In this document: piece after piece, positions 1 to 62,013 of the stretch
Position numbering within the stretch: position 1 is the stretch's first letter
Layout of the letters: the number at the start of each line of letters is the position of its first letter
Source of the DNA: a virus
Taxonomy: Duplodnaviria; Caudoviricetes
Virus record (IMG/VR): IMGVR_UViG_3300026863_000036
Location: 1 to 62,013 of that record
Length of the DNA stretch: 62,013 nucleotides
Reading direction: 5' to 3' (one strand)
Position numbers and translations under genes: made by a program
The notes under the pieces: model-generated
Database searches by the model: none
What the model was told of the DNA's origin: nothing
What the model saw: only the letters and a program-made list of their open reading frames with translations

Positions 1-198
1 TCACTCAATGAGGCCGCGCCGCTGCAGCCAACTCTTGCCGCGCTGGGTGATGTGCACGCGCTTCTTGTCGCCACCCATGATCAGCCGCTCATCCCACAAG
101 ATCTGGAACTCAGGCCGATCCTCGATCGGCGTGCCGACCTCTTTGGCCAGGCGGATGAGTTCGTCGATCACGATCTGCGGAAGGTCGTAGTCCTGCAT
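1..198 (-). CDS. Small hypothetical protein, paralog of 7252..7452
   Basis: MQDYDLPQIV...KSWLQRRGLIE is nearly identical to 7252..7452; start set at the ATG shared by both copies. Confidence 0.8.
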   Translation of the reverse strand: MQDYDLPQIVIDELIRLAKEVGTPIEDRPEFQILWDERLIMGGDKKRVHITQRGKSWLQRRGLIE

Positions 199-223
199 GC
201 CGCCTAACAGATTCCCGAAATGC

Positions 224-256
224 AAAAAGCCCCGGCCTCCAAAAGGGAGCCGGGGC
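224..256 (-). terminator. Rho-independent terminator
   Basis: Minus strand GCCCCGGCTCCCTTTTGGAGGCCGGGGC-TTTTT downstream of 280..720. Confidence 0.75.
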
Positions 257-279
257 CACACTCGTAGGGATATGTTCGC

Positions 280-720
280 TTACGTGCGATCGTCTACGTA
301 GACCGTGAACGAACCATCCGTCTCAGTCGTGACGGCGACGATCTTGTCGATCGGACAGCTACTGGTCTCGAGCTTGGTCTTGAGATCCGCATTGCCTTCG
401 ATTGAGGTCTTGAGGCCCGCGACCTGAGCAGAGTTCTTGGTCAGGGCGTTATCGAGCGCTGTGGCGTCGGCTGATGCGTCACCCTTCAGGGTCGACACCT
501 TCACGCAGTTCACCTTCGAGGTCGCGGTGAAGGTGCCGATATCAGCCATCTTCCCCGCATTAAGGCTCGAGATGAGCGACCCGTAGTTCATATTCCCGCC
601 TGCGGTTGCGGCGTCCGTCGACGTGGTCGTCGTTGTCGTCGCATTCGCATCCTGGGCGACAGCGGCAAACGGGGCGCTCACCAAAGCTGCCGCGATCATG
701 AGAGTGGCAATGGTTTTCAT
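280..720 (-). CDS. Secreted hypothetical protein
   Basis: Signal peptide MKTIATLMIAAALVSAPFAAVA, Thr-rich linker, GAGGAG RBS. Confidence 0.75.
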   Translation of the reverse strand: MKTIATLMIAAALVSAPFAAVAQDANATTTTTTSTDAATAGGNMNYGSLISSLNAGKMADIGTFTATSKVNCVKVSTLKGDASADATALDNALTKNSAQVAGLKTSIEGNADLKTKLETSSCPIDKIVAVTTETDGSFTVYVDDRT

Positions 721-818
721 CGGGTTCTTCTCCTCTTTTTGCCCTCGGCGCAGACAACTTCCATCGCAGGATCCGGTTCCGAACTTAAGGCTGCTAACCC
801 GGCGGCTTTCCACCTGAG

Positions 819-1277
819 TTGATCCACGTCCAGAAGCCAGTGGCGATGATGCCGCCGGCGACCACCGATGACGTTGCGCAGACGGTCGGCGCAAGCCCCG
901 ACCTGGTGAAGCTGCACGACGACATCGTGACCGCGCAGAAAACGGTCTCCTCCCGAGCTCTTGTGGGTATTCTGCTCGACGCCGTAAGGTCGGACGCCTG
1001 GGGGGTGCAAATGTGGGGATGGCTCGCAACGTTTGGCGTCTTGGCCGCCTTGCTTCTGGTGGCATACGCACTGCCGTGGTGGGCGGCGATGGCCATGCTG
1101 GTGGCAGGCGTGGTCGGTTACGGCCTGTTTGCCAATTTCGATAAGACGCTGCGTGCCGCCTCTGTAGCGCTCATTGCCGCAGGCGTTATCTTCAGTGGTG
1201 TGAAGTTGATGCAAAACCACCAGGGGGGCGACTGTCCGATTGAGGTGAGCCGCTCGGGCTCGTCGAGAAGTTGCTAG
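819..1277 (+). CDS. Hypothetical membrane protein
   Basis: About 3 hydrophobic segments; start uncertain. Confidence 0.5.
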   Translation: MIHVQKPVAMMPPATTDDVAQTVGASPDLVKLHDDIVTAQKTVSSRALVGILLDAVRSDAWGVQMWGWLATFGVLAALLLVAYALPWWAAMAMLVAGVVGYGLFANFDKTLRAASVALIAAGVIFSGVKLMQNHQGGDCPIEVSRSGSSRSC

Positions 1278-1443
1278 CTGGGCGATGCTCACCAAAGATG
1301 CGGTGCAGCCAGCTGCTGCCTGGCTCCGGCGACTGTGGCGTGGTGCTGGCGACCTGTTGTCGAGGGGGATTTGCGAGCATCGCCCAGTCTGACGCGAACC
1401 CATCGCGAGGCAACGCGTTTCCTCTTGAGAAAGGAGACCGACA

Positions 1444-1701
1444 ATGGCCCAGCAATCGACCACTCAACCGCGGGAAGCCCCAAAAAAGCAAGGCAAGCAC
1501 ACTCACGATCAGCAACAGCGGCTCATCAACAAGGACGAAATCACCAAGGGGTCCGATGCATCGTTGCCGGGCGAGACGCTGAAGCATGCAGCAAAACGCT
1601 ACCCGAAGCCTGGTCCGGGCGACGCCTACAACATCTCTACTGGAGATCGCTCCATTCAACGCGGCGCCAACGACGCCGGCCCGCACGACAAGAAGCACTA
1701 G
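1444..1701 (+). CDS. Small hydrophilic hypothetical protein
   Basis: AAGGAGA RBS, 85 aa. Confidence 0.6.
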   Translation: MAQQSTTQPREAPKKQGKHTHDQQQRLINKDEITKGSDASLPGETLKHAAKRYPKPGPGDAYNISTGDRSIQRGANDAGPHDKKH

Positions 1702-1713
1702 GAGATCGGCGAT

Positions 1714-1896
1714 ATGACCAAGCGCCAGATAGACGACAATATTGATGACCTGGGCCGGCGACCGGACGGGTCGAAGCAGGAACAGCCCGGTACTGAAGAG
1801 GTTGAGCGGATCAAGGAGGATACCGTTGAAGCAGAGAGGGACGAAGACGAGGTTGGCGATGCCAATCCATCACCGATGAACCCCGCGTTCCCGTAA
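1714..1896 (+). CDS. Small acidic hypothetical protein
   Basis: GGAG RBS, operon spacing. Confidence 0.6.
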   Translation: MTKRQIDDNIDDLGRRPDGSKQEQPGTEEVERIKEDTVEAERDEDEVGDANPSPMNPAFP

Positions 1897-1919
1897 CTTG
1901 CGAACGGAAGGATTCGATC

Positions 1920-2249
1920 ATGTCTGGTGAGCGGCGTGATCCTTGGACTGATCCCGACTTTGAGCAATCGGTCCGGGACACGGCCTACTTCATGTGGGAA
2001 AACGATGGTCGTCCTAACGGTCGGGAGCAGGAGTATTGGTTCCGCGCGCTTGAGGTATGCCTGCGTCGCCGCAACCTCGATAAGCAGCTTCAGGAGCCTG
2101 CCACTCATTATCCAGAGCCTATCGACCCGGTCGCTGAACGAGCGGTCGAGGTCAGCCGTAAGGTGGCACTGCAGCGGCCGTTCAAGAAGGATCCCGACGA
2201 AACCGTTACCGGCCGCTTCAATCAGAAGATTCGAAGGAGCAAAAATTGA
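1920..2249 (+). CDS. DUF2934-domain protein
   Basis: Motif VRDTAYFMWENDGRPNGREQEYWFRA. Confidence 0.75.
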   Translation: MSGERRDPWTDPDFEQSVRDTAYFMWENDGRPNGREQEYWFRALEVCLRRRNLDKQLQEPATHYPEPIDPVAERAVEVSRKVALQRPFKKDPDETVTGRFNQKIRRSKN

Positions 2250-2470
2250 CTTCGGATGCTGGCGACGACATCGTCTTCTACCGGAGCGAGAATGGGGATG
2301 AGTGGGTGTTGGTCGGAGGCACTGTTGGGACCACAGTGCGCCACCGGCCCAACTTATCCTCCGGAGGGCAAAACCGAGACATACCGCTCGAGGAATTCCT
2401 GCCCCGTGAACAGAATACCCCGCAGGGGCAAGCTCTTAGGGAATTGCTTCAGGCCGATGGGTTTATCTAA
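2246..2470 (+). CDS. Hypothetical protein
   Basis: Overlapping TTG start with AGGAG RBS; FYRSENGDEW...VRHRPNLSSGG. Confidence 0.6.
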   Translation: MTSDAGDDIVFYRSENGDEWVLVGGTVGTTVRHRPNLSSGGQNRDIPLEEFLPREQNTPQGQALRELLQADGFI

Positions 2471-2561
2471 GGCAAAGCTTCCCTTTGCGCGGGGAGTGCC
2501 ATTGCTCCCCCGGATCGGTAGCGCCTCGGCAACGTGGCTGGCGTCTGATCACCGGTCGTCC
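2471..2561 (-). repeat. ~90-bp structured element, copy A
   Basis: About 90% identical to 29458..29546. Confidence 0.9.
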
Positions 2562-2760
2562 CAAGCGCGTCCGCGCGCGATGATGTGTAGGAGTCGGTGG
2601 CAGGTCGCACAGAGGAGAGCGAGGTCCGTAACCTTCGTTTTGCGTTCACCGGCATCGGCAACCGAAGTCACATGATGCGCCTCAAAGTCAATGATGGACG
2701 CGGGGAGATGGTCGTGGTTCACGCCGCAGATATCTGCGCCATGCGCGCGACGTCGCTGCA
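2549..2760 (-). pseudogene. HNH endonuclease remnant (McrA-like)
   Basis: FEAHH...TKVTDLALLCATCHRLLH motif with no intact N-terminus; 5' boundary approximate. Confidence 0.65.
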
Positions 2761-2974
2761 GTAACAGCACGTGGCCAGAGACGCCCGGATTCCAAAGCAC
2801 TTAGCCCTTTTCCATGTCGCGTCTATGTCGCACTCATGTCGCGTGGAGGCGCGGCGACCCCTTGGAAAAAGCCGGAAATCTCTAGGGAAATCGTGGCGAC
2901 TGCCGATGCCCGCGAAAGTGCTAGCCTGAGAGTCCGGACTTTCCACTAACTTATTGATTCTGCGTACTGAATTT

Positions 2975-2988
2975 TGGTAGCGGAGGAG
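2975..2988. repeat. Prophage left att core TGGTAGCGGAGGAG
   Basis: Exact 14-bp direct repeat of 42144..42157, the reverse complement of the tRNA-Met 3' end. Confidence 0.9.
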
Positions 2989-3057
2989 CGCTACCGAGGA
3001 TTACCCCAGCCGTTCACCTCCCGTTTGTTTACGAAGCTACGGCGAACCGCGGGTAAC

Positions 3058-3081
3058 AAAACCCCGCCGGTTGGGGCGGGG
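3058..3081 (-). terminator. Rho-independent terminator at the prophage left end
   Basis: Minus strand CCCCGCC-CCAACC-GGCGGGG-TTTT. Confidence 0.7.
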
Positions 3082-3126
3082 CCGAATACATGTGCTGTGT
3101 CTGGCGCGACCGTTCTGCTCGCCTGA

Positions 3127-3681
3127 TCAATCGGGCTTGTCCGCCTCCGATTGCTCTTCGGCTGGAGTTTTCTCTTCCTCGCGAGCCCATCTCCGGCTCC
3201 AGTAGAAATTACTTACGATAAGGCTGTCCTTGAGGAGGTGCACCCCTTGGAACATCTCGTGCTCCCCTAGGACCTCCTGAGTGTGTTGGTCGACCAACCG
3301 TGAAGCCGCTACTTGCAGAGCGCCGCGGTGGATCATTAGTTCAGCTTTGATGCGCTCAGGGTATCCGGACATCGATAGCTGTTTGTTCGCCTCCTGCTCG
3401 CGATCGTCGGCCCATTTGTCAGGGTCGAAATGCGGCGGATCCAGGTTTAGGAAGCGGCGATACAACTTCTGCTTCGGGTAATGGCCGAGGACCTTTCGGT
3501 ACTTCTCCAGTACGTCGAGGCACTGCAGCATCATGCCGGGAAGTTCGTCCGGCCGGCCGGCACCTCGAACCGTTCGCAGCACGTTGGCTGCAAGGATACG
3601 AAAGGGGTATTCGAGATCGCTCTCGGCTTGCTTCTGTTCAATCTGGGTTGAGGTTTGGCTGCTGACAACCTTGAGGGCCAC
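3127..3681 (-). CDS. Hypothetical moron protein
   Basis: 184-aa ORF, GGAG RBS, followed by a terminator. Confidence 0.7.
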   Translation of the reverse strand: MALKVVSSQTSTQIEQKQAESDLEYPFRILAANVLRTVRGAGRPDELPGMMLQCLDVLEKYRKVLGHYPKQKLYRRFLNLDPPHFDPDKWADDREQEANKQLSMSGYPERIKAELMIHRGALQVAASRLVDQHTQEVLGEHEMFQGVHLLKDSLIVSNFYWSRRWAREEEKTPAEEQSEADKPD

Positions 3682-3765
3682 GCGTCATCTCCGTCGCCCC
3701 AGAGTTTGAACTATGCCGCGACGGCAGTGGACGACAGGGCAGGGGGGCTGTCAAGCTCGGGAGCC

Positions 3766-4377
3766 CTAATCACCCACGTAGCAAGCTGGCGACCGTCCAC
3801 CCGGCCGGCTGTACGCACTGGTCCCACCACAGCGAGCCCCGTTGCGCTTCCGGTCATAGGGACAGTCACAAGTGCCGACGTATGCCGACCTAAGGGGGTC
3901 GCCGGCCTTCGGTTCGGGCTTCGACTGTTTGGGTGGCGGTGGAGTCTTCGGCGCTTGGAACGCCGGCCGCGAAGGCGGACCTGTGCCGATCGCGGCCAAA
4001 TACTGCATGTTGACCCAACCACGACGATCGGCGCCCAACGAGACCAAGGCCCAAGCCCCATCGGCCCCCAGCACCGAAACGGTATCCCCGCGCGACAGAG
4101 AACCCAAGACACCGCCATCAGTTGAAGGGAGATCTCGAACCCGGAGAGAGTCGACCGTCACAAAGTGGGTGGCAGGTACCCTCGTTGCTGCAGGGGCGGT
4201 CTGAGGGGTTTTTGAAGGCCGGGGAGGGGCTGAGGGCTGGTTCGGTCGTGGCGCAACTTCAGAGCCGGGGTCGCGAACGGTAGTCGGTTGGCCAAGGTTG
4301 TTCGCTCCGTGCTGAGACGCGAACGCCAGCACGATCAAGACGACTACCCAAAACGCAACTTGCCCCCGGCCCGCCAT
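3766..4377 (-). CDS. Exported bacterial SH3-domain protein
   Basis: N-terminal TM, VTVDSLRVRDLPST...GAWALV...GWV SH3b pattern, Cys-rich C-terminus. Confidence 0.75.
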   Translation of the reverse strand: MAGRGQVAFWVVVLIVLAFASQHGANNLGQPTTVRDPGSEVAPRPNQPSAPPRPSKTPQTAPAATRVPATHFVTVDSLRVRDLPSTDGGVLGSLSRGDTVSVLGADGAWALVSLGADRRGWVNMQYLAAIGTGPPSRPAFQAPKTPPPPKQSKPEPKAGDPLRSAYVGTCDCPYDRKRNGARCGGTSAYSRPGGRSPACYVGD

Positions 4378-4429
4378 TCCCCACTCACGCGCTTACGCGA
4401 CACAAGGCGATTGGCCTGCCAACAGGGGT

Positions 4430-4927
4430 TTACGTGCCCCAACCACCTTCGCCGAGTTCGCAAGCGATGCCGTCATTGTCGGCATCAAGATTGTAAGGAT
4501 CGTCGTAGGCGTTGATGTAGATGGGGCCGTTGACGAAGTAGGGGCCATCTCCGCCGCCGCCAGCGCAATCGTAATCCACCGATGCACTGCGGTAGCTGGG
4601 GGCGTTGTAGCCGCCGCCGCTGCACCCGTTCTGACAAGCGATTCCGACGCCCACAGCCGTCGCCACGAGCGCTGTCGCGACTAACACGCCGTTTTCAGCC
4701 TCAACCTTCTTGCGGCATACCTCGGAGGTTAGCCCGCGCTTCTGCGCCTCCGTTGCAAGGTCGAAAGCAAACTGTTGGTTACCTGCCTGGTTGGCGTCGA
4801 AGAACGTGCGGCAGAGTTGCGTATCCTTCACCTTTGACGCGTCGGCGTAGAATGTTTTGGAAGATGCGGCGCAGTCCGATACGAGTGCGCAGGCCGAAAA
4901 AACGGCCAGAATACTGTGCAATTTCAT
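4430..4927 (-). CDS. Exported/lipoprotein with Excalibur-like Ca-binding C-terminus
   Basis: Signal with Cys; DYDC...DPYNLDADNDGIACE. Confidence 0.65.
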   Translation of the reverse strand: MKLHSILAVFSACALVSDCAASSKTFYADASKVKDTQLCRTFFDANQAGNQQFAFDLATEAQKRGLTSEVCRKKVEAENGVLVATALVATAVGVGIACQNGCSGGGYNAPSYRSASVDYDCAGGGGDGPYFVNGPIYINAYDDPYNLDADNDGIACELGEGGWGT

Positions 4928-5145
4928 TTGAGCCCCCTGCCCAACCCGGAGGTAAACACTTCGTTAAGAAAGAGTCAAAGGCGGAAGACCGAGTGTGGTT
5001 ACTGGAGGGCCGGTGGTCAAAATTCGGCGGCTTCGCCAGCCTGAGATAGCAGCGAGACTGAACACGGATACTTGCAGCCCGGCGCCGATGAAGAGGGAGG
5101 GGCATACTTGCCACCTGGCGGCCGTGCCGGGTAGCGTCCCCGGCC

Positions 5146-5943
5146 ATGTGCCACGCCTACTCGATCACCACCAACGTTGAAGCCATCCGCCAGATGGTGC
5201 AGACCATTTTCCGTTTCGATGTGGCGGCAAACATCGGCAACCTCGCGCCGCAGACCGGTGTCTATCCGGACATGCTGGCGCCGATCATCCGGAACCAGCC
5301 CGGGTTTCGTGAGCTGATCAAGGTCCGCTGGGGCATGCCGACCTCATCGCAGGCGCTCTACCAGGCCGCGCAGGCCCGCGCCGACAAGATCGCGAAGAAG
5401 CAGGGCCGCGACCTCAGCGCGGATGAATTCGCCGAGCTGCTGCGCATGGAGCCCGACCGCGGAACTCACAACGTGCGGAACACCAAGAGCCAGCACTGGA
5501 AGCGATGGCTGGCGCCGGAGTTCCGCTGCATCGTGCCGTTCACGAGCTTCGCCGAGGTGAGCAGCGAAATCGGCCCGGACGGCAAGAAGCTGGGCAACAC
5601 CTGGTTCGCCTTCGACGACAGCCGACCGCTCGCCTTCTTTGCCGGCATCTTCGCGCCGCAGTGGACCAGCGTCCGGAAGACCTCGGAGGGGATGGTCACT
5701 ACCGACCTTTTCGCGTTCCTCACCACCGATCCCAACAACATCGTCGCCGTCGCCAATCCAGACGCCATGCCAGTGATCCTCAGGACGCCTGAGGAAATCG
5801 AGATATGGATGACCGTCCCATGGGAAGAGGCGCAGAAACTACAGCGGCCGCTGCCCGACGGAGTGCTGCAGGTCGTTTCGGTTGGCCCGAAGGAAGATCC
5901 GCCACCATCCGAGCCGGACGAGCCTGAGCCTTCGCTGTTCTGA
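5146..5943 (+). CDS. SOS response-associated peptidase (SRAP, YedK/HMCES family)
   Basis: N-terminal MC, RWGMP, RCIVPFTSFAE, FAFLTT, AMPVIL motifs. Confidence 0.9.
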   Translation: MCHAYSITTNVEAIRQMVQTIFRFDVAANIGNLAPQTGVYPDMLAPIIRNQPGFRELIKVRWGMPTSSQALYQAAQARADKIAKKQGRDLSADEFAELLRMEPDRGTHNVRNTKSQHWKRWLAPEFRCIVPFTSFAEVSSEIGPDGKKLGNTWFAFDDSRPLAFFAGIFAPQWTSVRKTSEGMVTTDLFAFLTTDPNNIVAVANPDAMPVILRTPEEIEIWMTVPWEEAQKLQRPLPDGVLQVVSVGPKEDPPPSEPDEPEPSLF

Positions 5944-5949
5944 GAGAGG

Positions 5950-6522
5950 CTATCCGAATGAGCGCCGTTGCGGACGAGCATCGGGCACAGGCGTTTCGAT
6001 GTCGTAGGCAATCTTGCAGGGAAACGCGACCGTGAGATCGGGCTTATCGAGAGCGCGCTGAGCCAACGCACAGCCGCGCCAGGCAGCGATCCTCGGGTGA
6101 AGGAGTGTCATCCGGATATCAGGGCCAAATTGCTTCAGGAGAGTCTCGCGTCGATACTCGCCGCGGCGGCCGCATTGCCGACAGTGAACAACGATCCACG
6201 GCTCCGCGTATTGGCCCAGGTGCTCCTCTCCCGCACGAATGCCGCGCATCTGCCGCCGGCCCGGCCCTCCTGGTTCCGCCTTGGGTGGCTCAACCGGAGG
6301 CGTGGACATGTGAAGGATGATGTTCTCGGTGCCGCAACTGGGGCAGCGAAGCTTGCTGGCAAGCTCATCGAGCCGGACAAACGGGCCAAGCGCAGCGACC
6401 ACTGAAGCGAGATCGAGCGTGACCTTTTGCATGCATGGGCGTGTGGACTTCAGCCCAGCGCGGCGCCGATCGCATTGGAGGGTGATCGGCCAGTTTCGCT
6501 CGAGCGCCTCACCTAAGGTCAT
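5950..6522 (-). CDS. Tandem zinc-ribbon hypothetical protein
   Basis: Two Cys-rich units (LRCPSCG; VHCRQCG). Confidence 0.7.
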   Translation of the reverse strand: MTLGEALERNWPITLQCDRRRAGLKSTRPCMQKVTLDLASVVAALGPFVRLDELASKLRCPSCGTENIILHMSTPPVEPPKAEPGGPGRRQMRGIRAGEEHLGQYAEPWIVVHCRQCGRRGEYRRETLLKQFGPDIRMTLLHPRIAAWRGCALAQRALDKPDLTVAFPCKIAYDIETPVPDARPQRRSFG

Positions 6523-6532
6523 GATGCAAACG

Positions 6533-6715
6533 CTAGCGCTGGATCTTTAGCCGGCTCTTGAGCTTAAGGGGCTTCTCCGGCCGGGTCAGCGCAGCCTTGA
6601 CCAGCTTGAGATCCAAGCCAGTCATTTCCACCAGGTCCGCCGGCTCGAGGTAGGGATGGTCCCGCTTCAGTTGTCGAATTCGGGCCGATTGGTTGGTCTG
6701 AATTTCAATGGGCAT
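6533..6715 (-). CDS. Small HTH-like protein
   Basis: GGAGG RBS; PADLVEMTGLDLKLVKAAL. Confidence 0.6.
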   Translation of the reverse strand: MPIEIQTNQSARIRQLKRDHPYLEPADLVEMTGLDLKLVKAALTRPEKPLKLKSRLKIQR

Positions 6716-6755
6716 CGTAACCTCCAACGTCTGAGGTTAGGACTCATACACCCAT

Positions 6756-6770
6756 GAACGAAACGAGAAC
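6756..6770. promoter_or_regulatory. Alphaproteobacterial LexA (SOS) box
   Basis: GAAC-GAAACGA-GAAC in a divergent intergenic region. Confidence 0.8.
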
Positions 6771-6818
6771 AAGCCACGAGGGATTGTGGGTCTGGGCCGT
6801 GCCACGCTACCATGTGGC

Positions 6819-7058
6819 ATGCGCGAAGAAGACGTGACCTTCACCTTCCTCGAGGATGGCTTCTACCTGCCGAGCATCGGCCAGGTGCTGCCCGAGGGTG
6901 AGTATCGCGGCCGGATGACGTGGGACGATGCCGGCAAGCTCATCGAGGTGCTGCTGATCGTGCCGCGGTCGATCGCGAAGGAACTCAACCTGGTCAGCAC
7001 CCAGTTCAACATCGCCTCCGACTATCGCTCGGGAGTGCTGCGCGAGGACCGGCAATGA
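6819..7058 (+). CDS. Hypothetical protein
   Basis: ORF coupled by ATGA overlap to the next gene. Confidence 0.6.
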   Translation: MREEDVTFTFLEDGFYLPSIGQVLPEGEYRGRMTWDDAGKLIEVLLIVPRSIAKELNLVSTQFNIASDYRSGVLREDRQ

Positions 7059-7255
7059 GCGACCTGCCGAAGCCAGGAATGCCGCTGGTCGAGTATCTTG
7101 AGCCCGGCGTGCAGCGCTGGACCTTCGCCAGCGATGATCCGGTGGTGCGGCAGCGGGAGTACTGGCACTGGCTCGGGTGGTTCGGCCTCGACGACGACGC
7201 CAAGCCCTTCGAGCAGAACGAGCGGTTCTGGTTGGTGAAGGGGCCGACCGACTAG
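7055..7255 (+). CDS. Hypothetical protein
   Basis: GAGG RBS, MSDLPKPG... Confidence 0.6.
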   Translation: MSDLPKPGMPLVEYLEPGVQRWTFASDDPVVRQREYWHWLGWFGLDDDAKPFEQNERFWLVKGPTD

Positions 7256-7452
7256 CTCGGAATGAACCCGCGCCGCTGCAGCCAGCTCTTGCCGCGCTGC
7301 GTGATGTGGCAGCGCTTCTTGTCCCCACCCATCACCAGGCGCTCATCCCATAGGATCTGAAACTCGGGGCGGTCCTCGATCGGCGTGCCGACCTGCTTGG
7401 ATAGCCGGATAAGTTCGGTGACCGCGATTTGAGGGAGTTCATAGTCCTGCAT
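7252..7452 (-). CDS. Small hypothetical protein, paralog of 1..198
   Basis: Near-identical protein at 1..198. Confidence 0.8.
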   Translation of the reverse strand: MQDYELPQIAVTELIRLSKQVGTPIEDRPEFQILWDERLVMGGDKKRCHITQRGKSWLQRRGFIPS

Positions 7453-7471
7453 GACCGCGACTTAGCAGATT

Positions 7472-7864
7472 CTAAAGCAGTGCCACCTGACGCCGATAAT
7501 ACCGTTTCATCACTCTGGGAGTGTGAGGACTGGCCAGAATTCCAGAGCAAACCCGGTCGAAGACTGGTCCTGCCATTGAAGCCTCGGCAATGAACAGCCC
7601 CTTCTCAAGGCCGCTGATGAGCGTGGCGGCGAGTTCCGTCTTGGCTTTGCGATACATAACCCACGACTTATGTGTCAGCCAATCATGATCACCGACATCA
7701 AGGATGCAGCTTCCGTCGCAAAGGTTGTTGGTCCACGAAGTGACCGAGACGATCAACTGCAAGTTGGCGTCGCACGGGTCGGTGCAGACAACGTGTAGAT
7801 GTTTGCGGCCAGCATTATGCAGGGGCCCAGACGGGATAAGAAGAGTACCCGCCTTCTGAACCAA
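7472..7864 (-). CDS. Putative toxin partner of the Panacea antitoxin (possibly PemK/MazF-like)
   Basis: Abuts the antitoxin stop codon; SGP..KHLHVV...SCILDVGDHDW. Confidence 0.55.
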   Translation of the reverse strand: MVQKAGTLLIPSGPLHNAGRKHLHVVCTDPCDANLQLIVSVTSWTNNLCDGSCILDVGDHDWLTHKSWVMYRKAKTELAATLISGLEKGLFIAEASMAGPVFDRVCSGILASPHTPRVMKRYYRRQVALL

Positions 7865-8434
7865 TCAGTGCACTCGCGCCCGTTCGAAAGCCAAATCTAT
7901 CTCGCGCTGCGCCGCAAGCGTGGCCTCGACCTCATCGGCGTTCTCAACCCCCAATGCCTGCAAAATGCGACGGTACGGAATCTTTGTGGACCCGCCATTC
8001 GGGTCCTCCCATTCCGGAACGTTGTCGGGGTTGTGCGTCCACTCGACCAGGTCCCATTTGTCCATATGTCCAAACTGGGCCCACACCTGCTCTACGCAGG
8101 CCAGATCCGCGTCGCTAAGTTCGTCAAGGTCGTCTTCGGTCATTGCGCGAGCCAAAGCGATCTTGTGATTGGCCCGGTCCTCCAGCACGTCTGACCAACC
8201 GCACGCCCTGAGATCCACCTCGCCGTTGATATGCCGATACGTCAACGAGTTCACAGGCCCGTTCGGCATCGAGTATCGGTCCTCGTCGAGTATGGGGAAC
8301 CCGTGGCGCCTAATGCTCTCGCGGTCTGCCAAGTAGACCAGCTTCACCGCTTTTAGGATGTTGATGGAGTTGCTGCCACCCTTGAGGATAAGCGCCGCAA
8401 TCAACTGCGCTGCCTTTTTCGGCTGATAGGTCAA
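7865..8434 (-). CDS. Panacea/SocA (DUF4065) antitoxin
   Basis: KAVKLVYLADRE...YSMPNGPV...LVEWTH...PEW. Confidence 0.85.
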   Translation of the reverse strand: MTYQPKKAAQLIAALILKGGSNSINILKAVKLVYLADRESIRRHGFPILDEDRYSMPNGPVNSLTYRHINGEVDLRACGWSDVLEDRANHKIALARAMTEDDLDELSDADLACVEQVWAQFGHMDKWDLVEWTHNPDNVPEWEDPNGGSTKIPYRRILQALGVENADEVEATLAAQREIDLAFERARVH

Positions 8435-8535
8435 TGCCGACTCCTTCGCGTACCAGAGGTATATCCCCAGCCGTCAAAAATACAAGATAGCTCGAAATTG
8501 TGGGGCAAACGTGAAGGGGTGGGCCGAGTCCGTGC

Positions 8536-8772
8536 TCACGGTCGGCTTTCCGCGATACGCTCAAGTCGAGTCACCCGGTCGGACACGGCGGCAAGTTGCG
8601 CCCCTTGGCGCACCTGCTCCACGAGTGTGGCGGTAGCCGTCTCCAGCGTGCGTTCTACCGCCCGTAATCGACCGTCGAACGTTGCCCAACCGATCGTCAT
8701 GGTGACCATCAACCCGCCGAAGGTGATGACGTGGCCGAGGTTGATGGTGAAGTCGAAGCGAGGGCCGGGCAT
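8536..8772 (-). CDS. Small lysis-cassette membrane protein
   Basis: N-terminal TM plus coiled coil, last gene of the lysis cluster. Confidence 0.6.
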   Translation of the reverse strand: MPGPRFDFTINLGHVITFGGLMVTMTIGWATFDGRLRAVERTLETATATLVEQVRQGAQLAAVSDRVTRLERIAESRP

Positions 8773-9170
8773 CACCGCTTCCCCGCAAGCTTGAGCTTCA
8801 GCAGCTTCTCGACCAGCGTTTCGCCGCGCTTGCCGAGGGCGGTGCGGCTCAGTTCCTCGACGCCGGCGGCCTCTCGGCTCGGCATCTTGTCGATCGGCAG
8901 CTGTTGCCCGTCGATCACCACCTGGGGGCGCACCGTCGCGCGGAACGACTGGATCTGGCTCCAGATCAGGGCGCCGATGGGGATCAGGCTGCCCAGCGTG
9001 ATTTCCTGCCAGCGCCCCTCGATGATGGTGACGACGGCCACCTGAAGCGGCGGCGGCAGCGCATTGTAGAAATTGATGACGGCGAGCAAGGCGGCGCCGA
9101 GCCAGCCGCCCCAATCGAGGATGCGGCGCAGGAACCAGCCGAAGGCGGCGGAGGAAAGAAAGGCAGTCAT
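8772..9170 (-). CDS. Putative holin
   Basis: Hydrophobic segments, basic C-terminus, next to the endolysin. Confidence 0.55.
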   Translation of the reverse strand: MTAFLSSAAFGWFLRRILDWGGWLGAALLAVINFYNALPPPLQVAVVTIIEGRWQEITLGSLIPIGALIWSQIQSFRATVRPQVVIDGQQLPIDKMPSREAAGVEELSRTALGKRGETLVEKLLKLKLAGKR

Positions 9171-9181
9171 TTTCGGATTCC

Positions 9182-9919
9182 TCAGAACGGGAGCGGGACG
9201 ATGAAGGCGGCGGCAACCAGACCGGCCACGACGACCAGCCCAAAGACGGACCAGCCGAGGCAGCCCCAGCCCTTGCTGGTGCGGGGCGGGGTGGCGGGCG
9301 CTGGATCGGTGGGGATGGGTTGCGGACGGGGCAGCGGGGTCGAAGCGCCTGGCGAGCGCGAAAGCTCGTTCAGCACCTCGGCCAGCACGGCTTCGGCGTT
9401 GGTGGCCTTCGTCAGCGAGGCGTTGATGCCGTCGCCTGCATAGTAGCTCTCGCCGCGCTCGACGGCGCGATGGGCACCCTGTTGCCGCGACAGCACGGGC
9501 CAGCTGGCCCATTCGCGCGCCAGGCGGTTGCCGAAGTCACGCAGCGACAGGGTGTTGCCGGCGAACTGGCCCCAACCGCGGCGCTTCAGCAGCGCGAGGC
9601 CGAAGCGGTCTTGAAGGTCAGGCGAGAACTTGGCGGATAGCGGCACGCCGAGCTCGGCGACGAGGCTGAGGAGCGTGGGGCGGATGATCTGATACCGCCC
9701 GGCCGCGCCGCTCGGCGCCTTGAGATTGCGGACCCAGCGCTTTTGCTCGGCCAGCAGTTCCTCGAGGGTCATCTCGGTGATCGGCTTCGGCAGCGCGCCG
9801 GGCTTCTCGTTGCGGTAGCCGATGATCGTTTCATAGGCCGCCTGACCCTGGCGGTTGGTTTCGAGGCCGGCGATGAAGTCGAGCAGGATCGCTGCCCCGC
9901 GGGGGACGTTGGGGTTCAT
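9182..9919 (-). CDS. Endolysin (lambda-R-like lysozyme fold)
   Basis: LLDFIAGLE, AAGRYQII..TL, FSPDLQD, LAREWASWP. Confidence 0.85.
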   Translation of the reverse strand: MNPNVPRGAAILLDFIAGLETNRQGQAAYETIIGYRNEKPGALPKPITEMTLEELLAEQKRWVRNLKAPSGAAGRYQIIRPTLLSLVAELGVPLSAKFSPDLQDRFGLALLKRRGWGQFAGNTLSLRDFGNRLAREWASWPVLSRQQGAHRAVERGESYYAGDGINASLTKATNAEAVLAEVLNELSRSPGASTPLPRPQPIPTDPAPATPPRTSKGWGCLGWSVFGLVVVAGLVAAAFIVPLPF

Positions 9920-10005
9920 GTCAGGTCTCCGATTGTGGATGGTCAGTCGGCGCGTTCGGTGCGCTATATGGATCGCCGCCAGTTGCCGGGCGGCGAGGGC
10001 TTCAC

Positions 10006-10119
10006 ATGCTCAGGGGACGCTACGGCCTCGGTTGGATGATCGCGGCATGGCTCGGGTTAAGCTTGATGCTGATGGCCTGCGTGTGGGCCGCGATGTGGAT
10101 CAGCGACATCATCACTTAG
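10006..10119 (+). CDS. 37-aa hydrophobic peptide (below the ORF-track cutoff)
   Basis: MLRGRYGLGWMIAAWLGLSLMLMACVWAAMWISDIIT, GAGGG RBS. Confidence 0.45.
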   Translation: MLRGRYGLGWMIAAWLGLSLMLMACVWAAMWISDIIT

Positions 10120-10376
10120 GATTGACGCAGCAGGCGCTTGATCCAGTTGTAGACGGGGCGGAACAGGATCATGAGAGCGACGCAAAGCGCGGCCATCGCC
10201 CACGCCCATGGCGGCAATGCCGATTGCAGGCAGTCGAGCAGGATGCCGTCGGTCCCGCCCGCGTCATGAACGGAGCAGCAGGCGGAGATCTTCGGGAATA
10301 GCCATTCGAGCGGCCAGAAGCCGGTGCAGCCATCACTGGGCATGTCGAAAGTCTCCGGTCTTCGGGGGGATGGCAT
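10116..10376 (-). CDS. Small protein with a phospholipase-A2-like motif
   Basis: DGCT...CCSVHD, C-terminal TM. Confidence 0.5.
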   Translation of the reverse strand: MPSPRRPETFDMPSDGCTGFWPLEWLFPKISACCSVHDAGGTDGILLDCLQSALPPWAWAMAALCVALMILFRPVYNWIKRLLRQS

Positions 10377-10463
10377 GTGCGCGCGAATTTCCCGCGCGAA
10401 GACAGCAGGTTGCAGCTGGCTACAATGGAGACAAGAAGAGAACTATGTGCGACAGGTTAGGCA

Positions 10464-10730
10464 TTGCGGAGATGCCATATGCGAAAGATCGGTTTTGACC
10501 TTCCACTCAACACCTACTTTGTCACAACGACCAAGTTTGCCGCGTTCATACTCACATGCCTGGCTCTGCTCCCGATCGCAGTAATCGGGGCGGCGACAGC
10601 GCTCTTTGGTGTTGCCGGCACCTACTGTAGCTTGGCCTTCGCGGTCATTTACCTAGTCGGCCTCGGCTGGTTTGCGGGTGAAGTGGTCGACAATGAGTAT
10701 GAAGAGCCGCAGGGCGAGCTTTGGCGCTGA
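10464..10730 (+). CDS. Two-TM membrane moron
   Basis: Antisense to the late genes, lower GC; start uncertain. Confidence 0.55.
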   Translation: MRRCHMRKIGFDLPLNTYFVTTTKFAAFILTCLALLPIAVIGAATALFGVAGTYCSLAFAVIYLVGLGWFAGEVVDNEYEEPQGELWR

Positions 10731-10740
10731 CGGCATTTTT

Positions 10741-11421
10741 TCAGTGAAGTGAGGCAGAAACGGCCCGGCTGTCAGTTCCAGCTCCGGTTCGCGTGACAGT
10801 TATAGGTGCCGGCGACCCCGCCGAACCTCCGCCCGCGACAGTAAAATATTCCGTGCTTCGGATGTCCGAATCGACGGTTTCGGTCAATCCCGACCATGCG
10901 CCGCCGGATGTTGCGGACGTATCGCGAACTTGAACTGCCCCGATAGCGGCACCACCAGCAACGATATTCACATCCAGGCTGAGCGGCGAACCGGTCGATG
11001 TGCTTGTCGTGATTGCGTCAGGTACATTCGGCGTTGCCGGATTGAGTGCGGGATAAGTAGCTACGCCGCAGCACAATGTGTTTGCGCTGGTGGTGACCTG
11101 CACATTGGCAGTTGTGCCGATAGGGACTTCTGCGACCCATATTTGAGCCTGAACAAATGAACTTGCATTCAGGCCGGCGAACAGCGACGCGGCATTTCCG
11201 CCGATCGTTACCGCCGATACCGTAAAGGTGCCTGACGAAGCCAATCCGATCGCGGCATAGACATAACGCTTGTTTGCACCGACAGGCGCGGGTCCGATGG
11301 CTAGCGACGAAACGGTGAAGCTGGTGCCGCTGCCCGGATTGACGGACCCAAAGCTGCCGTAGCTCAAAGAGAACGGCGCTCGAGCCCCGCCGAGCAGCGG
11401 CTGGAAGGAGACCCCGACCAT
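10741..11421 (-). CDS. Tail-fibre-associated / receptor-binding protein
   Basis: Ser/Thr/Gly/Ala beta-rich, translationally coupled to the fibre gene. Confidence 0.6.
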   Translation of the reverse strand: MVGVSFQPLLGGARAPFSLSYGSFGSVNPGSGTSFTVSSLAIGPAPVGANKRYVYAAIGLASSGTFTVSAVTIGGNAASLFAGLNASSFVQAQIWVAEVPIGTTANVQVTTSANTLCCGVATYPALNPATPNVPDAITTSTSTGSPLSLDVNIVAGGAAIGAVQVRDTSATSGGAWSGLTETVDSDIRSTEYFTVAGGGSAGSPAPITVTRTGAGTDSRAVSASLH

Positions 11422-12758
11422 CAGCTGAGCCCCGATCCAGAAATATACCACCTGGTCGTTGTGACCTTGATGGCCGTCGCCATGCCGTTGGCGGCCAGCG
11501 TGCGCGTACCCGTCGCACCCGTCCCGGCGAAAACCAGAGTGTCGGTGTTGATCGCAATCGATAGCGTATTGATTTCGTTTATGAACGTGATTGCCGTTCC
11601 AACCGGATAGGCAACTGACGAATTGGCGGCGATGGTGAAGGTTCGGGCGTTATTGTCGCTCGACGGGTGGTAAAGGTGCTTTTGGGCGTCCGCGAGCACG
11701 GTCGTGTAGGCGGCGCTCTGGGAGTTCTGCGGGATGTTCGAATAGAGCGGCACACCCTCGACGGCGATCACGCCGGCCGCCGCGCGGCTGAGAGTGGTAT
11801 CGGTTGCGTGACCCAACTCGATGCCGGCGAACTGGGGGCTGCTGCCAGTCGTCAGCCCCGAAATATCGCCCTGCACCAGCGCCAGCAGTGCCTTCAGCTG
11901 CGCCATGGTCACGTCTTCGGGATCGCCAGTGCCGGCAGTGTTGCGCCCCTTCACCGTCGCGTTCGGCATGTTGGCAAGCTTGGCGTTCGTGACATAGTCG
12001 TCGGGGACGGTGCCGAAGCGGCCATCATCCCCCGCCGCGACAGTCCCGGCGCCTGTACCCACGTTCCGTGAGGCGGAGTTGCCGAGCAAAGCACCGCTGT
12101 CCTTGATCAGATGGCCGGTGGTGCCGTCGAACACGGCGACACGGTTGTCGACGGCGCCAGCGGGTCCGGTCACGTTGCCCGGCATGCCCTGTGGGATCCC
12201 GAAATTCAGCACCGCGGCGCCGGAGGTGCCGACGTTCACGACTGTGGCCGGGGCCCCCGGTGCCAGCGTGGTGACAGTGCCAACCGCCACCGTGGCGGCC
12301 GGCCCCTGCGGAATCGAAAAGTTGAAGACGGCATCGTTCGGCGTGCCGACATTGGCGACGCTCGCCGGGACGCCCGCGTTGACGGTGGTCGTCGTGCCGA
12401 CGGCGATCGTGGCGGCTATGCCCTGGATGCCTTGGACGCCCTCAGGAATGCCGAAGTTCAGCACCATGTCTTTCGCGGTGCCGACGTTCACGACCGTTGC
12501 CGGTGAGCCAGGGGGCAAAGTCGTCACGGTGCCGACCGTTACCGTCGTATCGAGGTCGTCGATGGCGATTAGGTCTTGCCACGGTTGCCCGAGGTATCGC
12601 CACTGCACCATCGTGCCGGTGTTCTGCAGCTCAATCTGCATTGGCAGCAGCGACGGCACGACGCGCAGCCGCACTTTTGGCGGCGGGACGGCCTTGGCGC
12701 GCACCGCGAATTCGGGCTGCGCCTTGATCCTGAGCCGTGGGGTGATGGTGTCGCTCAT
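11421..12758 (-). CDS. Tail fibre protein with three internal repeats
   Basis: Three VGT.TT...A.V.NVGT...V.NF.IP.G units with GXY triplets. Confidence 0.75.
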   Translation of the reverse strand: MSDTITPRLRIKAQPEFAVRAKAVPPPKVRLRVVPSLLPMQIELQNTGTMVQWRYLGQPWQDLIAIDDLDTTVTVGTVTTLPPGSPATVVNVGTAKDMVLNFGIPEGVQGIQGIAATIAVGTTTTVNAGVPASVANVGTPNDAVFNFSIPQGPAATVAVGTVTTLAPGAPATVVNVGTSGAAVLNFGIPQGMPGNVTGPAGAVDNRVAVFDGTTGHLIKDSGALLGNSASRNVGTGAGTVAAGDDGRFGTVPDDYVTNAKLANMPNATVKGRNTAGTGDPEDVTMAQLKALLALVQGDISGLTTGSSPQFAGIELGHATDTTLSRAAAGVIAVEGVPLYSNIPQNSQSAAYTTVLADAQKHLYHPSSDNNARTFTIAANSSVAYPVGTAITFINEINTLSIAINTDTLVFAGTGATGTRTLAANGMATAIKVTTTRWYISGSGLS

Positions 12759-13093
12759 CTGCCGAACCCGCCCCCGACGAAGGCCAGCGTGCCGGTGAAG
12801 AGCTGTGTCGTGCCGGTGCCATTGGTCATCCGGCAGCCCACCCGATACGTGTTGCGGATATCGAGCGCCGCCAGTTGCGGCACGCTGAAGCGCCACTGGA
12901 TGGTGCCCGGCTCGGGGATCTCGATGCTGTTGTCGGCGGTGGTGGCGAACAGCCGGCGGGCGCTGCTCTCGCTCACCTCGAGCTCGAACAGCACGCCCGC
13001 CGTGGCGAGTGGCAGGTTGGTGGCGTCGTCGATCAAATCCACCCGCTGCGCCCAGTCGGCATCATCGGTCGCGAAGAACTGCAGCTCGTACAT
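12755..13093 (-). CDS. Phage tail-associated protein
   Basis: GAGG RBS, position in the tail cluster. Confidence 0.6.
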   Translation of the reverse strand: MYELQFFATDDADWAQRVDLIDDATNLPLATAGVLFELEVSESSARRLFATTADNSIEIPEPGTIQWRFSVPQLAALDIRNTYRVGCRMTNGTGTTQLFTGTLAFVGGGFGR

Positions 13094-13100
13094 GGCGACC

Positions 13101-14111
13101 TCAGAGCTTGATGATGACGAGTTCGAAGATCGTCGGCTGGATGTTGTTGTGCGCCGTATCCGAGCCTAGGGCATCGGTGGTGATCGTATGGGTGTGAGCT
13201 CCCGCCATGCCGATCTGGTCGCCGGCATCACCGTCCGGCGTGACGTTGTCATGAGCGGTGAAGACCGAGTTGCCGAAGGCGCGGAGCATGATGCCGCCGA
13301 AGCCGTCCGCGTCGCCGTTGTCGGTGCTCACATAGGTCGGATGGCCGTGGCTGCCGGCACTCGCGGCCGTGCCGCCCAGTGTCACACTCGGCAGGTTCGC
13401 CTTCAGAAGTGCGACGTCATCCAGCCCGGCAGTCGCCCCGAGAACCGAGGACGATTCTCCGGCATCGACAAAGGCGTTGTCGATGAGGCCGGCGTCGGCG
13501 TTGCCCATCGTCGCGAGGCCCGCGGCTGTACGGTCGCGATAGTCGGGCAGCGCAATGGTTTTGTTCGCCGCCCAGTCGCCGGCCGCCGATGCGCCGCGGC
13601 CGCCCGAAACCGTCAGCGTGGCGTCGGCGGTCCACAGGTGAAGGAATAGCGCCTGGCAGTCGGTGTTTGCGCGCTCGGTGGCACCAGAAGCAGCGGAGCC
13701 GAGAGTGCGGCCGGCCGCGCGGACCCAGCCGGCCGGCGCCGCGGTGCCAAAATAGCCGATGCGCATACCGGTGGTGACGAGCAAGGTCGGATCGGTAGTG
13801 CCCGGATCCGGCGGCACGTAGCTCGCGGCTTGCGGCACGTCGATATCGTCGTCGTCGAAAACCAACGTGTCGTTGGCCTCCGTGAGCTTCTGGCGGTAGA
13901 GGCCCGGCGTCGGGTTGAGGTAGATCGCCGGAAACATGCCGCGAGCATCGGCAAGGATGGGCTGATCCCGCGCCACGCTGAGGGCGCCATCTGCATAGAC
14001 GGCCTGGGGAGTTGAGGTGCCCGCGTTGTAGAAGCGAAGCTTCGCCCCCACCATTGGGGTGCCATCCGCGTCGATGTAGGGGATGCGCGACCCCGGCCAC
14101 GTCGTTGCCAT
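13101..14111 (-). CDS. Tail protein with a tail-collar-like domain
   Basis: GAKLRFYNAGTSTP head; APAGWV...ALPDYRDR...AHNNIQPT. Confidence 0.75.
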   Translation of the reverse strand: MATTWPGSRIPYIDADGTPMVGAKLRFYNAGTSTPQAVYADGALSVARDQPILADARGMFPAIYLNPTPGLYRQKLTEANDTLVFDDDDIDVPQAASYVPPDPGTTDPTLLVTTGMRIGYFGTAAPAGWVRAAGRTLGSAASGATERANTDCQALFLHLWTADATLTVSGGRGASAAGDWAANKTIALPDYRDRTAAGLATMGNADAGLIDNAFVDAGESSSVLGATAGLDDVALLKANLPSVTLGGTAASAGSHGHPTYVSTDNGDADGFGGIMLRAFGNSVFTAHDNVTPDGDAGDQIGMAGAHTHTITTDALGSDTAHNNIQPTIFELVIIKL

Positions 14112-14187
14112 GGTTGGTTCTCCAAGATGATTGGGTGTTTGCGCCAGGCCATTGCCGCCCGAGCGGGCGGGGCCTATCTTTCGCGCT

Positions 14188-14400
14188 ATGCCTGATCTGG
14201 AACTGAAGCCCACCGAGGTCCGCAAGAGCGAGAAGCTGCCGCCTGTCTTGCTGGTGCTGGGGCCGCTCTGCTGCGCGGTGCTGCTCTACGCTGGCTGGGT
14301 CGCTGCGGGCTACAACTGGAAGCCCGTCGCGCTCTGCGCCTTCGCGGGGACATTCTTCGGCTACCTGGTCGGCACACGCTTCCGCATCACCTTGAAATAA
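14188..14400 (+). CDS. Small two-TM protein, candidate superinfection exclusion
   Basis: Antisense, directly after the ejection-protein genes. Confidence 0.5.
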   Translation: MPDLELKPTEVRKSEKLPPVLLVLGPLCCAVLLYAGWVAAGYNWKPVALCAFAGTFFGYLVGTRFRITLK

Positions 14401-16564
14401 CCGGCGGAAGATACGGGGCTCCGGACTGCGACAGTCCGGGAAGCAATATCCCTTGCGGGCGCGGCCGGCTGTTGCGGTAGGCCAGTGACGACAACATGTC
14501 GATTGCCTCGTCGCCCTGCAGCGTAAGGGTGTTGGCCAGTTCTGCCAGCACATCATCCGCTATCGCACGCTGGCCGGCCGGCGTCCTGCCGGTAAGGTTC
14601 TGCACCGTGCGCTTGCCCGCCTGCAGCGGCTCGCCTCGCAGGACCGCGCCGAACGCTCCGCCATCAGTCGCTTCCTTGACCGCCTCATCCGTCGCCGTGC
14701 GACCATAGGTCCGCGAGTTGGTCGCCACATTGGCGCGAAGCTCGAGCGCCTTCTGAGCCTTCGCCAGTTCAGCGAATAGGCGATTGCTGGCGGCCGGATC
14801 GTCCATGATCAGCCTGATCTTGTCGCGCGCCGCGCGGCTGCTCAGGTCGCGAACGGCTTTGATGGCCTCGCGGGCATCGATGTTCGGGTTGCTGACGATA
14901 TCCGTGACGTTCGCCAGCACCTCGTCAATGCGCGAACGCACGCCCTGGCGAACCATCGATATCTGGGGCTGGGTAAAACCCTCGATTACCTCACGCGCCT
15001 CGTCGCGGGCCATGCCCGGGGAAAGCAGCCCCTGGCCGAACCGCAGCGCCTCGCGCTCCTGGATTGGGTGTGCAGCAGTTCGCAGCGCATTATCATAGGC
15101 CGGCACTGCGGTTCGGGTGGCATCGCGAATGTCGCGAGCGAGGTTGCCGAACGCCCGGCCCATGTCGGTCATCCCGCCCATCGCGCCGGTTCCTTCGGTG
15201 CTCTTGGCCGCGGTGTTCAGCGCGCGGGTGATGTAATCGAGTTGGGTCACATCCGGCTGGCGCAGATAGGTGATCGTGCCGTCGTCGGCGATCTTGGCGA
15301 GGATCTGCTTGGACTGGTGACCCTCGACCTGCATCAGCTTATTGGCGAGGTCGATTACGCCCTTGGGCACGCGTGGCAACATAGCTTCGATCTGCATGCC
15401 GGTGGGCGACGAATAGTCGATGGGGCTGCTATAGGCCCGTTTATACGCAGCATCGCGCGCGCTGGCGGTGCCTGTGCGCAAGCCGGTTTCCGTCGATTTC
15501 ACGCCCTGCGCCGGCCCGAGGCTGTCATCGAGCGCTTTGTTGATGGTGGTGTTGGCGTTCGCCGCTCGCGACTCGATGGCCGCCTTGGCGGCCGAGGAGG
15601 CGGGGCCACCGCGAGCGACGGCGGTATCCAGAACGCCGGTCCACGACGGTGAGGCGTCGACCAGCATCGCTGGCGAACCGTCGCCGAACTGCAGCGCCCG
15701 GACGCCATCTGGTCCGAAGGCATCGCCGCCGGTACGCATGATCGTGTCACGGGCGGCTCGCGAAAGATTATCCGCCGGCTCCGCAGACTTCGGCAAGAAC
15801 CGGCGACCAAGCGCGGTCAGGGAGTCGTCGAGCCACGGTGCAACCGCACCACCCGCTGCGCCGAGGCCGAGGCCCCAGAGGCCGGCGTTCAGGGCCTGTT
15901 CGGGGGGCGATCCATCGGTAAGGGCGTCGGTGAACGCGATGGCCCCGTTCACCCCACCACCCCATCCCAAGCGCGCCAACGTCGGCCCGGCCAGCCCAAA
16001 CGCAACCTGGCCGGCCTTCGTCGCTGCCAACGGTGCCAGCGGCAGCACATTGCCAAGCACTGCGCCAGGTACTGAAGCCTCGGGAAACTTCGCCTGTTCT
16101 GCCTCGGTGATCTGCTCGCGCTGTTCCTTGGTGACCGGATTGCCCTCAACGGCAGAGGCAAAGGCCGCGTCAACGTTGTGCCCTAGCTCGTTCAGAGTGC
16201 TGCCGATGAAAGGCACGTTCTCCGCGAAGGTGGTGCCGAGCGCGTTCACGCGATCGACCACGGGCGCGACGACGCTATTCACCTCGGGCGACAACCCAGG
16301 GATCTGCGATGGCGTGTACGGCACCGGCGGGGGCGGCGTGTCGGCCCGCATGGGGTCGGCCGGGATGATCTGCCCACCGGTCGGCACCTTGCCGGCAGCA
16401 ACGGCGTCCTGCGCGGCGCCGGCATCCGGGCTCTCCACAATGAACTGCCGGCCATTCTGCTCGATGACAGTCGCGCCCGACCCGGGCGTCATTACGCCGG
16501 CCTTGCGCTTCCGCGCCTCGGCGAGAGCGAGCGCCCGCTGCTGATCGATGGTCAGTTCGGCCAT
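14387..16564 (-). CDS. Large DNA ejection / internal virion protein
   Basis: 725 aa, Ala/Gly-rich, third gene of the ejection cluster. Confidence 0.65.
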   Translation of the reverse strand: MAELTIDQQRALALAEARKRKAGVMTPGSGATVIEQNGRQFIVESPDAGAAQDAVAAGKVPTGGQIIPADPMRADTPPPPVPYTPSQIPGLSPEVNSVVAPVVDRVNALGTTFAENVPFIGSTLNELGHNVDAAFASAVEGNPVTKEQREQITEAEQAKFPEASVPGAVLGNVLPLAPLAATKAGQVAFGLAGPTLARLGWGGGVNGAIAFTDALTDGSPPEQALNAGLWGLGLGAAGGAVAPWLDDSLTALGRRFLPKSAEPADNLSRAARDTIMRTGGDAFGPDGVRALQFGDGSPAMLVDASPSWTGVLDTAVARGGPASSAAKAAIESRAANANTTINKALDDSLGPAQGVKSTETGLRTGTASARDAAYKRAYSSPIDYSSPTGMQIEAMLPRVPKGVIDLANKLMQVEGHQSKQILAKIADDGTITYLRQPDVTQLDYITRALNTAAKSTEGTGAMGGMTDMGRAFGNLARDIRDATRTAVPAYDNALRTAAHPIQEREALRFGQGLLSPGMARDEAREVIEGFTQPQISMVRQGVRSRIDEVLANVTDIVSNPNIDAREAIKAVRDLSSRAARDKIRLIMDDPAASNRLFAELAKAQKALELRANVATNSRTYGRTATDEAVKEATDGGAFGAVLRGEPLQAGKRTVQNLTGRTPAGQRAIADDVLAELANTLTLQGDEAIDMLSSLAYRNSRPRPQGILLPGLSQSGAPYLPPVISR

Positions 16565-18198
16565 AGTGCACGCTCCTCAGGGCTCAGGAACTCCCACAGC
16601 TCCGGGTCTCCGGTGTAGCCAGCGGGCGGGGCCCCGCCGTCCTTCTCTGCGTCGAGAATTGGCGTCGGGCTTTCGACACCCAAGGCGATGCGGTTTGCTT
16701 CCGCAATGGCCTCAGCGGTGCCAAGTCCCGACCGGATGCCCAGCAGCGCGACCTCGCGCGCTCGGCGCTTGACCTTGATCGTTTCAGGATCATCCCCGGG
16801 AATTGGGAGGAACATCGGGCCGTAGATGTCGAATTCCTGCGTAGTGATCGCCGCGCCGGTGTCCTTGCGCAGGATAGCGGTGAGGAAGGTATCCGCTGCC
16901 ACCTTGGCCTGCCGAAACTCAGGCGTCCGCATGTAGTTGCCGAGGCCCAACGGGTTGAATTTGGTGGAGAGGTCGGCCGGCAAACTGGTGAGCTGCTCGT
17001 CCATGGTCAGGAGCTGCTTGTTGGCGTCGATGCCGCGCGTGTAGTAGTTGATGTCCTTGCTCTGGCCCTCGGTGATCTTGATGCCCTGGCCGCCGGGGCC
17101 GCCCTGCTGAAACTCGACTTCGCCCGTTTCGGGGTTCACCCGCAGCGACGTTCCGCCGTTGATGGCGGTTTCCTTGGCCACCGCGGCGTCGAACTCCGGC
17201 TGGCTGATGCGCCCCGCCTTCAGGTCGGCACGGAGCTTCGCCAGGTTGGTGAGCGGCTTCGACTCGTCGCTGAAGTCGGCAACGACGCGACCGGTCTGCG
17301 GGTCCACCAAGCGGTTGTTGATTTCGATCGGTTTGGCGGCGCGGCCGGCTTGAGCGCTCTTTGCCAACTCGATCGCCAGCGGACGAGTTTCAGGGTTCTT
17401 GAACAGCCGGAGCATGACGTCTCGCGAAGGCAGGCCGCCGGCTGCTGGGGCCGATGAAACGACGTTCGCAGTCGGCGCAGCATACCCGCCGGCCGAGTTG
17501 CCGCCCTTCGACGCCGCCCATTCCCGGAACTGGCCGACAGTCATGTTGCCGAGCTGCGGATTGGCGGTGATCACCTCGGGGCTGACATACGCGGACACCG
17601 GGCTGTTCGGATCGCCCTGCAGCACCTTCGAAGCGCCCCCAGCGCCAAGGAAATGGGCTGCATAGAGCGAGCCCGGATCGATGCCGATGCCGGCCGACTT
17701 CAGCGTACGGGCATTGTCAGCGGTGAACACTCGCATCGCTCTTTCCTGCTGCGCCGGATCACTGCGCCCGTCAGGGGTCAGGCCGAGTTCGGGATGCGAC
17801 GCCATCAGCCCGTTCCATGTCGGCTCGAGGAACTGATACAGCCCCTCAGCCGACGAGTTCGGATTTTTGGCGTTGGGATTGCCGCCGCTCTCAGAATTGC
17901 GCGTGGCCGAGAAGAAGTCGGTAGCGACGTCGCCAACCACCGGAGGCGCACCGCTCGCGCCGCCGCCGCGCCGGGCTGTCTCAAGGGCAACAAGGTCGAG
18001 GCTCGCCGGGGGTGCGCCCCCACTGGCAGCGCCACCACCATAGAGGCTGTCGACATAAGCGGCGAAGGCGTCGGGAGCCTCGCGCTCGTACCGATCGGCC
18101 TTGCCCTGTTCGACGCCCTTGTTCCACTGGCCGTAGACGTCGAGCAGCGTCAGGTCGGTGGGCTGGGGGACGCTGTAGCCGGGATAGTTGAGTGCCAT
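16552..18198 (-). CDS. Ejection protein with a lytic transglycosylase domain
   Basis: ESGGNPNAKNPNSSAEGLYQF...YAAHFLG. Confidence 0.8.
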   Translation of the reverse strand: MALNYPGYSVPQPTDLTLLDVYGQWNKGVEQGKADRYEREAPDAFAAYVDSLYGGGAASGGAPPASLDLVALETARRGGGASGAPPVVGDVATDFFSATRNSESGGNPNAKNPNSSAEGLYQFLEPTWNGLMASHPELGLTPDGRSDPAQQERAMRVFTADNARTLKSAGIGIDPGSLYAAHFLGAGGASKVLQGDPNSPVSAYVSPEVITANPQLGNMTVGQFREWAASKGGNSAGGYAAPTANVVSSAPAAGGLPSRDVMLRLFKNPETRPLAIELAKSAQAGRAAKPIEINNRLVDPQTGRVVADFSDESKPLTNLAKLRADLKAGRISQPEFDAAVAKETAINGGTSLRVNPETGEVEFQQGGPGGQGIKITEGQSKDINYYTRGIDANKQLLTMDEQLTSLPADLSTKFNPLGLGNYMRTPEFRQAKVAADTFLTAILRKDTGAAITTQEFDIYGPMFLPIPGDDPETIKVKRRAREVALLGIRSGLGTAEAIAEANRIALGVESPTPILDAEKDGGAPPAGYTGDPELWEFLSPEERALWPN

Positions 18199-18210
18199 GA
18201 TGCGCCGCTC

Positions 18211-18909
18211 CTACCGGTACGTGACCGAGCCGTTGAAGGTGTTCGGTCCGGTTTGCGGCCGAGTGCCGCCGAACCCGCCGTAGCCGCCGAACCCGCCGCC
18301 GCCGAATGCCTGCCCGCCGATACCGGCGAGCGTGCCGAGCGCGCTGAGCATCGCACCCTGACCGGCTTCCTTGCCGGCGGCGTTCTGGTTGTTGGCGCCC
18401 ATGTAGCCCTCGGACAGGCCGGTTTCGAAGTCGAGCCCGAGGCCAGCGGCTGCGTTGCTGCGATCCACGCCACCAGCGTACATGTCGTTGTAGCCGGCGA
18501 GGCCGCCGAGCCAGTTGTTGTAGTTCTGGTCGGCGTAGCCAGTGGCATACTTCATCAGGTCCAGATCGGTCTGGCCTGAATTTGAACGGCCATACTTTGA
18601 GGCATTGCGTTCGAGGCCCTGTAAGCCCTGGTCGAGCGAGAACTGGTAGCCGGGGCCCGTGTGGAACGCGTCCTGCGCGCGCGTTGCGCCCTCGGCACCG
18701 TTGAGGCCGTATGCATCGGCATAGAGGCCGGCGCCGAGCTTGCCGAGATCGAGGTAATCCCCTGTGGTGTCCTGAATGCCCTCGATCATCGGCCGGCCGG
18801 TGGCGGCAAGATCGTCGATGACGCCGCGGTTCTGTTCCGCCGCCTTCTGTGTGGCCTTGCCCTTATTGAGCCCGAGCCAGTCGCCGATGGTTTCGAAGAA
18901 GTCAGCCAT
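18211..18909 (-). CDS. DNA transfer protein (P22 gp7-like)
   Basis: PGYQFSLDQG...LMKYATGYA, Gly-rich tail. Confidence 0.7.
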   Translation of the reverse strand: MADFFETIGDWLGLNKGKATQKAAEQNRGVIDDLAATGRPMIEGIQDTTGDYLDLGKLGAGLYADAYGLNGAEGATRAQDAFHTGPGYQFSLDQGLQGLERNASKYGRSNSGQTDLDLMKYATGYADQNYNNWLGGLAGYNDMYAGGVDRSNAAAGLGLDFETGLSEGYMGANNQNAAGKEAGQGAMLSALGTLAGIGGQAFGGGGFGGYGGFGGTRPQTGPNTFNGSVTYR

Positions 18910-18918
18910 AGATGGCTC

Positions 18919-19296
18919 CTATTTCTGGACGCGAGCGATGAGCGTGCCGCTGGCGAGGTCGAGGGTGCCGCTGGACTCATTCTGGAACCGGACGGACACT
19001 GTGTTCGCGGCGCTGACCCACGCCGTGATGGTGATGCCGGATGTGGTCGCCGAGAACGCGGCGGATGCGAAGTCGCCGAGCGCCGCACCTGGTACGGTGA
19101 CCGTTGTGGTCGTGCCGGCGCCGTCGGCGAGGCTCGGCGGGTCGTAGTTGGCGGAGCCTTGCAGCGGGATCAGCTCGCCGATCTTCTGCGCCAGCTGGTT
19201 CAGCCAATCGTACCAGTGCTTGGACATGGTGCCGTCTGACGCCACCAGGTGCTCACTGGGTCGCGGGATCGGCCGCAGACTGTCGGAAGTGCTCAA
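18919..19296 (-). CDS. Virion structural protein
   Basis: Position after the gp10-like gene. Confidence 0.55.
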   Translation of the reverse strand: MSTSDSLRPIPRPSEHLVASDGTMSKHWYDWLNQLAQKIGELIPLQGSANYDPPSLADGAGTTTTVTVPGAALGDFASAAFSATTSGITITAWVSAANTVSVRFQNESSGTLDLASGTLIARVQK

Positions 19297-20711
19297 GCCG
19301 CGCGCTCCTCAATGTCCATGGCGGCCCCGAAGAAGGCGATCTCGACGGGGTCGGAGATCGTCATTTCCCAGATCCGACCGTTGCGACCAGTCAAGCCGGC
19401 GTTGTTGATGTCGATCGGCACAACTTCCCCCTGGGTGCCGAGCCGCCGAGTTACCGGATTGCCCCAGTTCCGCCCGCCATCGTTGGACCAGCGGATGCGC
19501 ACGACAGGCTGTGTCTCGATCGGGGAGATACCGGCATCGAGGCCGACGCCCGTCTCGAAATCGAAGCTGGCCTTGTGGATCACGGCTCGGCCGGGAAAGC
19601 GGTGCGCCTGGTTGGAACGCAACGTCCAGACCAGCGGGGCCTCATCGTCCAGCTTGGTGGCGGAGCCAAACTCATAGGCGTTGCCGCTCTGAAGATCGAA
19701 GGTGAACCAGCGGCCCCAAGCGTTGACACCGTACCGGCAGCGCCAATCATCGAAGCTGTAAGTCTGCCGCTCGTGCCAGTTGCCGGTGGACACGTCATAG
19801 ACCCACGTCCAGCCGGGACCACTGAGCACCCAATAGGCATGGCCCGCGGCCTGATACACCCACGCGATGAGATCGGCCGGGTTGGCGACGGCCTCGATCA
19901 GGCGGTTGAGGTCAGGTCCGGAAACCGGGACTGGGTTGTAGCCCTGCAGCTTCCGCACCGTGTTGTCATTGGCGACAAACAGCACCGTGTCGGCAAAGCC
20001 AGGTTCGAACCCGGCGACGGCATATGGTCCCTTTAGGCCCACGGGCACGACCACGCCGCGATTGAAGGCGAAGGCGGTCGGATTGCCGGCGTTGGCATAG
20101 AACTCGAGCGAAGCCGTTCCCATCAGGATCAGGTCACTGCCGGCAGCGATGGCGCGGTAGAGGCCGTCTGGGTCCGACTCGGCGGCGGTGCGGTCTACCG
20201 ATGAGAACGTCGTATCGTTGATACCCGACTGGTAGGCCAGACCGCTTTCCGACGTGACAATGAAGTAGCCGTCGATGAAGCAAATCGAGTTCACAGCCGG
20301 CAGGTCGCCGTCGCTGAAAACCGCGACGGAGGCACCAGAAATGTTGATGGATGACATGCCGCCCGAATGGACGATCAGCACGTCGGGAACAGGCGCTTTC
20401 ATATTGCGCGCCATCGTTACCGGCCCGCTGCCGCCAACGGTGCCGGTTAGTTCGGTGACCACATAGGCGCTGGTGATCGAATAGGCCTTGTTGCCCGAAA
20501 CCACGTACATCACGCTGCCGACCATGATCGCGCCGCGGATCGCGGTCTGCGTGGTGGTGAAGCGCCGGATAAGGCCGGCGACGCGGCGCCACACGATCTC
20601 GCTGCGGGATCCCTGCGCCGCCTTCTCGGCAAAGGCATTGATCAGCCGGCCGCCGGTTTCGGTCGGGTTGACGCCTGGCGCTGTGCTGGTGGGCCAGTTG
20701 ATCGGCGGCAT
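19293..20711 (-). CDS. Packaged-DNA stabilisation / tail hub protein (P22 gp10-like)
   Basis: AESDPDGL, TWVYDVSTGNWHER, WSNDGGRNW. Confidence 0.85.
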   Translation of the reverse strand: MPPINWPTSTAPGVNPTETGGRLINAFAEKAAQGSRSEIVWRRVAGLIRRFTTTQTAIRGAIMVGSVMYVVSGNKAYSITSAYVVTELTGTVGGSGPVTMARNMKAPVPDVLIVHSGGMSSINISGASVAVFSDGDLPAVNSICFIDGYFIVTSESGLAYQSGINDTTFSSVDRTAAESDPDGLYRAIAAGSDLILMGTASLEFYANAGNPTAFAFNRGVVVPVGLKGPYAVAGFEPGFADTVLFVANDNTVRKLQGYNPVPVSGPDLNRLIEAVANPADLIAWVYQAAGHAYWVLSGPGWTWVYDVSTGNWHERQTYSFDDWRCRYGVNAWGRWFTFDLQSGNAYEFGSATKLDDEAPLVWTLRSNQAHRFPGRAVIHKASFDFETGVGLDAGISPIETQPVVRIRWSNDGGRNWGNPVTRRLGTQGEVVPIDINNAGLTGRNGRIWEMTISDPVEIAFFGAAMDIEERAA

Positions 20712-21049
20712 CAGAAATACTCGATCTCTTGGGTACGGCCGGAAAGGATGGTGGGTTTCAGCCCGCGCAACCGCTGCTCCGCCATCAGCCGCTTCTGCTC
20801 GTCGGGCTGCGCCCCGAAGGCTCGAGCTCGGGCGTTCGCCAGCAGCACGGCCAGATGGTCGAAGGCGTCATCGTCGTACTGGTCGGGGTCACCCCACACC
20901 CAGATATCCCTGGTGGCGAGGTCGCTCATGACAGGCTCAACAGCCTTGTCGATCTCGTCGAAGTCCTCGGCTTCGGCCGTTTGGCCGGAACCAACAACCC
21001 CGAGCTCTTTCAGGGCGCGGTTGACGAGTTCGTTTCTGGTCTTGGTCAT
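20711..21049 (-). CDS. Head-tail adaptor (P22 gp4-like)
   Basis: LVNRALKELGVV..GQTAEAED; position. Confidence 0.65.
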   Translation of the reverse strand: MTKTRNELVNRALKELGVVGSGQTAEAEDFDEIDKAVEPVMSDLATRDIWVWGDPDQYDDDAFDHLAVLLANARARAFGAQPDEQKRLMAEQRLRGLKPTILSGRTQEIEYF

Positions 21050-21064
21050 GAGCGACCTCCCGGA

Positions 21065-21436
21065 TTAGGCGACGTAGGCTTCTTTGTCTTCGTCGCTGAG
21101 GTCGTTGAAGGCCTTGGCATCGTCCTTCGTCAGGCCGTCCTTGACCTTCTGATCCTTGTCGCCGCGGACGATGATGAACCGCCCGCCGCCGTTGTGGATG
21201 GCGCGCAGGCCGACTTCAGGGGCGTCCTTCGGGTCGAAATCGACGACATCGACGCCCGCGCTGGGGCCGGGAGCGAAGCCCTCGACCTTGAAGTGCGGAT
21301 TGTTCGACAGCTTGCGCAGCAGGGCGTCGTGCCGACCGGCGTCAACGTCCTGCTCCTGGTCATCGAAGAAGCGGATGCCGCCAATGGTGACAACCGCCTC
21401 ATCGCCCTCGGGCGCGTGATAGGTGACCTTCGCCAT
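21065..21436 (-). CDS. Hypothetical virion-region protein
   Basis: ORF within the late operon. Confidence 0.6.
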   Translation of the reverse strand: MAKVTYHAPEGDEAVVTIGGIRFFDDQEQDVDAGRHDALLRKLSNNPHFKVEGFAPGPSAGVDVVDFDPKDAPEVGLRAIHNGGGRFIIVRGDKDQKVKDGLTKDDAKAFNDLSDEDKEAYVA

Positions 21437-21446
21437 GTCGCGCCCC

Positions 21447-21869
21447 TTACTTCATGTAGCCGAAGAAGCGCGGCTGGATGGTGCCGGCAACCGCCGTGGC
21501 AGCGGCTGCGGCGGTCTTCCAGACGATCTCGGTATCGGCGGTGAACTCGTAGTTCAGCCCGGTCGCCGCGAGGGTCGTGTTCGTGCCGCCGGCCTGGCCC
21601 GTGGTGGCGCCGGTGGCGATGAAGCGATCATCGTCGGCGGCGTCGCCAATGGCGAAGGTGAGGAGCGGAGAGCCGTTGCTGTCGAGGTCGGGCACGACCA
21701 CGGACAACCCGGTGAGCACGAACCCGCGCGGCACCACGAACAGGCCCACAGTCTTGTTGAGGGCGAGGTCAGCGGCCAACAGCGCCACATCGGCGCCGAG
21801 GCACTTCATCGTGCGGGCGAAGCCCTGATTGCCAACCTGCGGCTGGCCATAAGCATTGCGATCAGCCAT
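21447..21869 (-). CDS. Putative capsid decoration protein
   Basis: Follows the capsid gene, beta-rich. Confidence 0.55.
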   Translation of the reverse strand: MADRNAYGQPQVGNQGFARTMKCLGADVALLAADLALNKTVGLFVVPRGFVLTGLSVVVPDLDSNGSPLLTFAIGDAADDDRFIATGATTGQAGGTNTTLAATGLNYEFTADTEIVWKTAAAAATAVAGTIQPRFFGYMK

Positions 21870-21905
21870 TTGCCGATCTCCTTGATTTCGATGAGGGGGA
21901 AGGAA

Positions 21906-21927
21906 GGCGGGGACCGAAGCCCCCGCC
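21906..21927 (-). terminator. Hairpin after the major capsid gene
   Basis: GGCGGGGGC-TTCG-GTCCCCGCC followed by TTCCTT. Confidence 0.55.
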
Positions 21928-21934
21928 GTGCGCC

Positions 21935-23137
21935 TTACTGGTTGGCGACGCCCGATACGAAACCGGTCACCATGCCCCAGTCGACCAGCGAGCCGATGGT
22001 GGCCGATGCGCCGGCCGCCAGCGGAGCCTTTGCGATCTTGCCGACGCCGTACTGGGCCTCGATGCCCATGCCGGTGACGAAGTCGTAATCGCCATCCTCG
22101 AGGGTCGTCGGGCGCGGCATCTGCCCGAGGGCATAAGCAAGAGCGCCCTGGCCGCAGAGGAACACCGGCTCGACATCGATCCCCGCGGCGCCGGCGCCCT
22201 TCAGCAGCAGGCGCTGGGTGATCTCGGGGATCTCGAGGTAGATGACGCCGTCGTAGACCAGAGCGCCGCCCGTGAAGATCGGGTTGGTCTTCGTCGGATC
22301 CCCGCCTTCGCGGTTGCGGGCATCGCGGTTGGCCTGAGACATGACCGGGTCAACCTTGAGGTCGCGGAAGCCGCGCGCGCCGACGAAACAGACATACCAC
22401 TCCTGGTCGCTGTCCGCTTGCATGTACGGGGTGATCTTCGGCCGGCCGTTGTAAACGCCCGGGTTGTTGGGATCGACGCCGGTCTGCTTCGCCTGGTCCT
22501 TCAGAAGGCTGCCGACAGCCGCCGACATCTTGTCGGCAGTGGAGTCGACGTTGCCGACCGCGGTGGCGAAGGTGGTCGAGTAGTTCGACAGCGCCGAGCC
22601 GAACACGACGCGATCGGCATTGGCGGTGACCCACGAGTTCTTGTTGCCGGCGGTAGCCGCCGACCACTTGATGCCGTTGACGCGGTTGCCCGGGGTGCCG
22701 AAACGCCCCGCCTGCATGGCAGCCGACGGAATGGACAGCAGTGCGTCAACCAGGTCGTCACGCACGATGCGCTTGGACCAGCCGCGGAGCAGGCTGCGGG
22801 CGGTCGACCGGACCGAGAACGAGGACTCCTTGTTCTGGGCGCGATTGTTGGCGACGGCATTACGAGCCCAGTCGGCCCAGAGCGGCATGCCGTAGCTGTC
22901 GATCTGTTCCTCGTTGCCGCGCAGCGTGCCTGCGCCGACGCCATCGCCCGAAAGCTGGGTGACAAGCGGAACGCGGATTTCCTTGCCGTCGGCCTCGAGG
23001 TCCGACATGCGAACGATGACCGAAGTCGAGTCATCGCCCATGTAGGGGTCAAAGCGCGAGCTGCGCAGGAAGTCGAAAGCGACATCCTTGCGGAACTTGA
23101 CGACTTCGTTGTTGGGATGGTTCGGAGTGAGAGCCAT
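21935..23137 (-). CDS. Major capsid protein (DUF4043/N4-gp56-like)
   Basis: LRGNEEQI, DWARNAV, NPIFTGG...YDGV; follows scaffold. Confidence 0.85.
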   Translation of the reverse strand: MALTPNHPNNEVVKFRKDVAFDFLRSSRFDPYMGDDSTSVIVRMSDLEADGKEIRVPLVTQLSGDGVGAGTLRGNEEQIDSYGMPLWADWARNAVANNRAQNKESSFSVRSTARSLLRGWSKRIVRDDLVDALLSIPSAAMQAGRFGTPGNRVNGIKWSAATAGNKNSWVTANADRVVFGSALSNYSTTFATAVGNVDSTADKMSAAVGSLLKDQAKQTGVDPNNPGVYNGRPKITPYMQADSDQEWYVCFVGARGFRDLKVDPVMSQANRDARNREGGDPTKTNPIFTGGALVYDGVIYLEIPEITQRLLLKGAGAAGIDVEPVFLCGQGALAYALGQMPRPTTLEDGDYDFVTGMGIEAQYGVGKIAKAPLAAGASATIGSLVDWGMVTGFVSGVANQ

Positions 23138-23169
23138 TTCTGATGGTCCTGGTGCTTAGCCGCGGGGCC

Positions 23170-24006
23170 TTAGCGCCGCCGGCTTGTGGTTGCCGAGAAC
23201 AGCTCCGCATCGCTCGGCTCGCCTGCCGCTGCCGCGGGTGAGGCTGCCGTTCCGATGCTTCGCAGTGAGGGGATTGCAGGCACTTCCGAACGACGGTTGG
23301 GAGCCTCGACGGTGGGCTGAGCCGCGCCGCGCAGCTGAGCGAGGAAACGCTGCTGGACTTCAGGGTCCTTCATCGCTTCTTCGAGAACGCGGTTGCGGTA
23401 GGCGGCCGGATCGCTGCCGATCTCGTTCAGCACCTGGCGGTTTTTGTGCCACGCGACCAATTCCCCGTAAGGGTGGTTGGACCGCATGATGCGCATGTAA
23501 TCCGTCTGCACTGCGGGATCGGCCTGCATTGCCTCGCCGAGAGCCTGATAGGCGGCCTTTACGGTGTCCGAGCCATGCTTCTCTTCCGCGAGCAGGCGGG
23601 ACACGCCCTGACGCTGCTCGAAAAGCTGCTGCTGGATCGGGGTGACGAGCGATTTGCCCCATTCATCCGGGTTGTCCCAGAATTCTGCGGGCTTGCGCTG
23701 TTCCTGCTGCTGCTGCGGCTGACGCTGCTGAGCCTCGAGCCGTGCCAGCCGTTCCTTCAGCTCGTCACGGTCCCGCTCGGCCGCCCGGCGCGCTTCCGCT
23801 TCTTCGCGGAGACGGGCGGGAGGAATGGCGGGCTCGGAACGCTGCTCGGGCGCGGTTGTGGCAGGCGGTTCAGTGGCAGGCGGCGTGATCACCGGCTCAG
23901 GTGCCGCAATGGTCTCGGTTTCGATGATAGCGGGGTCGGTGCCCGTCACCGTCGCGTTGAACAAAGCAGCGTCGTCGACCGTGAGGCCGTTGGTGTCGTC
24001 GTTCAT
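23170..24006 (-). CDS. Scaffolding protein
   Basis: Acidic/Pro N-terminus, coiled coil, between portal and capsid. Confidence 0.7.
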   Translation of the reverse strand: MNDDTNGLTVDDAALFNATVTGTDPAIIETETIAAPEPVITPPATEPPATTAPEQRSEPAIPPARLREEAEARRAAERDRDELKERLARLEAQQRQPQQQQEQRKPAEFWDNPDEWGKSLVTPIQQQLFEQRQGVSRLLAEEKHGSDTVKAAYQALGEAMQADPAVQTDYMRIMRSNHPYGELVAWHKNRQVLNEIGSDPAAYRNRVLEEAMKDPEVQQRFLAQLRGAAQPTVEAPNRRSEVPAIPSLRSIGTAASPAAAAGEPSDAELFSATTSRRR

Positions 24007-24121
24007 GTCGTGTCTCCCGGACTATCGCGTCCGATGGCGGAACCCTCACTATCGCGGAGAGTGATGCGATGCCGTCGAAGGGGGCGGCGGCTGCCCTGCG
24101 CCGTATCGTGGCGCGGACGAA

Positions 24122-26077
24122 TTACTGCTGTGGCGCCTGCGGGGCGTTCGCCCTGGCGGCAGCGGCCCGAAGGTTGATGCGCTGGATCGCCAGTTTCATC
24201 TGGTCGCTCTGAAGGTCCATGGCGTGATCCTCGCGGCGGGCCTGCTGGTCCTGCTGGCGTCCGACGGCATCGAGCATGCGGTTCTGCTGGTCAGCCTGAT
24301 GCTCGGCGCCGATATCCTGCGCCTCCGCCCTGAGCTTGATCGTCTCTGCCTCGGTCTTGCTGTTCTCGAGCTGCTTGCCCCGCATTTCCAGCATGGCGGC
24401 CTGCTGCTCGATCGGGTTCGGCTGCGGCGGCGGCTGCTTTATGGCCTCGCGGAACTTCTTCTTCGCCGCTGATGGCATCGAGGAGGTCTCGATCAGCACC
24501 TCGACCGCGGCGGCCGCAACGGACGGCGTCAGCATCGGGCCAACCGACTGCAGTGCCTCGCGCACCGACTCGTTGGTGTCCGCCTGCATGGTCACGGTGT
24601 CCGGGCCTTCGTCGATCATCACATCGACATCGAGCGAGCCGAGTTGGTTCGTGATCATCGACTGGCCGGTCTGCGGGTCGATCGCCAGCCGGTTGACCGA
24701 CAGCCAGTTGGCCAGCCCTTCATCATCGGTGACGCGGATCCATCGCTCGGCAGTCCAAAGGTTCTGCACGGCGTTCCAGATCGCGCGGTAAACTCGATGC
24801 TTCCAACCCTTGTAGCTGAGGAGGTAGGGCCCGAGTTCGGCAATGCCGGCTTCCTGCTGCAGCTTGATGGCTCGGCCGGACATGTCTTGCACGCCGGTGC
24901 CCATCAGCGCGGGGTTGAAGCCGTAGTTCTCGATCTCCTGCTTTGCCTCCTCGAGGAAGCCGAGATTGGCGTTCAGCTCCGAAGCGCGGGCCGCGTCGTC
25001 AAACTCGGGCATCTCGGCGCCGATCGGGACGACAACCACGCCATCTGGGCGGGCCATCTCGGCGCGGATTTTCTCCGGCTCCAGCCCTTGGCCATCGCGG
25101 ACGACGATGCGGCGCGCCTGGCTCTGGTGCAGTCCCTTGGACCGGCGCTGGTTGATTTCATCCTGCGCGGATTTCATGTTGCGGAAAAAGCCGTAGCGGT
25201 CGCCATCGTGGTCGACGTTGGCCGAAAACATGATGTACTTGCAGATGGTGTGGCGCTTCTCGTCGACGAGGTAGCTCTCACCCTCCGCCAGCATCGCGGC
25301 GCCGGTGTAGATGCACCAGAACCACTTGGTGCCGCGCTTGTACCAGTGGTCGATCACGCGAACGCGGCGATGGTTCTCATCGCCCATTACCCACTTGTTG
25401 TCGCTGTCCGGGTTGCTGGTAAGTTCCGACCCCTGATCAACCGAGAACTCGATCTCGTCCTTTTTGTCGGGGAAGGCGTCGAGCAGTTCGTTCATGTCCG
25501 CCCACTTCCCGATGCCCATAAAGCTGGCATCCGAGAAATCGGCGCGGGTCGATGTCGGGTCGTAGAAGAAGCCCGAGGGCTCGACGATCTCGAAACCTAC
25601 TTCGGTATCGCCCAGGTCGCCCGCCTCGAGGGTAAGCTCAATGCCGGCGATACCATCGACCGCACCGTTGAGCCCGGCAATAGGCGACTTCTCGGCCCAG
25701 CGCTGCTCATCGAGCACATAGCGCAGCACGGCCGTTGCCACCTCGGCGCCGTCCTCATGCTTGGGTGTGCGGGCGAATCCCTTCGGGTCCTGGCGCTGGC
25801 GCTCGAGCAGACCGACGACGGCGTTGATCTTCCGCGCCATACGATTGTACGTGACCACTGGCTGCTTGCGCTGGTTGAGCGTCTTGATCTGCTTCGCCGT
25901 CCAGTGCGAGCCGTGGTAGTAGCGCCGGGCTTCCTGCTGCTCGTCGATCTCGGCGCGCTTGCCGTCGAGGTAGCTCAGATAGTCCGTCTTGAGCGTCGAG
26001 AGCCCACGGCCACCACCCTGCGGCTGAGCAGGGGCGGTCGAGGCGGCCGGCGCTGGCGCGTATGCGGTATCGATCAT
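24122..26077 (-). CDS. Portal protein (P22-like)
   Basis: RYYHGSHW, QDEINQRRSK, SGRAIKLQQEAG, LDVDVMIDEGP. Confidence 0.88.
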   Translation of the reverse strand: MIDTAYAPAPAASTAPAQPQGGGRGLSTLKTDYLSYLDGKRAEIDEQQEARRYYHGSHWTAKQIKTLNQRKQPVVTYNRMARKINAVVGLLERQRQDPKGFARTPKHEDGAEVATAVLRYVLDEQRWAEKSPIAGLNGAVDGIAGIELTLEAGDLGDTEVGFEIVEPSGFFYDPTSTRADFSDASFMGIGKWADMNELLDAFPDKKDEIEFSVDQGSELTSNPDSDNKWVMGDENHRRVRVIDHWYKRGTKWFWCIYTGAAMLAEGESYLVDEKRHTICKYIMFSANVDHDGDRYGFFRNMKSAQDEINQRRSKGLHQSQARRIVVRDGQGLEPEKIRAEMARPDGVVVVPIGAEMPEFDDAARASELNANLGFLEEAKQEIENYGFNPALMGTGVQDMSGRAIKLQQEAGIAELGPYLLSYKGWKHRVYRAIWNAVQNLWTAERWIRVTDDEGLANWLSVNRLAIDPQTGQSMITNQLGSLDVDVMIDEGPDTVTMQADTNESVREALQSVGPMLTPSVAAAAVEVLIETSSMPSAAKKKFREAIKQPPPQPNPIEQQAAMLEMRGKQLENSKTEAETIKLRAEAQDIGAEHQADQQNRMLDAVGRQQDQQARREDHAMDLQSDQMKLAIQRINLRAAAARANAPQAPQQ

Positions 26078-26085
26078 CGATTGCC

Positions 26086-27624
26086 TCAATAGCTTTGCCA
26101 ATCGCCCGGCGTTGCCCTGTCGGTCTTCATCGAGTAGCCCGACCTGTTCTTGCCGGCGTCGTCGGCCGGCTTGTTCCGAACCCATGGCCGCGACATGCAG
26201 GCGTACCGCCACTCATCGGCCGCGTGGTCTTCCATGTCGCTGTTTAGGTCTTCCGGCCTCGCCTCGTCGTGCTGCAGCATCGGGATGGTCCGGATGCTGT
26301 CGGTGCAGGTCGAGAAACAGTAGATCATCGGCCGTCCGTCGGGGTCGGGCTTGCCGTCCTCGTTGATCGTGGTCCCGACCAGGCGCTGGCGCATCATGTC
26401 CCAGCCACCCATGGCGCCGCGCTGCGACACGCGCTTGTTGTCGGCGCCACGGAAGAAGATCTTCTTGTCGCCCGAGCCCTCGACAATGCGGCTGGCAATT
26501 GAAGGTCCGCCATCCTCGGCGAACGCCGCCGGATCGAGCACGCCAAGGCCGACTTTCTCGGTCTCGCGCTGCGCCAGTCCCTTGCCGACCTGCTCCGCCG
26601 TGAGCTTCAGGCCCTTGTTTGGTTTGCCGGGCTCCATGCCGTACCATTCTCGGTACCGGATTATCGCGCCGCGGGGCAGCAGCACGCCCGAAACCGGGTG
26701 CCTGGTGTCATCGCCGACGATCGCCCACCAGCCGAACGAGAACGGCTTGGCGCTACCCCAGTCGCCGGAACGGAACTTCGCCCAGTCCTCGGGGATCTGG
26801 AACGGCTCGATGACGTGCAGGCGCGACGACCAGCAGTCGAAGAAGGCACCGTCAACGATATCCCAGTCGCCGTAGCGCATGGCGCGGACCAGCGCTTCGG
26901 AGCCGAGGCCGTTCAGTCGGTTTTCGTAGTCCGGGTCTTCCTCGATGATGGTCGGGTTGTCCTCGAGCCGCGCCGGGATGTACTGGCGCAGCATGCCTCC
27001 CTCAGTGGCACCCACACGGCTGGCTACGAGTGGGAGCTGACCGTCGATGAAGGTGGCCTTGACGAAGTGGTGACCCACGCCGCCCGGGTTGGCGCCACAG
27101 AGAATGCGCGGGAAGCTGCCGCGGTACTTCGCCGGCAAGGTGACGCCCGTCATGCGGACGCGATTGCGGAGGAACCGGTAGATCACCTCGGTGAAGTGCG
27201 TCAGCTCGTCGATCAGCAGGACGTGGATTTCCGCGCCCTGGTACTTGAAGCGGTCTTTCTCGTCCTTGCAGTGGCACAGGTAGATTTTCGAGCCGTTCCA
27301 GAACCGGATTTCGTCCTCGACGATCTCGACGAACCCGCATGCGACCCAGCCTGCGAGCAATGCCCGGAAGCCGTGCGGCCCTTCCATGTGGTTCTTGACC
27401 AGGTCCTCGCGGATGCGACGGAACAGGTAGACCTGCAACCCGGGGATTTCGGCGCACCAGCTGACAGCCGCCTGGCGCATCAGGTGCGACTTGCCGCCGC
27501 CGGCAGCGCCGCCGTAAAGGATTTCCGTGGCAGGCGAGAGGAAGGCCAGCCACTGCTTGGGGTGAAGGTCGATACGCAACTCGGCGGCCGCGAGGATCGA
27601 CGAGCTACTGGATTGTATGCCCAT
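26086..27624 (-). CDS. terL: Terminase large subunit
   Basis: Walker A GGAAGGGKS, Walker B LLIDE, nuclease DWG and DHAADEWRY. Confidence 0.93.
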   Translation of the reverse strand: MGIQSSSSSILAAAELRIDLHPKQWLAFLSPATEILYGGAAGGGKSHLMRQAAVSWCAEIPGLQVYLFRRIREDLVKNHMEGPHGFRALLAGWVACGFVEIVEDEIRFWNGSKIYLCHCKDEKDRFKYQGAEIHVLLIDELTHFTEVIYRFLRNRVRMTGVTLPAKYRGSFPRILCGANPGGVGHHFVKATFIDGQLPLVASRVGATEGGMLRQYIPARLEDNPTIIEEDPDYENRLNGLGSEALVRAMRYGDWDIVDGAFFDCWSSRLHVIEPFQIPEDWAKFRSGDWGSAKPFSFGWWAIVGDDTRHPVSGVLLPRGAIIRYREWYGMEPGKPNKGLKLTAEQVGKGLAQRETEKVGLGVLDPAAFAEDGGPSIASRIVEGSGDKKIFFRGADNKRVSQRGAMGGWDMMRQRLVGTTINEDGKPDPDGRPMIYCFSTCTDSIRTIPMLQHDEARPEDLNSDMEDHAADEWRYACMSRPWVRNKPADDAGKNRSGYSMKTDRATPGDWQSY

Positions 27625-28003
27625 CGGCGTCCTCGTCGCCCTGGGACTGCGCGACAGCCGGGGCCGGATGGTTGCCGTAGACGATGGTTGGCGTCAGCGG
27701 CGTGCCATCCTTTCCGGTGTGCTCGTGAACACTGGTTTCCTTCCAGCCGGCGCGGGTCTTCATCCAGAAGATAGCGGCAGTGACGGCCTCTCGGCCGGTG
27801 CCGGTAGCCATCCTGTACAGATTGCCCGCAACCTTCGTGGTTGCCTTGGTGGCGCCCAGGCCGAGTTCATCGGGGTAGTGCTTGCGCAGCGTGTTCTCGC
27901 TGAGGCGCAGAACCCTGGCGATGTCCGCTTGCGGAACGCCGAACGCTGCCATGGCTTCCACCATTTCGCGATCTTCATCCGTCGGTTCGTGCGCTGCGGG
28001 CAT
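27605..28003 (-). CDS. terS: Terminase small subunit
   Basis: HTH, AAIFWMKTRAGWKE, overlaps terL. Confidence 0.75.
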   Translation of the reverse strand: MPAAHEPTDEDREMVEAMAAFGVPQADIARVLRLSENTLRKHYPDELGLGATKATTKVAGNLYRMATGTGREAVTAAIFWMKTRAGWKETSVHEHTGKDGTPLTPTIVYGNHPAPAVAQSQGDEDADGHTIQ

Positions 28004-28038
28004 GTTCACCGAATCCAGTCTTTGCTATGCTTCGGACC

Positions 28039-28392
28039 ATGCGCCGCATTGCAATCGTCGGCTCCAGAAGCCGGACAGACCCGGAAAGCGTTCAGGCCCT
28101 CGTGGCCTCGCTGCCGGCTGATTGCATCGTGGTTTCCGGCCATGCCGCAGGGCCCGATCTATGGGCCGAAGAAGCGGCGATGGCCCGCGGTCTCGAAACG
28201 CTGATCTTTGCGCCCGACCTGGCCGGCGTGCGCAATCGCGGCGAAGCTTCCAGGCGCTACCATGATCGCAACCAGCTCATCGTCGACCATGCCGACGAAG
28301 TCGTTGCGTTTGTTGCTCCGGATCGGAAGGGCGGCACGGAAGACACCATCCGCCGCGCCGAAGCCAAGGGCATACCGATCAGGCTGCTTTAG
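28039..28392 (+). CDS. SLOG (DprA/YspA-like) family protein
   Basis: IAIVGSR, VSGHAAGPD, RNQLIV, KGGTEDTI. Confidence 0.85.
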   Translation: MRRIAIVGSRSRTDPESVQALVASLPADCIVVSGHAAGPDLWAEEAAMARGLETLIFAPDLAGVRNRGEASRRYHDRNQLIVDHADEVVAFVAPDRKGGTEDTIRRAEAKGIPIRLL

Positions 28393-29002
28393 GCTGCACC
28401 GCGCCGGCCACCATCACGATGCCCATCGCTGCAAGGCCTTCAGCGCGTAGGCGGCCAAGCGCTTCTTCCATATGAAAGCCCGACGTCGAGATGTCATCGA
28501 CGACGAGCACGGGGCCGTCGGGACGACGCACCATGTCCAGCGGTGGGATGTCCCGGAACTCTTTGGGGTGCGAACCGCCTGTGAGATAACGGGGAGCGAA
28601 GGCGCCGACCAGGGCGATGCCTGTCATCTCTGCCAGCGCGCTGGCTATCCTGAACGAGAGGCAGTCCGGCCGCCGCGAGTGGCCGCAGGCGATTGGCACC
28701 ACGCTGCGGAACAGTAAGGCCGGGTCGCCAACCATCAGGCTCAGTAGATCGCGCATCTCGTTGACGATATCGCTGATGCCGGCCTCAGGCAGCTCGAGCT
28801 TGAACTGCTTGAACGCCTCTAGGTCGGCTTTCTTCGTCGCAACGGACCATGACCGGCAGACCAGATACTGCACGCCATTGCGGGAGCGAAGGGCAGGGCG
28901 AACGACCGTACCGGCGAGGTAGTAGCGAGATGGCTTCGGCTTCGGCGCAACTGGTTCTGGTGGCGGTGCCGCGCGAAGGGACAGGCCCTTTAGGTCGAGC
29001 AC
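28379..29002 (-). CDS. Type I phosphoribosyltransferase (ComF-like)
   Basis: PRPP-binding loop VLVVDDISTSG. Confidence 0.8.
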   Translation of the reverse strand: MLDLKGLSLRAAPPPEPVAPKPKPSRYYLAGTVVRPALRSRNGVQYLVCRSWSVATKKADLEAFKQFKLELPEAGISDIVNEMRDLLSLMVGDPALLFRSVVPIACGHSRRPDCLSFRIASALAEMTGIALVGAFAPRYLTGGSHPKEFRDIPPLDMVRRPDGPVLVVDDISTSGFHMEEALGRLRAEGLAAMGIVMVAGAVQPKAA

Positions 29003-29181
29003 GGTCTTTTATAGACCGCAAACGGGGTGACGGCGTTGAGGTCGATCATCATGTACTCGTCGACGAAACCGAGCCTGCTTGTCGGTCAGGTTGCTCATTC
29101 CACGCCTCCGGCCTTTTACTGGAGTTGGAATGCGCGAACCAACTGACCATATTCTTTGTGTCAACCAACAGGAGATCGCCC

Positions 29182-29454
29182 GTGAAGCTGTTCCCAGATC
29201 CCAACCACCCGGAATTCGCTCTTATTCAGCTATTTCGAACCGAGCCCGGCGATCTGGGGATCCCCGATGTTCCTTGGATCCCGCAAGAGCGGTCATCCCT
29301 TGATGACGTCGCCATCGAGCGCCTGGCGTCCTATCACAGGGACGCCTCGAGGCCGTCGCGGTCGAAGCCGACGCAATCCTACGCGCTCGACCGTCATGAC
29401 AACGTCGTGGCCGAATATCGGATGATGCCAACGGGGGCGGTGCGCGTACGGTGA
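29182..29454 (+). CDS. Hypothetical moron protein
   Basis: GTG start with AGGAG RBS. Confidence 0.5.
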   Translation: MKLFPDPNHPEFALIQLFRTEPGDLGIPDVPWIPQERSSLDDVAIERLASYHRDASRPSRSKPTQSYALDRHDNVVAEYRMMPTGAVRVR

Positions 29455-29457
29455 GTG

Positions 29458-29546
29458 GGCATAGCTTCGCTTTACGCGGGGAGTGCCCTCTCCCCCGGAT
29501 CGGTAGCGCCTCAGCATCGTGGCTGGCGTCTGATCACCGGTCGTCC
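29458..29546 (-). repeat. ~90-bp structured element, copy B (candidate late-leader RNA)
   Basis: About 90% identical to 2471..2561; foldable hairpins. Confidence 0.85.
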
Positions 29547-29598
29547 GTGTGGTATTTGGGTACTCTGATACCGCTGATTTGGCAAGCGTTCAACCAAG

Positions 29599-29973
29599 CT
29601 ATTCTGCCCGCATGCACGGGGAAAGGACCGCATTAAAAACCAGAACGTTCGCCGACCAGTTCCACTTGTCAGGGTTGTCGCTGAGATATTTGCGAACAAT
29701 CGCCCCTTGTTGGACAACGCTTCGGCCATCGATGCATGGGTACGCCCTGTCGATGCACTCGGCTGTTCCGCCCAACAACCCAGCGGCCATCATCGCGTCG
29801 AGAACGCCAGCGACGTAATTCTCGAGGTAGACCTGATCTGCCTTTGCGAACGTCTCACCGGTAGCGTAGCCGCTACGAAAGTAGACGGACTCACCGGTCA
29901 CGTCGCAAGCGGGAGCCGATGATGAGAATATGCATGCTAAGGCGCCGATTACTGAAACAGACAACAGTCTCAC
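29599..29973 (-). CDS. Rap1a/Tai-like exported immunity-family protein
   Basis: Signal peptide; YVAGVLDA...C...IVRKYLSDNPDKWNWSA. Confidence 0.65.
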   Translation of the reverse strand: MRLLSVSVIGALACIFSSSAPACDVTGESVYFRSGYATGETFAKADQVYLENYVAGVLDAMMAAGLLGGTAECIDRAYPCIDGRSVVQQGAIVRKYLSDNPDKWNWSANVLVFNAVLSPCMRAE

Positions 29974-30025
29974 GAAAGCCCCCTCTTCATTGAGCGGGGC
30001 ATAGTGCTCTTGCTCTCTATCGGAG

Positions 30026-30634
30026 TCACGCCGCCGCTAACCGCTCGAGCGGGACGCGCACCGCCATATCGATGCCGAACATCGACATCAGCACTTTTGC
30101 GATTTCGCCGTCGATCTCGGCGATCGTCACGACCTTGCCGACGAAGCCGCCCTCGTCGAACTCCTCCTGTCCCCGCGTGTACCGCTTCCACCGGCCGACC
30201 CGCACTTCCATGCCGACCTCGAGCTGCTGGTCCTCGACCTCCTCGATGACGCTCGTTGGGGGCAACTGGTACAGCCCGGTGCCGTATCGCATCTGCTGCC
30301 GGAAGATCTCGGGCGCCCCGATCGGCGTGGGCATGCCGTCGCTGGTCACGGAGACAACGCCGGAGAGTAGCGGCTCCAACTTCGGATCCTCGAATAGAGA
30401 GCGCCAGGCTGGCTGAGCGGTAGGAAAGCCCGTCATGAGGTAGCTGCCGAGCTGCGCCTGGGGAAACCGCCGAACTGACTTGCAGTGGCGCGAACCACGC
30501 CGGCGCGAGCGCCAGTCGTAGGGCAGGGCGGTGACCAGCCCTCGATCCTGCAGAACCGACGCGGCCTTGAACACGCGGTTGGGCCGCGCGACGAGCAGGT
30601 ACCAGTGATGTGCTGAGATGTTGATGTCCGACAA
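30026..30634 (-). CDS. NusG-family antiterminator (putative late regulator)
   Basis: NGN-like WYLLVARPNRVFKAA; KOW-like EVGMEVRV...GGFVG...AKVLMSMFG. Confidence 0.8.
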   Translation of the reverse strand: MSDINISAHHWYLLVARPNRVFKAASVLQDRGLVTALPYDWRSRRRGSRHCKSVRRFPQAQLGSYLMTGFPTAQPAWRSLFEDPKLEPLLSGVVSVTSDGMPTPIGAPEIFRQQMRYGTGLYQLPPTSVIEEVEDQQLEVGMEVRVGRWKRYTRGQEEFDEGGFVGKVVTIAEIDGEIAKVLMSMFGIDMAVRVPLERLAAA

Positions 30635-30716
30635 AGTGCAGCCCCCATGGTGAGGGCCGGAGCGTTCGGAGCGACAACGGTATTATGTTACCGCGATTTG
30701 CGGCGACGGTCTAGGA

Positions 30717-31682
30717 TCATCCCTCGAGTTTCGGGGTGTTCCTCTTCGGAAGAAAGTTCGCGCTCGACACCACACTTCGGCCGGTCTGGCCTTCGATGCT
30801 CCGACGTGCGTTCCCGGCAATGTCGCCTCCGGCTCGCGCGGCATTCTTGTTCTGATCAAACCCTTGAGCGTCTCGAATTTGCGCGATTTCCTTTGTGGAC
30901 TTCTCCGCCAACTGCGTGAGGATCAGTTCAAGATCGGTCATATGATCGCGAAGGTTGTGGCTTCTGCTCAGCCGCTTTATCTCTTTGTGCTCCGTGGGCT
31001 TCACGCCGAAGGTCCGCGTTGACAACACCGTCGTCAAGATCGCGAATTCGACGTCCTCAGTGACGCCGCGCTTCTGCCATTCGTTCGTCAGTTCCTTCCG
31101 GACCATGATCGATCGAATGCGTTGTTCGATCCAGTCCATGGGACGACCCTGGAGCTGGTACTCCATGATCGCGCGCTTGATCGCGATCTCCGGGTCCTGA
31201 ATCTCCTGGATGCGCTCGTAGGCGACTTTGGCAAGCCAACGCTTAAAAGGCTCGGCCTTCGGCGAGGGCACAGACTGCAGGATGCGGAACAAAGTCTCCG
31301 CATTACACGCGTCGGTCTCTCTCCGTTTTCCGTCATCCGCTTCGAGAGGCAACTGTACGATTTCCTCGTACAGTTCGGCGAACCCCTCGTCTCGGTGCAT
31401 CTTGGCCTTGAGATCGGACCAGTATCGCCTCGGGTTCGTCGAGTCGGTGAGCGCGCCGATCACATCGACGATCGAGAAATGCCACTCGCTGCGGTGGAAG
31501 ACCTTGCGGATACGAGCGCCTTTGAAATCCGCAAGAACTGCATCACCGTCATGGACCACAGCCGCAACTATGCTGGATCGATCACGCAGCAGTTCCTCCG
31601 TTGTTGCGCTGGCGAAGCGCCGTAGCGCCTCGTCAACGGGAGTGTCGACGCCAAGCTCTTTGCCAATTTTCTTCTCGTCCAC
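30717..31682 (-). CDS. Bro-N domain protein
   Basis: WHFSIVDVIGALT..NPRRYWSDLK, QSVPSPKAEPFKRWLA, LRDHMTDLE. Confidence 0.85.
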   Translation of the reverse strand: MDEKKIGKELGVDTPVDEALRRFASATTEELLRDRSSIVAAVVHDGDAVLADFKGARIRKVFHRSEWHFSIVDVIGALTDSTNPRRYWSDLKAKMHRDEGFAELYEEIVQLPLEADDGKRRETDACNAETLFRILQSVPSPKAEPFKRWLAKVAYERIQEIQDPEIAIKRAIMEYQLQGRPMDWIEQRIRSIMVRKELTNEWQKRGVTEDVEFAILTTVLSTRTFGVKPTEHKEIKRLSRSHNLRDHMTDLELILTQLAEKSTKEIAQIRDAQGFDQNKNAARAGGDIAGNARRSIEGQTGRSVVSSANFLPKRNTPKLEG

Positions 31683-31717
31683 GACTCGACCTCCTTTTCG
31701 CCCATCGGAGATCATAC

Positions 31718-31732
31718 GTTCCCACTATGTTC
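31718..31732. promoter_or_regulatory. LexA (SOS) box
   Basis: GTTC-CCACTAT-GTTC about 35 bp upstream of the Bro-N gene. Confidence 0.75.
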
Positions 31733-31754
31733 CGAGTCTAGCGTAGCGGGTCGA

Positions 31755-31940
31755 TCAAGCGCGCGGCAGTCGGAGCGTGCACGATGTACAGCCGCCGCTG
31801 AGCTTCCCGATCACTTGCTCTTTCCACCAGTTGAAGGTGTGGTCGCCGCACTTCGGGCAATCGATCGTACCGGACTGCCCCGGTTGCGGGTCAAGCTTGG
31901 CTACATTGACCAGGGCCTGCATGGCGGGTGGCACCTTCAT
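31755..31940 (-). CDS. Small zinc-finger protein
   Basis: CPKC...CTSC. Confidence 0.55.
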   Translation of the reverse strand: MKVPPAMQALVNVAKLDPQPGQSGTIDCPKCGDHTFNWWKEQVIGKLSGGCTSCTLRLPRA

Positions 31941-31998
31941 ATGTCGACGACGGCCGGCACGTAGCCGACCGTCCCTTCGTTCATCGTGGTGCTCATGA

Positions 31999-33393
31999 TC
32001 AGGCCGCCTTTGCAGCAGCAGCGGCACGGTCGATCGCCGCCCCGGAACTGATGCCCGCAATGTTGGTCACTGCCTTGTTGGTCATGTCGCGCGCAATCCA
32101 GACCAAGGCTGCAACGCGATCGAGGCCGGTGTTCCTGCTACCGTCCGCGAACGTGAAGCTGTCGAGGTTCATGACTTGGTCGGCGATGCTTTCGATCAGG
32201 TGATCCAGATGCGAGATATCGCTTTCGAGGTCGTTGATGTCGTAATCGTCAGCGCCCAGGTTCGACGAAGGCTCGGCGATGGCGGTGGCGGTTGCAGTGC
32301 GGGCCGGCGCGCCGAAGGTGCCCTGCTGCCCGATGCCGGTGGTGATCAGTTCACGGATGGTCTGGAGGGTCTCGCCATTACGCCAAGCCTGCTCGACCAG
32401 CACTGAAGTGCGCTCATAGGCGTCGTCGCGGTCTGCAGGCTCCGCTGCCATGATCGCCTCAATGACGCGGTCATGCTGGCAGTCGAACCACTCCATTATC
32501 CGGTAGGCCATATGGCCGTTGGCGGTGTGATCCCATCCACCTTCAGAAAGCTTGACCCGGAAGTGCCCCAACTCGGAGAACTCCGAATTGGCGTTGCCGA
32601 ACTTCGTCAGGTTGCCGGCGAGGCTGCTCAGCTCGTCGATGCTGAACCCCGCGAGATCGAGGTCGCCAAGGTACAACCCGGAGTGCTGGCGTGCCACCCG
32701 CTCAGCCGTCTTGGCCAAGGTGATCGCGCGCCGCTCGTGGAAACTGAACTTGGTAGCGTCGTGCTCATCGAGTTCGCCTAAGCCCGTCACGTCGAATGCA
32801 TCGGTCATGGCAATGCGCGACTGGATCGCGAGACCGATCGAGGTGTTTGCCGGGATGGTGAAAATGGCCGCTTCGAGCAGGTAGACCATCATCGTCTCGT
32901 ACTGCCATACCTCGCGGGCCGCCCTGTAGCCTGTTTCCTCCCCGAGCTTTTCGCGCGCCGCGCTAGCTGCCGCCCTTTGGGGGTGAGGAATGTCGCGGCC
33001 GCCCGGCCCATCCCAGACGCCTGCCTCCTTGCACGCAGCCGACCATTCGTCGTGCTTCAGGTTCGCCGCCGGCTCTAGCTCGGTCGCACGAGCCTGGTGA
33101 TGCCCAATTCGGTCGTTGAGGGCGACGATGGTTCTGTCGCGAGGGTCGCCGCTACAGGTGGTGAAATCGGGCAGAAGGTAGTCGACACGCGAGAACGGCA
33201 GCCAGTGCGGCCAACCGTCGACCTTGAATGCGCTATCGCTGACTTCGGACACGACGTAGCTATCTGGTTTCAACGCTTCGTCGTCTACCACTTCGGTTGG
33301 GTAGACCATGGCGCCGACCCATGGCTTTGCGTTGGCGGGGCGAATTGTGCTATTGAAATGCGCGTTCATCAGATTGTTCCTTCCACGGATCAT
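31999..33393 (-). CDS. Hypothetical protein (464 aa)
   Basis: Long acidic ORF coupled to the Arc-like gene. Confidence 0.7.
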   Translation of the reverse strand: MIRGRNNLMNAHFNSTIRPANAKPWVGAMVYPTEVVDDEALKPDSYVVSEVSDSAFKVDGWPHWLPFSRVDYLLPDFTTCSGDPRDRTIVALNDRIGHHQARATELEPAANLKHDEWSAACKEAGVWDGPGGRDIPHPQRAAASAAREKLGEETGYRAAREVWQYETMMVYLLEAAIFTIPANTSIGLAIQSRIAMTDAFDVTGLGELDEHDATKFSFHERRAITLAKTAERVARQHSGLYLGDLDLAGFSIDELSSLAGNLTKFGNANSEFSELGHFRVKLSEGGWDHTANGHMAYRIMEWFDCQHDRVIEAIMAAEPADRDDAYERTSVLVEQAWRNGETLQTIRELITTGIGQQGTFGAPARTATATAIAEPSSNLGADDYDINDLESDISHLDHLIESIADQVMNLDSFTFADGSRNTGLDRVAALVWIARDMTNKAVTNIAGISSGAAIDRAAAAAKAA

Positions 33394-33584
33394 TTGGTGG
33401 CTTCAGAGCGGTCGACCGTTGGCGCGGTCGGCCGTTCGTTTTTTTCAGTGTCCCGCCGATGGCGGACAGACCGGATCAGTTCAGCATTCTGGGACGTGGC
33501 ATTCATGGCCGACACCTCGGTAAGGTAGCTGGCCACATCGGGGGGCAAACGGGCGGTAAGGCGTTGCCAATCCTTCTGAGACAT
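33390..33584 (-). CDS. Arc-family ribbon-helix-helix regulator
   Basis: RLTARLPPDV...SQNAELIR. Confidence 0.75.
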   Translation of the reverse strand: MSQKDWQRLTARLPPDVASYLTEVSAMNATSQNAELIRSVRHRRDTEKNERPTAPTVDRSEATK

Positions 33585-33601
33585 TCTAGACCTCCGTTCG
33601 T

Positions 33602-33660
33602 GACACCAAACTAGTGCGACACCAGTTTGGTGTCAAATATCGTGACACTATTTTGGTGCA
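33602..33660. promoter_or_regulatory. Three palindromic operators between divergent Arc genes
   Basis: GACACCA-AAC-TAGTG, GACACCA-GTT-TGGTGTC, GACACTA-TTT-TGGTG. Confidence 0.75.
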
Positions 33661-33664
33661 AAAA

Positions 33665-34114
33665 GTGGCGAAGCAAGACGACTGGACCCGCATCACTTTG
33701 CGGTTGCCACCTGACCTACACGCCAATCTGGTGGCCGCGGCCGGCGGATTGAGCCTCAACACCGAGATCGTGCGACGCCTGTACGTCTCTTTCTCGGAGA
33801 CGGCCGTCTCGGTAGCCGAGGCTAAGGCTGAGTTCGGCGATGAACGTCGTTGGATGTGGGGCATCGTTGAACGGGCAGTCAGCGGGCGCATCTCCCCCGA
33901 ACAGATCGAATTGCTACAACCACTTTTCCCTGACCGTCGTGCCCAGCGACAGGGGAAGCAAAGCAGCGTGTCGCTCGAGCAACTGATCGAGCACGGCCGC
34001 GTACTGCTGGAGCAAGGGGAAACGAGCCCCGATCCGGAAACAGTCTTCGCTTGGTCAGTGCTGGTCGCGATGGCGGCCGCCGACCGAGTGGTCAAAGACG
34101 AAACGACAACCTGA
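33665..34114 (+). CDS. Arc/Mnt-family DNA-binding protein
   Basis: RITLRLPPDLH...SLNTEIVRRL. Confidence 0.75.
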   Translation: MAKQDDWTRITLRLPPDLHANLVAAAGGLSLNTEIVRRLYVSFSETAVSVAEAKAEFGDERRWMWGIVERAVSGRISPEQIELLQPLFPDRRAQRQGKQSSVSLEQLIEHGRVLLEQGETSPDPETVFAWSVLVAMAAADRVVKDETTT

Positions 34115-34175
34115 GCCAGCCCTCTCGCGCATGCAGCGCGTAGCGCGTCACAGGCATGCATATGCGCGAGGGGGA

Positions 34176-35117
34176 TCATGCTCCCTGATCCTGGCGCTGG
34201 CGGAGCACGTCGTTCCAGTCGGTGGCCAAGTCGGGCGGGACGGTGACCTGCACCGTGCGGGTCTTGTCGCGACTGAGCCGTTTGCCCAAGGCAAAGGCGG
34301 CCGCCTGCCCAACGCAGTTCAGATCGGCATCGCCGAACACCACGATTTCGTTCACGCCCTCCGGCGGTTGCCACGCCTCGAGGCGGTTCTCATTGAGCGC
34401 GGCCCACACCGGCAGGTTGAACAAGCGAGCGGCTGCCAGCGCGGTTTCAATGCCCTCGGCGATGCCGAGCACCTTGTCGTGATGGGCTAGGCGTATGGCG
34501 CCCCCGTCGGGCAGGGCGCCCGTGTTCCACCTATCCGGGTCCAGCCCTGCCTTTTGCCCGTCTAGGGTCAGGAACGTGCGCTGCACACCCGCCAGGTCGC
34601 CGTGCACGTCCACATAGGCCGAGACCAGCGCCGGGTAAGTCGTGCCGCTGAACGGGGTCGCCGGGATGAACTTCAGAGCTCGGGTTGGCTGATAGGTCCC
34701 GACACGATTCCGAAGGTACAGATCCACGGGGTCGCCGGCGGTGATGCGCTTGCCCGACCGCCAGAACGCCTGCGCTTCGGCGAACTTCTCCGCCGCGTCC
34801 TTCTGCGGCTTGACGGGCTGTGGCGGTGCTGGGTCGGTCCCGATGATCTTCTCAACCTCGGCGGCCATCTGTGCGAATGCCCAGCCCCGTAGGTCCATCA
34901 CCAGCTGCATGCCGGTGCGCGCGCCGCATTGGCCGCAGATCGAGGTGCCTTGCCCCTGCAAGTCGTCGAATCGCCAACGATCTTTACCGCCGCAGATGGG
35001 GCAGGGGTGGTGCTTCCCGTCGAGATGCCGGTTGTCGACGCCGAACTGGGGCAGAATGGTCTGCCAGTGCCCTTGGGCGCGGTCCTTCAATGGGGTGCGG
35101 TCATGCTGCATTTGCAC
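34176..35117 (-). CDS. Primase (Zn-finger + TOPRIM)
   Basis: CPICGGKDRWRFDD, IAEGIETAL, FGDAD, DWND. Confidence 0.9.
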   Translation of the reverse strand: MQMQHDRTPLKDRAQGHWQTILPQFGVDNRHLDGKHHPCPICGGKDRWRFDDLQGQGTSICGQCGARTGMQLVMDLRGWAFAQMAAEVEKIIGTDPAPPQPVKPQKDAAEKFAEAQAFWRSGKRITAGDPVDLYLRNRVGTYQPTRALKFIPATPFSGTTYPALVSAYVDVHGDLAGVQRTFLTLDGQKAGLDPDRWNTGALPDGGAIRLAHHDKVLGIAEGIETALAAARLFNLPVWAALNENRLEAWQPPEGVNEIVVFGDADLNCVGQAAAFALGKRLSRDKTRTVQVTVPPDLATDWNDVLRQRQDQGA

Positions 35118-36576
35118 GCTCCCGCTTTTCCATGCCCTTGGCGAACGCGATGGCCTTGGCCTTCACGTAGTTGCGGCAGAACACGTCGGGCTCCATCGGT
35201 CTCGCCGAGAGCCCGCGCGGCCAGACGCCGAACCGATCCTTATAGGTGTGGGAGGCCCAGCCTTCGGACTTGCCCCTCTGCTGCACATACCAAAGCAGAC
35301 CAGACCAGAAGCGCTGTTTCTCCGCCTGGGTGTAGCTCCGCCCCTTCCCGCCCAGCTGGTGCAGCTCGCCGTCGACCGTATCGACAGCCTTGCGTAGCAC
35401 TGGTTCGAATCCGCACGCGGGGCATTTGTGGACGCCGGCCGGCTTCACGTAGCTGCAACCGGCTGCGGGGCACTCGGTCGGCAGCTTCTGCTTGCTTTGC
35501 GGCCTCGTGCTCGAACCTTCTTCCGGCTTCCCGGTATCCAGATGCTCGTGGTGAATGTCGGTCACGAAGCCAAGCTTCAGCGTCGTGTCGGAGTGGTCGA
35601 GGATCAGCGCGTCTTCTTTGCCGGCGGCGGTGCGCAGCGCCCGGCCCACGATCTGGACGAACAACTTTTCCGACTTGGTCGGCCTTGCCAGGATCAGGCA
35701 GCGGACGTCCCAGTCGATGCCGCGCGTCAGCACCCCGACGTTCACCACCACCTTGATGCGGCCCGCGTTGAAGGCCTGGCCTATCTTGTTTCGGTCTTCG
35801 CGCTCGGTGAAGGCGTCGATGTACCCCGTCGTGATGCCAGCGTGCTGGAATTCTGCCTCGAGCGATCGGGCGTGCGCCCGGTTGACCGCGAAACAGAAGG
35901 TTGGCCGGTTCTCACCGATCCGCATCCAGGTTGAGACCACGTCGGCAACCAGCTGCGGCTTATCCATCGCCGCTGCGAGCTCGCCCTCGTGGTAGTCCCC
36001 ACCGACGGTGTGAACACCCTTCAGGTCGGGGTGGGCCGGGGCGAAGACGCGGAACTTCGACAGGTAGCCGCGTTCGATCAGGTCTTTCGTGGTTGCGGCA
36101 ATCAGCAGGTCGTCGTAGTGGCGGCCGAGACCCTTCGACCAGGGTGTTGCCGACAGCCCGATGAAGGGGATCGACTGGCGCTCAGCCATCCACCGGAAGA
36201 TGACTTTGTGCATCTCGTGCGCCTCGTCGTTGAGCACGAGGTCGACCCACGGGAATTGTCGCTTCACCAAGCTCTGGACGCTGCAGACCTGCACGGGCTT
36301 GGTGTGGTCGGTCAGCGGGTGGTCGGCCTGCATGACGCCGATCTCGGTGATGCCCTCGGCGCCGAACTCTTCCACTGTCTGGTCGATGAGAGAGATCGAG
36401 GGCACCGTGAAGGCGACCTTCTTGCCCTTGTTCAGGGCGTTGCGGATGATCTGGGCGGCGGTAAGGGTCTTGCCGAAACCGGTAGGCGCCATCAGCATCG
36501 GCCGGGTGTGGCCGGTCTTCAGCGAGGCGCGCAGTAGGTCGATGGCGGCGTGCTGGTGGTCGTAAAGCTGGCGCAT
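35101..36576 (-). CDS. SF2 DEAH helicase
   Basis: PTGFGKT, DEAH, LSATP, QIVGRALR, C-terminal Zn ribbon. Confidence 0.92.
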   Translation of the reverse strand: MRQLYDHQHAAIDLLRASLKTGHTRPMLMAPTGFGKTLTAAQIIRNALNKGKKVAFTVPSISLIDQTVEEFGAEGITEIGVMQADHPLTDHTKPVQVCSVQSLVKRQFPWVDLVLNDEAHEMHKVIFRWMAERQSIPFIGLSATPWSKGLGRHYDDLLIAATTKDLIERGYLSKFRVFAPAHPDLKGVHTVGGDYHEGELAAAMDKPQLVADVVSTWMRIGENRPTFCFAVNRAHARSLEAEFQHAGITTGYIDAFTEREDRNKIGQAFNAGRIKVVVNVGVLTRGIDWDVRCLILARPTKSEKLFVQIVGRALRTAAGKEDALILDHSDTTLKLGFVTDIHHEHLDTGKPEEGSSTRPQSKQKLPTECPAAGCSYVKPAGVHKCPACGFEPVLRKAVDTVDGELHQLGGKGRSYTQAEKQRFWSGLLWYVQQRGKSEGWASHTYKDRFGVWPRGLSARPMEPDVFCRNYVKAKAIAFAKGMEKRERANAA

Positions 36577-37064
36577 CAGCTGTCGCCTCCGACCACGAGG
36601 CGGAGGTTCGGACGCTTGGCAGCCCCTAGTGCCCTATTACTTCTACCGTGACCCCTTCTTGGTACAGAGACTGTGGTTGTAGAGAACTCCTTATCCTTCG
36701 TAAATTTTACTAGGGGGTCTCGTAAAATTTGCGAGGGGGGTGCCAGCTGTTTTCTCAGTGCGCGAACAGCACTCTTTTCGACCACCAAAGACGGCGCATC
36801 GAGCCGCAGCACGATCTCATCTGAGGTGCGCCCCTCCTTCGCCGTGAACCGCGCGCGGCGGTAGATTAGCCCAAAGTGCTGAAGGGCTTTGAGGGCAGAG
36901 AACACGGTTTTTGCCGAGAGCTTCGTCCTGTCGGCCATGGTCTGCTGCGAGGGAAACAGTGGGGAGCCGACGAAGTGCATGCGAGCCAATGTCTCGAGCA
37001 CGAGGGACAGCGTCCGATCCTCGATCTGCAGCTTCCTGAACCACTTGAGGGCGGCAGCGCTCAT
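36576..37064 (-). CDS. HTH-domain replication-region protein
   Basis: FPSQQTMADRTKLSAKTVFSALKAL. Confidence 0.7.
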   Translation of the reverse strand: MSAAALKWFRKLQIEDRTLSLVLETLARMHFVGSPLFPSQQTMADRTKLSAKTVFSALKALQHFGLIYRRARFTAKEGRTSDEIVLRLDAPSLVVEKSAVRALRKQLAPPSQILRDPLVKFTKDKEFSTTTVSVPRRGHGRSNRALGAAKRPNLRLVVGGDS

Positions 37065-37258
37065 AGCTCCAGCCCCCGGAAGTACCGGCTCATCCGCTTT
37101 GCGTAAGCATCGGCGTCTTCGCGACTTGGCATTTTCGCGACCCATTTCGTGGGGTCGCGGCGCTGGCTGACCACAAAAGGGTGACGGCGCTGCCGGCGAT
37201 CGGGATTGGCCCTGACCACGTAGAGAGGTTGGTTGTCGTTCACGGCTTGCGGCGTCAT
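37061..37258 (-). CDS. Hypothetical protein
   Basis: Overlap-coupled early gene. Confidence 0.55.
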   Translation of the reverse strand: MTPQAVNDNQPLYVVRANPDRRQRRHPFVVSQRRDPTKWVAKMPSREDADAYAKRMSRYFRGLEL

Positions 37259-37515
37259 GCGCACCGCCTCACGTCGTGCTGATCCAACCCGATGGTGAGG
37301 GCGAAGCCGTTCCACGCCTTCACCAGTTCGAGCGCGTGCGGCAGGTTGGGTTCAGCTTCGTTTGCCCGAAAGGCGACCCGGTAGGCGTTGAAGGCCGCTC
37401 GTTGCGGCTCGTCCTGCAGGTTGATGACCTCAGCAGTGCCGAGGATTTGTTCTAGTCGTCCGCCTTCGACAGCGGACATGGCTTCGCCATCGGCGATCAA
37501 GCGTCGCAATTTCAT
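37255..37515 (-). CDS. Hypothetical protein
   Basis: GGAG RBS, early operon. Confidence 0.55.
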   Translation of the reverse strand: MKLRRLIADGEAMSAVEGGRLEQILGTAEVINLQDEPQRAAFNAYRVAFRANEAEPNLPHALELVKAWNGFALTIGLDQHDVRRCA

Positions 37516-37595
37516 CTCCGATCATGAAGTTCTGGCCGGAGCTGAGGTGTTGTCGCCCCGAACGCCCCGGCCCAGCGGCGCCGCGCCGCTATTCG

Positions 37596-47300: not shown

Positions 47301-50300
47301 CTTCAAGATGATCATCGAACCCAGAAAGCCAGCGCATTGTGCTCGCGTCGGCGACGTAGAACGAAACACTCTCTGCAAGCCGGTTCAGTAGGCCGACGCG
47401 ATGCAGGGTCACGAGTTCATTCGGTTCAACCTCGAACTCGAGAGGAAGGTTGAGGGGCGGTCCATCCGCGACGGGATCCAGCGACAGTTCTGCCTTGGCC
47501 CGCTCGGCAAGTTCGCGATCCATGCCGTGCGCGACGAGGTGGGCGAGAAGGACATTGAGTGAAACGTGGGTGGGATCCTCTCCCTGAGGCGTTATGACCA
47601 ACCGGCGAACTCGAGCGTTTGAGCCGGAGCTGGCGAAGCGCCCCGCCTCCAAATCGCGTCGGATGTCGTGAGCTTCATCGGCCACATGTCCGAACTGCTC
47701 CTCGAGTTCGATCTCCATCGTTCGCAGGAGCTCGGGGGTCTCATTGGGTAAGAGCATGCGCGGCCAGGCATGCTCGAGGTGCTCGAGCAGTCCGAGCTCT
47801 TGGCCCAGCAGCAAGGCGGTTGCGTCAAGCACGAGGAGGCCGCTTGGGGCGGTGGTCTCCACTTGACGTATGCCAGCTCGGAGCAGGAAGGGCTTGCCAA
47901 CGACAGTGCCGTCGTCCTGCAACCTCGGGCGTGCCCGAAAGGCCCGGTGAAAGAACCATGCCAAGTCGGTCGCGCGGCCATCGAAGACGAGGTGTAGCGG
48001 TATTTCACCGCGGAGCCACTTCTCGGTCAGCGCGGCGTCCGCTTCCTGTATCCGGGCAGCATTGCTATTGGCGAACTCGATCGCCTCCTCGACGCTGTTG
48101 AGGACTGTGATGCCTGATGGTGGGGCGTCAGGACCGAATAGGCGCGGCATGATAGCGTTGGCGGCGGCCCGGAGTCCCAGTTCGTTGACGAGCGTAAGAG
48201 CCTGCGGCAGCAGCTTGCGGTTCAGGTTGCCAAACGAAATACCCGCCAGTAGATCTTTGGCCAGTTCGGGATCTTCGTAGCGAAGTTCCGCAGCGATCTT
48301 GAGCAGCGCTTCCGGGCTGCCGTCTGGCGTCTTCCTGCCGCGAAGGACTGACGCAGCCCCTGTCACATCGCCGATCCTGAGACGCATCAATGCGTCTTCG
48401 AATGCCAGCTCGTTGCTGCTGTCGTTGGCACGCATTTCCTTGAATGCTCGCAGCGCCAGTGCAGCGTCACCCAGCGAGAGTTGCGACTTTGCGAGTAGTA
48501 CGCCCAGGGTCACGGGCAATCGCGATCCATAGAACGTGTCGGCAAGCTCGGTGGCCAGCGAGACCACATCCTTGTGGAGGCTGAGGCCGAACGCGGCTCG
48601 TATGACTATCTCGGAAGCCTCTGAGGTGCGGAATGCGAGGAGCGTGGAACGCCGGTCGTTGATCTCGATCCACTTACCGTTCAGCGCGAGGTTCTCGAAA
48701 GCGGCTAGCTGCATGTCGGGATCGAGCGTCCCAGTGTCCAGCATCTCGAGCAAGTCGGTTGGATTGCCCTTGGTCCTGAGCTTACCAAGTGCGGCGTTGA
48801 ACTTTTGACTTCGACTGTCGCCGCCCTTCCCACCCAGTAGAGCAATCCAATAGTCGACCAACTTCAGGTCCAACTCATCACTGAACAGCTTCCGATGCCG
48901 CTTGAGGGCCGAGAGCGCCCGATCCTTCGCGCCGCGGGTAAAAGTAAGATAGGCGATGGCAACTGCGTGGGAAGCGTCGGCGGCGCCTGAATTCAGTCGG
49001 CTATTCAGCGCTCGCACGACATCGTCCTGATCGAACGCTAACCCCGCCGCAGTAGCCCATACCACTGCACCTGGGTGGGGATTGTCGCCCTCGAGCAGGG
49101 CCGCTGCGAACTGGCCCGCATCTGTCGACCGGCCTGGGTTCAGGATCAGGCAAGCCAGCCGCCATACCCGCAGGTCAGCAGCTTGGTCAGGGGTGTCGAC
49201 GGTGCGCGACAGTATGTCGAAGATGCGCTCAGCCTCGTCGAGGGCACGCCGAGCGTCCTCGGTTTCGCGGACCAATCCCTGCGGAATAGGGTTGGGAAAC
49301 GTGGAAAGCGTTGGGGCGAACTTGCCGCTCAAGGCAAAGTTGAACCGAACCACCGCGGCTGCCCATTGTACAGCGAACTGTCGCGGCGCGACATGCTCGA
49401 CCCTCGAGATGGTCGCCAAGGCTCCGGGTCTGTCCTGCCAGAGTTGTGCTATCGAGCGGAGCCGTGCTGGCTCATAGGCATCATCTGTCGGCGAGGTGTT
49501 CGGCCATACGTCCAGAACTCCGAGCGCCTCATCTGGCTTTTCAAGCTCTAGAAGGAGCCCGGTGCGGATGCTCGCTTCAGAAGAGGTGGCCGGGTTGCAC
49601 ACGAGCTCGAGTGCGGACGCTGGACCGACCTCCAGCCGAGCCACCAGAACCGAAGGTGTACGATCAGGCGGCGGTGAGTAGACGGCGGCGTCGGCGTAGC
49701 ATGCCTTAGCCGACGCGAGGTCGTTGTCTCTGATGGCAAGCGAGCCTTCGGCGCGAAGGAACTTCGCCTTGATATCGTCCGCTAACGCGTCCCATGAGAT
49801 ACGATCGGCCTTGAGCTCCGCTACTAACGAACGCAGGGGTCTCGCAATGCCCTCATGAAGGTTCTGAAGTGCGGTTTCGAGCCGATCGGCCGTTGCGCTG
49901 CCGAGGCGTTGGCGCACGGCATCAGCGACACCATTTAGCGATTGCGTGACGGCAGCGGTCGCGATCGAGTTCGCGGTTGACGTCCCAGGGCTCGGCACCG
50001 CCGTCGATGCAACAAGTCCCATGCCGGCCCCGACTCTCTCCAGCCAGCCGGCGGGGAAGAACCTGACGATGGTGTGGGGCAGGGGCCGAAGCTTCTCGGT
50101 GAGCTTCTTGAGACCCCAAACTTCGTAGCGAATGCCTAGCGCCCTGAACCGGGCGCTCTCAAGCGTTATCTGGTCGTTTAGGCCGTCGTCATTGAGGTCG
50201 ACGGAGACCGCGAGGACGAAGCGTTCGACGCCCTTGTCTTTCCAGTGGCCCCCGACATGTTTGAGGAAATCGGTGCTCCAGATGGCAAGATCGCTTGGCT

Positions 50301-50577
50301 GAATCTTCTTGTAGCGTTTGCAGGAGATGACCAGCACTGGCTGCTGTTCGTCCGAGAACCCCTCAACGTCGACGCCATATTGCGCTACGCCGGTGGTGCG
50401 CTTGAGCTCGGCGCGAACGATGCCAGGTTCTTTGTCGGCAATGTCGGAGAGGATTTCCTCAAGGTCTTCATCATGAACCGCGAAGCACGGGAGCCGATGC
50501 TGATTAGGGTCCGGCGGACGCGACAGGAGATCCTGGTCCGGTTGTCCTTTCTCTGTCTTCGCCGTCTTTCGGGCCAT
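44392..50577 (-). CDS. 2061-aa REase-fold + TPR-like + PIN-like protein
   Basis: QYGVDV...ISCKRY, long helical repeats, LVLDATALLL and IWAEDR. Confidence 0.7.
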   Translation of the reverse strand: MARKTAKTEKGQPDQDLLSRPPDPNQHRLPCFAVHDEDLEEILSDIADKEPGIVRAELKRTTGVAQYGVDVEGFSDEQQPVLVISCKRYKKIQPSDLAIWSTDFLKHVGGHWKDKGVERFVLAVSVDLNDDGLNDQITLESARFRALGIRYEVWGLKKLTEKLRPLPHTIVRFFPAGWLERVGAGMGLVASTAVPSPGTSTANSIATAAVTQSLNGVADAVRQRLGSATADRLETALQNLHEGIARPLRSLVAELKADRISWDALADDIKAKFLRAEGSLAIRDNDLASAKACYADAAVYSPPPDRTPSVLVARLEVGPASALELVCNPATSSEASIRTGLLLELEKPDEALGVLDVWPNTSPTDDAYEPARLRSIAQLWQDRPGALATISRVEHVAPRQFAVQWAAAVVRFNFALSGKFAPTLSTFPNPIPQGLVRETEDARRALDEAERIFDILSRTVDTPDQAADLRVWRLACLILNPGRSTDAGQFAAALLEGDNPHPGAVVWATAAGLAFDQDDVVRALNSRLNSGAADASHAVAIAYLTFTRGAKDRALSALKRHRKLFSDELDLKLVDYWIALLGGKGGDSRSQKFNAALGKLRTKGNPTDLLEMLDTGTLDPDMQLAAFENLALNGKWIEINDRRSTLLAFRTSEASEIVIRAAFGLSLHKDVVSLATELADTFYGSRLPVTLGVLLAKSQLSLGDAALALRAFKEMRANDSSNELAFEDALMRLRIGDVTGAASVLRGRKTPDGSPEALLKIAAELRYEDPELAKDLLAGISFGNLNRKLLPQALTLVNELGLRAAANAIMPRLFGPDAPPSGITVLNSVEEAIEFANSNAARIQEADAALTEKWLRGEIPLHLVFDGRATDLAWFFHRAFRARPRLQDDGTVVGKPFLLRAGIRQVETTAPSGLLVLDATALLLGQELGLLEHLEHAWPRMLLPNETPELLRTMEIELEEQFGHVADEAHDIRRDLEAGRFASSGSNARVRRLVITPQGEDPTHVSLNVLLAHLVAHGMDRELAERAKAELSLDPVADGPPLNLPLEFEVEPNELVTLHRVGLLNRLAESVSFYVADASTMRWLSGFDDHLEGQALAGKVKALRELVAKKANSGTWGFLPVDLSKRDGLREMGASGRLFFSLIRAGEREPCEIWAEDRTLSLVGKLEQATIIDVRTVLGRISHRLSEPQVAGAWKRLRAAGYGFTLPANEAIVDALLSTATEGAVLVESDELAAIRRDFAVQFANSRHLIDKASVAAPTEPELLFLSRLLGLAGKVLAALWSRSNVGDERLSAAATWVARHLRVDQAKFLPRENRSVAGREGLLYLQHLSLVGSMFNVTGSSLRQSRERRSKLLEWVLGSIVEPALELHPTFRERLINYFADALASLGELDSDQPDVTENILAGVVLDYINAFPEHWRVALQRHEKLSHLVGLRELKNVSIGKNFTFEAAEFYAAVAEAYANGKATAPMMGGKRSAVITRIYDAVPAADKPVAFMVKAGSKTVNFADDRLELETSDIEQRLRALKRHPSWFDQGGTELEAAARSIAENPDPNARRQLLGNAQDKAMTWRLKTLQEQIRQRSSSDKALLLPPHPDSVRQFLRLASPIDVSGQDWLDQSFTKLREEVGPLGALARIGGLPFELGGAIEKALLDAVDEVGLDEALHLAGPTPMVRTGLFAALLRAGKTELDLSGLTLPWNDHGVLFQSLLRLAFRGASRSYDWGNVPEPERSILLWTHSNAVLEILAGEGAAPREAARIIDSFMNQRIDDVYRRSRSHASRLLDPAGNSWRETAGAGIAYAIRDCASSELDNGQRDQLRTTVARQVGNDWLVELELWVPKGSVEPPGCWLAIDAAAPLAEAGIAALPSPIDERDPRKMASLLQQRIVDEAVAEEASGYWPVLWMLGVDELDAEASARMNDLIGSPDRLPDFDAQDGGVWAGALRYRGELYGVDDNVDGFRQTLIAAAEQARANHPGERVSELSIKSSIVTTFHRVGEAIWQFSSASSSTLVGCSTRFAESIIVLADAWPESLLACLALLEVIAAQLDTEPAGPLWDAINLLRSR

Positions 50578-50920
50578 CGTTACCGTCGAGCAAGCTCCGG
50601 CCTGCGATCCACGCAGGTGGTCGCCGGAGGTAGGAGAAGTCCTGAGATATGCTGATTCCCGCAGGAGCGATAACGCAGCGCTACTCTACCCACACGCTGC
50701 ACGATTTGCTTGCCGTCACGTCTGTCCTGCCGCACACGACAACAACGTGAGGAATAGTCTGACAGTCACCTGAACATCACGGATTCCAGGATCGCTGACG
50801 GTATGGCACAGAGCTGGACTCCACCTCTTTACTTTCGAGAGGCCGGACGCGGTAGACACCGTATCAATGTACGGTCTTGGTGCGAACCAGCCTCTCGGAG
50901 AACGCAACCCGGTCTGCCGC

Positions 50921-51619
50921 CTACCAGCCCGAATAGGCGGCAACCACGCGAGCCCAATCGCGCAACATGCCAGCGCGGCGGAGTTCCGCAATAGCGTCGA
51001 CCGCGAGCCAGCGACGAGGAAGCTTCCGCATCCATAAATTGTTGTCGTCGCCTGCGTAGAGCCAAATGACGGTGGCAAGCAGGATCTTGCGCGGCCGAGG
51101 GAGGCTTCGGAACTCTTTCTGCCACTTCAAGACTTCAGCGTCGAATTCCGCCTTGTCGCCGCCGATGTCCGGGGTGCTGTAGCCACGCGGCCGGATCCTT
51201 CCGAGATCATCATGCCCGTCGGCGTCCTCGAAGAAAGGGACTAGGCCGTGATTGCCGAGCACATCCCGTACAATCCGAGCATAGGCATCCCGCTGGGACC
51301 AGAAAGGCGGGCGAACATCGGCTCCCGCCACTTCCGCCAAGGCAAGGGCTTCGTCAGAATCCATCGACCACCGCTTTGTCACGACGGTACGCATCTCAAC
51401 GCGGGCGAACTTCAGTTGAGCCGCGACGGGATCGATCAGGGTCGCCGCGACGGCGATAACGGGCAGCTTGGTGTGGTGGACGTAGCTGTGGACGAAAGTC
51501 CCGTAGTCGACCGACATCGCACCGCCGTCGGTTACCTGAATGCCGGCGGTGCGCAGAGTATTGATGGTGCTGGCAGAGAGCATGGCCGCGAAGCCACTGT
51601 TAGTTTGAGCGTAGTTCAT
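50921..51619 (-). CDS. Hypothetical protein
   Basis: GGAG RBS, Trp-rich C-terminus. Confidence 0.7.
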   Translation of the reverse strand: MNYAQTNSGFAAMLSASTINTLRTAGIQVTDGGAMSVDYGTFVHSYVHHTKLPVIAVAATLIDPVAAQLKFARVEMRTVVTKRWSMDSDEALALAEVAGADVRPPFWSQRDAYARIVRDVLGNHGLVPFFEDADGHDDLGRIRPRGYSTPDIGGDKAEFDAEVLKWQKEFRSLPRPRKILLATVIWLYAGDDNNLWMRKLPRRWLAVDAIAELRRAGMLRDWARVVAAYSGW

Positions 51620-51732
51620 AGAGGTCTCCAGATTCGAATGGCGCAAACGGCCGTCCCAGCCGGCAATGCCGAGCTAGGGTCGCGGACGCCGACGACCGCC
51701 GGCATCCGCGCAAGTCAGAGATGTCGGGGTCC

Positions 51733-52176
51733 CTAGCGAGGAACGACCAAGAAGGTGCCTTCAGTGCCCGCCTCGTTGAGGAGGAGCATGTTATGGGGAT
51801 CCCACGACAACACGCCTTCATGTTCTGGACGCCGGCCGCCGAACGCCGGCAACTCCTCGAGGTCGATATCGAACTCACAATCGAGACCGCACTCTTCAAG
51901 CAGGTTCAGGCTATCAACCAGGTCGGCCAGATCCGTCGCCAGGTCGACACGGAGAACAAGATAGTCGATATCGACGTCGAGACTCCCATCAGGTGCCACG
52001 ATCCAATGATCGTCCACGCCGGCGGCGATTGCAGAAGCGAGTTCGGTCGTGATGCTTACGGCCTTGGAGCTTGAGGGCAGACCGTCCAAGTCGCTTGCGG
52101 CTGCAAGAGCTTCTTCGGGCGTGCTACCAACAGCGCTGAGATGACCATCGACGATAACTGAGTACATCCGCGGCAT
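51733..52176 (-). CDS. Acidic hypothetical protein
   Basis: 147-aa ORF. Confidence 0.6.
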   Translation of the reverse strand: MPRMYSVIVDGHLSAVGSTPEEALAAASDLDGLPSSSKAVSITTELASAIAAGVDDHWIVAPDGSLDVDIDYLVLRVDLATDLADLVDSLNLLEECGLDCEFDIDLEELPAFGGRRPEHEGVLSWDPHNMLLLNEAGTEGTFLVVPR

Positions 52177-52833
52177 CAGATTGCCCCCGGCAGGCAATTT
52201 ACGGCGCCAGCCGCGCTGGAGCGGTGGCCGCACCGTACAGAGTACGAAGCGGAGTGTGGGGGTTCAGTGAAGTTATTCATTCTACGGTGCATGCAAAGGT
52301 TCCTTGGCCAGCGCCGGAGGGGCGCCATATGGTTGATACGAGGTCGGGGGGCTTTTTCGCCAATGGGGATGCCACCGCAGCGAGGCGTTGCAGTCTTTTC
52401 TAGTCCGCCGGTCGTAATCAGCGCCAGTGCGGTTAGGTAAAGAGAAATCTGGACTGCGGATTCGTTCAATGGACAAGTCAGGAACGTAGTTAACGAAATT
52501 TCGATTGCTAGTCAGCTGGCGACGATAGTGCCACTGTGGTCCCGCCACTGCGCGATAATAGAAGATTATCACGCAGTGGCAGCTACCCAAGAAAGAATAC
52601 GAGAAAAGGGAACTGAACTCGATTTCAGTTCCGTGACGCCGCGGGCGACGGGGACTTGGGTTGCGGCAAGACCCTCCAGCCGGTCAGCAACAAGGACGCC
52701 ACCGCCTCAGCAGGATGCAGCTGCACGTGGTGTGCCCGCGATCTCGCGGGGGCGGGCTCCCGGCTGCCGACCACCAATCCACTCCCTTCTGGAGGCCGCG
52801 CCGTGAGGGGCATGGAGCCGCAAGGCACCCATT

Positions 52834-52848
52834 GTTCTCCATTTGTTC
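52834..52848. promoter_or_regulatory. LexA (SOS) box
   Basis: GTTC-TCCATTT-GTTC upstream of 52890. Confidence 0.8.
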
Positions 52849-52889
52849 TGGATGCTACTCTTCTCGTCCGGTCCGCGACGGAGATCCCA

Positions 52890-53177
52890 ATGTACCGCCA
52901 ACCCCTCACGACTCCCGGAAAGGCCCCTGAGCCGAAAGCCCAGAAGACTAAGTTGATCGTGCTGCTCGCCTTCGACCGAGGCGAGGACGGTGAGTTGCTG
53001 CCATCGTTCGAACCGCGCGAAATGCCAGACGAGCGCCGCGCGATTCAGACCGCGCGGGAAATGGCCACCCGACATCCCGGCGTCATCGCCTGGTCCCGCG
53101 ACGCCAACCTCAAGGAGGGCGAGTTCGGCCCCCCTGTGGTGCTGTTCCAAGCTGGCGACGTGCCGGAGTTGGAGTAA
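52890..53177 (+). CDS. Hypothetical protein
   Basis: GGAG RBS; GVIAWSR...GEFGPPVVLF. Confidence 0.7.
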   Translation: MYRQPLTTPGKAPEPKAQKTKLIVLLAFDRGEDGELLPSFEPREMPDERRAIQTAREMATRHPGVIAWSRDANLKEGEFGPPVVLFQAGDVPELE

Positions 53178-53496
53178 TGGACCGCTTCCCTCGCTCCGTC
53201 CGCGAGTTCATCGAGCAGAAGCGTGTGGTGATCCTTGAATCGAGAGGTGGTGGCACAAGGCGCCGATCGATCTCAGCGTGCTCGAGCTCACCTTCGGCGC
53301 GGACTTTGATATGTACGCTTCGATGCGGTCCATGCGCGAGCAAGTGGGATGCTCGGCTTGCGGACATCCTCGTCCGGTGATCGAGTTCTACAACCCGAGC
53401 GCAGTGCACTTTCAGGACGTCAGCTTCGAGTACTCTGTGAAGAGTAGTCTAGAGTTCAGTGCCTACACTCGTGCGCGGGAGGCTTCGAACGGCTAG
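53177..53496 (+). pseudogene. Frameshifted zinc-ribbon gene
   Basis: Adding one base near 53241 joins MDRF...ILE to ERWWHK...CSACG. Confidence 0.6.
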
Positions 53497-53561
53497 GCGA
53501 GTATGAGCTGTGACTTTTAGATCGTCCAGCTCTGCCTGCCGCCGCGCTCGCGCCACCGGAG

Positions 53562-54128
53562 CTACAACGTGGGGCCTGGGGGCGGGTCGTTGCCCAGTTC
53601 GTCACTTGCGTCATTCTGCGCAGCGGGTACCTCGGCGAGACGACGCAGGATGCTTGCTAGATCGACCGGCATGTAGTCCCAGGCATCGACGCCGACGTCG
53701 CAGCTATTGAAGTAGTTCTCGATCCGATTGTGGACATGGCCAAATAAGCTGATCGTGCCTCGGTTGCTGCCGTTCCAGCTGCGCAGCGGATAGTGGTCAA
53801 GTACCAGGCGCTGGTTGCTCACGGAAGTGACGAGGCGTTCGGAGACGGACGCCCACGGCAGGGCCTCGGTGGCCGAATTGTCGTGATTGCCGCGGATCAA
53901 GTGCTTGGTTCCATGAAGCGAGCCAAAGACCTTCAGCATCTCCCGGGGATGCATCTTGTAAGCGAAATCACCCAAGTGAAAGACGGTATCCCCAGGTGCG
54001 ACGACGGAATTCCATAACTCGATCAGCCCACGATCGTGTTCTTCAACTGATTGCCATGGTCGGTTGCAGAATCGAATTATGTTGGCGTGACCGAAATGCG
54101 TGTCCGCCGTGAACCAAGTCTTTGACAT
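53562..54128 (-). CDS. Calcineurin-like metallophosphoesterase
   Basis: DTH, GD, GNHD, GHVH motifs. Confidence 0.9.
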   Translation of the reverse strand: MSKTWFTADTHFGHANIIRFCNRPWQSVEEHDRGLIELWNSVVAPGDTVFHLGDFAYKMHPREMLKVFGSLHGTKHLIRGNHDNSATEALPWASVSERLVTSVSNQRLVLDHYPLRSWNGSNRGTISLFGHVHNRIENYFNSCDVGVDAWDYMPVDLASILRRLAEVPAAQNDASDELGNDPPPGPTL

Positions 54129-54511
54129 TATTTCTCTTCCTCAATCATTTGGGCGAGCAACGCGGAAATCGGTTCGTAGCTAGGTGTCTCCTGTCGATCG
54201 GCCAACTTTTGCGAGATACTTTTGTTGAGCCGCCCTTTCTTCATAGCGAGCTCGATTTCACTGAGACGACGTTGCAGAAAACTCCGCTCGGCCTCCAGTT
54301 CCTCAAGCGACGTTTGCCCTGCCAGTGCTCGAAAGGACGCCAACAGTCCGAGCTCTCGCGCAATTGCCACACGCAGCGCGACTGGAGGCAGGTCGTCGGT
54401 GTCGTATGCCAATGCCACGTCCCTGACGTGAGCGCCAAGGTCCTCTGCGAGTTCGACGATGCCGGTCGCGGTCGTGCCTGCCAGAGCACGGACAATGTCG
54501 TTGACTTTCAC
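54128..54511 (-). CDS. Hypothetical protein
   Basis: GTG start with AGGAG RBS. Confidence 0.55.
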   Translation of the reverse strand: MKVNDIVRALAGTTATGIVELAEDLGAHVRDVALAYDTDDLPPVALRVAIARELGLLASFRALAGQTSLEELEAERSFLQRRLSEIELAMKKGRLNKSISQKLADRQETPSYEPISALLAQMIEEEK

Positions 54512-54664
54512 GGGTGGTGTTCTCCTTGCCCGCATCGATGATGCGTCAGGGTGATGCAAGGAACACGGACAAAGTCTCAAGCGCAGCTTGCCGCGGTCTG
54601 CTCTCCTCGTTCCTTGCTTCCTTGGGCGCTATTCTTCGCAGGGTGAGATTGTAGGAGAAGTGCA

Positions 54665-55153
54665 GTGAGATCGTTTTTCAGGGCCCTAATGGCGACGCTA
54701 AGGGCGATAAGGTGGGTCGCGGTCACAACCATTCGGGTCGGGGGCAAGCTTGTGACGTTGCTGGCGCCATCCTCGCCAGTGGAACAGCCGATCTCTGCCG
54801 ACATCGGTTTCGAGGATGTTCAGCCGGAAGCGCCAGAACGTGAAAGCCGCTATGCTCGGATACAGGAGCTCGCTCGCGAGCTTGTCCGAAACCCGGAAAC
54901 CCCGTCCGCCGCCATGGTTCGTGGTGTCGAGCCGAGCGCAGCGATCTGGCTCGCCGCCATGCCGCACGAGATGCTTCTGCGGATCTCCCTGGCCAGCGAG
55001 GCAGCTCTGGCGGACCACATTTCCGGCAGGCAGTCCATCAGGGGGGTACTGTCATACGACAGCGAGTCCGTGCGCGATTTTCAGCGTGCAACGGTAGTGC
55101 CGGAGCCGTGGCACACCTCCGACACCGAACTGGCGAGCTTACCAAGTATGTAG
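54665..55153 (+). CDS. Hypothetical protein
   Basis: AGGAG RBS. Confidence 0.6.
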   Translation: MRSFFRALMATLRAIRWVAVTTIRVGGKLVTLLAPSSPVEQPISADIGFEDVQPEAPERESRYARIQELARELVRNPETPSAAMVRGVEPSAAIWLAAMPHEMLLRISLASEAALADHISGRQSIRGVLSYDSESVRDFQRATVVPEPWHTSDTELASLPSM

Positions 55154-55170
55154 CCTGCGCCGCCCTGCGG

Positions 55171-55377
55171 TTAGTGCCGGAGACTCACTCGCGTCAGCTG
55201 GATTTTCAGCGCGGTGCTTTCCGCTCGAGCGGTTTCGAGGTCATTCCGCGCTTTGACAAGCGCTCGGCGCAAGGCGGCGATTTCGGAGTTCTGCCACGCG
55301 ATGGTCGAATTAGCCTCGTCCAGAATCTGATTTCTCTGGCGCAGAAGCATGACCTCAGTGTCGCTGACCTCAAACAT
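55171..55377 (-). CDS. Small coiled-coil protein
   Basis: GGAGG RBS, heptad pattern. Confidence 0.5.
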   Translation of the reverse strand: MFEVSDTEVMLLRQRNQILDEANSTIAWQNSEIAALRRALVKARNDLETARAESTALKIQLTRVSLRH

Positions 55378-55519
55378 TCGTTCGCCTCCCGACCCTAGAG
55401 CATTGATGTAGCATACAGATTCCTGATGATCCACCGATATGGAAGTGGCAATTTTAGGGATCCACGAAGTTGGCGTGAATCGCTTGTGGCTTTCTGAGGC
55501 GGTAGCGATCCTTGACGTC

Positions 55520-55969
55520 ATGAACACGACACCATCACCCCTAGCGCTAGGAACCAAGGCCGCAGCACGGCGGAGAAACGTCGAGCTTTGCCGGTCATGG
55601 CACGATCGCCGCCGTGCGGAGGGGAAGCCGGAGCCACGGGATGTCGACAGTGCCATCGTGGCGGCGGCGGCATTCGTGCTTGCGGTCCCCACGGCGGCCC
55701 AAGTCGCGATTGATGTTCGGGCTATGGTGGATGTGGCCACGCTCTTTCTTCGGGAGAAGGGCTACACCCATGCTTCGGTCAGGGAGGTGGTTGTCGATCG
55801 CCTTAGGCCGCGAGCTGAGCACCGGGACACTACACGCCTGCCTAACACCATTGGTGTGCTCAACCCGAAAGCTCTCCACCCTCCACGCCGGCCTGGCGCT
55901 GAATGGACGGAACGGGACCACGAGATACTCGATCGTGTACTGATAAAGTTGCGTTCGCCGAATGGATGA
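55520..55969 (+). CDS. Hypothetical protein
   Basis: ORF; start uncertain. Confidence 0.55.
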   Translation: MNTTPSPLALGTKAAARRRNVELCRSWHDRRRAEGKPEPRDVDSAIVAAAAFVLAVPTAAQVAIDVRAMVDVATLFLREKGYTHASVREVVVDRLRPRAEHRDTTRLPNTIGVLNPKALHPPRRPGAEWTERDHEILDRVLIKLRSPNG

Positions 55970-55984
55970 AACCCGTCAACACCC

Positions 55985-56033
55985 CCGTTACCTCCTCATT
56001 CGGCGAATTCTTCGGCGAATGAGGAGGTAACGG
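55985..56033. repeat. Perfect 18-bp inverted repeat with 13-nt loop
   Basis: CCGTTACCTCCTCATTCG ... CGAATGAGGAGGTAACGG. Confidence 0.9.
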
Positions 56034-56310
56034 CGATCCAGACAGGGCAGGGGGCGGCCATCCGTATCGTTAGCGGGCGCCGACCAGCCGCGAATGCGGT
56101 ATGTTGGAGACGTTGTCGACACGGACTCGAAGGATCAGGATCGGCATTTCTCCGGCGTTAACCACACACCTCGTTGCACCGGATCATGTCTCGACTCCCG
56201 GACATATCGGCGCGACCAAGTACCTCCGGCGTATTGAGGATTCGCGGCCGGCACCGGAGCAGGAGGCCCACCGCCCTGCTCGGTGCCGTTCCGGGTGTTA
56301 GTGGGTGGTC

Positions 56311-57540
56311 ATGGCGAAGTCGCAAGAGGAGAGAGGGAGGCTCTCGCTCACCAGGGAGCAAATCGTCTCGATCACGGAGCACATTACCAAGACCGTAGGA
56401 GAAGAGGCATTCAAGCCTCGGAAGCGGGAGACACCGTTTCCTCCGGAGATCCGGGGCAAAGGGATCTTTCCGGCGATAGGGTTGAAGCGAGCGAACGAAT
56501 ACGCCAAGCAGCTTGACGCTTTCGCCGCACAACTGTCCGAGGACAACCGCCATGCGCTTCGTCACGTGTCTCTGCGTTTGCTGGACGACAAACCGCCTCC
56601 GGGCGGCCTCGATGGGTGCATCAAGCAGTTGTCCGTTGCTGTCGATACATATGTCGAACATCTCACCGCGACGGGACATGCGAGGCCCCAATTCTCGGCG
56701 GTGCACGTCCGGTACGACCCTGTGGCGGGCCGCGCAGATGTGCATTTGCACGGGCTGTGGCTCGTCAGCGATAGAGCGCGGGCAGCGAAATACCTCAGCA
56801 AGCGCTTCGGGGATGTGTTCATTGACAAGGAGCCCATCCGCAACCCGCGAAGTAGCGCTTTCTACGTGAGCGCCGGCATCTTCGATTATCCGGCAATTCC
56901 AATGTGGCCCGAGTGGTTGATCCTGGAGTGCTTCGATCTCTCCCGGCACCGCTTCGTTCGCCCCGCCGGAGAGTTTGCAGAGCACCGGCGCGAGGCTGGC
57001 AGGGCAGCGCCCCAGCCCGAGGCGGTGGACCGAAACGAGGCATTGCCCCCTGTCGAGACCCGCCCAAACCGCCTAGGAGCGGCGCTGGAGGACCTTAAGG
57101 AGCTTGCTGGTGTGAGGACACGACTGGACGCGGAAAGGGCCGTGGCTGGCCAAATTGGCAGGTCCAAGGATGGCGCCTTTATTGGACGCATTACAGTCAG
57201 CAGCCCAACCAGCCTTCCCGTGGGAGTCTCTTATGCAGTTCGCCCGGTATCGTCGGAATCAGGGCGACAGCTTCTGAACTCACCCACGTTAGAGGAGATC
57301 GAGCTCGTCGCAGCCTACATCTCGCGCAAACTCACTCGCTCCCTCGCGCATGATGAGGTCACCTTCTGTCGAGAGCACGGGATTACCCGGGAGAGTCTGC
57401 GGGTGGCGATCGCGATGGTCCAGGGAGCGGTTGGTGAGCTCGCGGACATCTCCAACAAGCCTCGCGATCGAGGAGACTTTCTGGTGTGGTCTCGGGCTAT
57501 GCGTGAGGAACTGGCGACGATGAAACTGAAGTGGGGTTAG
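56311..57540 (+). CDS. Putative HUH-family replication/nicking protein
   Basis: DVHLHGL (HUH) followed by AFYVS. Confidence 0.5.
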   Translation: MAKSQEERGRLSLTREQIVSITEHITKTVGEEAFKPRKRETPFPPEIRGKGIFPAIGLKRANEYAKQLDAFAAQLSEDNRHALRHVSLRLLDDKPPPGGLDGCIKQLSVAVDTYVEHLTATGHARPQFSAVHVRYDPVAGRADVHLHGLWLVSDRARAAKYLSKRFGDVFIDKEPIRNPRSSAFYVSAGIFDYPAIPMWPEWLILECFDLSRHRFVRPAGEFAEHRREAGRAAPQPEAVDRNEALPPVETRPNRLGAALEDLKELAGVRTRLDAERAVAGQIGRSKDGAFIGRITVSSPTSLPVGVSYAVRPVSSESGRQLLNSPTLEEIELVAAYISRKLTRSLAHDEVTFCREHGITRESLRVAIAMVQGAVGELADISNKPRDRGDFLVWSRAMREELATMKLKWG

Positions 57541-57644
57541 CGAGAACTGGTTGTCCCTCGTTCGAACCTCGGCATCGTCCACCAGCTGTAGGCGCGGCAT
57601 CGATCCTAGCGCATAATGGGTGCTGCCGATCCGACGCAGAGCAC

Positions 57645-58220
57645 CTAATCTCGGATCGAGCTCACCTCGCCAGTTTCGGGATTCCATGCATCCGTCTGCA
57701 TGCGGACGTTGTTGTCGAGCACTGAGGAGTATAAGGCCGTCCACTCCGCTGCGGTGATGTGCAGGAGTCTCACCTTGAGGCTCCAGTCCGACGCTACCAT
57801 GATCCCGTCTTCGATATTCTCTTCGCCAATGGCGACCATGAGTTGCGACGAGTGGATGATCTGGTTCGCGACGTCGTTTCGCCCTAGCTGCACCCACACC
57901 GGCTTTGTCAGGTCGTAGTTTGTGAATGCCCGGCCGCCGCTCGAACTGTGAAACGGCGGCCTGAAGTCGTCTTTCAGGGCCAAAAATGACCTCACGCTGA
58001 TCTTCTCGGACCTGAAGCTGTCAGTGACGAGGCGCTTCTCGTGCATCCGCCTGATGCAAAACGCGGACAGAGCCATCGCTCGCTCGAGCATGTGGTGTGG
58101 ATTATGGTCGCCGGCATAGTCGGGATCGACGATCTCTGCCAGTGATGTCAGAACCCGCTCCGCATGCAGCCTGAGCTCATTCTTCCAAGTGTACGCCTGC
58201 CAATCCGCGAACGCGATCAT
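57645..58220 (-). CDS. Hypothetical protein, possibly HEPN-like
   Basis: FCIRRMHE and ANQIIHS; downstream of the Abi gene. Confidence 0.55.
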   Translation of the reverse strand: MIAFADWQAYTWKNELRLHAERVLTSLAEIVDPDYAGDHNPHHMLERAMALSAFCIRRMHEKRLVTDSFRSEKISVRSFLALKDDFRPPFHSSSGGRAFTNYDLTKPVWVQLGRNDVANQIIHSSQLMVAIGEENIEDGIMVASDWSLKVRLLHITAAEWTALYSSVLDNNVRMQTDAWNPETGEVSSIRD

Positions 58221-58242
58221 CTCTTCAACAGCACTGCCAACA

Positions 58243-59142
58243 TCATGCGCCGGCCTTTTCCTTGAGTGGAAGAGATCGGCCCGGGAACCTGAGTTGCCAC
58301 GTCTCGATAAGGAACAGGGCGACTGCCGACGCTGAGTGGATTGCGAGCTTGGCTATGCGTGCGTCTATGCGCCTGAAACCCCGCTCCTTGCCATGCGCAC
58401 CACCCGAATGGGTGCGCAACCCTCCGACGCCTTCAACCGATGTGATCAATCCCGACAGCACCTTTCTAACGTCGTTGACGATCTCCGGCGCCAGCCCTTC
58501 CTTCATCGGATCCAGGCCCAACGGGTCACGAATGGCGCGGTACAAGCTCGAGATGTCCTGTTTGGCGGGAAGCTCAATTTCGAGTTCTATTAGGATCGAC
58601 CGGCACACGCTCTCGACGATGGCACACGCTGCGGTGGCTGCGATCTCCGGATCGCTCGCAGCGGCTCGAAGTGCTCGATCGAGATCGCGGCTGGCCGTGT
58701 CAAAATCGATGCCTGCGGCCATTGCCGACAGCTCGCTCGTAACTGGCGCTGTGTCGGCGATCTCGACGAGGCGCATCGAGCGACCAGCGTGCTCGAGCTT
58801 CAGGCCATCGAAAAACAAGTGTCCTTTGAGATACTCGACGACTGCGTTGTGCTGCTCTGGTTCATTGATGAAATCTCGCGGATCGGCAGCGCTTTCGACG
58901 ATCTTCTTCATGAGCTCGCCGGTGCCAGGATCGATGAACATCGCCGCGTGCATAGCCGTTTTTGTCGCCGCGACCCGGGACTCGGCTTTTAAGTCGAATG
59001 GAACACCGAGGCTCTTGAACCAGGCTTCGATGCGCCATCCCTGTCGGTAAAGGCCGATCGACTCGCTGATTCCATTAGCCGGACCGCCGGAGATGATCTC
59101 AACGACCGCGTCGATGGACTGCTCGGATAAGTCGATTCGCAT
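58243..59142 (-). CDS. Abortive infection family protein (Abi_C)
   Basis: ACAIVESVC, LRTHSGGAHG, AKLAIHSASAVALFLIETW. Confidence 0.85.
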   Translation of the reverse strand: MRIDLSEQSIDAVVEIISGGPANGISESIGLYRQGWRIEAWFKSLGVPFDLKAESRVAATKTAMHAAMFIDPGTGELMKKIVESAADPRDFINEPEQHNAVVEYLKGHLFFDGLKLEHAGRSMRLVEIADTAPVTSELSAMAAGIDFDTASRDLDRALRAAASDPEIAATAACAIVESVCRSILIELEIELPAKQDISSLYRAIRDPLGLDPMKEGLAPEIVNDVRKVLSGLITSVEGVGGLRTHSGGAHGKERGFRRIDARIAKLAIHSASAVALFLIETWQLRFPGRSLPLKEKAGA

Positions 59143-59174
59143 ACGCGAATACTAGCGCACGCTGCCAGTGTTGT

Positions 59175-59189
59175 GTTCAACGCTTGTTC
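59175..59189. promoter_or_regulatory. LexA (SOS) box
   Basis: GTTC-AACGCTT-GTTC 32 bp upstream of the Abi start. Confidence 0.6.
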
Positions 59190-59386
59190 GGCTGCTCCAT
59201 GCTGCTCAACAGTTCGATCGAGCGTTCAGCGAGCAGCCTGGCCAGCCTCCCTTTGGCTGGCATGATTCCCCCTGCGGGATGCCGCCGCGGATTCATGCCA
59301 GCACAGCCATGCCTCGTCGGCCTGGCAGAAGCGGCAACGAGATCGTGTAGTCTTTACCTCGGTCGTTTTGCGCAGACCTGCACTTG

Positions 59387-60202
59387 TCACCTAAACCTTG
59401 GAGTATCGCAGAGTTCTGGGTCATCGACCTCGACGACCAAATCTGTGAGGAAATTTGGGTTCCCCGCTCTCGAGCCATCGCTTCTAGTGGGCGCATAGCC
59501 ACGCGGGTTGCAGACAACCCGTGTAGACGCGTCGTCGCCCTCAACGACGTAGTCAAAGCTCTGGTGCACGTGCCCATGCACCCACAGGGTTGGCTTGTAC
59601 CTCTGGATCAAGTGCGTCAGATCGCTCGCGTAACTGCCCGCGGATTCGCGTGAAAATCCCTCAACAAGGGATCCGGGGTGGGGCGCGTGGTGCGTGACGA
59701 CGATGGTCGATCCGTCGAACTCCTGCGCTAGGTCAGCCTCAATGCCTGCGAGTTGCAGTCGATGAGCATCGAGCAAGTCGGTTGGCCGTAGCCGGCGCAT
59801 GCCGACGTCGATATTCCAGAAATCCGGATATGAGGTTTTGGCCCACCAGAGTGCTGCTGCGGAATCTCCCTCGATGGCATAGTCGGTCCACAGCGTGCCG
59901 CCGATAAACCGAACGCTAGCGATTTCGACGGGAGAGTGCGGTTCGAGCAGATGTACGCCGAGGTGCGCCAGTTCCTCGCGGCGATCGTCGAGAAGATCGT
60001 AGCCGTACCACTCGTGATTTCCTGGCACAAACACGACCGGCAAGCCGCGCCGGGCAGCGCGAAACAACCAGCGAAGAGACTGGTGCCAGCCCTCACCAAC
60101 ATCTCCGGCAACGACGAGCACGTCGGCGTCAACGGGCGTTGGCGGCAGCTCGAACGGGGCGGTGTTGACGTGCAAATCGCTCATGACCCAGATTCCGGTC
60201 AT
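59387..60202 (-). CDS. Calcineurin-like metallophosphoesterase
   Basis: SDLH, AGD, GNHE, THHAP, HGHVH. Confidence 0.9.
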   Translation of the reverse strand: MTGIWVMSDLHVNTAPFELPPTPVDADVLVVAGDVGEGWHQSLRWLFRAARRGLPVVFVPGNHEWYGYDLLDDRREELAHLGVHLLEPHSPVEIASVRFIGGTLWTDYAIEGDSAAALWWAKTSYPDFWNIDVGMRRLRPTDLLDAHRLQLAGIEADLAQEFDGSTIVVTHHAPHPGSLVEGFSRESAGSYASDLTHLIQRYKPTLWVHGHVHQSFDYVVEGDDASTRVVCNPRGYAPTRSDGSRAGNPNFLTDLVVEVDDPELCDTPRFR

Positions 60203-60242
60203 GTGACGATCCGTTGGGCATAGGAGATGAAATCGCTGTCGC

Positions 60243-60905
60243 TCACCTGTTGGGTCTCACGTGTTCATCGCAGCGGGCCGCGTACCATCCCCCGCTTTTA
60301 CGCAAGCAACCAGGCACCCCGCAAACTTCACAAACGTGCTCGCTCAACCGGTGCTCGGCGATCGTGACGATCTCCTCGACTGAGGAGTTCTCACTGCGAA
60401 GGCCGCTGTGATACAGCCTCAGTCCGCCCATTTTCTCTTTGATCTGCGTCCATGAAATGCGTGCGCCAAGCTCCTCGGTCCACGAATGGACAGCAACGAT
60501 TAAGTCGAGCCAGCCGGCGTGGACAGAGAGCTCGCAATCGAACTGACCGGGCCAGCGGGCCTGCAGTAGATCACGCCAATCCTCGGGAGCGGGATCAATG
60601 CGTTGCTCGTCGACGTTCCACCGACGCGATCGAACCTCGATGAAGCGACCGACGAGTTCGACAAGCTGCCCTCGGTCAGGATGCCAAACTGACGGGTGGT
60701 CAGGATCACGGCGACGTCCGGCCGGCACTTTAGTCATCGTCGGCCTGATCGTGCCGGCGGAAATGTCGTAGCGAATGTTGCCCAGGAGCATCCCTACGCA
60801 CTCGGTATCATCGGCCAGGACTGCGCGACAGATTGCCTCGAACTCATCCAGCAAGGGCTGGCGGCCGTAGAGGAACGCTTCCAGCGCTTTGAGGTCGTCG
60901 CTCAT
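60243..60905 (-). CDS. Hypothetical protein with C-terminal Zn finger
   Basis: QIKEKMGGLRLY...CEVCG...CDEH. Confidence 0.7.
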   Translation of the reverse strand: MSDDLKALEAFLYGRQPLLDEFEAICRAVLADDTECVGMLLGNIRYDISAGTIRPTMTKVPAGRRRDPDHPSVWHPDRGQLVELVGRFIEVRSRRWNVDEQRIDPAPEDWRDLLQARWPGQFDCELSVHAGWLDLIVAVHSWTEELGARISWTQIKEKMGGLRLYHSGLRSENSSVEEIVTIAEHRLSEHVCEVCGVPGCLRKSGGWYAARCDEHVRPNR

Positions 60906-61213
60906 TGAACGCTCTCCTCACGGCTGGGACCAAGCCTGTAATAGCGGCTGACCGTCCTCGCCCAGCCGGCGTTGATGTCGATCGCGAGTACGATCGATGT
61001 TGACGCCAGGGCGCTGTCCCCGAGTGAGGGGTGGCCGGAAATGGCCCCGAGGAGGCATGGCCCGGGCAACGTAAGTACCCAGTTCGAGATCAGCGGTGCC
61101 CCGACCAGATCGGCTTCCGTCGGGACGTAGCCGCTGGCGATCCTCGCGGCTTCGCGCAGACCCTCAATGATGCGAGCGACGTCCACTTTCACGTCATTCG
61201 ACCTGTCAGCCAT
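60902..61213 (-). CDS. DUF6634-like protein
   Basis: APLISNW...GHPSLG...WARTVSRYYRLG. Confidence 0.65.
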   Translation of the reverse strand: MADRSNDVKVDVARIIEGLREAARIASGYVPTEADLVGAPLISNWVLTLPGPCLLGAISGHPSLGDSALASTSIVLAIDINAGWARTVSRYYRLGPSREESVQ

Positions 61214-61559
61214 TGCCGCCTCCCAGCTGCTGGGTCGACCCGGCGATTGCGAGCGCAGACAGTCCGTCCAGGAGCATCATCTCCCACGGTTTTCCGCGTG
61301 AGAGCTCTCTAAGCCGAGAAAGCATCCACGGTGATGGGTTCTTGAGTGCCTCAGCCGCTGCGACGCGGACAACGGGGTCCGCAACCTGCAGGGCGATCCT
61401 TGCAAGTGCCACGCGATAGAGGGCCGTCGCGACGGTCATGTCGTCGGCGCCTGCCTGACTGAGCGGCGTGAACTCGGCTCGGTCTTCGAGCACACGTTCA
61501 AGGATTTCGGCTTGAAGATGGGAAAGGTCCGGCACGGGGCCGGACGGAGGGGCACACAT
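61206..61559 (-). CDS. Hypothetical protein
   Basis: GGAG RBS, overlap-coupled. Confidence 0.6.
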   Translation of the reverse strand: MCAPPSGPVPDLSHLQAEILERVLEDRAEFTPLSQAGADDMTVATALYRVALARIALQVADPVVRVAAAEALKNPSPWMLSRLRELSRGKPWEMMLLDGLSALAIAGSTQQLGGGNG

Positions 61560-61674
61560 CGAAGTAATCTCCGTGCGGCGTGAACGTGATTGTCCTCACC
61601 GCAGTGAATGGCCGGAACTATAGATCAGTGTGGTCGGTGTCGATAGCCGCCGTGGCGAACCAGTTAACGGGCGT

Positions 61675-62013
61675 TTACTCGATCGGCCGATCGACCACCT
61701 TCTCGTGCATGAGAGCGAGTTGGGCGCCGATGGCTTCTCGGTCAAGACCTTCGGCGATCCATTTGTCCACGAGGGTCTGCAATGTGGGCTGGACATCCAG
61801 GTTCAACAGAATGGTCTGCTGCTGGATGACGTGATTGATCGCACGGTGTGTCGGCTCAAGCTCGCCGGCGACCCAAAGCTGCGCTAGTCGGGGATTGACC
61901 TCGAGCACACGAGCGAGCCTGCGCCCTGTCGCATGGGGATAGACTAGTCGGGCAACCTCGCCGAAGTCGAAGCCCTCATAGCTCTCATCGATTTCGGTAG
62001 GTGGGAACGGCAT
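61675..62013 (-). CDS. Hypothetical HTH-like protein
   Basis: RRLARVLEVNPRLAQLW. Confidence 0.5.
   Translation of the reverse strand: MPFPPTEIDESYEGFDFGEVARLVYPHATGRRLARVLEVNPRLAQLWVAGELEPTHRAINHVIQQQTILLNLDVQPTLQTLVDKWIAEGLDREAIGAQLALMHEKVVDRPIE

Follow-up and report, generated by a model that had tools for sequence, protein, structure and literature searches.

An attachment site inside an integrase gene is described for the Myxococcus phage Mx8, in which attP lies within the integrase coding sequence (IntP/IntX) and integration at a tRNA gene gives the integrase a new 3' end, with its activity altered but not abolished (Tojo et al. 1996, Magrini et al. 1999; PMC4383910, PMC6070905). The 2014 Islander database paper, in its passages on this point, names only the Mx8 and SSV integrases as extending across attP, and the same passages describe serine integrases as not known to target tRNA genes. 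In the SprA integrase of SPbeta, residues 530-545, including F532 and F534, are reported to lie at the hinge between DBD2 and the coiled coil and to contact the directionality factor (bioRxiv 10.1101/2025.01.03.631226). The extreme C-terminus of SprA is reported as essential for excision and largely dispensable for integration (Abe et al. 2021, via bioRxiv 10.1101/2025.01.03.631226). In phage BPs, a C-terminal determinant of integrase stability is described (PMC3694055). For the target considered here, the published passages describe phiPam-6 (vB_PamS_Pami6) of Paracoccus aminophilus as a temperate siphovirus-size prophage of 38.8 kb, which is inducible by mitomycin C, forms particles, encodes a serine recombinase and targets tRNA-Met (PMC3925955, PMC6536676). 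The literature searched yielded no account of a serine integrase in which integration alters the C-terminus.

Here we analyzed a stretch of 62,013 nucleotides (IMG/VR record IMGVR_UViG_3300026863_000036), called the window throughout. It holds a complete-looking temperate phage, which a large serine integrase has inserted at the CCA end of a tRNA-Met. The features needed to follow the comparison are these.

2975-2988: attL core, 14 bp, with the same letters as the attR core
2988-3056, plus strand: stored integrase tail, 22 codons followed by TAA
2989-42143: prophage body, with tail genes, portal, terminase, helicase, repressor and integrase among its contents
3061-3077, minus strand: terminator-like hairpin with a T-run, directly after the tail stop and serving the convergent gene
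3127-3681, minus strand: first phage gene inside attL, 184 aa, without a family match
19293-20711: head closure protein
21935-23137: major head protein
24122-26212: portal
26086-27624: large terminase
35101-36576: helicase
38308-39405, plus strand: CI-like repressor, with HTH_3 and a weak Peptidase_S24 match
40582-42165, plus strand: large serine integrase (phrog_95 integrase), integrated isoform of 527 aa, ending ...GSGGGI
42144-42157: attR core
42144-42192, minus strand: 3' half of tRNA-Met(CAT), from the anticodon arm to CCA, 49 nt
42381-43796, plus strand: tyrosine integrase of a second element, with matches to Arm-DNA-bind_3 and Phage_integrase, both below the Pfam cut-off

The prophage measures 39.2 kb when one core is counted, spans 39,169 bp from outer end to outer end and is bracketed by the 14-bp core pair. 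The core, TGGTAGCGGAGGAG, has two exact copies in the window, at 2975-2988 and 42144-42157; allowing up to one mismatch, there are 2 matches, and 0.07 are expected from shuffles. A repeat of 14 bp proves little by itself, since the window contains 35 maximal exact direct repeats of at least 14 bp. Such a number leaves room for a chance repeat, in which case the att sites would lie elsewhere and the 22-codon extension described below would be an artefact; the presence of two short phage-like segments in the left flank also fits misplaced boundaries. However, the core reads as the CCA end of tRNA-Met in reverse complement, here and in the relatives, and it matches the published phiPam-6 repeat.

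The integrase classifies, by every sequence feature tested, as a large serine recombinase. PF00239 (Resolvase) is matched at residues 4-114 (E 5e-19), PF07508 (Recombinase, DBD1) at residues 168-281 and PF13408 (Zn_ribbon_recom, DBD2) at residues 298-353. In a 26-sequence alignment, S11 and R9 are invariant, and so are the zinc-ribbon residues C305, C308, C326 and C334. The ORF stays in frame across the right core and reaches its stop at 42163-42165, so that in the integrated enzyme the 22-residue tail is replaced by two residues read from the antisense of the tRNA. When the left core is read in the phase of the integrase, positions 2976-3053 give GSGG and then 22 residues, with TAA at 3054-3056. 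This stored tail is in frame with the integrase only once both cores are joined, which is the attP form, and because attP spans the last codons of the gene, integration cuts the integrase gene. The last 22 codons are parked 39 kb away at attL, from where they would rejoin the gene only on excision. The two frames support the view that lysogen and circular phage must encode different integrase C-termini. A sequence-only reading of the window had already placed the stop of the integrase, read through the right core, at 42165 and that of the joined form at 3054-3056; both frames were re-read with the same outcome. Its description of the right-hand sequence as tRNA-derived holds for the origin, which is tRNA-Met, and has to be narrowed in extent, as this is not a tRNA gene but only the 3' 49 nt of one.

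On the phage side of attL, the ORF at 3127-3681 is convergent with the integrase in the circular form. Since the hairpin adjoins the tail stop, the integrase and this ORF converge on one terminator region in that form. The terminator scan found 1 site against a shuffle mean of 0.8, which by itself is weak evidence.

The right core lies within the tRNA fragment, for which the Rfam tRNA model gives 22.6 bits, under the gathering score of 29. No tRNA was found in the window by ARAGORN, and an intact tRNA-Met is absent from it. Contigs of other runs that carry these 49 nt run past 42192 into a complete tRNA. The contigs of runs with the same DNA break at the fragment 42144-42192, with neither an attP joint nor a loose end leading into the left end, and speak neither for nor against excision. 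To the right of the prophage, a second element spans 42144-62013; we read it as having split the same tRNA-Met near the anticodon loop, which makes it context and not part of the switch. It carries a minus-strand ORF of 2061 aa without a Pfam match (44392-50577), a protein with an Abi_C domain (58243-59142) and two metallophosphoesterases (53562-54128 and 59387-60202), a content that looks like defence-island cargo. In a relative with 73% identity (L004, 4567-4620), the integrase likewise adjoins no more than the 3' half of tRNA-Met, followed by DNA unlike the right flank of the window. A tandem of a serine-integrase phage and another element at tRNA-Met may be a recurrent arrangement. In the flank to the left of attL, positions 7-214 are similar to prophage-internal 7261-7472 (83% identity), positions 2471-2561 are similar to prophage-internal 29458-29546 (91% identity), and an HNH endonuclease ORF is located at 2549-2800. 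These phage-like segments and the HNH ORF may be what is left of an older, related phage at the same site.

Joining the two ends yields an attP of about 44 bp, in which two 19-bp arms stand in dyad symmetry about a 6-bp centre.

2989-3007: P' arm, with inner CGCTACC (2989-2995) and outer ATTACCCC (3000-3007), complementary to the arm in the integrase gene
42133-42151: P arm within the integrase coding sequence, with outer GGGGTAAT (42133-42140) and inner GGTAGCG (42145-42151)

A dyad of this kind is typical of a serine-integrase attP and arises only on joining both ends. The joined attP has complementary letters at 17 of 26 positions, against 11 of 26 in attL, 11 of 26 in attR and 12 of 26 in the joined attB. 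With the left half held fixed and joined to random window sequence, 1 of 5000 joins reached 17; with fully random joins, 0.3% of 5000 did. The crossover region is probably the last 6 bp of the attR core (42152-42157), which form the dyad centre. The same attP arm is read in two frames in two clades, giving GSGG-ALP... in one and VAEE-RYR... in the other. A relative with 71% identity (L005, 4553-4603; L089 is the same contig) shares these arms, but its 6-bp centre is turned round with respect to the gene. P0011, which looks like the integrated form of this variant, reads in sense through the end of the tRNA and on into its downstream flank. Since the centre is inverted in the former and the tRNA end is read in sense in the latter, the asymmetric centre appears to set the orientation; the inversion in this pair also indicates that members of the family insert in both orientations with respect to their integrase gene.

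We compared the C-terminal endings of the relatives, classing the best 120 of 1109 homologues with E <=1e-30. Endings encoded by the tRNA antisense occur in 79 of these best 120, namely ...EEG[FL]EPPTxGL in 66, ...GSGGGI in 10 and a form that reads on to ...IMIPLL in 3. Two of the best 120 end in ...RW, which appears to reflect a stop inside the core, so that no swap would take place, and the other 39 have other endings. Among 55 viral loci, 34 endings are tRNA-encoded, 8 are alternative tails, 1 is odd, 2 run off the record within the core and 10 belong to a remote clade (33-38% identity) with a conserved end of the G-R-W/Y-R-x-A-A type. The remote clade (L040, L042-L044, L047-L049, L051-L053) ends in hydrophobic-x-[LF]-G-R-[WY]-R-x-A-A, and this C-terminus resembles the tails of L028 and phage RR1-A. 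Wherever ARAGORN found a tRNA abutting the integrase stop in the 55 viral loci, it was tRNA-Met(cat) (12 of 12). A 13-mer core pattern is present in 20 of the 32 records examined. In a relative with 51% identity (L001), the integrase ends inside an intact tRNA-Met, and the record behind it (G001) has the core at the integrase end only.

Tailed forms were found by several routes. The relative P0003 is 84% identical to the window integrase, is 548 aa long and lies on a contig of 39,183 bp, near the 39,169 bp of the prophage; its tail matches the window tail at 17 of 22 residues. Scans with a degenerate core-plus-arm pattern returned 8 metagenome and 5 genome loci. Two loci, L093 and L097, have no integrase upstream and show the flank, the core, the 22-codon tail and then a convergent homologue of ORF 3127-3681, with 55% and 64% identity, respectively. 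The isolated Rhizobium phage RR1-A and an isolated phage deposited under the name Microcystis phage Mae-JY30 carry tailed forms across a similar dyad. In three proviruses (L028, L030 and L055), joining attL to attR gives tails of 17 to 26 residues. The search for attL covered the far-end 2 kb of 27 provirus records; in the remaining 24, it gave 4 short matches of 8-9 nt without a convincing tail and 20 matches of chance size or none, and these failures are probably due to imprecise record ends. A 20-mer of the core and inner arm matches 2 viral contigs, that of L005 and L088. In L088, the exact 20 nt are located at 4541-4560, and the 7.3-kb locus contains no integrase-like gene. The tail of L005, at 37 residues, is unrelated to that of the window, and the tail of P0010 is also non-homologous.

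These comparisons return us to the boundaries. The dyad is made by this join only, the natural 548-aa relative has the same tail, and the homologous attL loci keep the order of flank, core, tail and ORF 3127 homologue. We accept the core pair as att because its position, the dyad symmetry and the relatives support it, and consider a chance repeat with att sites elsewhere highly improbable. The claim of the sequence-only reading that lysogen and free phage encode different isoforms is borne out by the occurrence of both forms among database relatives, isolated phage genomes and proviruses. Comparison shows that the predicted tail swap is the rule in a large clade of alphaproteobacterial serine integrases with tRNA-Met as their target.

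To describe the tail in its structural setting, we used the AlphaFold2 model of P0003. The body has a mean pLDDT of 87.7 and contains long antiparallel helices at 361-408 and 414-438; the coiled-coil insertion in the zinc-ribbon domain is thus present in the model of this relative, 84% identical to the window integrase. Residues 521-548 have a pLDDT below 50, and no docking site is predicted for them. A complex test of residues 519-548 against residues 1-518 gave weak support, with a score of 0.41 against 0.00 for the best of 3 controls; contacts agree between runs to at least 44%, and the partner pLDDT is at least 44. Among solved complexes, 58 of 80 reach the mark of this test, as do 2 of 110 mismatched pairs; at scores of 0.60 or less, it is reached by 7 of the 80 solved complexes together with both passing mismatched pairs. 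We do not count the result for docking of the tail, because the 30-residue partner includes the end of a zinc-ribbon strand. A phmmer search of P0003 against PDB sequences matched catalytic domains only and gave no alignment of the tail to SprA.

The tail could also be a neutral by-product of the position of attP, that is, read-through codons without function whose likeness stems from DNA constraint on the attP arm and from recent ancestry. In DNA of 62% GC, chance alone would give a run-on of 20-30 codons, and the first 7 codons of the tail are the P' arm itself. In these codons, pS is 0.15 and pN is 0.14 between the window and L093; since the two are about equal and both low, codons 1-7 appear to be under constraint at the DNA level. 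Conservation of the arm is also partly ascertainment, because the search pattern fixed much of it. Beyond the arm, however, codons 8-22 show pS of 0.63-0.92 and pN of 0.23-0.37 in the 3 pairs of the window, L093 and L097, and the clade with the other frame shows a mean pS of 0.69 and a mean pN of 0.37 in 15 pairs from 6 loci, with samples of 3 and 6 short sequences only. Because synonymous sites beyond the arm are near saturation and the amino acids persist, the tail is under selection as a protein. It is kept at 12-17 of 22 residues, about like the neighbouring bona fide gene (55-64% identity), which also argues against read-through codons without function.

A motif within the tail bears on the same question. 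The count covers 37 tails, which are the 39 other endings minus P0053 (a fragment) and P0106 (no recognisable junction). The motif [PASLVMF]-F-x-[FYLIVW] is found in 22 of the 37, whereas 2000 shuffles average 6.1 and never exceed 13; its F lies at a median of 14 residues past the junction and 7 before the end. Both reading-frame clades reach a P-F-x-hydrophobic-E/D motif; such a recurrence, although the arm is read in two frames, is at odds with a neutral by-product. On the other side, the motif is absent from 15 of the 37 tails, 2 of the best 120 of 1109 homologues seem to end in the core, the tail of L005 is unrelated and the tail is disordered in the AlphaFold2 model. With both sides considered, a tail without function seems unlikely to us. 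The samples are small and consistent in direction, and by comparison they show a tail that is conserved, as judged from its codons, as a protein, with a P-F-x-hydrophobic motif and an Ala/Gly-rich end. Conservation in related prophages had been proposed as a check by the sequence-only reading, and the tail is indeed conserved, with purifying selection beyond the attP arm.

The extreme end of the tail points to another possible function. Of the 37 tails, 17 finish with Ala and 9 with Gly, far above the family backgrounds of 12% and 9%, respectively, and many tails end in two small or hydrophobic residues. Such ends, on a tail predicted to be disordered, would suit a C-terminal degron or stabiliser, which would set the lysogeny decision and the stability of the prophage, much as the C-terminal tag of the BPs integrase does. 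Two versions can be drawn: either the infecting genome makes an integrase that is quickly lost and the prophage one that lasts, or it is the other way round. In a BPs-type Int, a single C-terminal substitution is reported to stabilise the protein and to raise integration (PMC3694055). However, the window tail ends in ...NRG and not in the Ala-Ala type, and conservation is highest in the internal P-F-x-hydrophobic motif rather than at the extreme end. We therefore judge a stability tag to be rather improbable.

The reading that we prefer, tentatively and with somewhat less than even confidence, takes the tail for a flexible element by which the integration-stage enzyme is controlled; on this reading, the prophage form would serve for excision and be poor at re-integration, by analogy with IntP/IntX of Mx8. 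The tail is absent before excision; therefore, selection on it can act only in the circular genome, at or soon after integration. Prophages with this core do excise, as far as the published passages go, because the mitomycin-inducible phiPam-6 uses the same core. Since phiPam-6 shares the core and the prophage is without the tail before excision, the tail-less enzyme would be enough for excision. In the proposed course, the tail-less prophage enzyme, together with a phage directionality factor, would carry out excision, and the circular genome would then encode the full-length enzyme, efficient for attP x attB. The tail may act on the zinc-ribbon domain and the coiled-coil hinge that sets directionality in serine integrases, and the prophage form would re-integrate poorly.

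A stricter reading is that the topology of the gene hard-wires directionality. The full-length enzyme would integrate and the tail-less enzyme would only excise, integration would serve as a one-bit memory that reverses the bias of the recombinase, and the tail would resemble the SprA toggle; we consider this doubtful. As to the directionality factor, there is no family match for ORF 3127-3681 or ORF 40349-40585. The latter encodes 78 aa and runs 4 nt into the integrase ORF, over its start codon, a hint of translational coupling; it is a candidate accessory or directionality factor.

The swap matters as a built-in isoform change common to the relatives of the window prophage. Serine integrases are prized as genome-engineering tools, in which the direction is set by the protein and not by DNA topology. 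An input of the extreme C-terminus to directionality has become visible only recently, in SPbeta. The role of the tail is directly testable, since natural isoform pairs occur across a large family with an inducible, culturable member, phiPam-6. Lysogen-derived integrase sequences of this tRNA-Met family are truncated compared with the form that does the integration; thus, att-site and enzyme predictions made from prophages may test the wrong protein.

Finally, we compared the locus with the described systems. The 17-bp flanking repeat of phiPam-6 holds the window core on the opposite strand (PMC3925955). The relatedness of the two integrases is drawn from the shared core only, with an ORF crossing the core assumed, and the passages on phiPam-6 say nothing of two isoforms or of an ORF crossing att. 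BPs shares with the window prophage an attP within a gene and the removal of a C-terminal segment by integration, which in BPs alters how the protein behaves, as described in the passages at hand (PMC3694055). However, BPs cuts its repressor and has a tyrosine integrase, whereas the window prophage cuts its integrase. Its repressor ORF at 38308-39405 is intact, is not crossed by attP and lies 2.7 kb from the core, so the analogy to the BPs repressor switch drawn by the sequence-only reading fails on its defining feature.

The likeness to SprA lies in a large serine integrase with a short C-terminal segment, which in SprA is reported to carry an F-x-F pair near the end and to have a part in the control of directionality. 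In SPbeta, however, the element is always in the protein, as attP is located between sprA and sprB. Moreover, the SprA element is needed for excision, whereas the window prophage has only the tail-less form for its excision. The polarity is opposite to the one proposed here, and the SPbeta analogy may not transfer for that reason. SprA shows that an F-x-F tail can act on directionality in serine integrases, and we take it as a lead rather than as a homology.

In Mx8, as in the window, the crossover site is inside the integrase ORF and the isoforms differ at the C-terminus. The Mx8 Int is a tyrosine recombinase, whereas the window enzyme has the features of a large serine recombinase, and its attP is a simple dyad of about 44 bp. 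The target of Mx8 is tRNA-Asp, and its replaced segment is much longer. The window integrase matches the logic of Mx8 but, as a serine recombinase, is not a member of its family. In summary, the placement of attP in the integrase gene is already known, and here it is found in the tRNA-Met-targeting large serine integrase of a full-size temperate phage; the closest precedents are IntP/IntX of Mx8 and the C-terminal element of SprA rather than the repressor of BPs.

Follow-up and report, generated by a model that had tools for sequence, protein, structure and literature searches.

A conserved structured element linked to NusG-like genes is a candidate site of late antitermination in Devosia-type phages

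Introduction

What does a structured, non-coding element of about 100 nt do at the head of a phage late operon, and why does it occur a second time at the far end of that operon? The question is raised by a 62,013-bp IMG/VR provirus record (the window, by which the whole stretch of DNA analyzed is meant), whose terL is 83-86% identical to those of prophages in Devosia genomes, so that the host is most likely Devosia. A preliminary description had proposed a late switch composed of a phage NusG paralog and a structured RNA, and as far as sequence comparison goes this proposal is supported by the NusG-like fold of the protein, the covariation of the element, its linkage to the NusG-like gene, the gene order and the terminators of three diverged relatives. 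We lean towards the reading that the element serves as a cis site for late antitermination by the NusG paralog, and in several Devosia-type phages the element probably forms a previously undescribed read-through switch into the late genes.

Gene organization of the window

The features under discussion are listed in Table 1. Virion, tail and lysis genes run from terL down to the HNH gene (2800..2549). The PRTase-like gene (minus strand) and a SLOG-like gene (plus strand) occupy the approximately 1.4 kb from copy B of the element to terS. Plus-strand ORFs (28027..28392 and possibly 29182..29454) separate copy B from terS.

Elsewhere in the window, adjacent recombinase genes are found at 40582..43796 on the plus strand, one for a large serine recombinase (phrog_95) and one for a tyrosine integrase (phrog_1), and the 2061-aa ORF to their right (44392..50577, minus strand) has no PHROG match. 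A direct repeat of 193 nt with 83% identity is present at 7-199 and 7261-7453; two small ORFs on the minus strand, 1..261 and 7252..7452, are paralogous to each other, and their homologs in genome G005 lie about 3.5 kb from the element. The ORF of a 491-aa tail protein (11421..12896) contains three tandem copies of about 118 nt at 12176-12545, which are 61-72% identical.

Table 1. Positions of the element, its parts and the neighboring genes in the window.
Feature	Position	Strand	Remarks
Element copy A, directly past the HNH gene, 3' end of late operon	2463..2566	-	covariance model about 115 bits
HNH endonuclease ORF, end of late operon	2549..2800	-	Pfam HNH, E 1.3e-5
Terminase large subunit (terL)	26086..27624	-	phrog_979 and phrog_2
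Terminase small subunit (terS), first recognizable late gene	27605..28009	-	phrog_309, E 1.2e-16
PRTase-like gene, between copy B and terS	28379..29002	-	weak Pfam Pribosyltran match; 87-89% identity to G005 locus
Element copy B, about 100 nt, head of late operon	29450..29551	-	covariance model 111.5-115.3 bits; repeat core 29458..29548
Third stem of copy B, around GCGAAGC	29459..29477	-	weakly supported
Hairpin 2 of copy B, GGGGAG / CUCCCC	29478..29495	-	86.7% of cells paired; two-sided changes in 4 pairs
Hairpin 1 of copy B, four short helices totaling 12 pairs	29501..29539	-	unpaired conserved GAUC, bulged A, CGA internal loop
GGACGA, conserved unpaired 5' stretch	29541..29546	-	in A, B, L167, L091, L184 and L185
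Promoter-like stretch	29557..29593	-	TTGCCA (29585..29580) N17 TACCCA (29562..29557); unproven
Alternative promoter-like pair	29593..29565	-	TTGAAC (29593..29588) N17 TATCAG (29570..29565); unproven
GCCAAATCA box, upstream of the element	29575..29583	-	GC(C)AAATCA in several copies
Small Rap1a-like gene, between NusG-like gene and copy B	29599..29973	-	Pfam Rap1a (PF18602), E 1.7e-6; phrog_3870, E 3.2e-8
NusG-like protein gene, 202 aa	30026..30634	-	predicted NGN + KOW
Bro-N protein, early operon	31715..30717	-	
Early operon: replication initiator, helicase, primase	37145..34176	-	
CI-like repressor	38308..39405	+	

Copies of the element and their occurrence

The described repeat of about 90 bp at 2471..2561 and 29458..29548 is recovered by BLAST, which aligns the two copies (A and B) in the same orientation with 91% identity over 89-91 nt (E 7e-32), and a covariance model finds both on the minus strand at about 115 bits each. 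In the alignment of the two, the differences are confined to the third stem and to positions that are unpaired in hairpins 1 and 2, as had been noted. Since these differences include a 2-nt indel, the stretch is considered non-coding, and indels of 2 nt and 4 nt between copies rule out a coding reading.

Nine distinct copies are compared here: B, A, G005, L170, L167, G017, L091, L184 (genome G529) and L185 (genome G524). L091 was obtained at 29.5 bits with the first covariance model in a search of 1.5 Mb of terL-linked loci, and L184 (37.7 bits) and L185 (29.7 bits) are the two best new matches among 151 Devosiaceae genomes. Twelve weaker model matches (22-26 bits, L186-L197), with no NusG-like ORF within 1.5 kb, were left out of all counts, and so were L029, L013, L089 and L070 (14-18 bits). 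One of the twelve, L188 (G003:C11:974303-974398), is a partial copy that consists of the 3' half only, hairpin 2 and the third stem; the same region of G003 also contains sequences homologous to the window genes located at 1726-1790 and 2273-2460. Additionally, a comparison with contigs of four DNA runs revealed the conserved core alone (29490..29557) in other contexts: two contigs of the soil metagenome run X6 contain it with 2-3 differences, and in one of them the core stands at the end of 1137 nt, the remainder of which is unlike the window.

By BLAST, the element is present in 2 of 64 Devosia genomes, with one copy each, and a sample of 401 genomes of the order contains it once. A single copy is found in each of six genomes or records (G005, G017, G524, G529 and the records of L170 and L091), and among the genomes and records checked the window alone has two. 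Blastn gave no match for the element among 72,556 plasmid and 50,697 deposited phage records, and exact-pattern scans of IMG/VR gave none either; in metagenomes the exact pattern led to two loci, including L166, which is identical to G005 over the aligned stretch.

Two short sequences are retained at the 5' side of the element. GGACGA (Table 1) is replaced by AGACGA in L170 and by GAACCA in G017 and is missing in G005. In copy B, L170, L091, L184 and L185, 15-28 nt separate the GC(C)AAATCA box from the GGACGA that follows; the box is located farther upstream in G005 and is missing from copy A.

The comparison with Rfam that the preliminary description had suggested did not assign the element to a family: the window has no match at the gathering score, and 29300..29700 has none at E <= 10. 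In the loci L184, L185, L170 and L163 (the last being that of G005), the matches at E <= 1 are tRNA alone at the gathering score (in L163 and L185) and two others far below it. ARAGORN finds no tRNA or tmRNA in the window, and a tRNA, tmRNA or att-site relic was rejected as the identity of the element because neither ARAGORN nor Rfam reveals any tRNA/tmRNA similarity.

The least probable of the explanations considered, which we all but dismiss, is an intergenic repeat of the host type (REP- or MITE-like), an att relic or a bidirectional terminator that is unlinked to the NusG-like gene. Such an origin would suit A, B and L167, each of which is flanked by convergent ORFs and has a stop codon 1-4 nt away, but it is difficult to reconcile with the rarity of the element in Devosia and in the order, with the lack of tRNA/tmRNA similarity or of a U-tract on either strand in the window, and with a plus-strand ORF by copy B that has no homolog outside its own record. 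A REP/MITE-type dispersed repeat is ruled out by the copy numbers, one per genome in six others.

RNA fold and covariation

RNAalifold, applied to six and then seven sequences, yields the long hairpin 1 followed by hairpin 2, and in the model-guided alignment of nine copies 94.1% of 153 cells are paired. Between 94 and 100% of the cells of hairpin 1 are paired, and when the nine copies are compared, both partners differ in 8 of the 12 pairs; MAFFT, applied independently to seven copies, gives identical helix-1 pairs. Of the seven Devosia-type copies, six have CGCC/GGCG as the central helix and G017 has CGCC/AGCG, with one pair broken; the diverged copies have GGGC/GCCC (L091), GGUC/GACC (L184) and AGCC/GGCU (L185). 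The GGGGAG/CTCCCC hairpin of the preliminary description is real, with GGCCAC/GTGGCC in its place in L170. The third short stem is weak, with 68% of its cells paired, and in L184 and L185 a canonical terminator hairpin stands where it would be.

Covariation, which had been named as a check, is observed: 12 of the 18 pairs (21 cells) change on both sides, compared with 4.2 ± 1.4 and 4.8 ± 1.7 in shuffles (0/500), in a set of few sequences and with a shuffle control that ignores relatedness. In slid controls, 2-5 pairs change on both sides. Most of the compensatory changes come from four sequences (L170, L091, L184 and L185), and the last three of these are biased toward the fold because they were found with the structure model itself.

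The basal GATC/GATC pairing that had been proposed for hairpin 1 has to be abandoned, as the 3' GAUC is missing in L091, L184 and L185. The register CGGU..ACCG / AG..CU / CGCC..GGCG / GC..GC keeps 12 of 12 pairs in these three copies with different letters, and GAUC is therefore regarded as a conserved unpaired internal loop; on the seven closer copies, the GATC/GATC pairing scores similarly (90.5%). GGACGA at the 5' end and the CGA opposite are likewise conserved and unpaired.

Single-sequence folding energies are no better than those of shuffles on either strand (z -0.85, -0.78, +0.31 and -0.95), with the exception of L185 (z -2.2). The case for structure is thus based on the comparison between copies and not on energy.

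Linkage to the NusG-like gene and gene order

Linkage to phage nusG had been named as a check in the preliminary description, and 7 of the 9 copies (B, G005, L170, L167, L091, L184 and L185) are directly preceded, on their own strand, by a NusG-like ORF or a remnant of one. The IMG/VR contig L170 has the NusG-like gene, the element, terS, terL and the portal gene on one strand. In L091, a diverged NusG-like ORF (hhalign against the family, 95.7%) is followed by the element, a terminator-like hairpin, an ORF at 9424 that is identified as terS from its translation, unscored, and terL. In L184 and L185, the NusG-like ORF (hmmsearch E 6e-7 and 4e-8) ends about 30-35 nt upstream of the element, and past element and terminator come terL in L184 and tRNA-Met, HNH and terS in L185. 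In these four loci, the element comes after the NusG-like gene with no other gene in between, and terminase genes lie downstream on the same strand.

In G005 (L163), the order is NusG-like gene, 114-aa ORF, element and, 9 nt on and on the same strand, tRNA-Met; the 114-aa ORF occupies the position of the Rap1a-like gene of the window and is unrelated to it. Past the tRNA-Met come small plus-strand genes and then the PRTase and SLOG genes of the window, and terS is truncated while the element is kept. In the metagenome contig L167, the NusG-like gene is a C-terminal remnant 1.5 kb from the element with a 468-aa gene between, and G017 (L165) has a degenerate copy, with 6 of 18 pairs broken, and no NusG-like gene. 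The SLOG-like and PRTase-like proteins of the window (28027-29002, compared with L166:593-1557) are 87-98% identical to those of G005, whereas the NusG-like proteins are 67% identical, which suggests a boundary of mosaic exchange at or near the element.

The element is found in every examined locus that has a close or moderately diverged member of the NusG-like family. Distant NusG-like ORFs upstream of terL (L157, L122, L014, L160, L018/L142 and L162) have other leaders, in which the covariance model finds no match. These same-strand ORFs of alphaproteobacterial phage loci are located at L014:7613-8221, L157:4428-4988, L122:1059-1649, L160:3793-4455, L018:728-1276 and L162:4742-5314, and the leader in L014 has a hairpin and then a T-run about 150 nt past the stop codon.

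A tRNA-Met gene (CAT) is present downstream on the same strand in two separate lineages (L163:1415-1491 and L185:1411-1486, both minus), 9 nt past the element in G005 and 14 nt past the terminator in G524, and this placement indicates transcription in that direction. The wobble pairs favor the late-operon strand weakly (6 G-U against 3; 94.1% against 92.2% paired), and the strand is assigned because the NusG-like gene, the U-tract terminators, tRNA-Met and the terminase genes all lie on it.

The tRNA-Met genes also bear on another explanation, in which the leader and the 3' end of the late operon give rise to a small stable RNA or an RNA end or processing element that acts in trans or protects ends. 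RNase P would free the RNA upstream of tRNA-Met in G005 and G524, the element and terminator of L091, L184 and L185 would yield a short transcript, and copy A is in a 3'-UTR position. We nevertheless regard this explanation as improbable, since it has no known target, a trans-acting RNA would not need the strict place between the NusG-like gene and the late genes, and a 3'-end copy is found in the window only.

The short distance from the element to terS in L091 and L170 (44-260 nt) raises the possibility of a DNA packaging site, cos/pac or a terminase binding site, just upstream of terS, with the copies bracketing the virion genes. An HNH gene often partners cos cleavage, and one abuts copy A and precedes terS in L185. 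A packaging site is very improbable all the same: the stems keep their pairing while the sequence changes, unlike a duplex site for protein binding, G005 retains the element despite its truncated terS, and in the window the element is 1.4 kb from terS and the copies are just 91% alike.

The NusG-like protein

The upstream ORF on the minus strand had been described as a NusG paralog, and its NusG-like nature is confirmed by Foldseek, by Pfam matches of its family and by phrog_6386. The GC3 of the ORF is 0.85. Its product (P0002) has 19 relatives at E <= 0.001; Pfam NusG (NGN) is matched by 11 of 17 aligned family members (best E 1.2e-6) and KOW by 6 of 17, and for P0002 itself the E value is 0.063. 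With the AF2 model of P0002 (pLDDT 73.1), the top Foldseek matches are NusG, RfaH and Spt5, and 18 matches have E <= 1e-3 (best 3.9e-6). According to this model, the protein has the NusG fold, with an NGN domain and then a KOW beta-barrel. A sequence profile, compared with PDB chains, did not retrieve NusG.

P0002 falls into phrog_6386, annotated "transcription antiterminator" (E 1.3e-5); the L170 homolog matches it over its full length (E 6.9e-9), and the proteins of L091, G005, L184 and L185 match it as well. The product of 30026..30634 is a candidate late antiterminator. The protein is found in 1 of 64 Devosia genomes, and the same genome has the element adjacent to the gene. Tblastn gave no match for it in 50,697 deposited phage genomes; a peptide-pattern scan of IMG/VR with P0002 gave none either, and an alignment-based scan of IMG/VR with the protein gave one locus (L170).

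Terminators and promoter

In three diverged relatives, a terminator directly follows the element. L091 has a terminator-like hairpin of 10 pairs with the T-rich tail TTGTCATTTT at 9381-9404, and L184 and L185 have canonical intrinsic terminators, stems then U-tracts. In the clade of the window (A, B, L167 and G005), no recognizable intrinsic terminator is found past the element, the window copies have no U-tract on either strand, and convergent ORFs abut the 3' end of the element; for the plus-strand ORF adjoining copy B, no homolog is found outside its own record. The blocked step in this clade may be Rho-dependent or further downstream.

The preliminary description had placed a sigma-70-like promoter, TTGCCA-N17-TACCCA, before copy B. 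These hexamers are present in the sequence, but both this pair and the alternative TTGAAC-N17-TATCAG (Table 1) fall below the threshold of a consensus scan, which finds no promoter-like site in 28000..31000; TACCCA lacks the T at position 6, and the spacing of the proposed promoter to the element is not kept in G005. The same scan finds no site in L091 and L170. Weak candidate pairs are present elsewhere (TTGAAC-N17-TAGTTT in L184 and TTGATT-N17-CATCGT in L091), and the GC(C)AAATCA box lies within the spacer of the weak candidate promoters of copy B, L184 and L091. As no promoter passes the scan, transcription across the element may simply continue from upstream, where the NusG-like gene lies.

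Copy A

Copy A has the complete fold, with 18 of 18 pairs Watson-Crick. Upstream of GGACGA it is unrelated to copy B and has neither the box nor a promoter-like stretch; the last codons and the TGA stop of the HNH ORF lie inside it, the ORF ending at 2549 within CCGGTGATCAG. There is no NusG-like gene at copy A and no minus-strand gene for about 2.2 kb past it, where, in the direction of the late strand, plus-strand genes for a DUF2934 protein and a 74-aa protein are followed by the minus-strand ORF 1..261, a paralog of 7252..7452.

Some states of copy A are shared with L167 and others with B, so that copy A is not a fresh duplicate of B. It is most likely a displaced second copy acquired through recombination with a related phage, and it may serve as a second loading site. 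Two other ideas were rejected. That the element belongs with the 74-aa gene on the left of copy A is contradicted by the homologs of that gene in G001 and G003, which precede unrelated DNA, and integration of the prophage into an older late leader would have left a half with box and promoter, of which there is none near the integrase end.

Comparison with known systems

The closest parallel is LoaP. RfaH, LoaP and UpxY are known from cellular operons and plasmids, and to our knowledge LoaP is so far the only specialized NusG paralog tied to an RNA hairpin. For LoaP and the dfn cluster of Bacillus velezensis, a leader RNA hairpin and a NusA-dependent intrinsic terminator are reported as the determinants of antitermination (PMC12691694). 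As there, the gene for a NusG paralog adjoins its putative target operon in the window, L170, L091, L184 and L185, and the order of hairpin leader and then intrinsic terminator is seen exactly in L091, L184 and L185. The differences are that the operon here is a phage late operon of Alphaproteobacteria and not an antibiotic gene cluster of Bacillota, that the RNA is larger (four stacked helices and a second hairpin) and unrelated in sequence, and that the window copies have no visible terminator.

A likeness to RfaH is seen in the NGN + KOW paralog, in a candidate leader cis site of a long, horizontally acquired operon and in the RfaH chains among the Foldseek matches of the P0002 model. The ops element of RfaH comprises 12 nt of the non-template DNA strand, whereas the conserved feature here is a covarying RNA fold. 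The 8-mer CGGTAGCG, shared with ops, is not on the strand of late transcription but on the other one, and it varies in G005 and G017. RfaH/ops membership was rejected, as no 12-nt ops lies on the non-template strand of the leader and this 8-mer alone is found, on the wrong strand. RfaH-like genes have been noted on prophages (PMC7593976).

In phage lambda, the gene for the regulator Q comes first, then a short leader that contains a terminator, in some cases tRNA genes, and finally the late genes. The map position of regulator, leader and late genes is the same here, and the GCCAAATCA box in the spacer of the candidate promoter loosely resembles a Q-binding element. However, the regulator is NusG-like and not Q, and these loci show no convincing sigma-70 promoter; the detailed analogy to lambda pR'/qut drawn in the preliminary description is unsupported because the specific sigma-70 promoter finds no support in the scan. 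Membership in the Q/qut class was rejected on the NusG-like regulator and the absence of promoter-like sites in the scan.

The put RNA of phage HK022 acts without a phage protein and serves early operons, whereas the element here is linked to a NusG-like gene and would serve a late operon. The RNAs putL and putR are about 70 nt each, with two stem-loops, and are two similar copies (PMC9378689). The element shares with them a structured nascent RNA of a phage with two stem-loops and, in the window, two copies; put is located after a promoter and precedes terminators, and the second copy of the window has no promoter. A put-like RNA could in principle act alone, the nascent RNA binding RNA polymerase and rendering it terminator-resistant, with a separate role for the NusG-like protein. 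The size of about 70-100 nt, the two copies in one phage genome, the conserved unpaired loops, which fit contact with a protein or polymerase, and copy A and G017, which have no NusG-like gene, would all be compatible with this. We consider it unlikely in view of the tight linkage of 7 of 9 copies to a NusG-like gene, the single copy in each of six other genomes or records, the position of copy A, which has no promoter and heads no operon, and the lack of a matching Rfam family.

Proposed mechanism and significance

The cis-site reading is favored because the order of paralog gene, structured leader, intrinsic terminator and long operon is the LoaP layout, and because of the likeness to put. 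From the sequences we infer that the element is transcribed, that it is bound and that antitermination ensues, in the following manner. The late operon, with its packaging and virion genes, would have the element as its leader, transcribed from the minus strand like the genes around it. In the nascent RNA, hairpin 1 would be long and irregular, carry the GGACGA tail at its 5' side and leave GAUC and CGA as unpaired loops; the variable second hairpin would come next. The phage NusG paralog (30026..30634) would engage RNA polymerase at the element, recognizing either the RNA, as LoaP does, or a paused complex, and the polymerase would then ignore the following terminator or terminators and transcribe the late operon of about 25 kb to its end. 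Copy A does not fit this model, and the window copies without a terminator and the plus-strand ORFs between copy B and terS speak against it.

A broader joint reading is that of a new class of phage late-gene switch, for which we judge the chances to be slightly below even. A new RNA family, with its GGACGA tail and GAUC loop, would load the paralog onto the host RNA polymerase; a short module of gene, RNA and terminator would gate the whole virion operon and would be exchangeable among temperate phages of Alphaproteobacteria; and the distal copy A would re-arm the polymerase to pass the convergent lysogeny genes.

A review of specialized NusG paralogs names LoaP, RfaH, UpxY, TaA and ActX, and none in phages (PMC7819879). 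A full-text literature search returned no description of a phage NusG-like late switch or of the element. How each specialized NusG paralog finds its target is a live question. If the favored reading is true, the element would represent a new structured RNA family and a natural test bed for the RNA-guided loading of NusG paralogs, and the module is a candidate portable antitermination part for long operons in Alphaproteobacteria. For the phages themselves, it would mean a principle of late-gene control unlike the Q, N, put and late-activator schemes of model phages.
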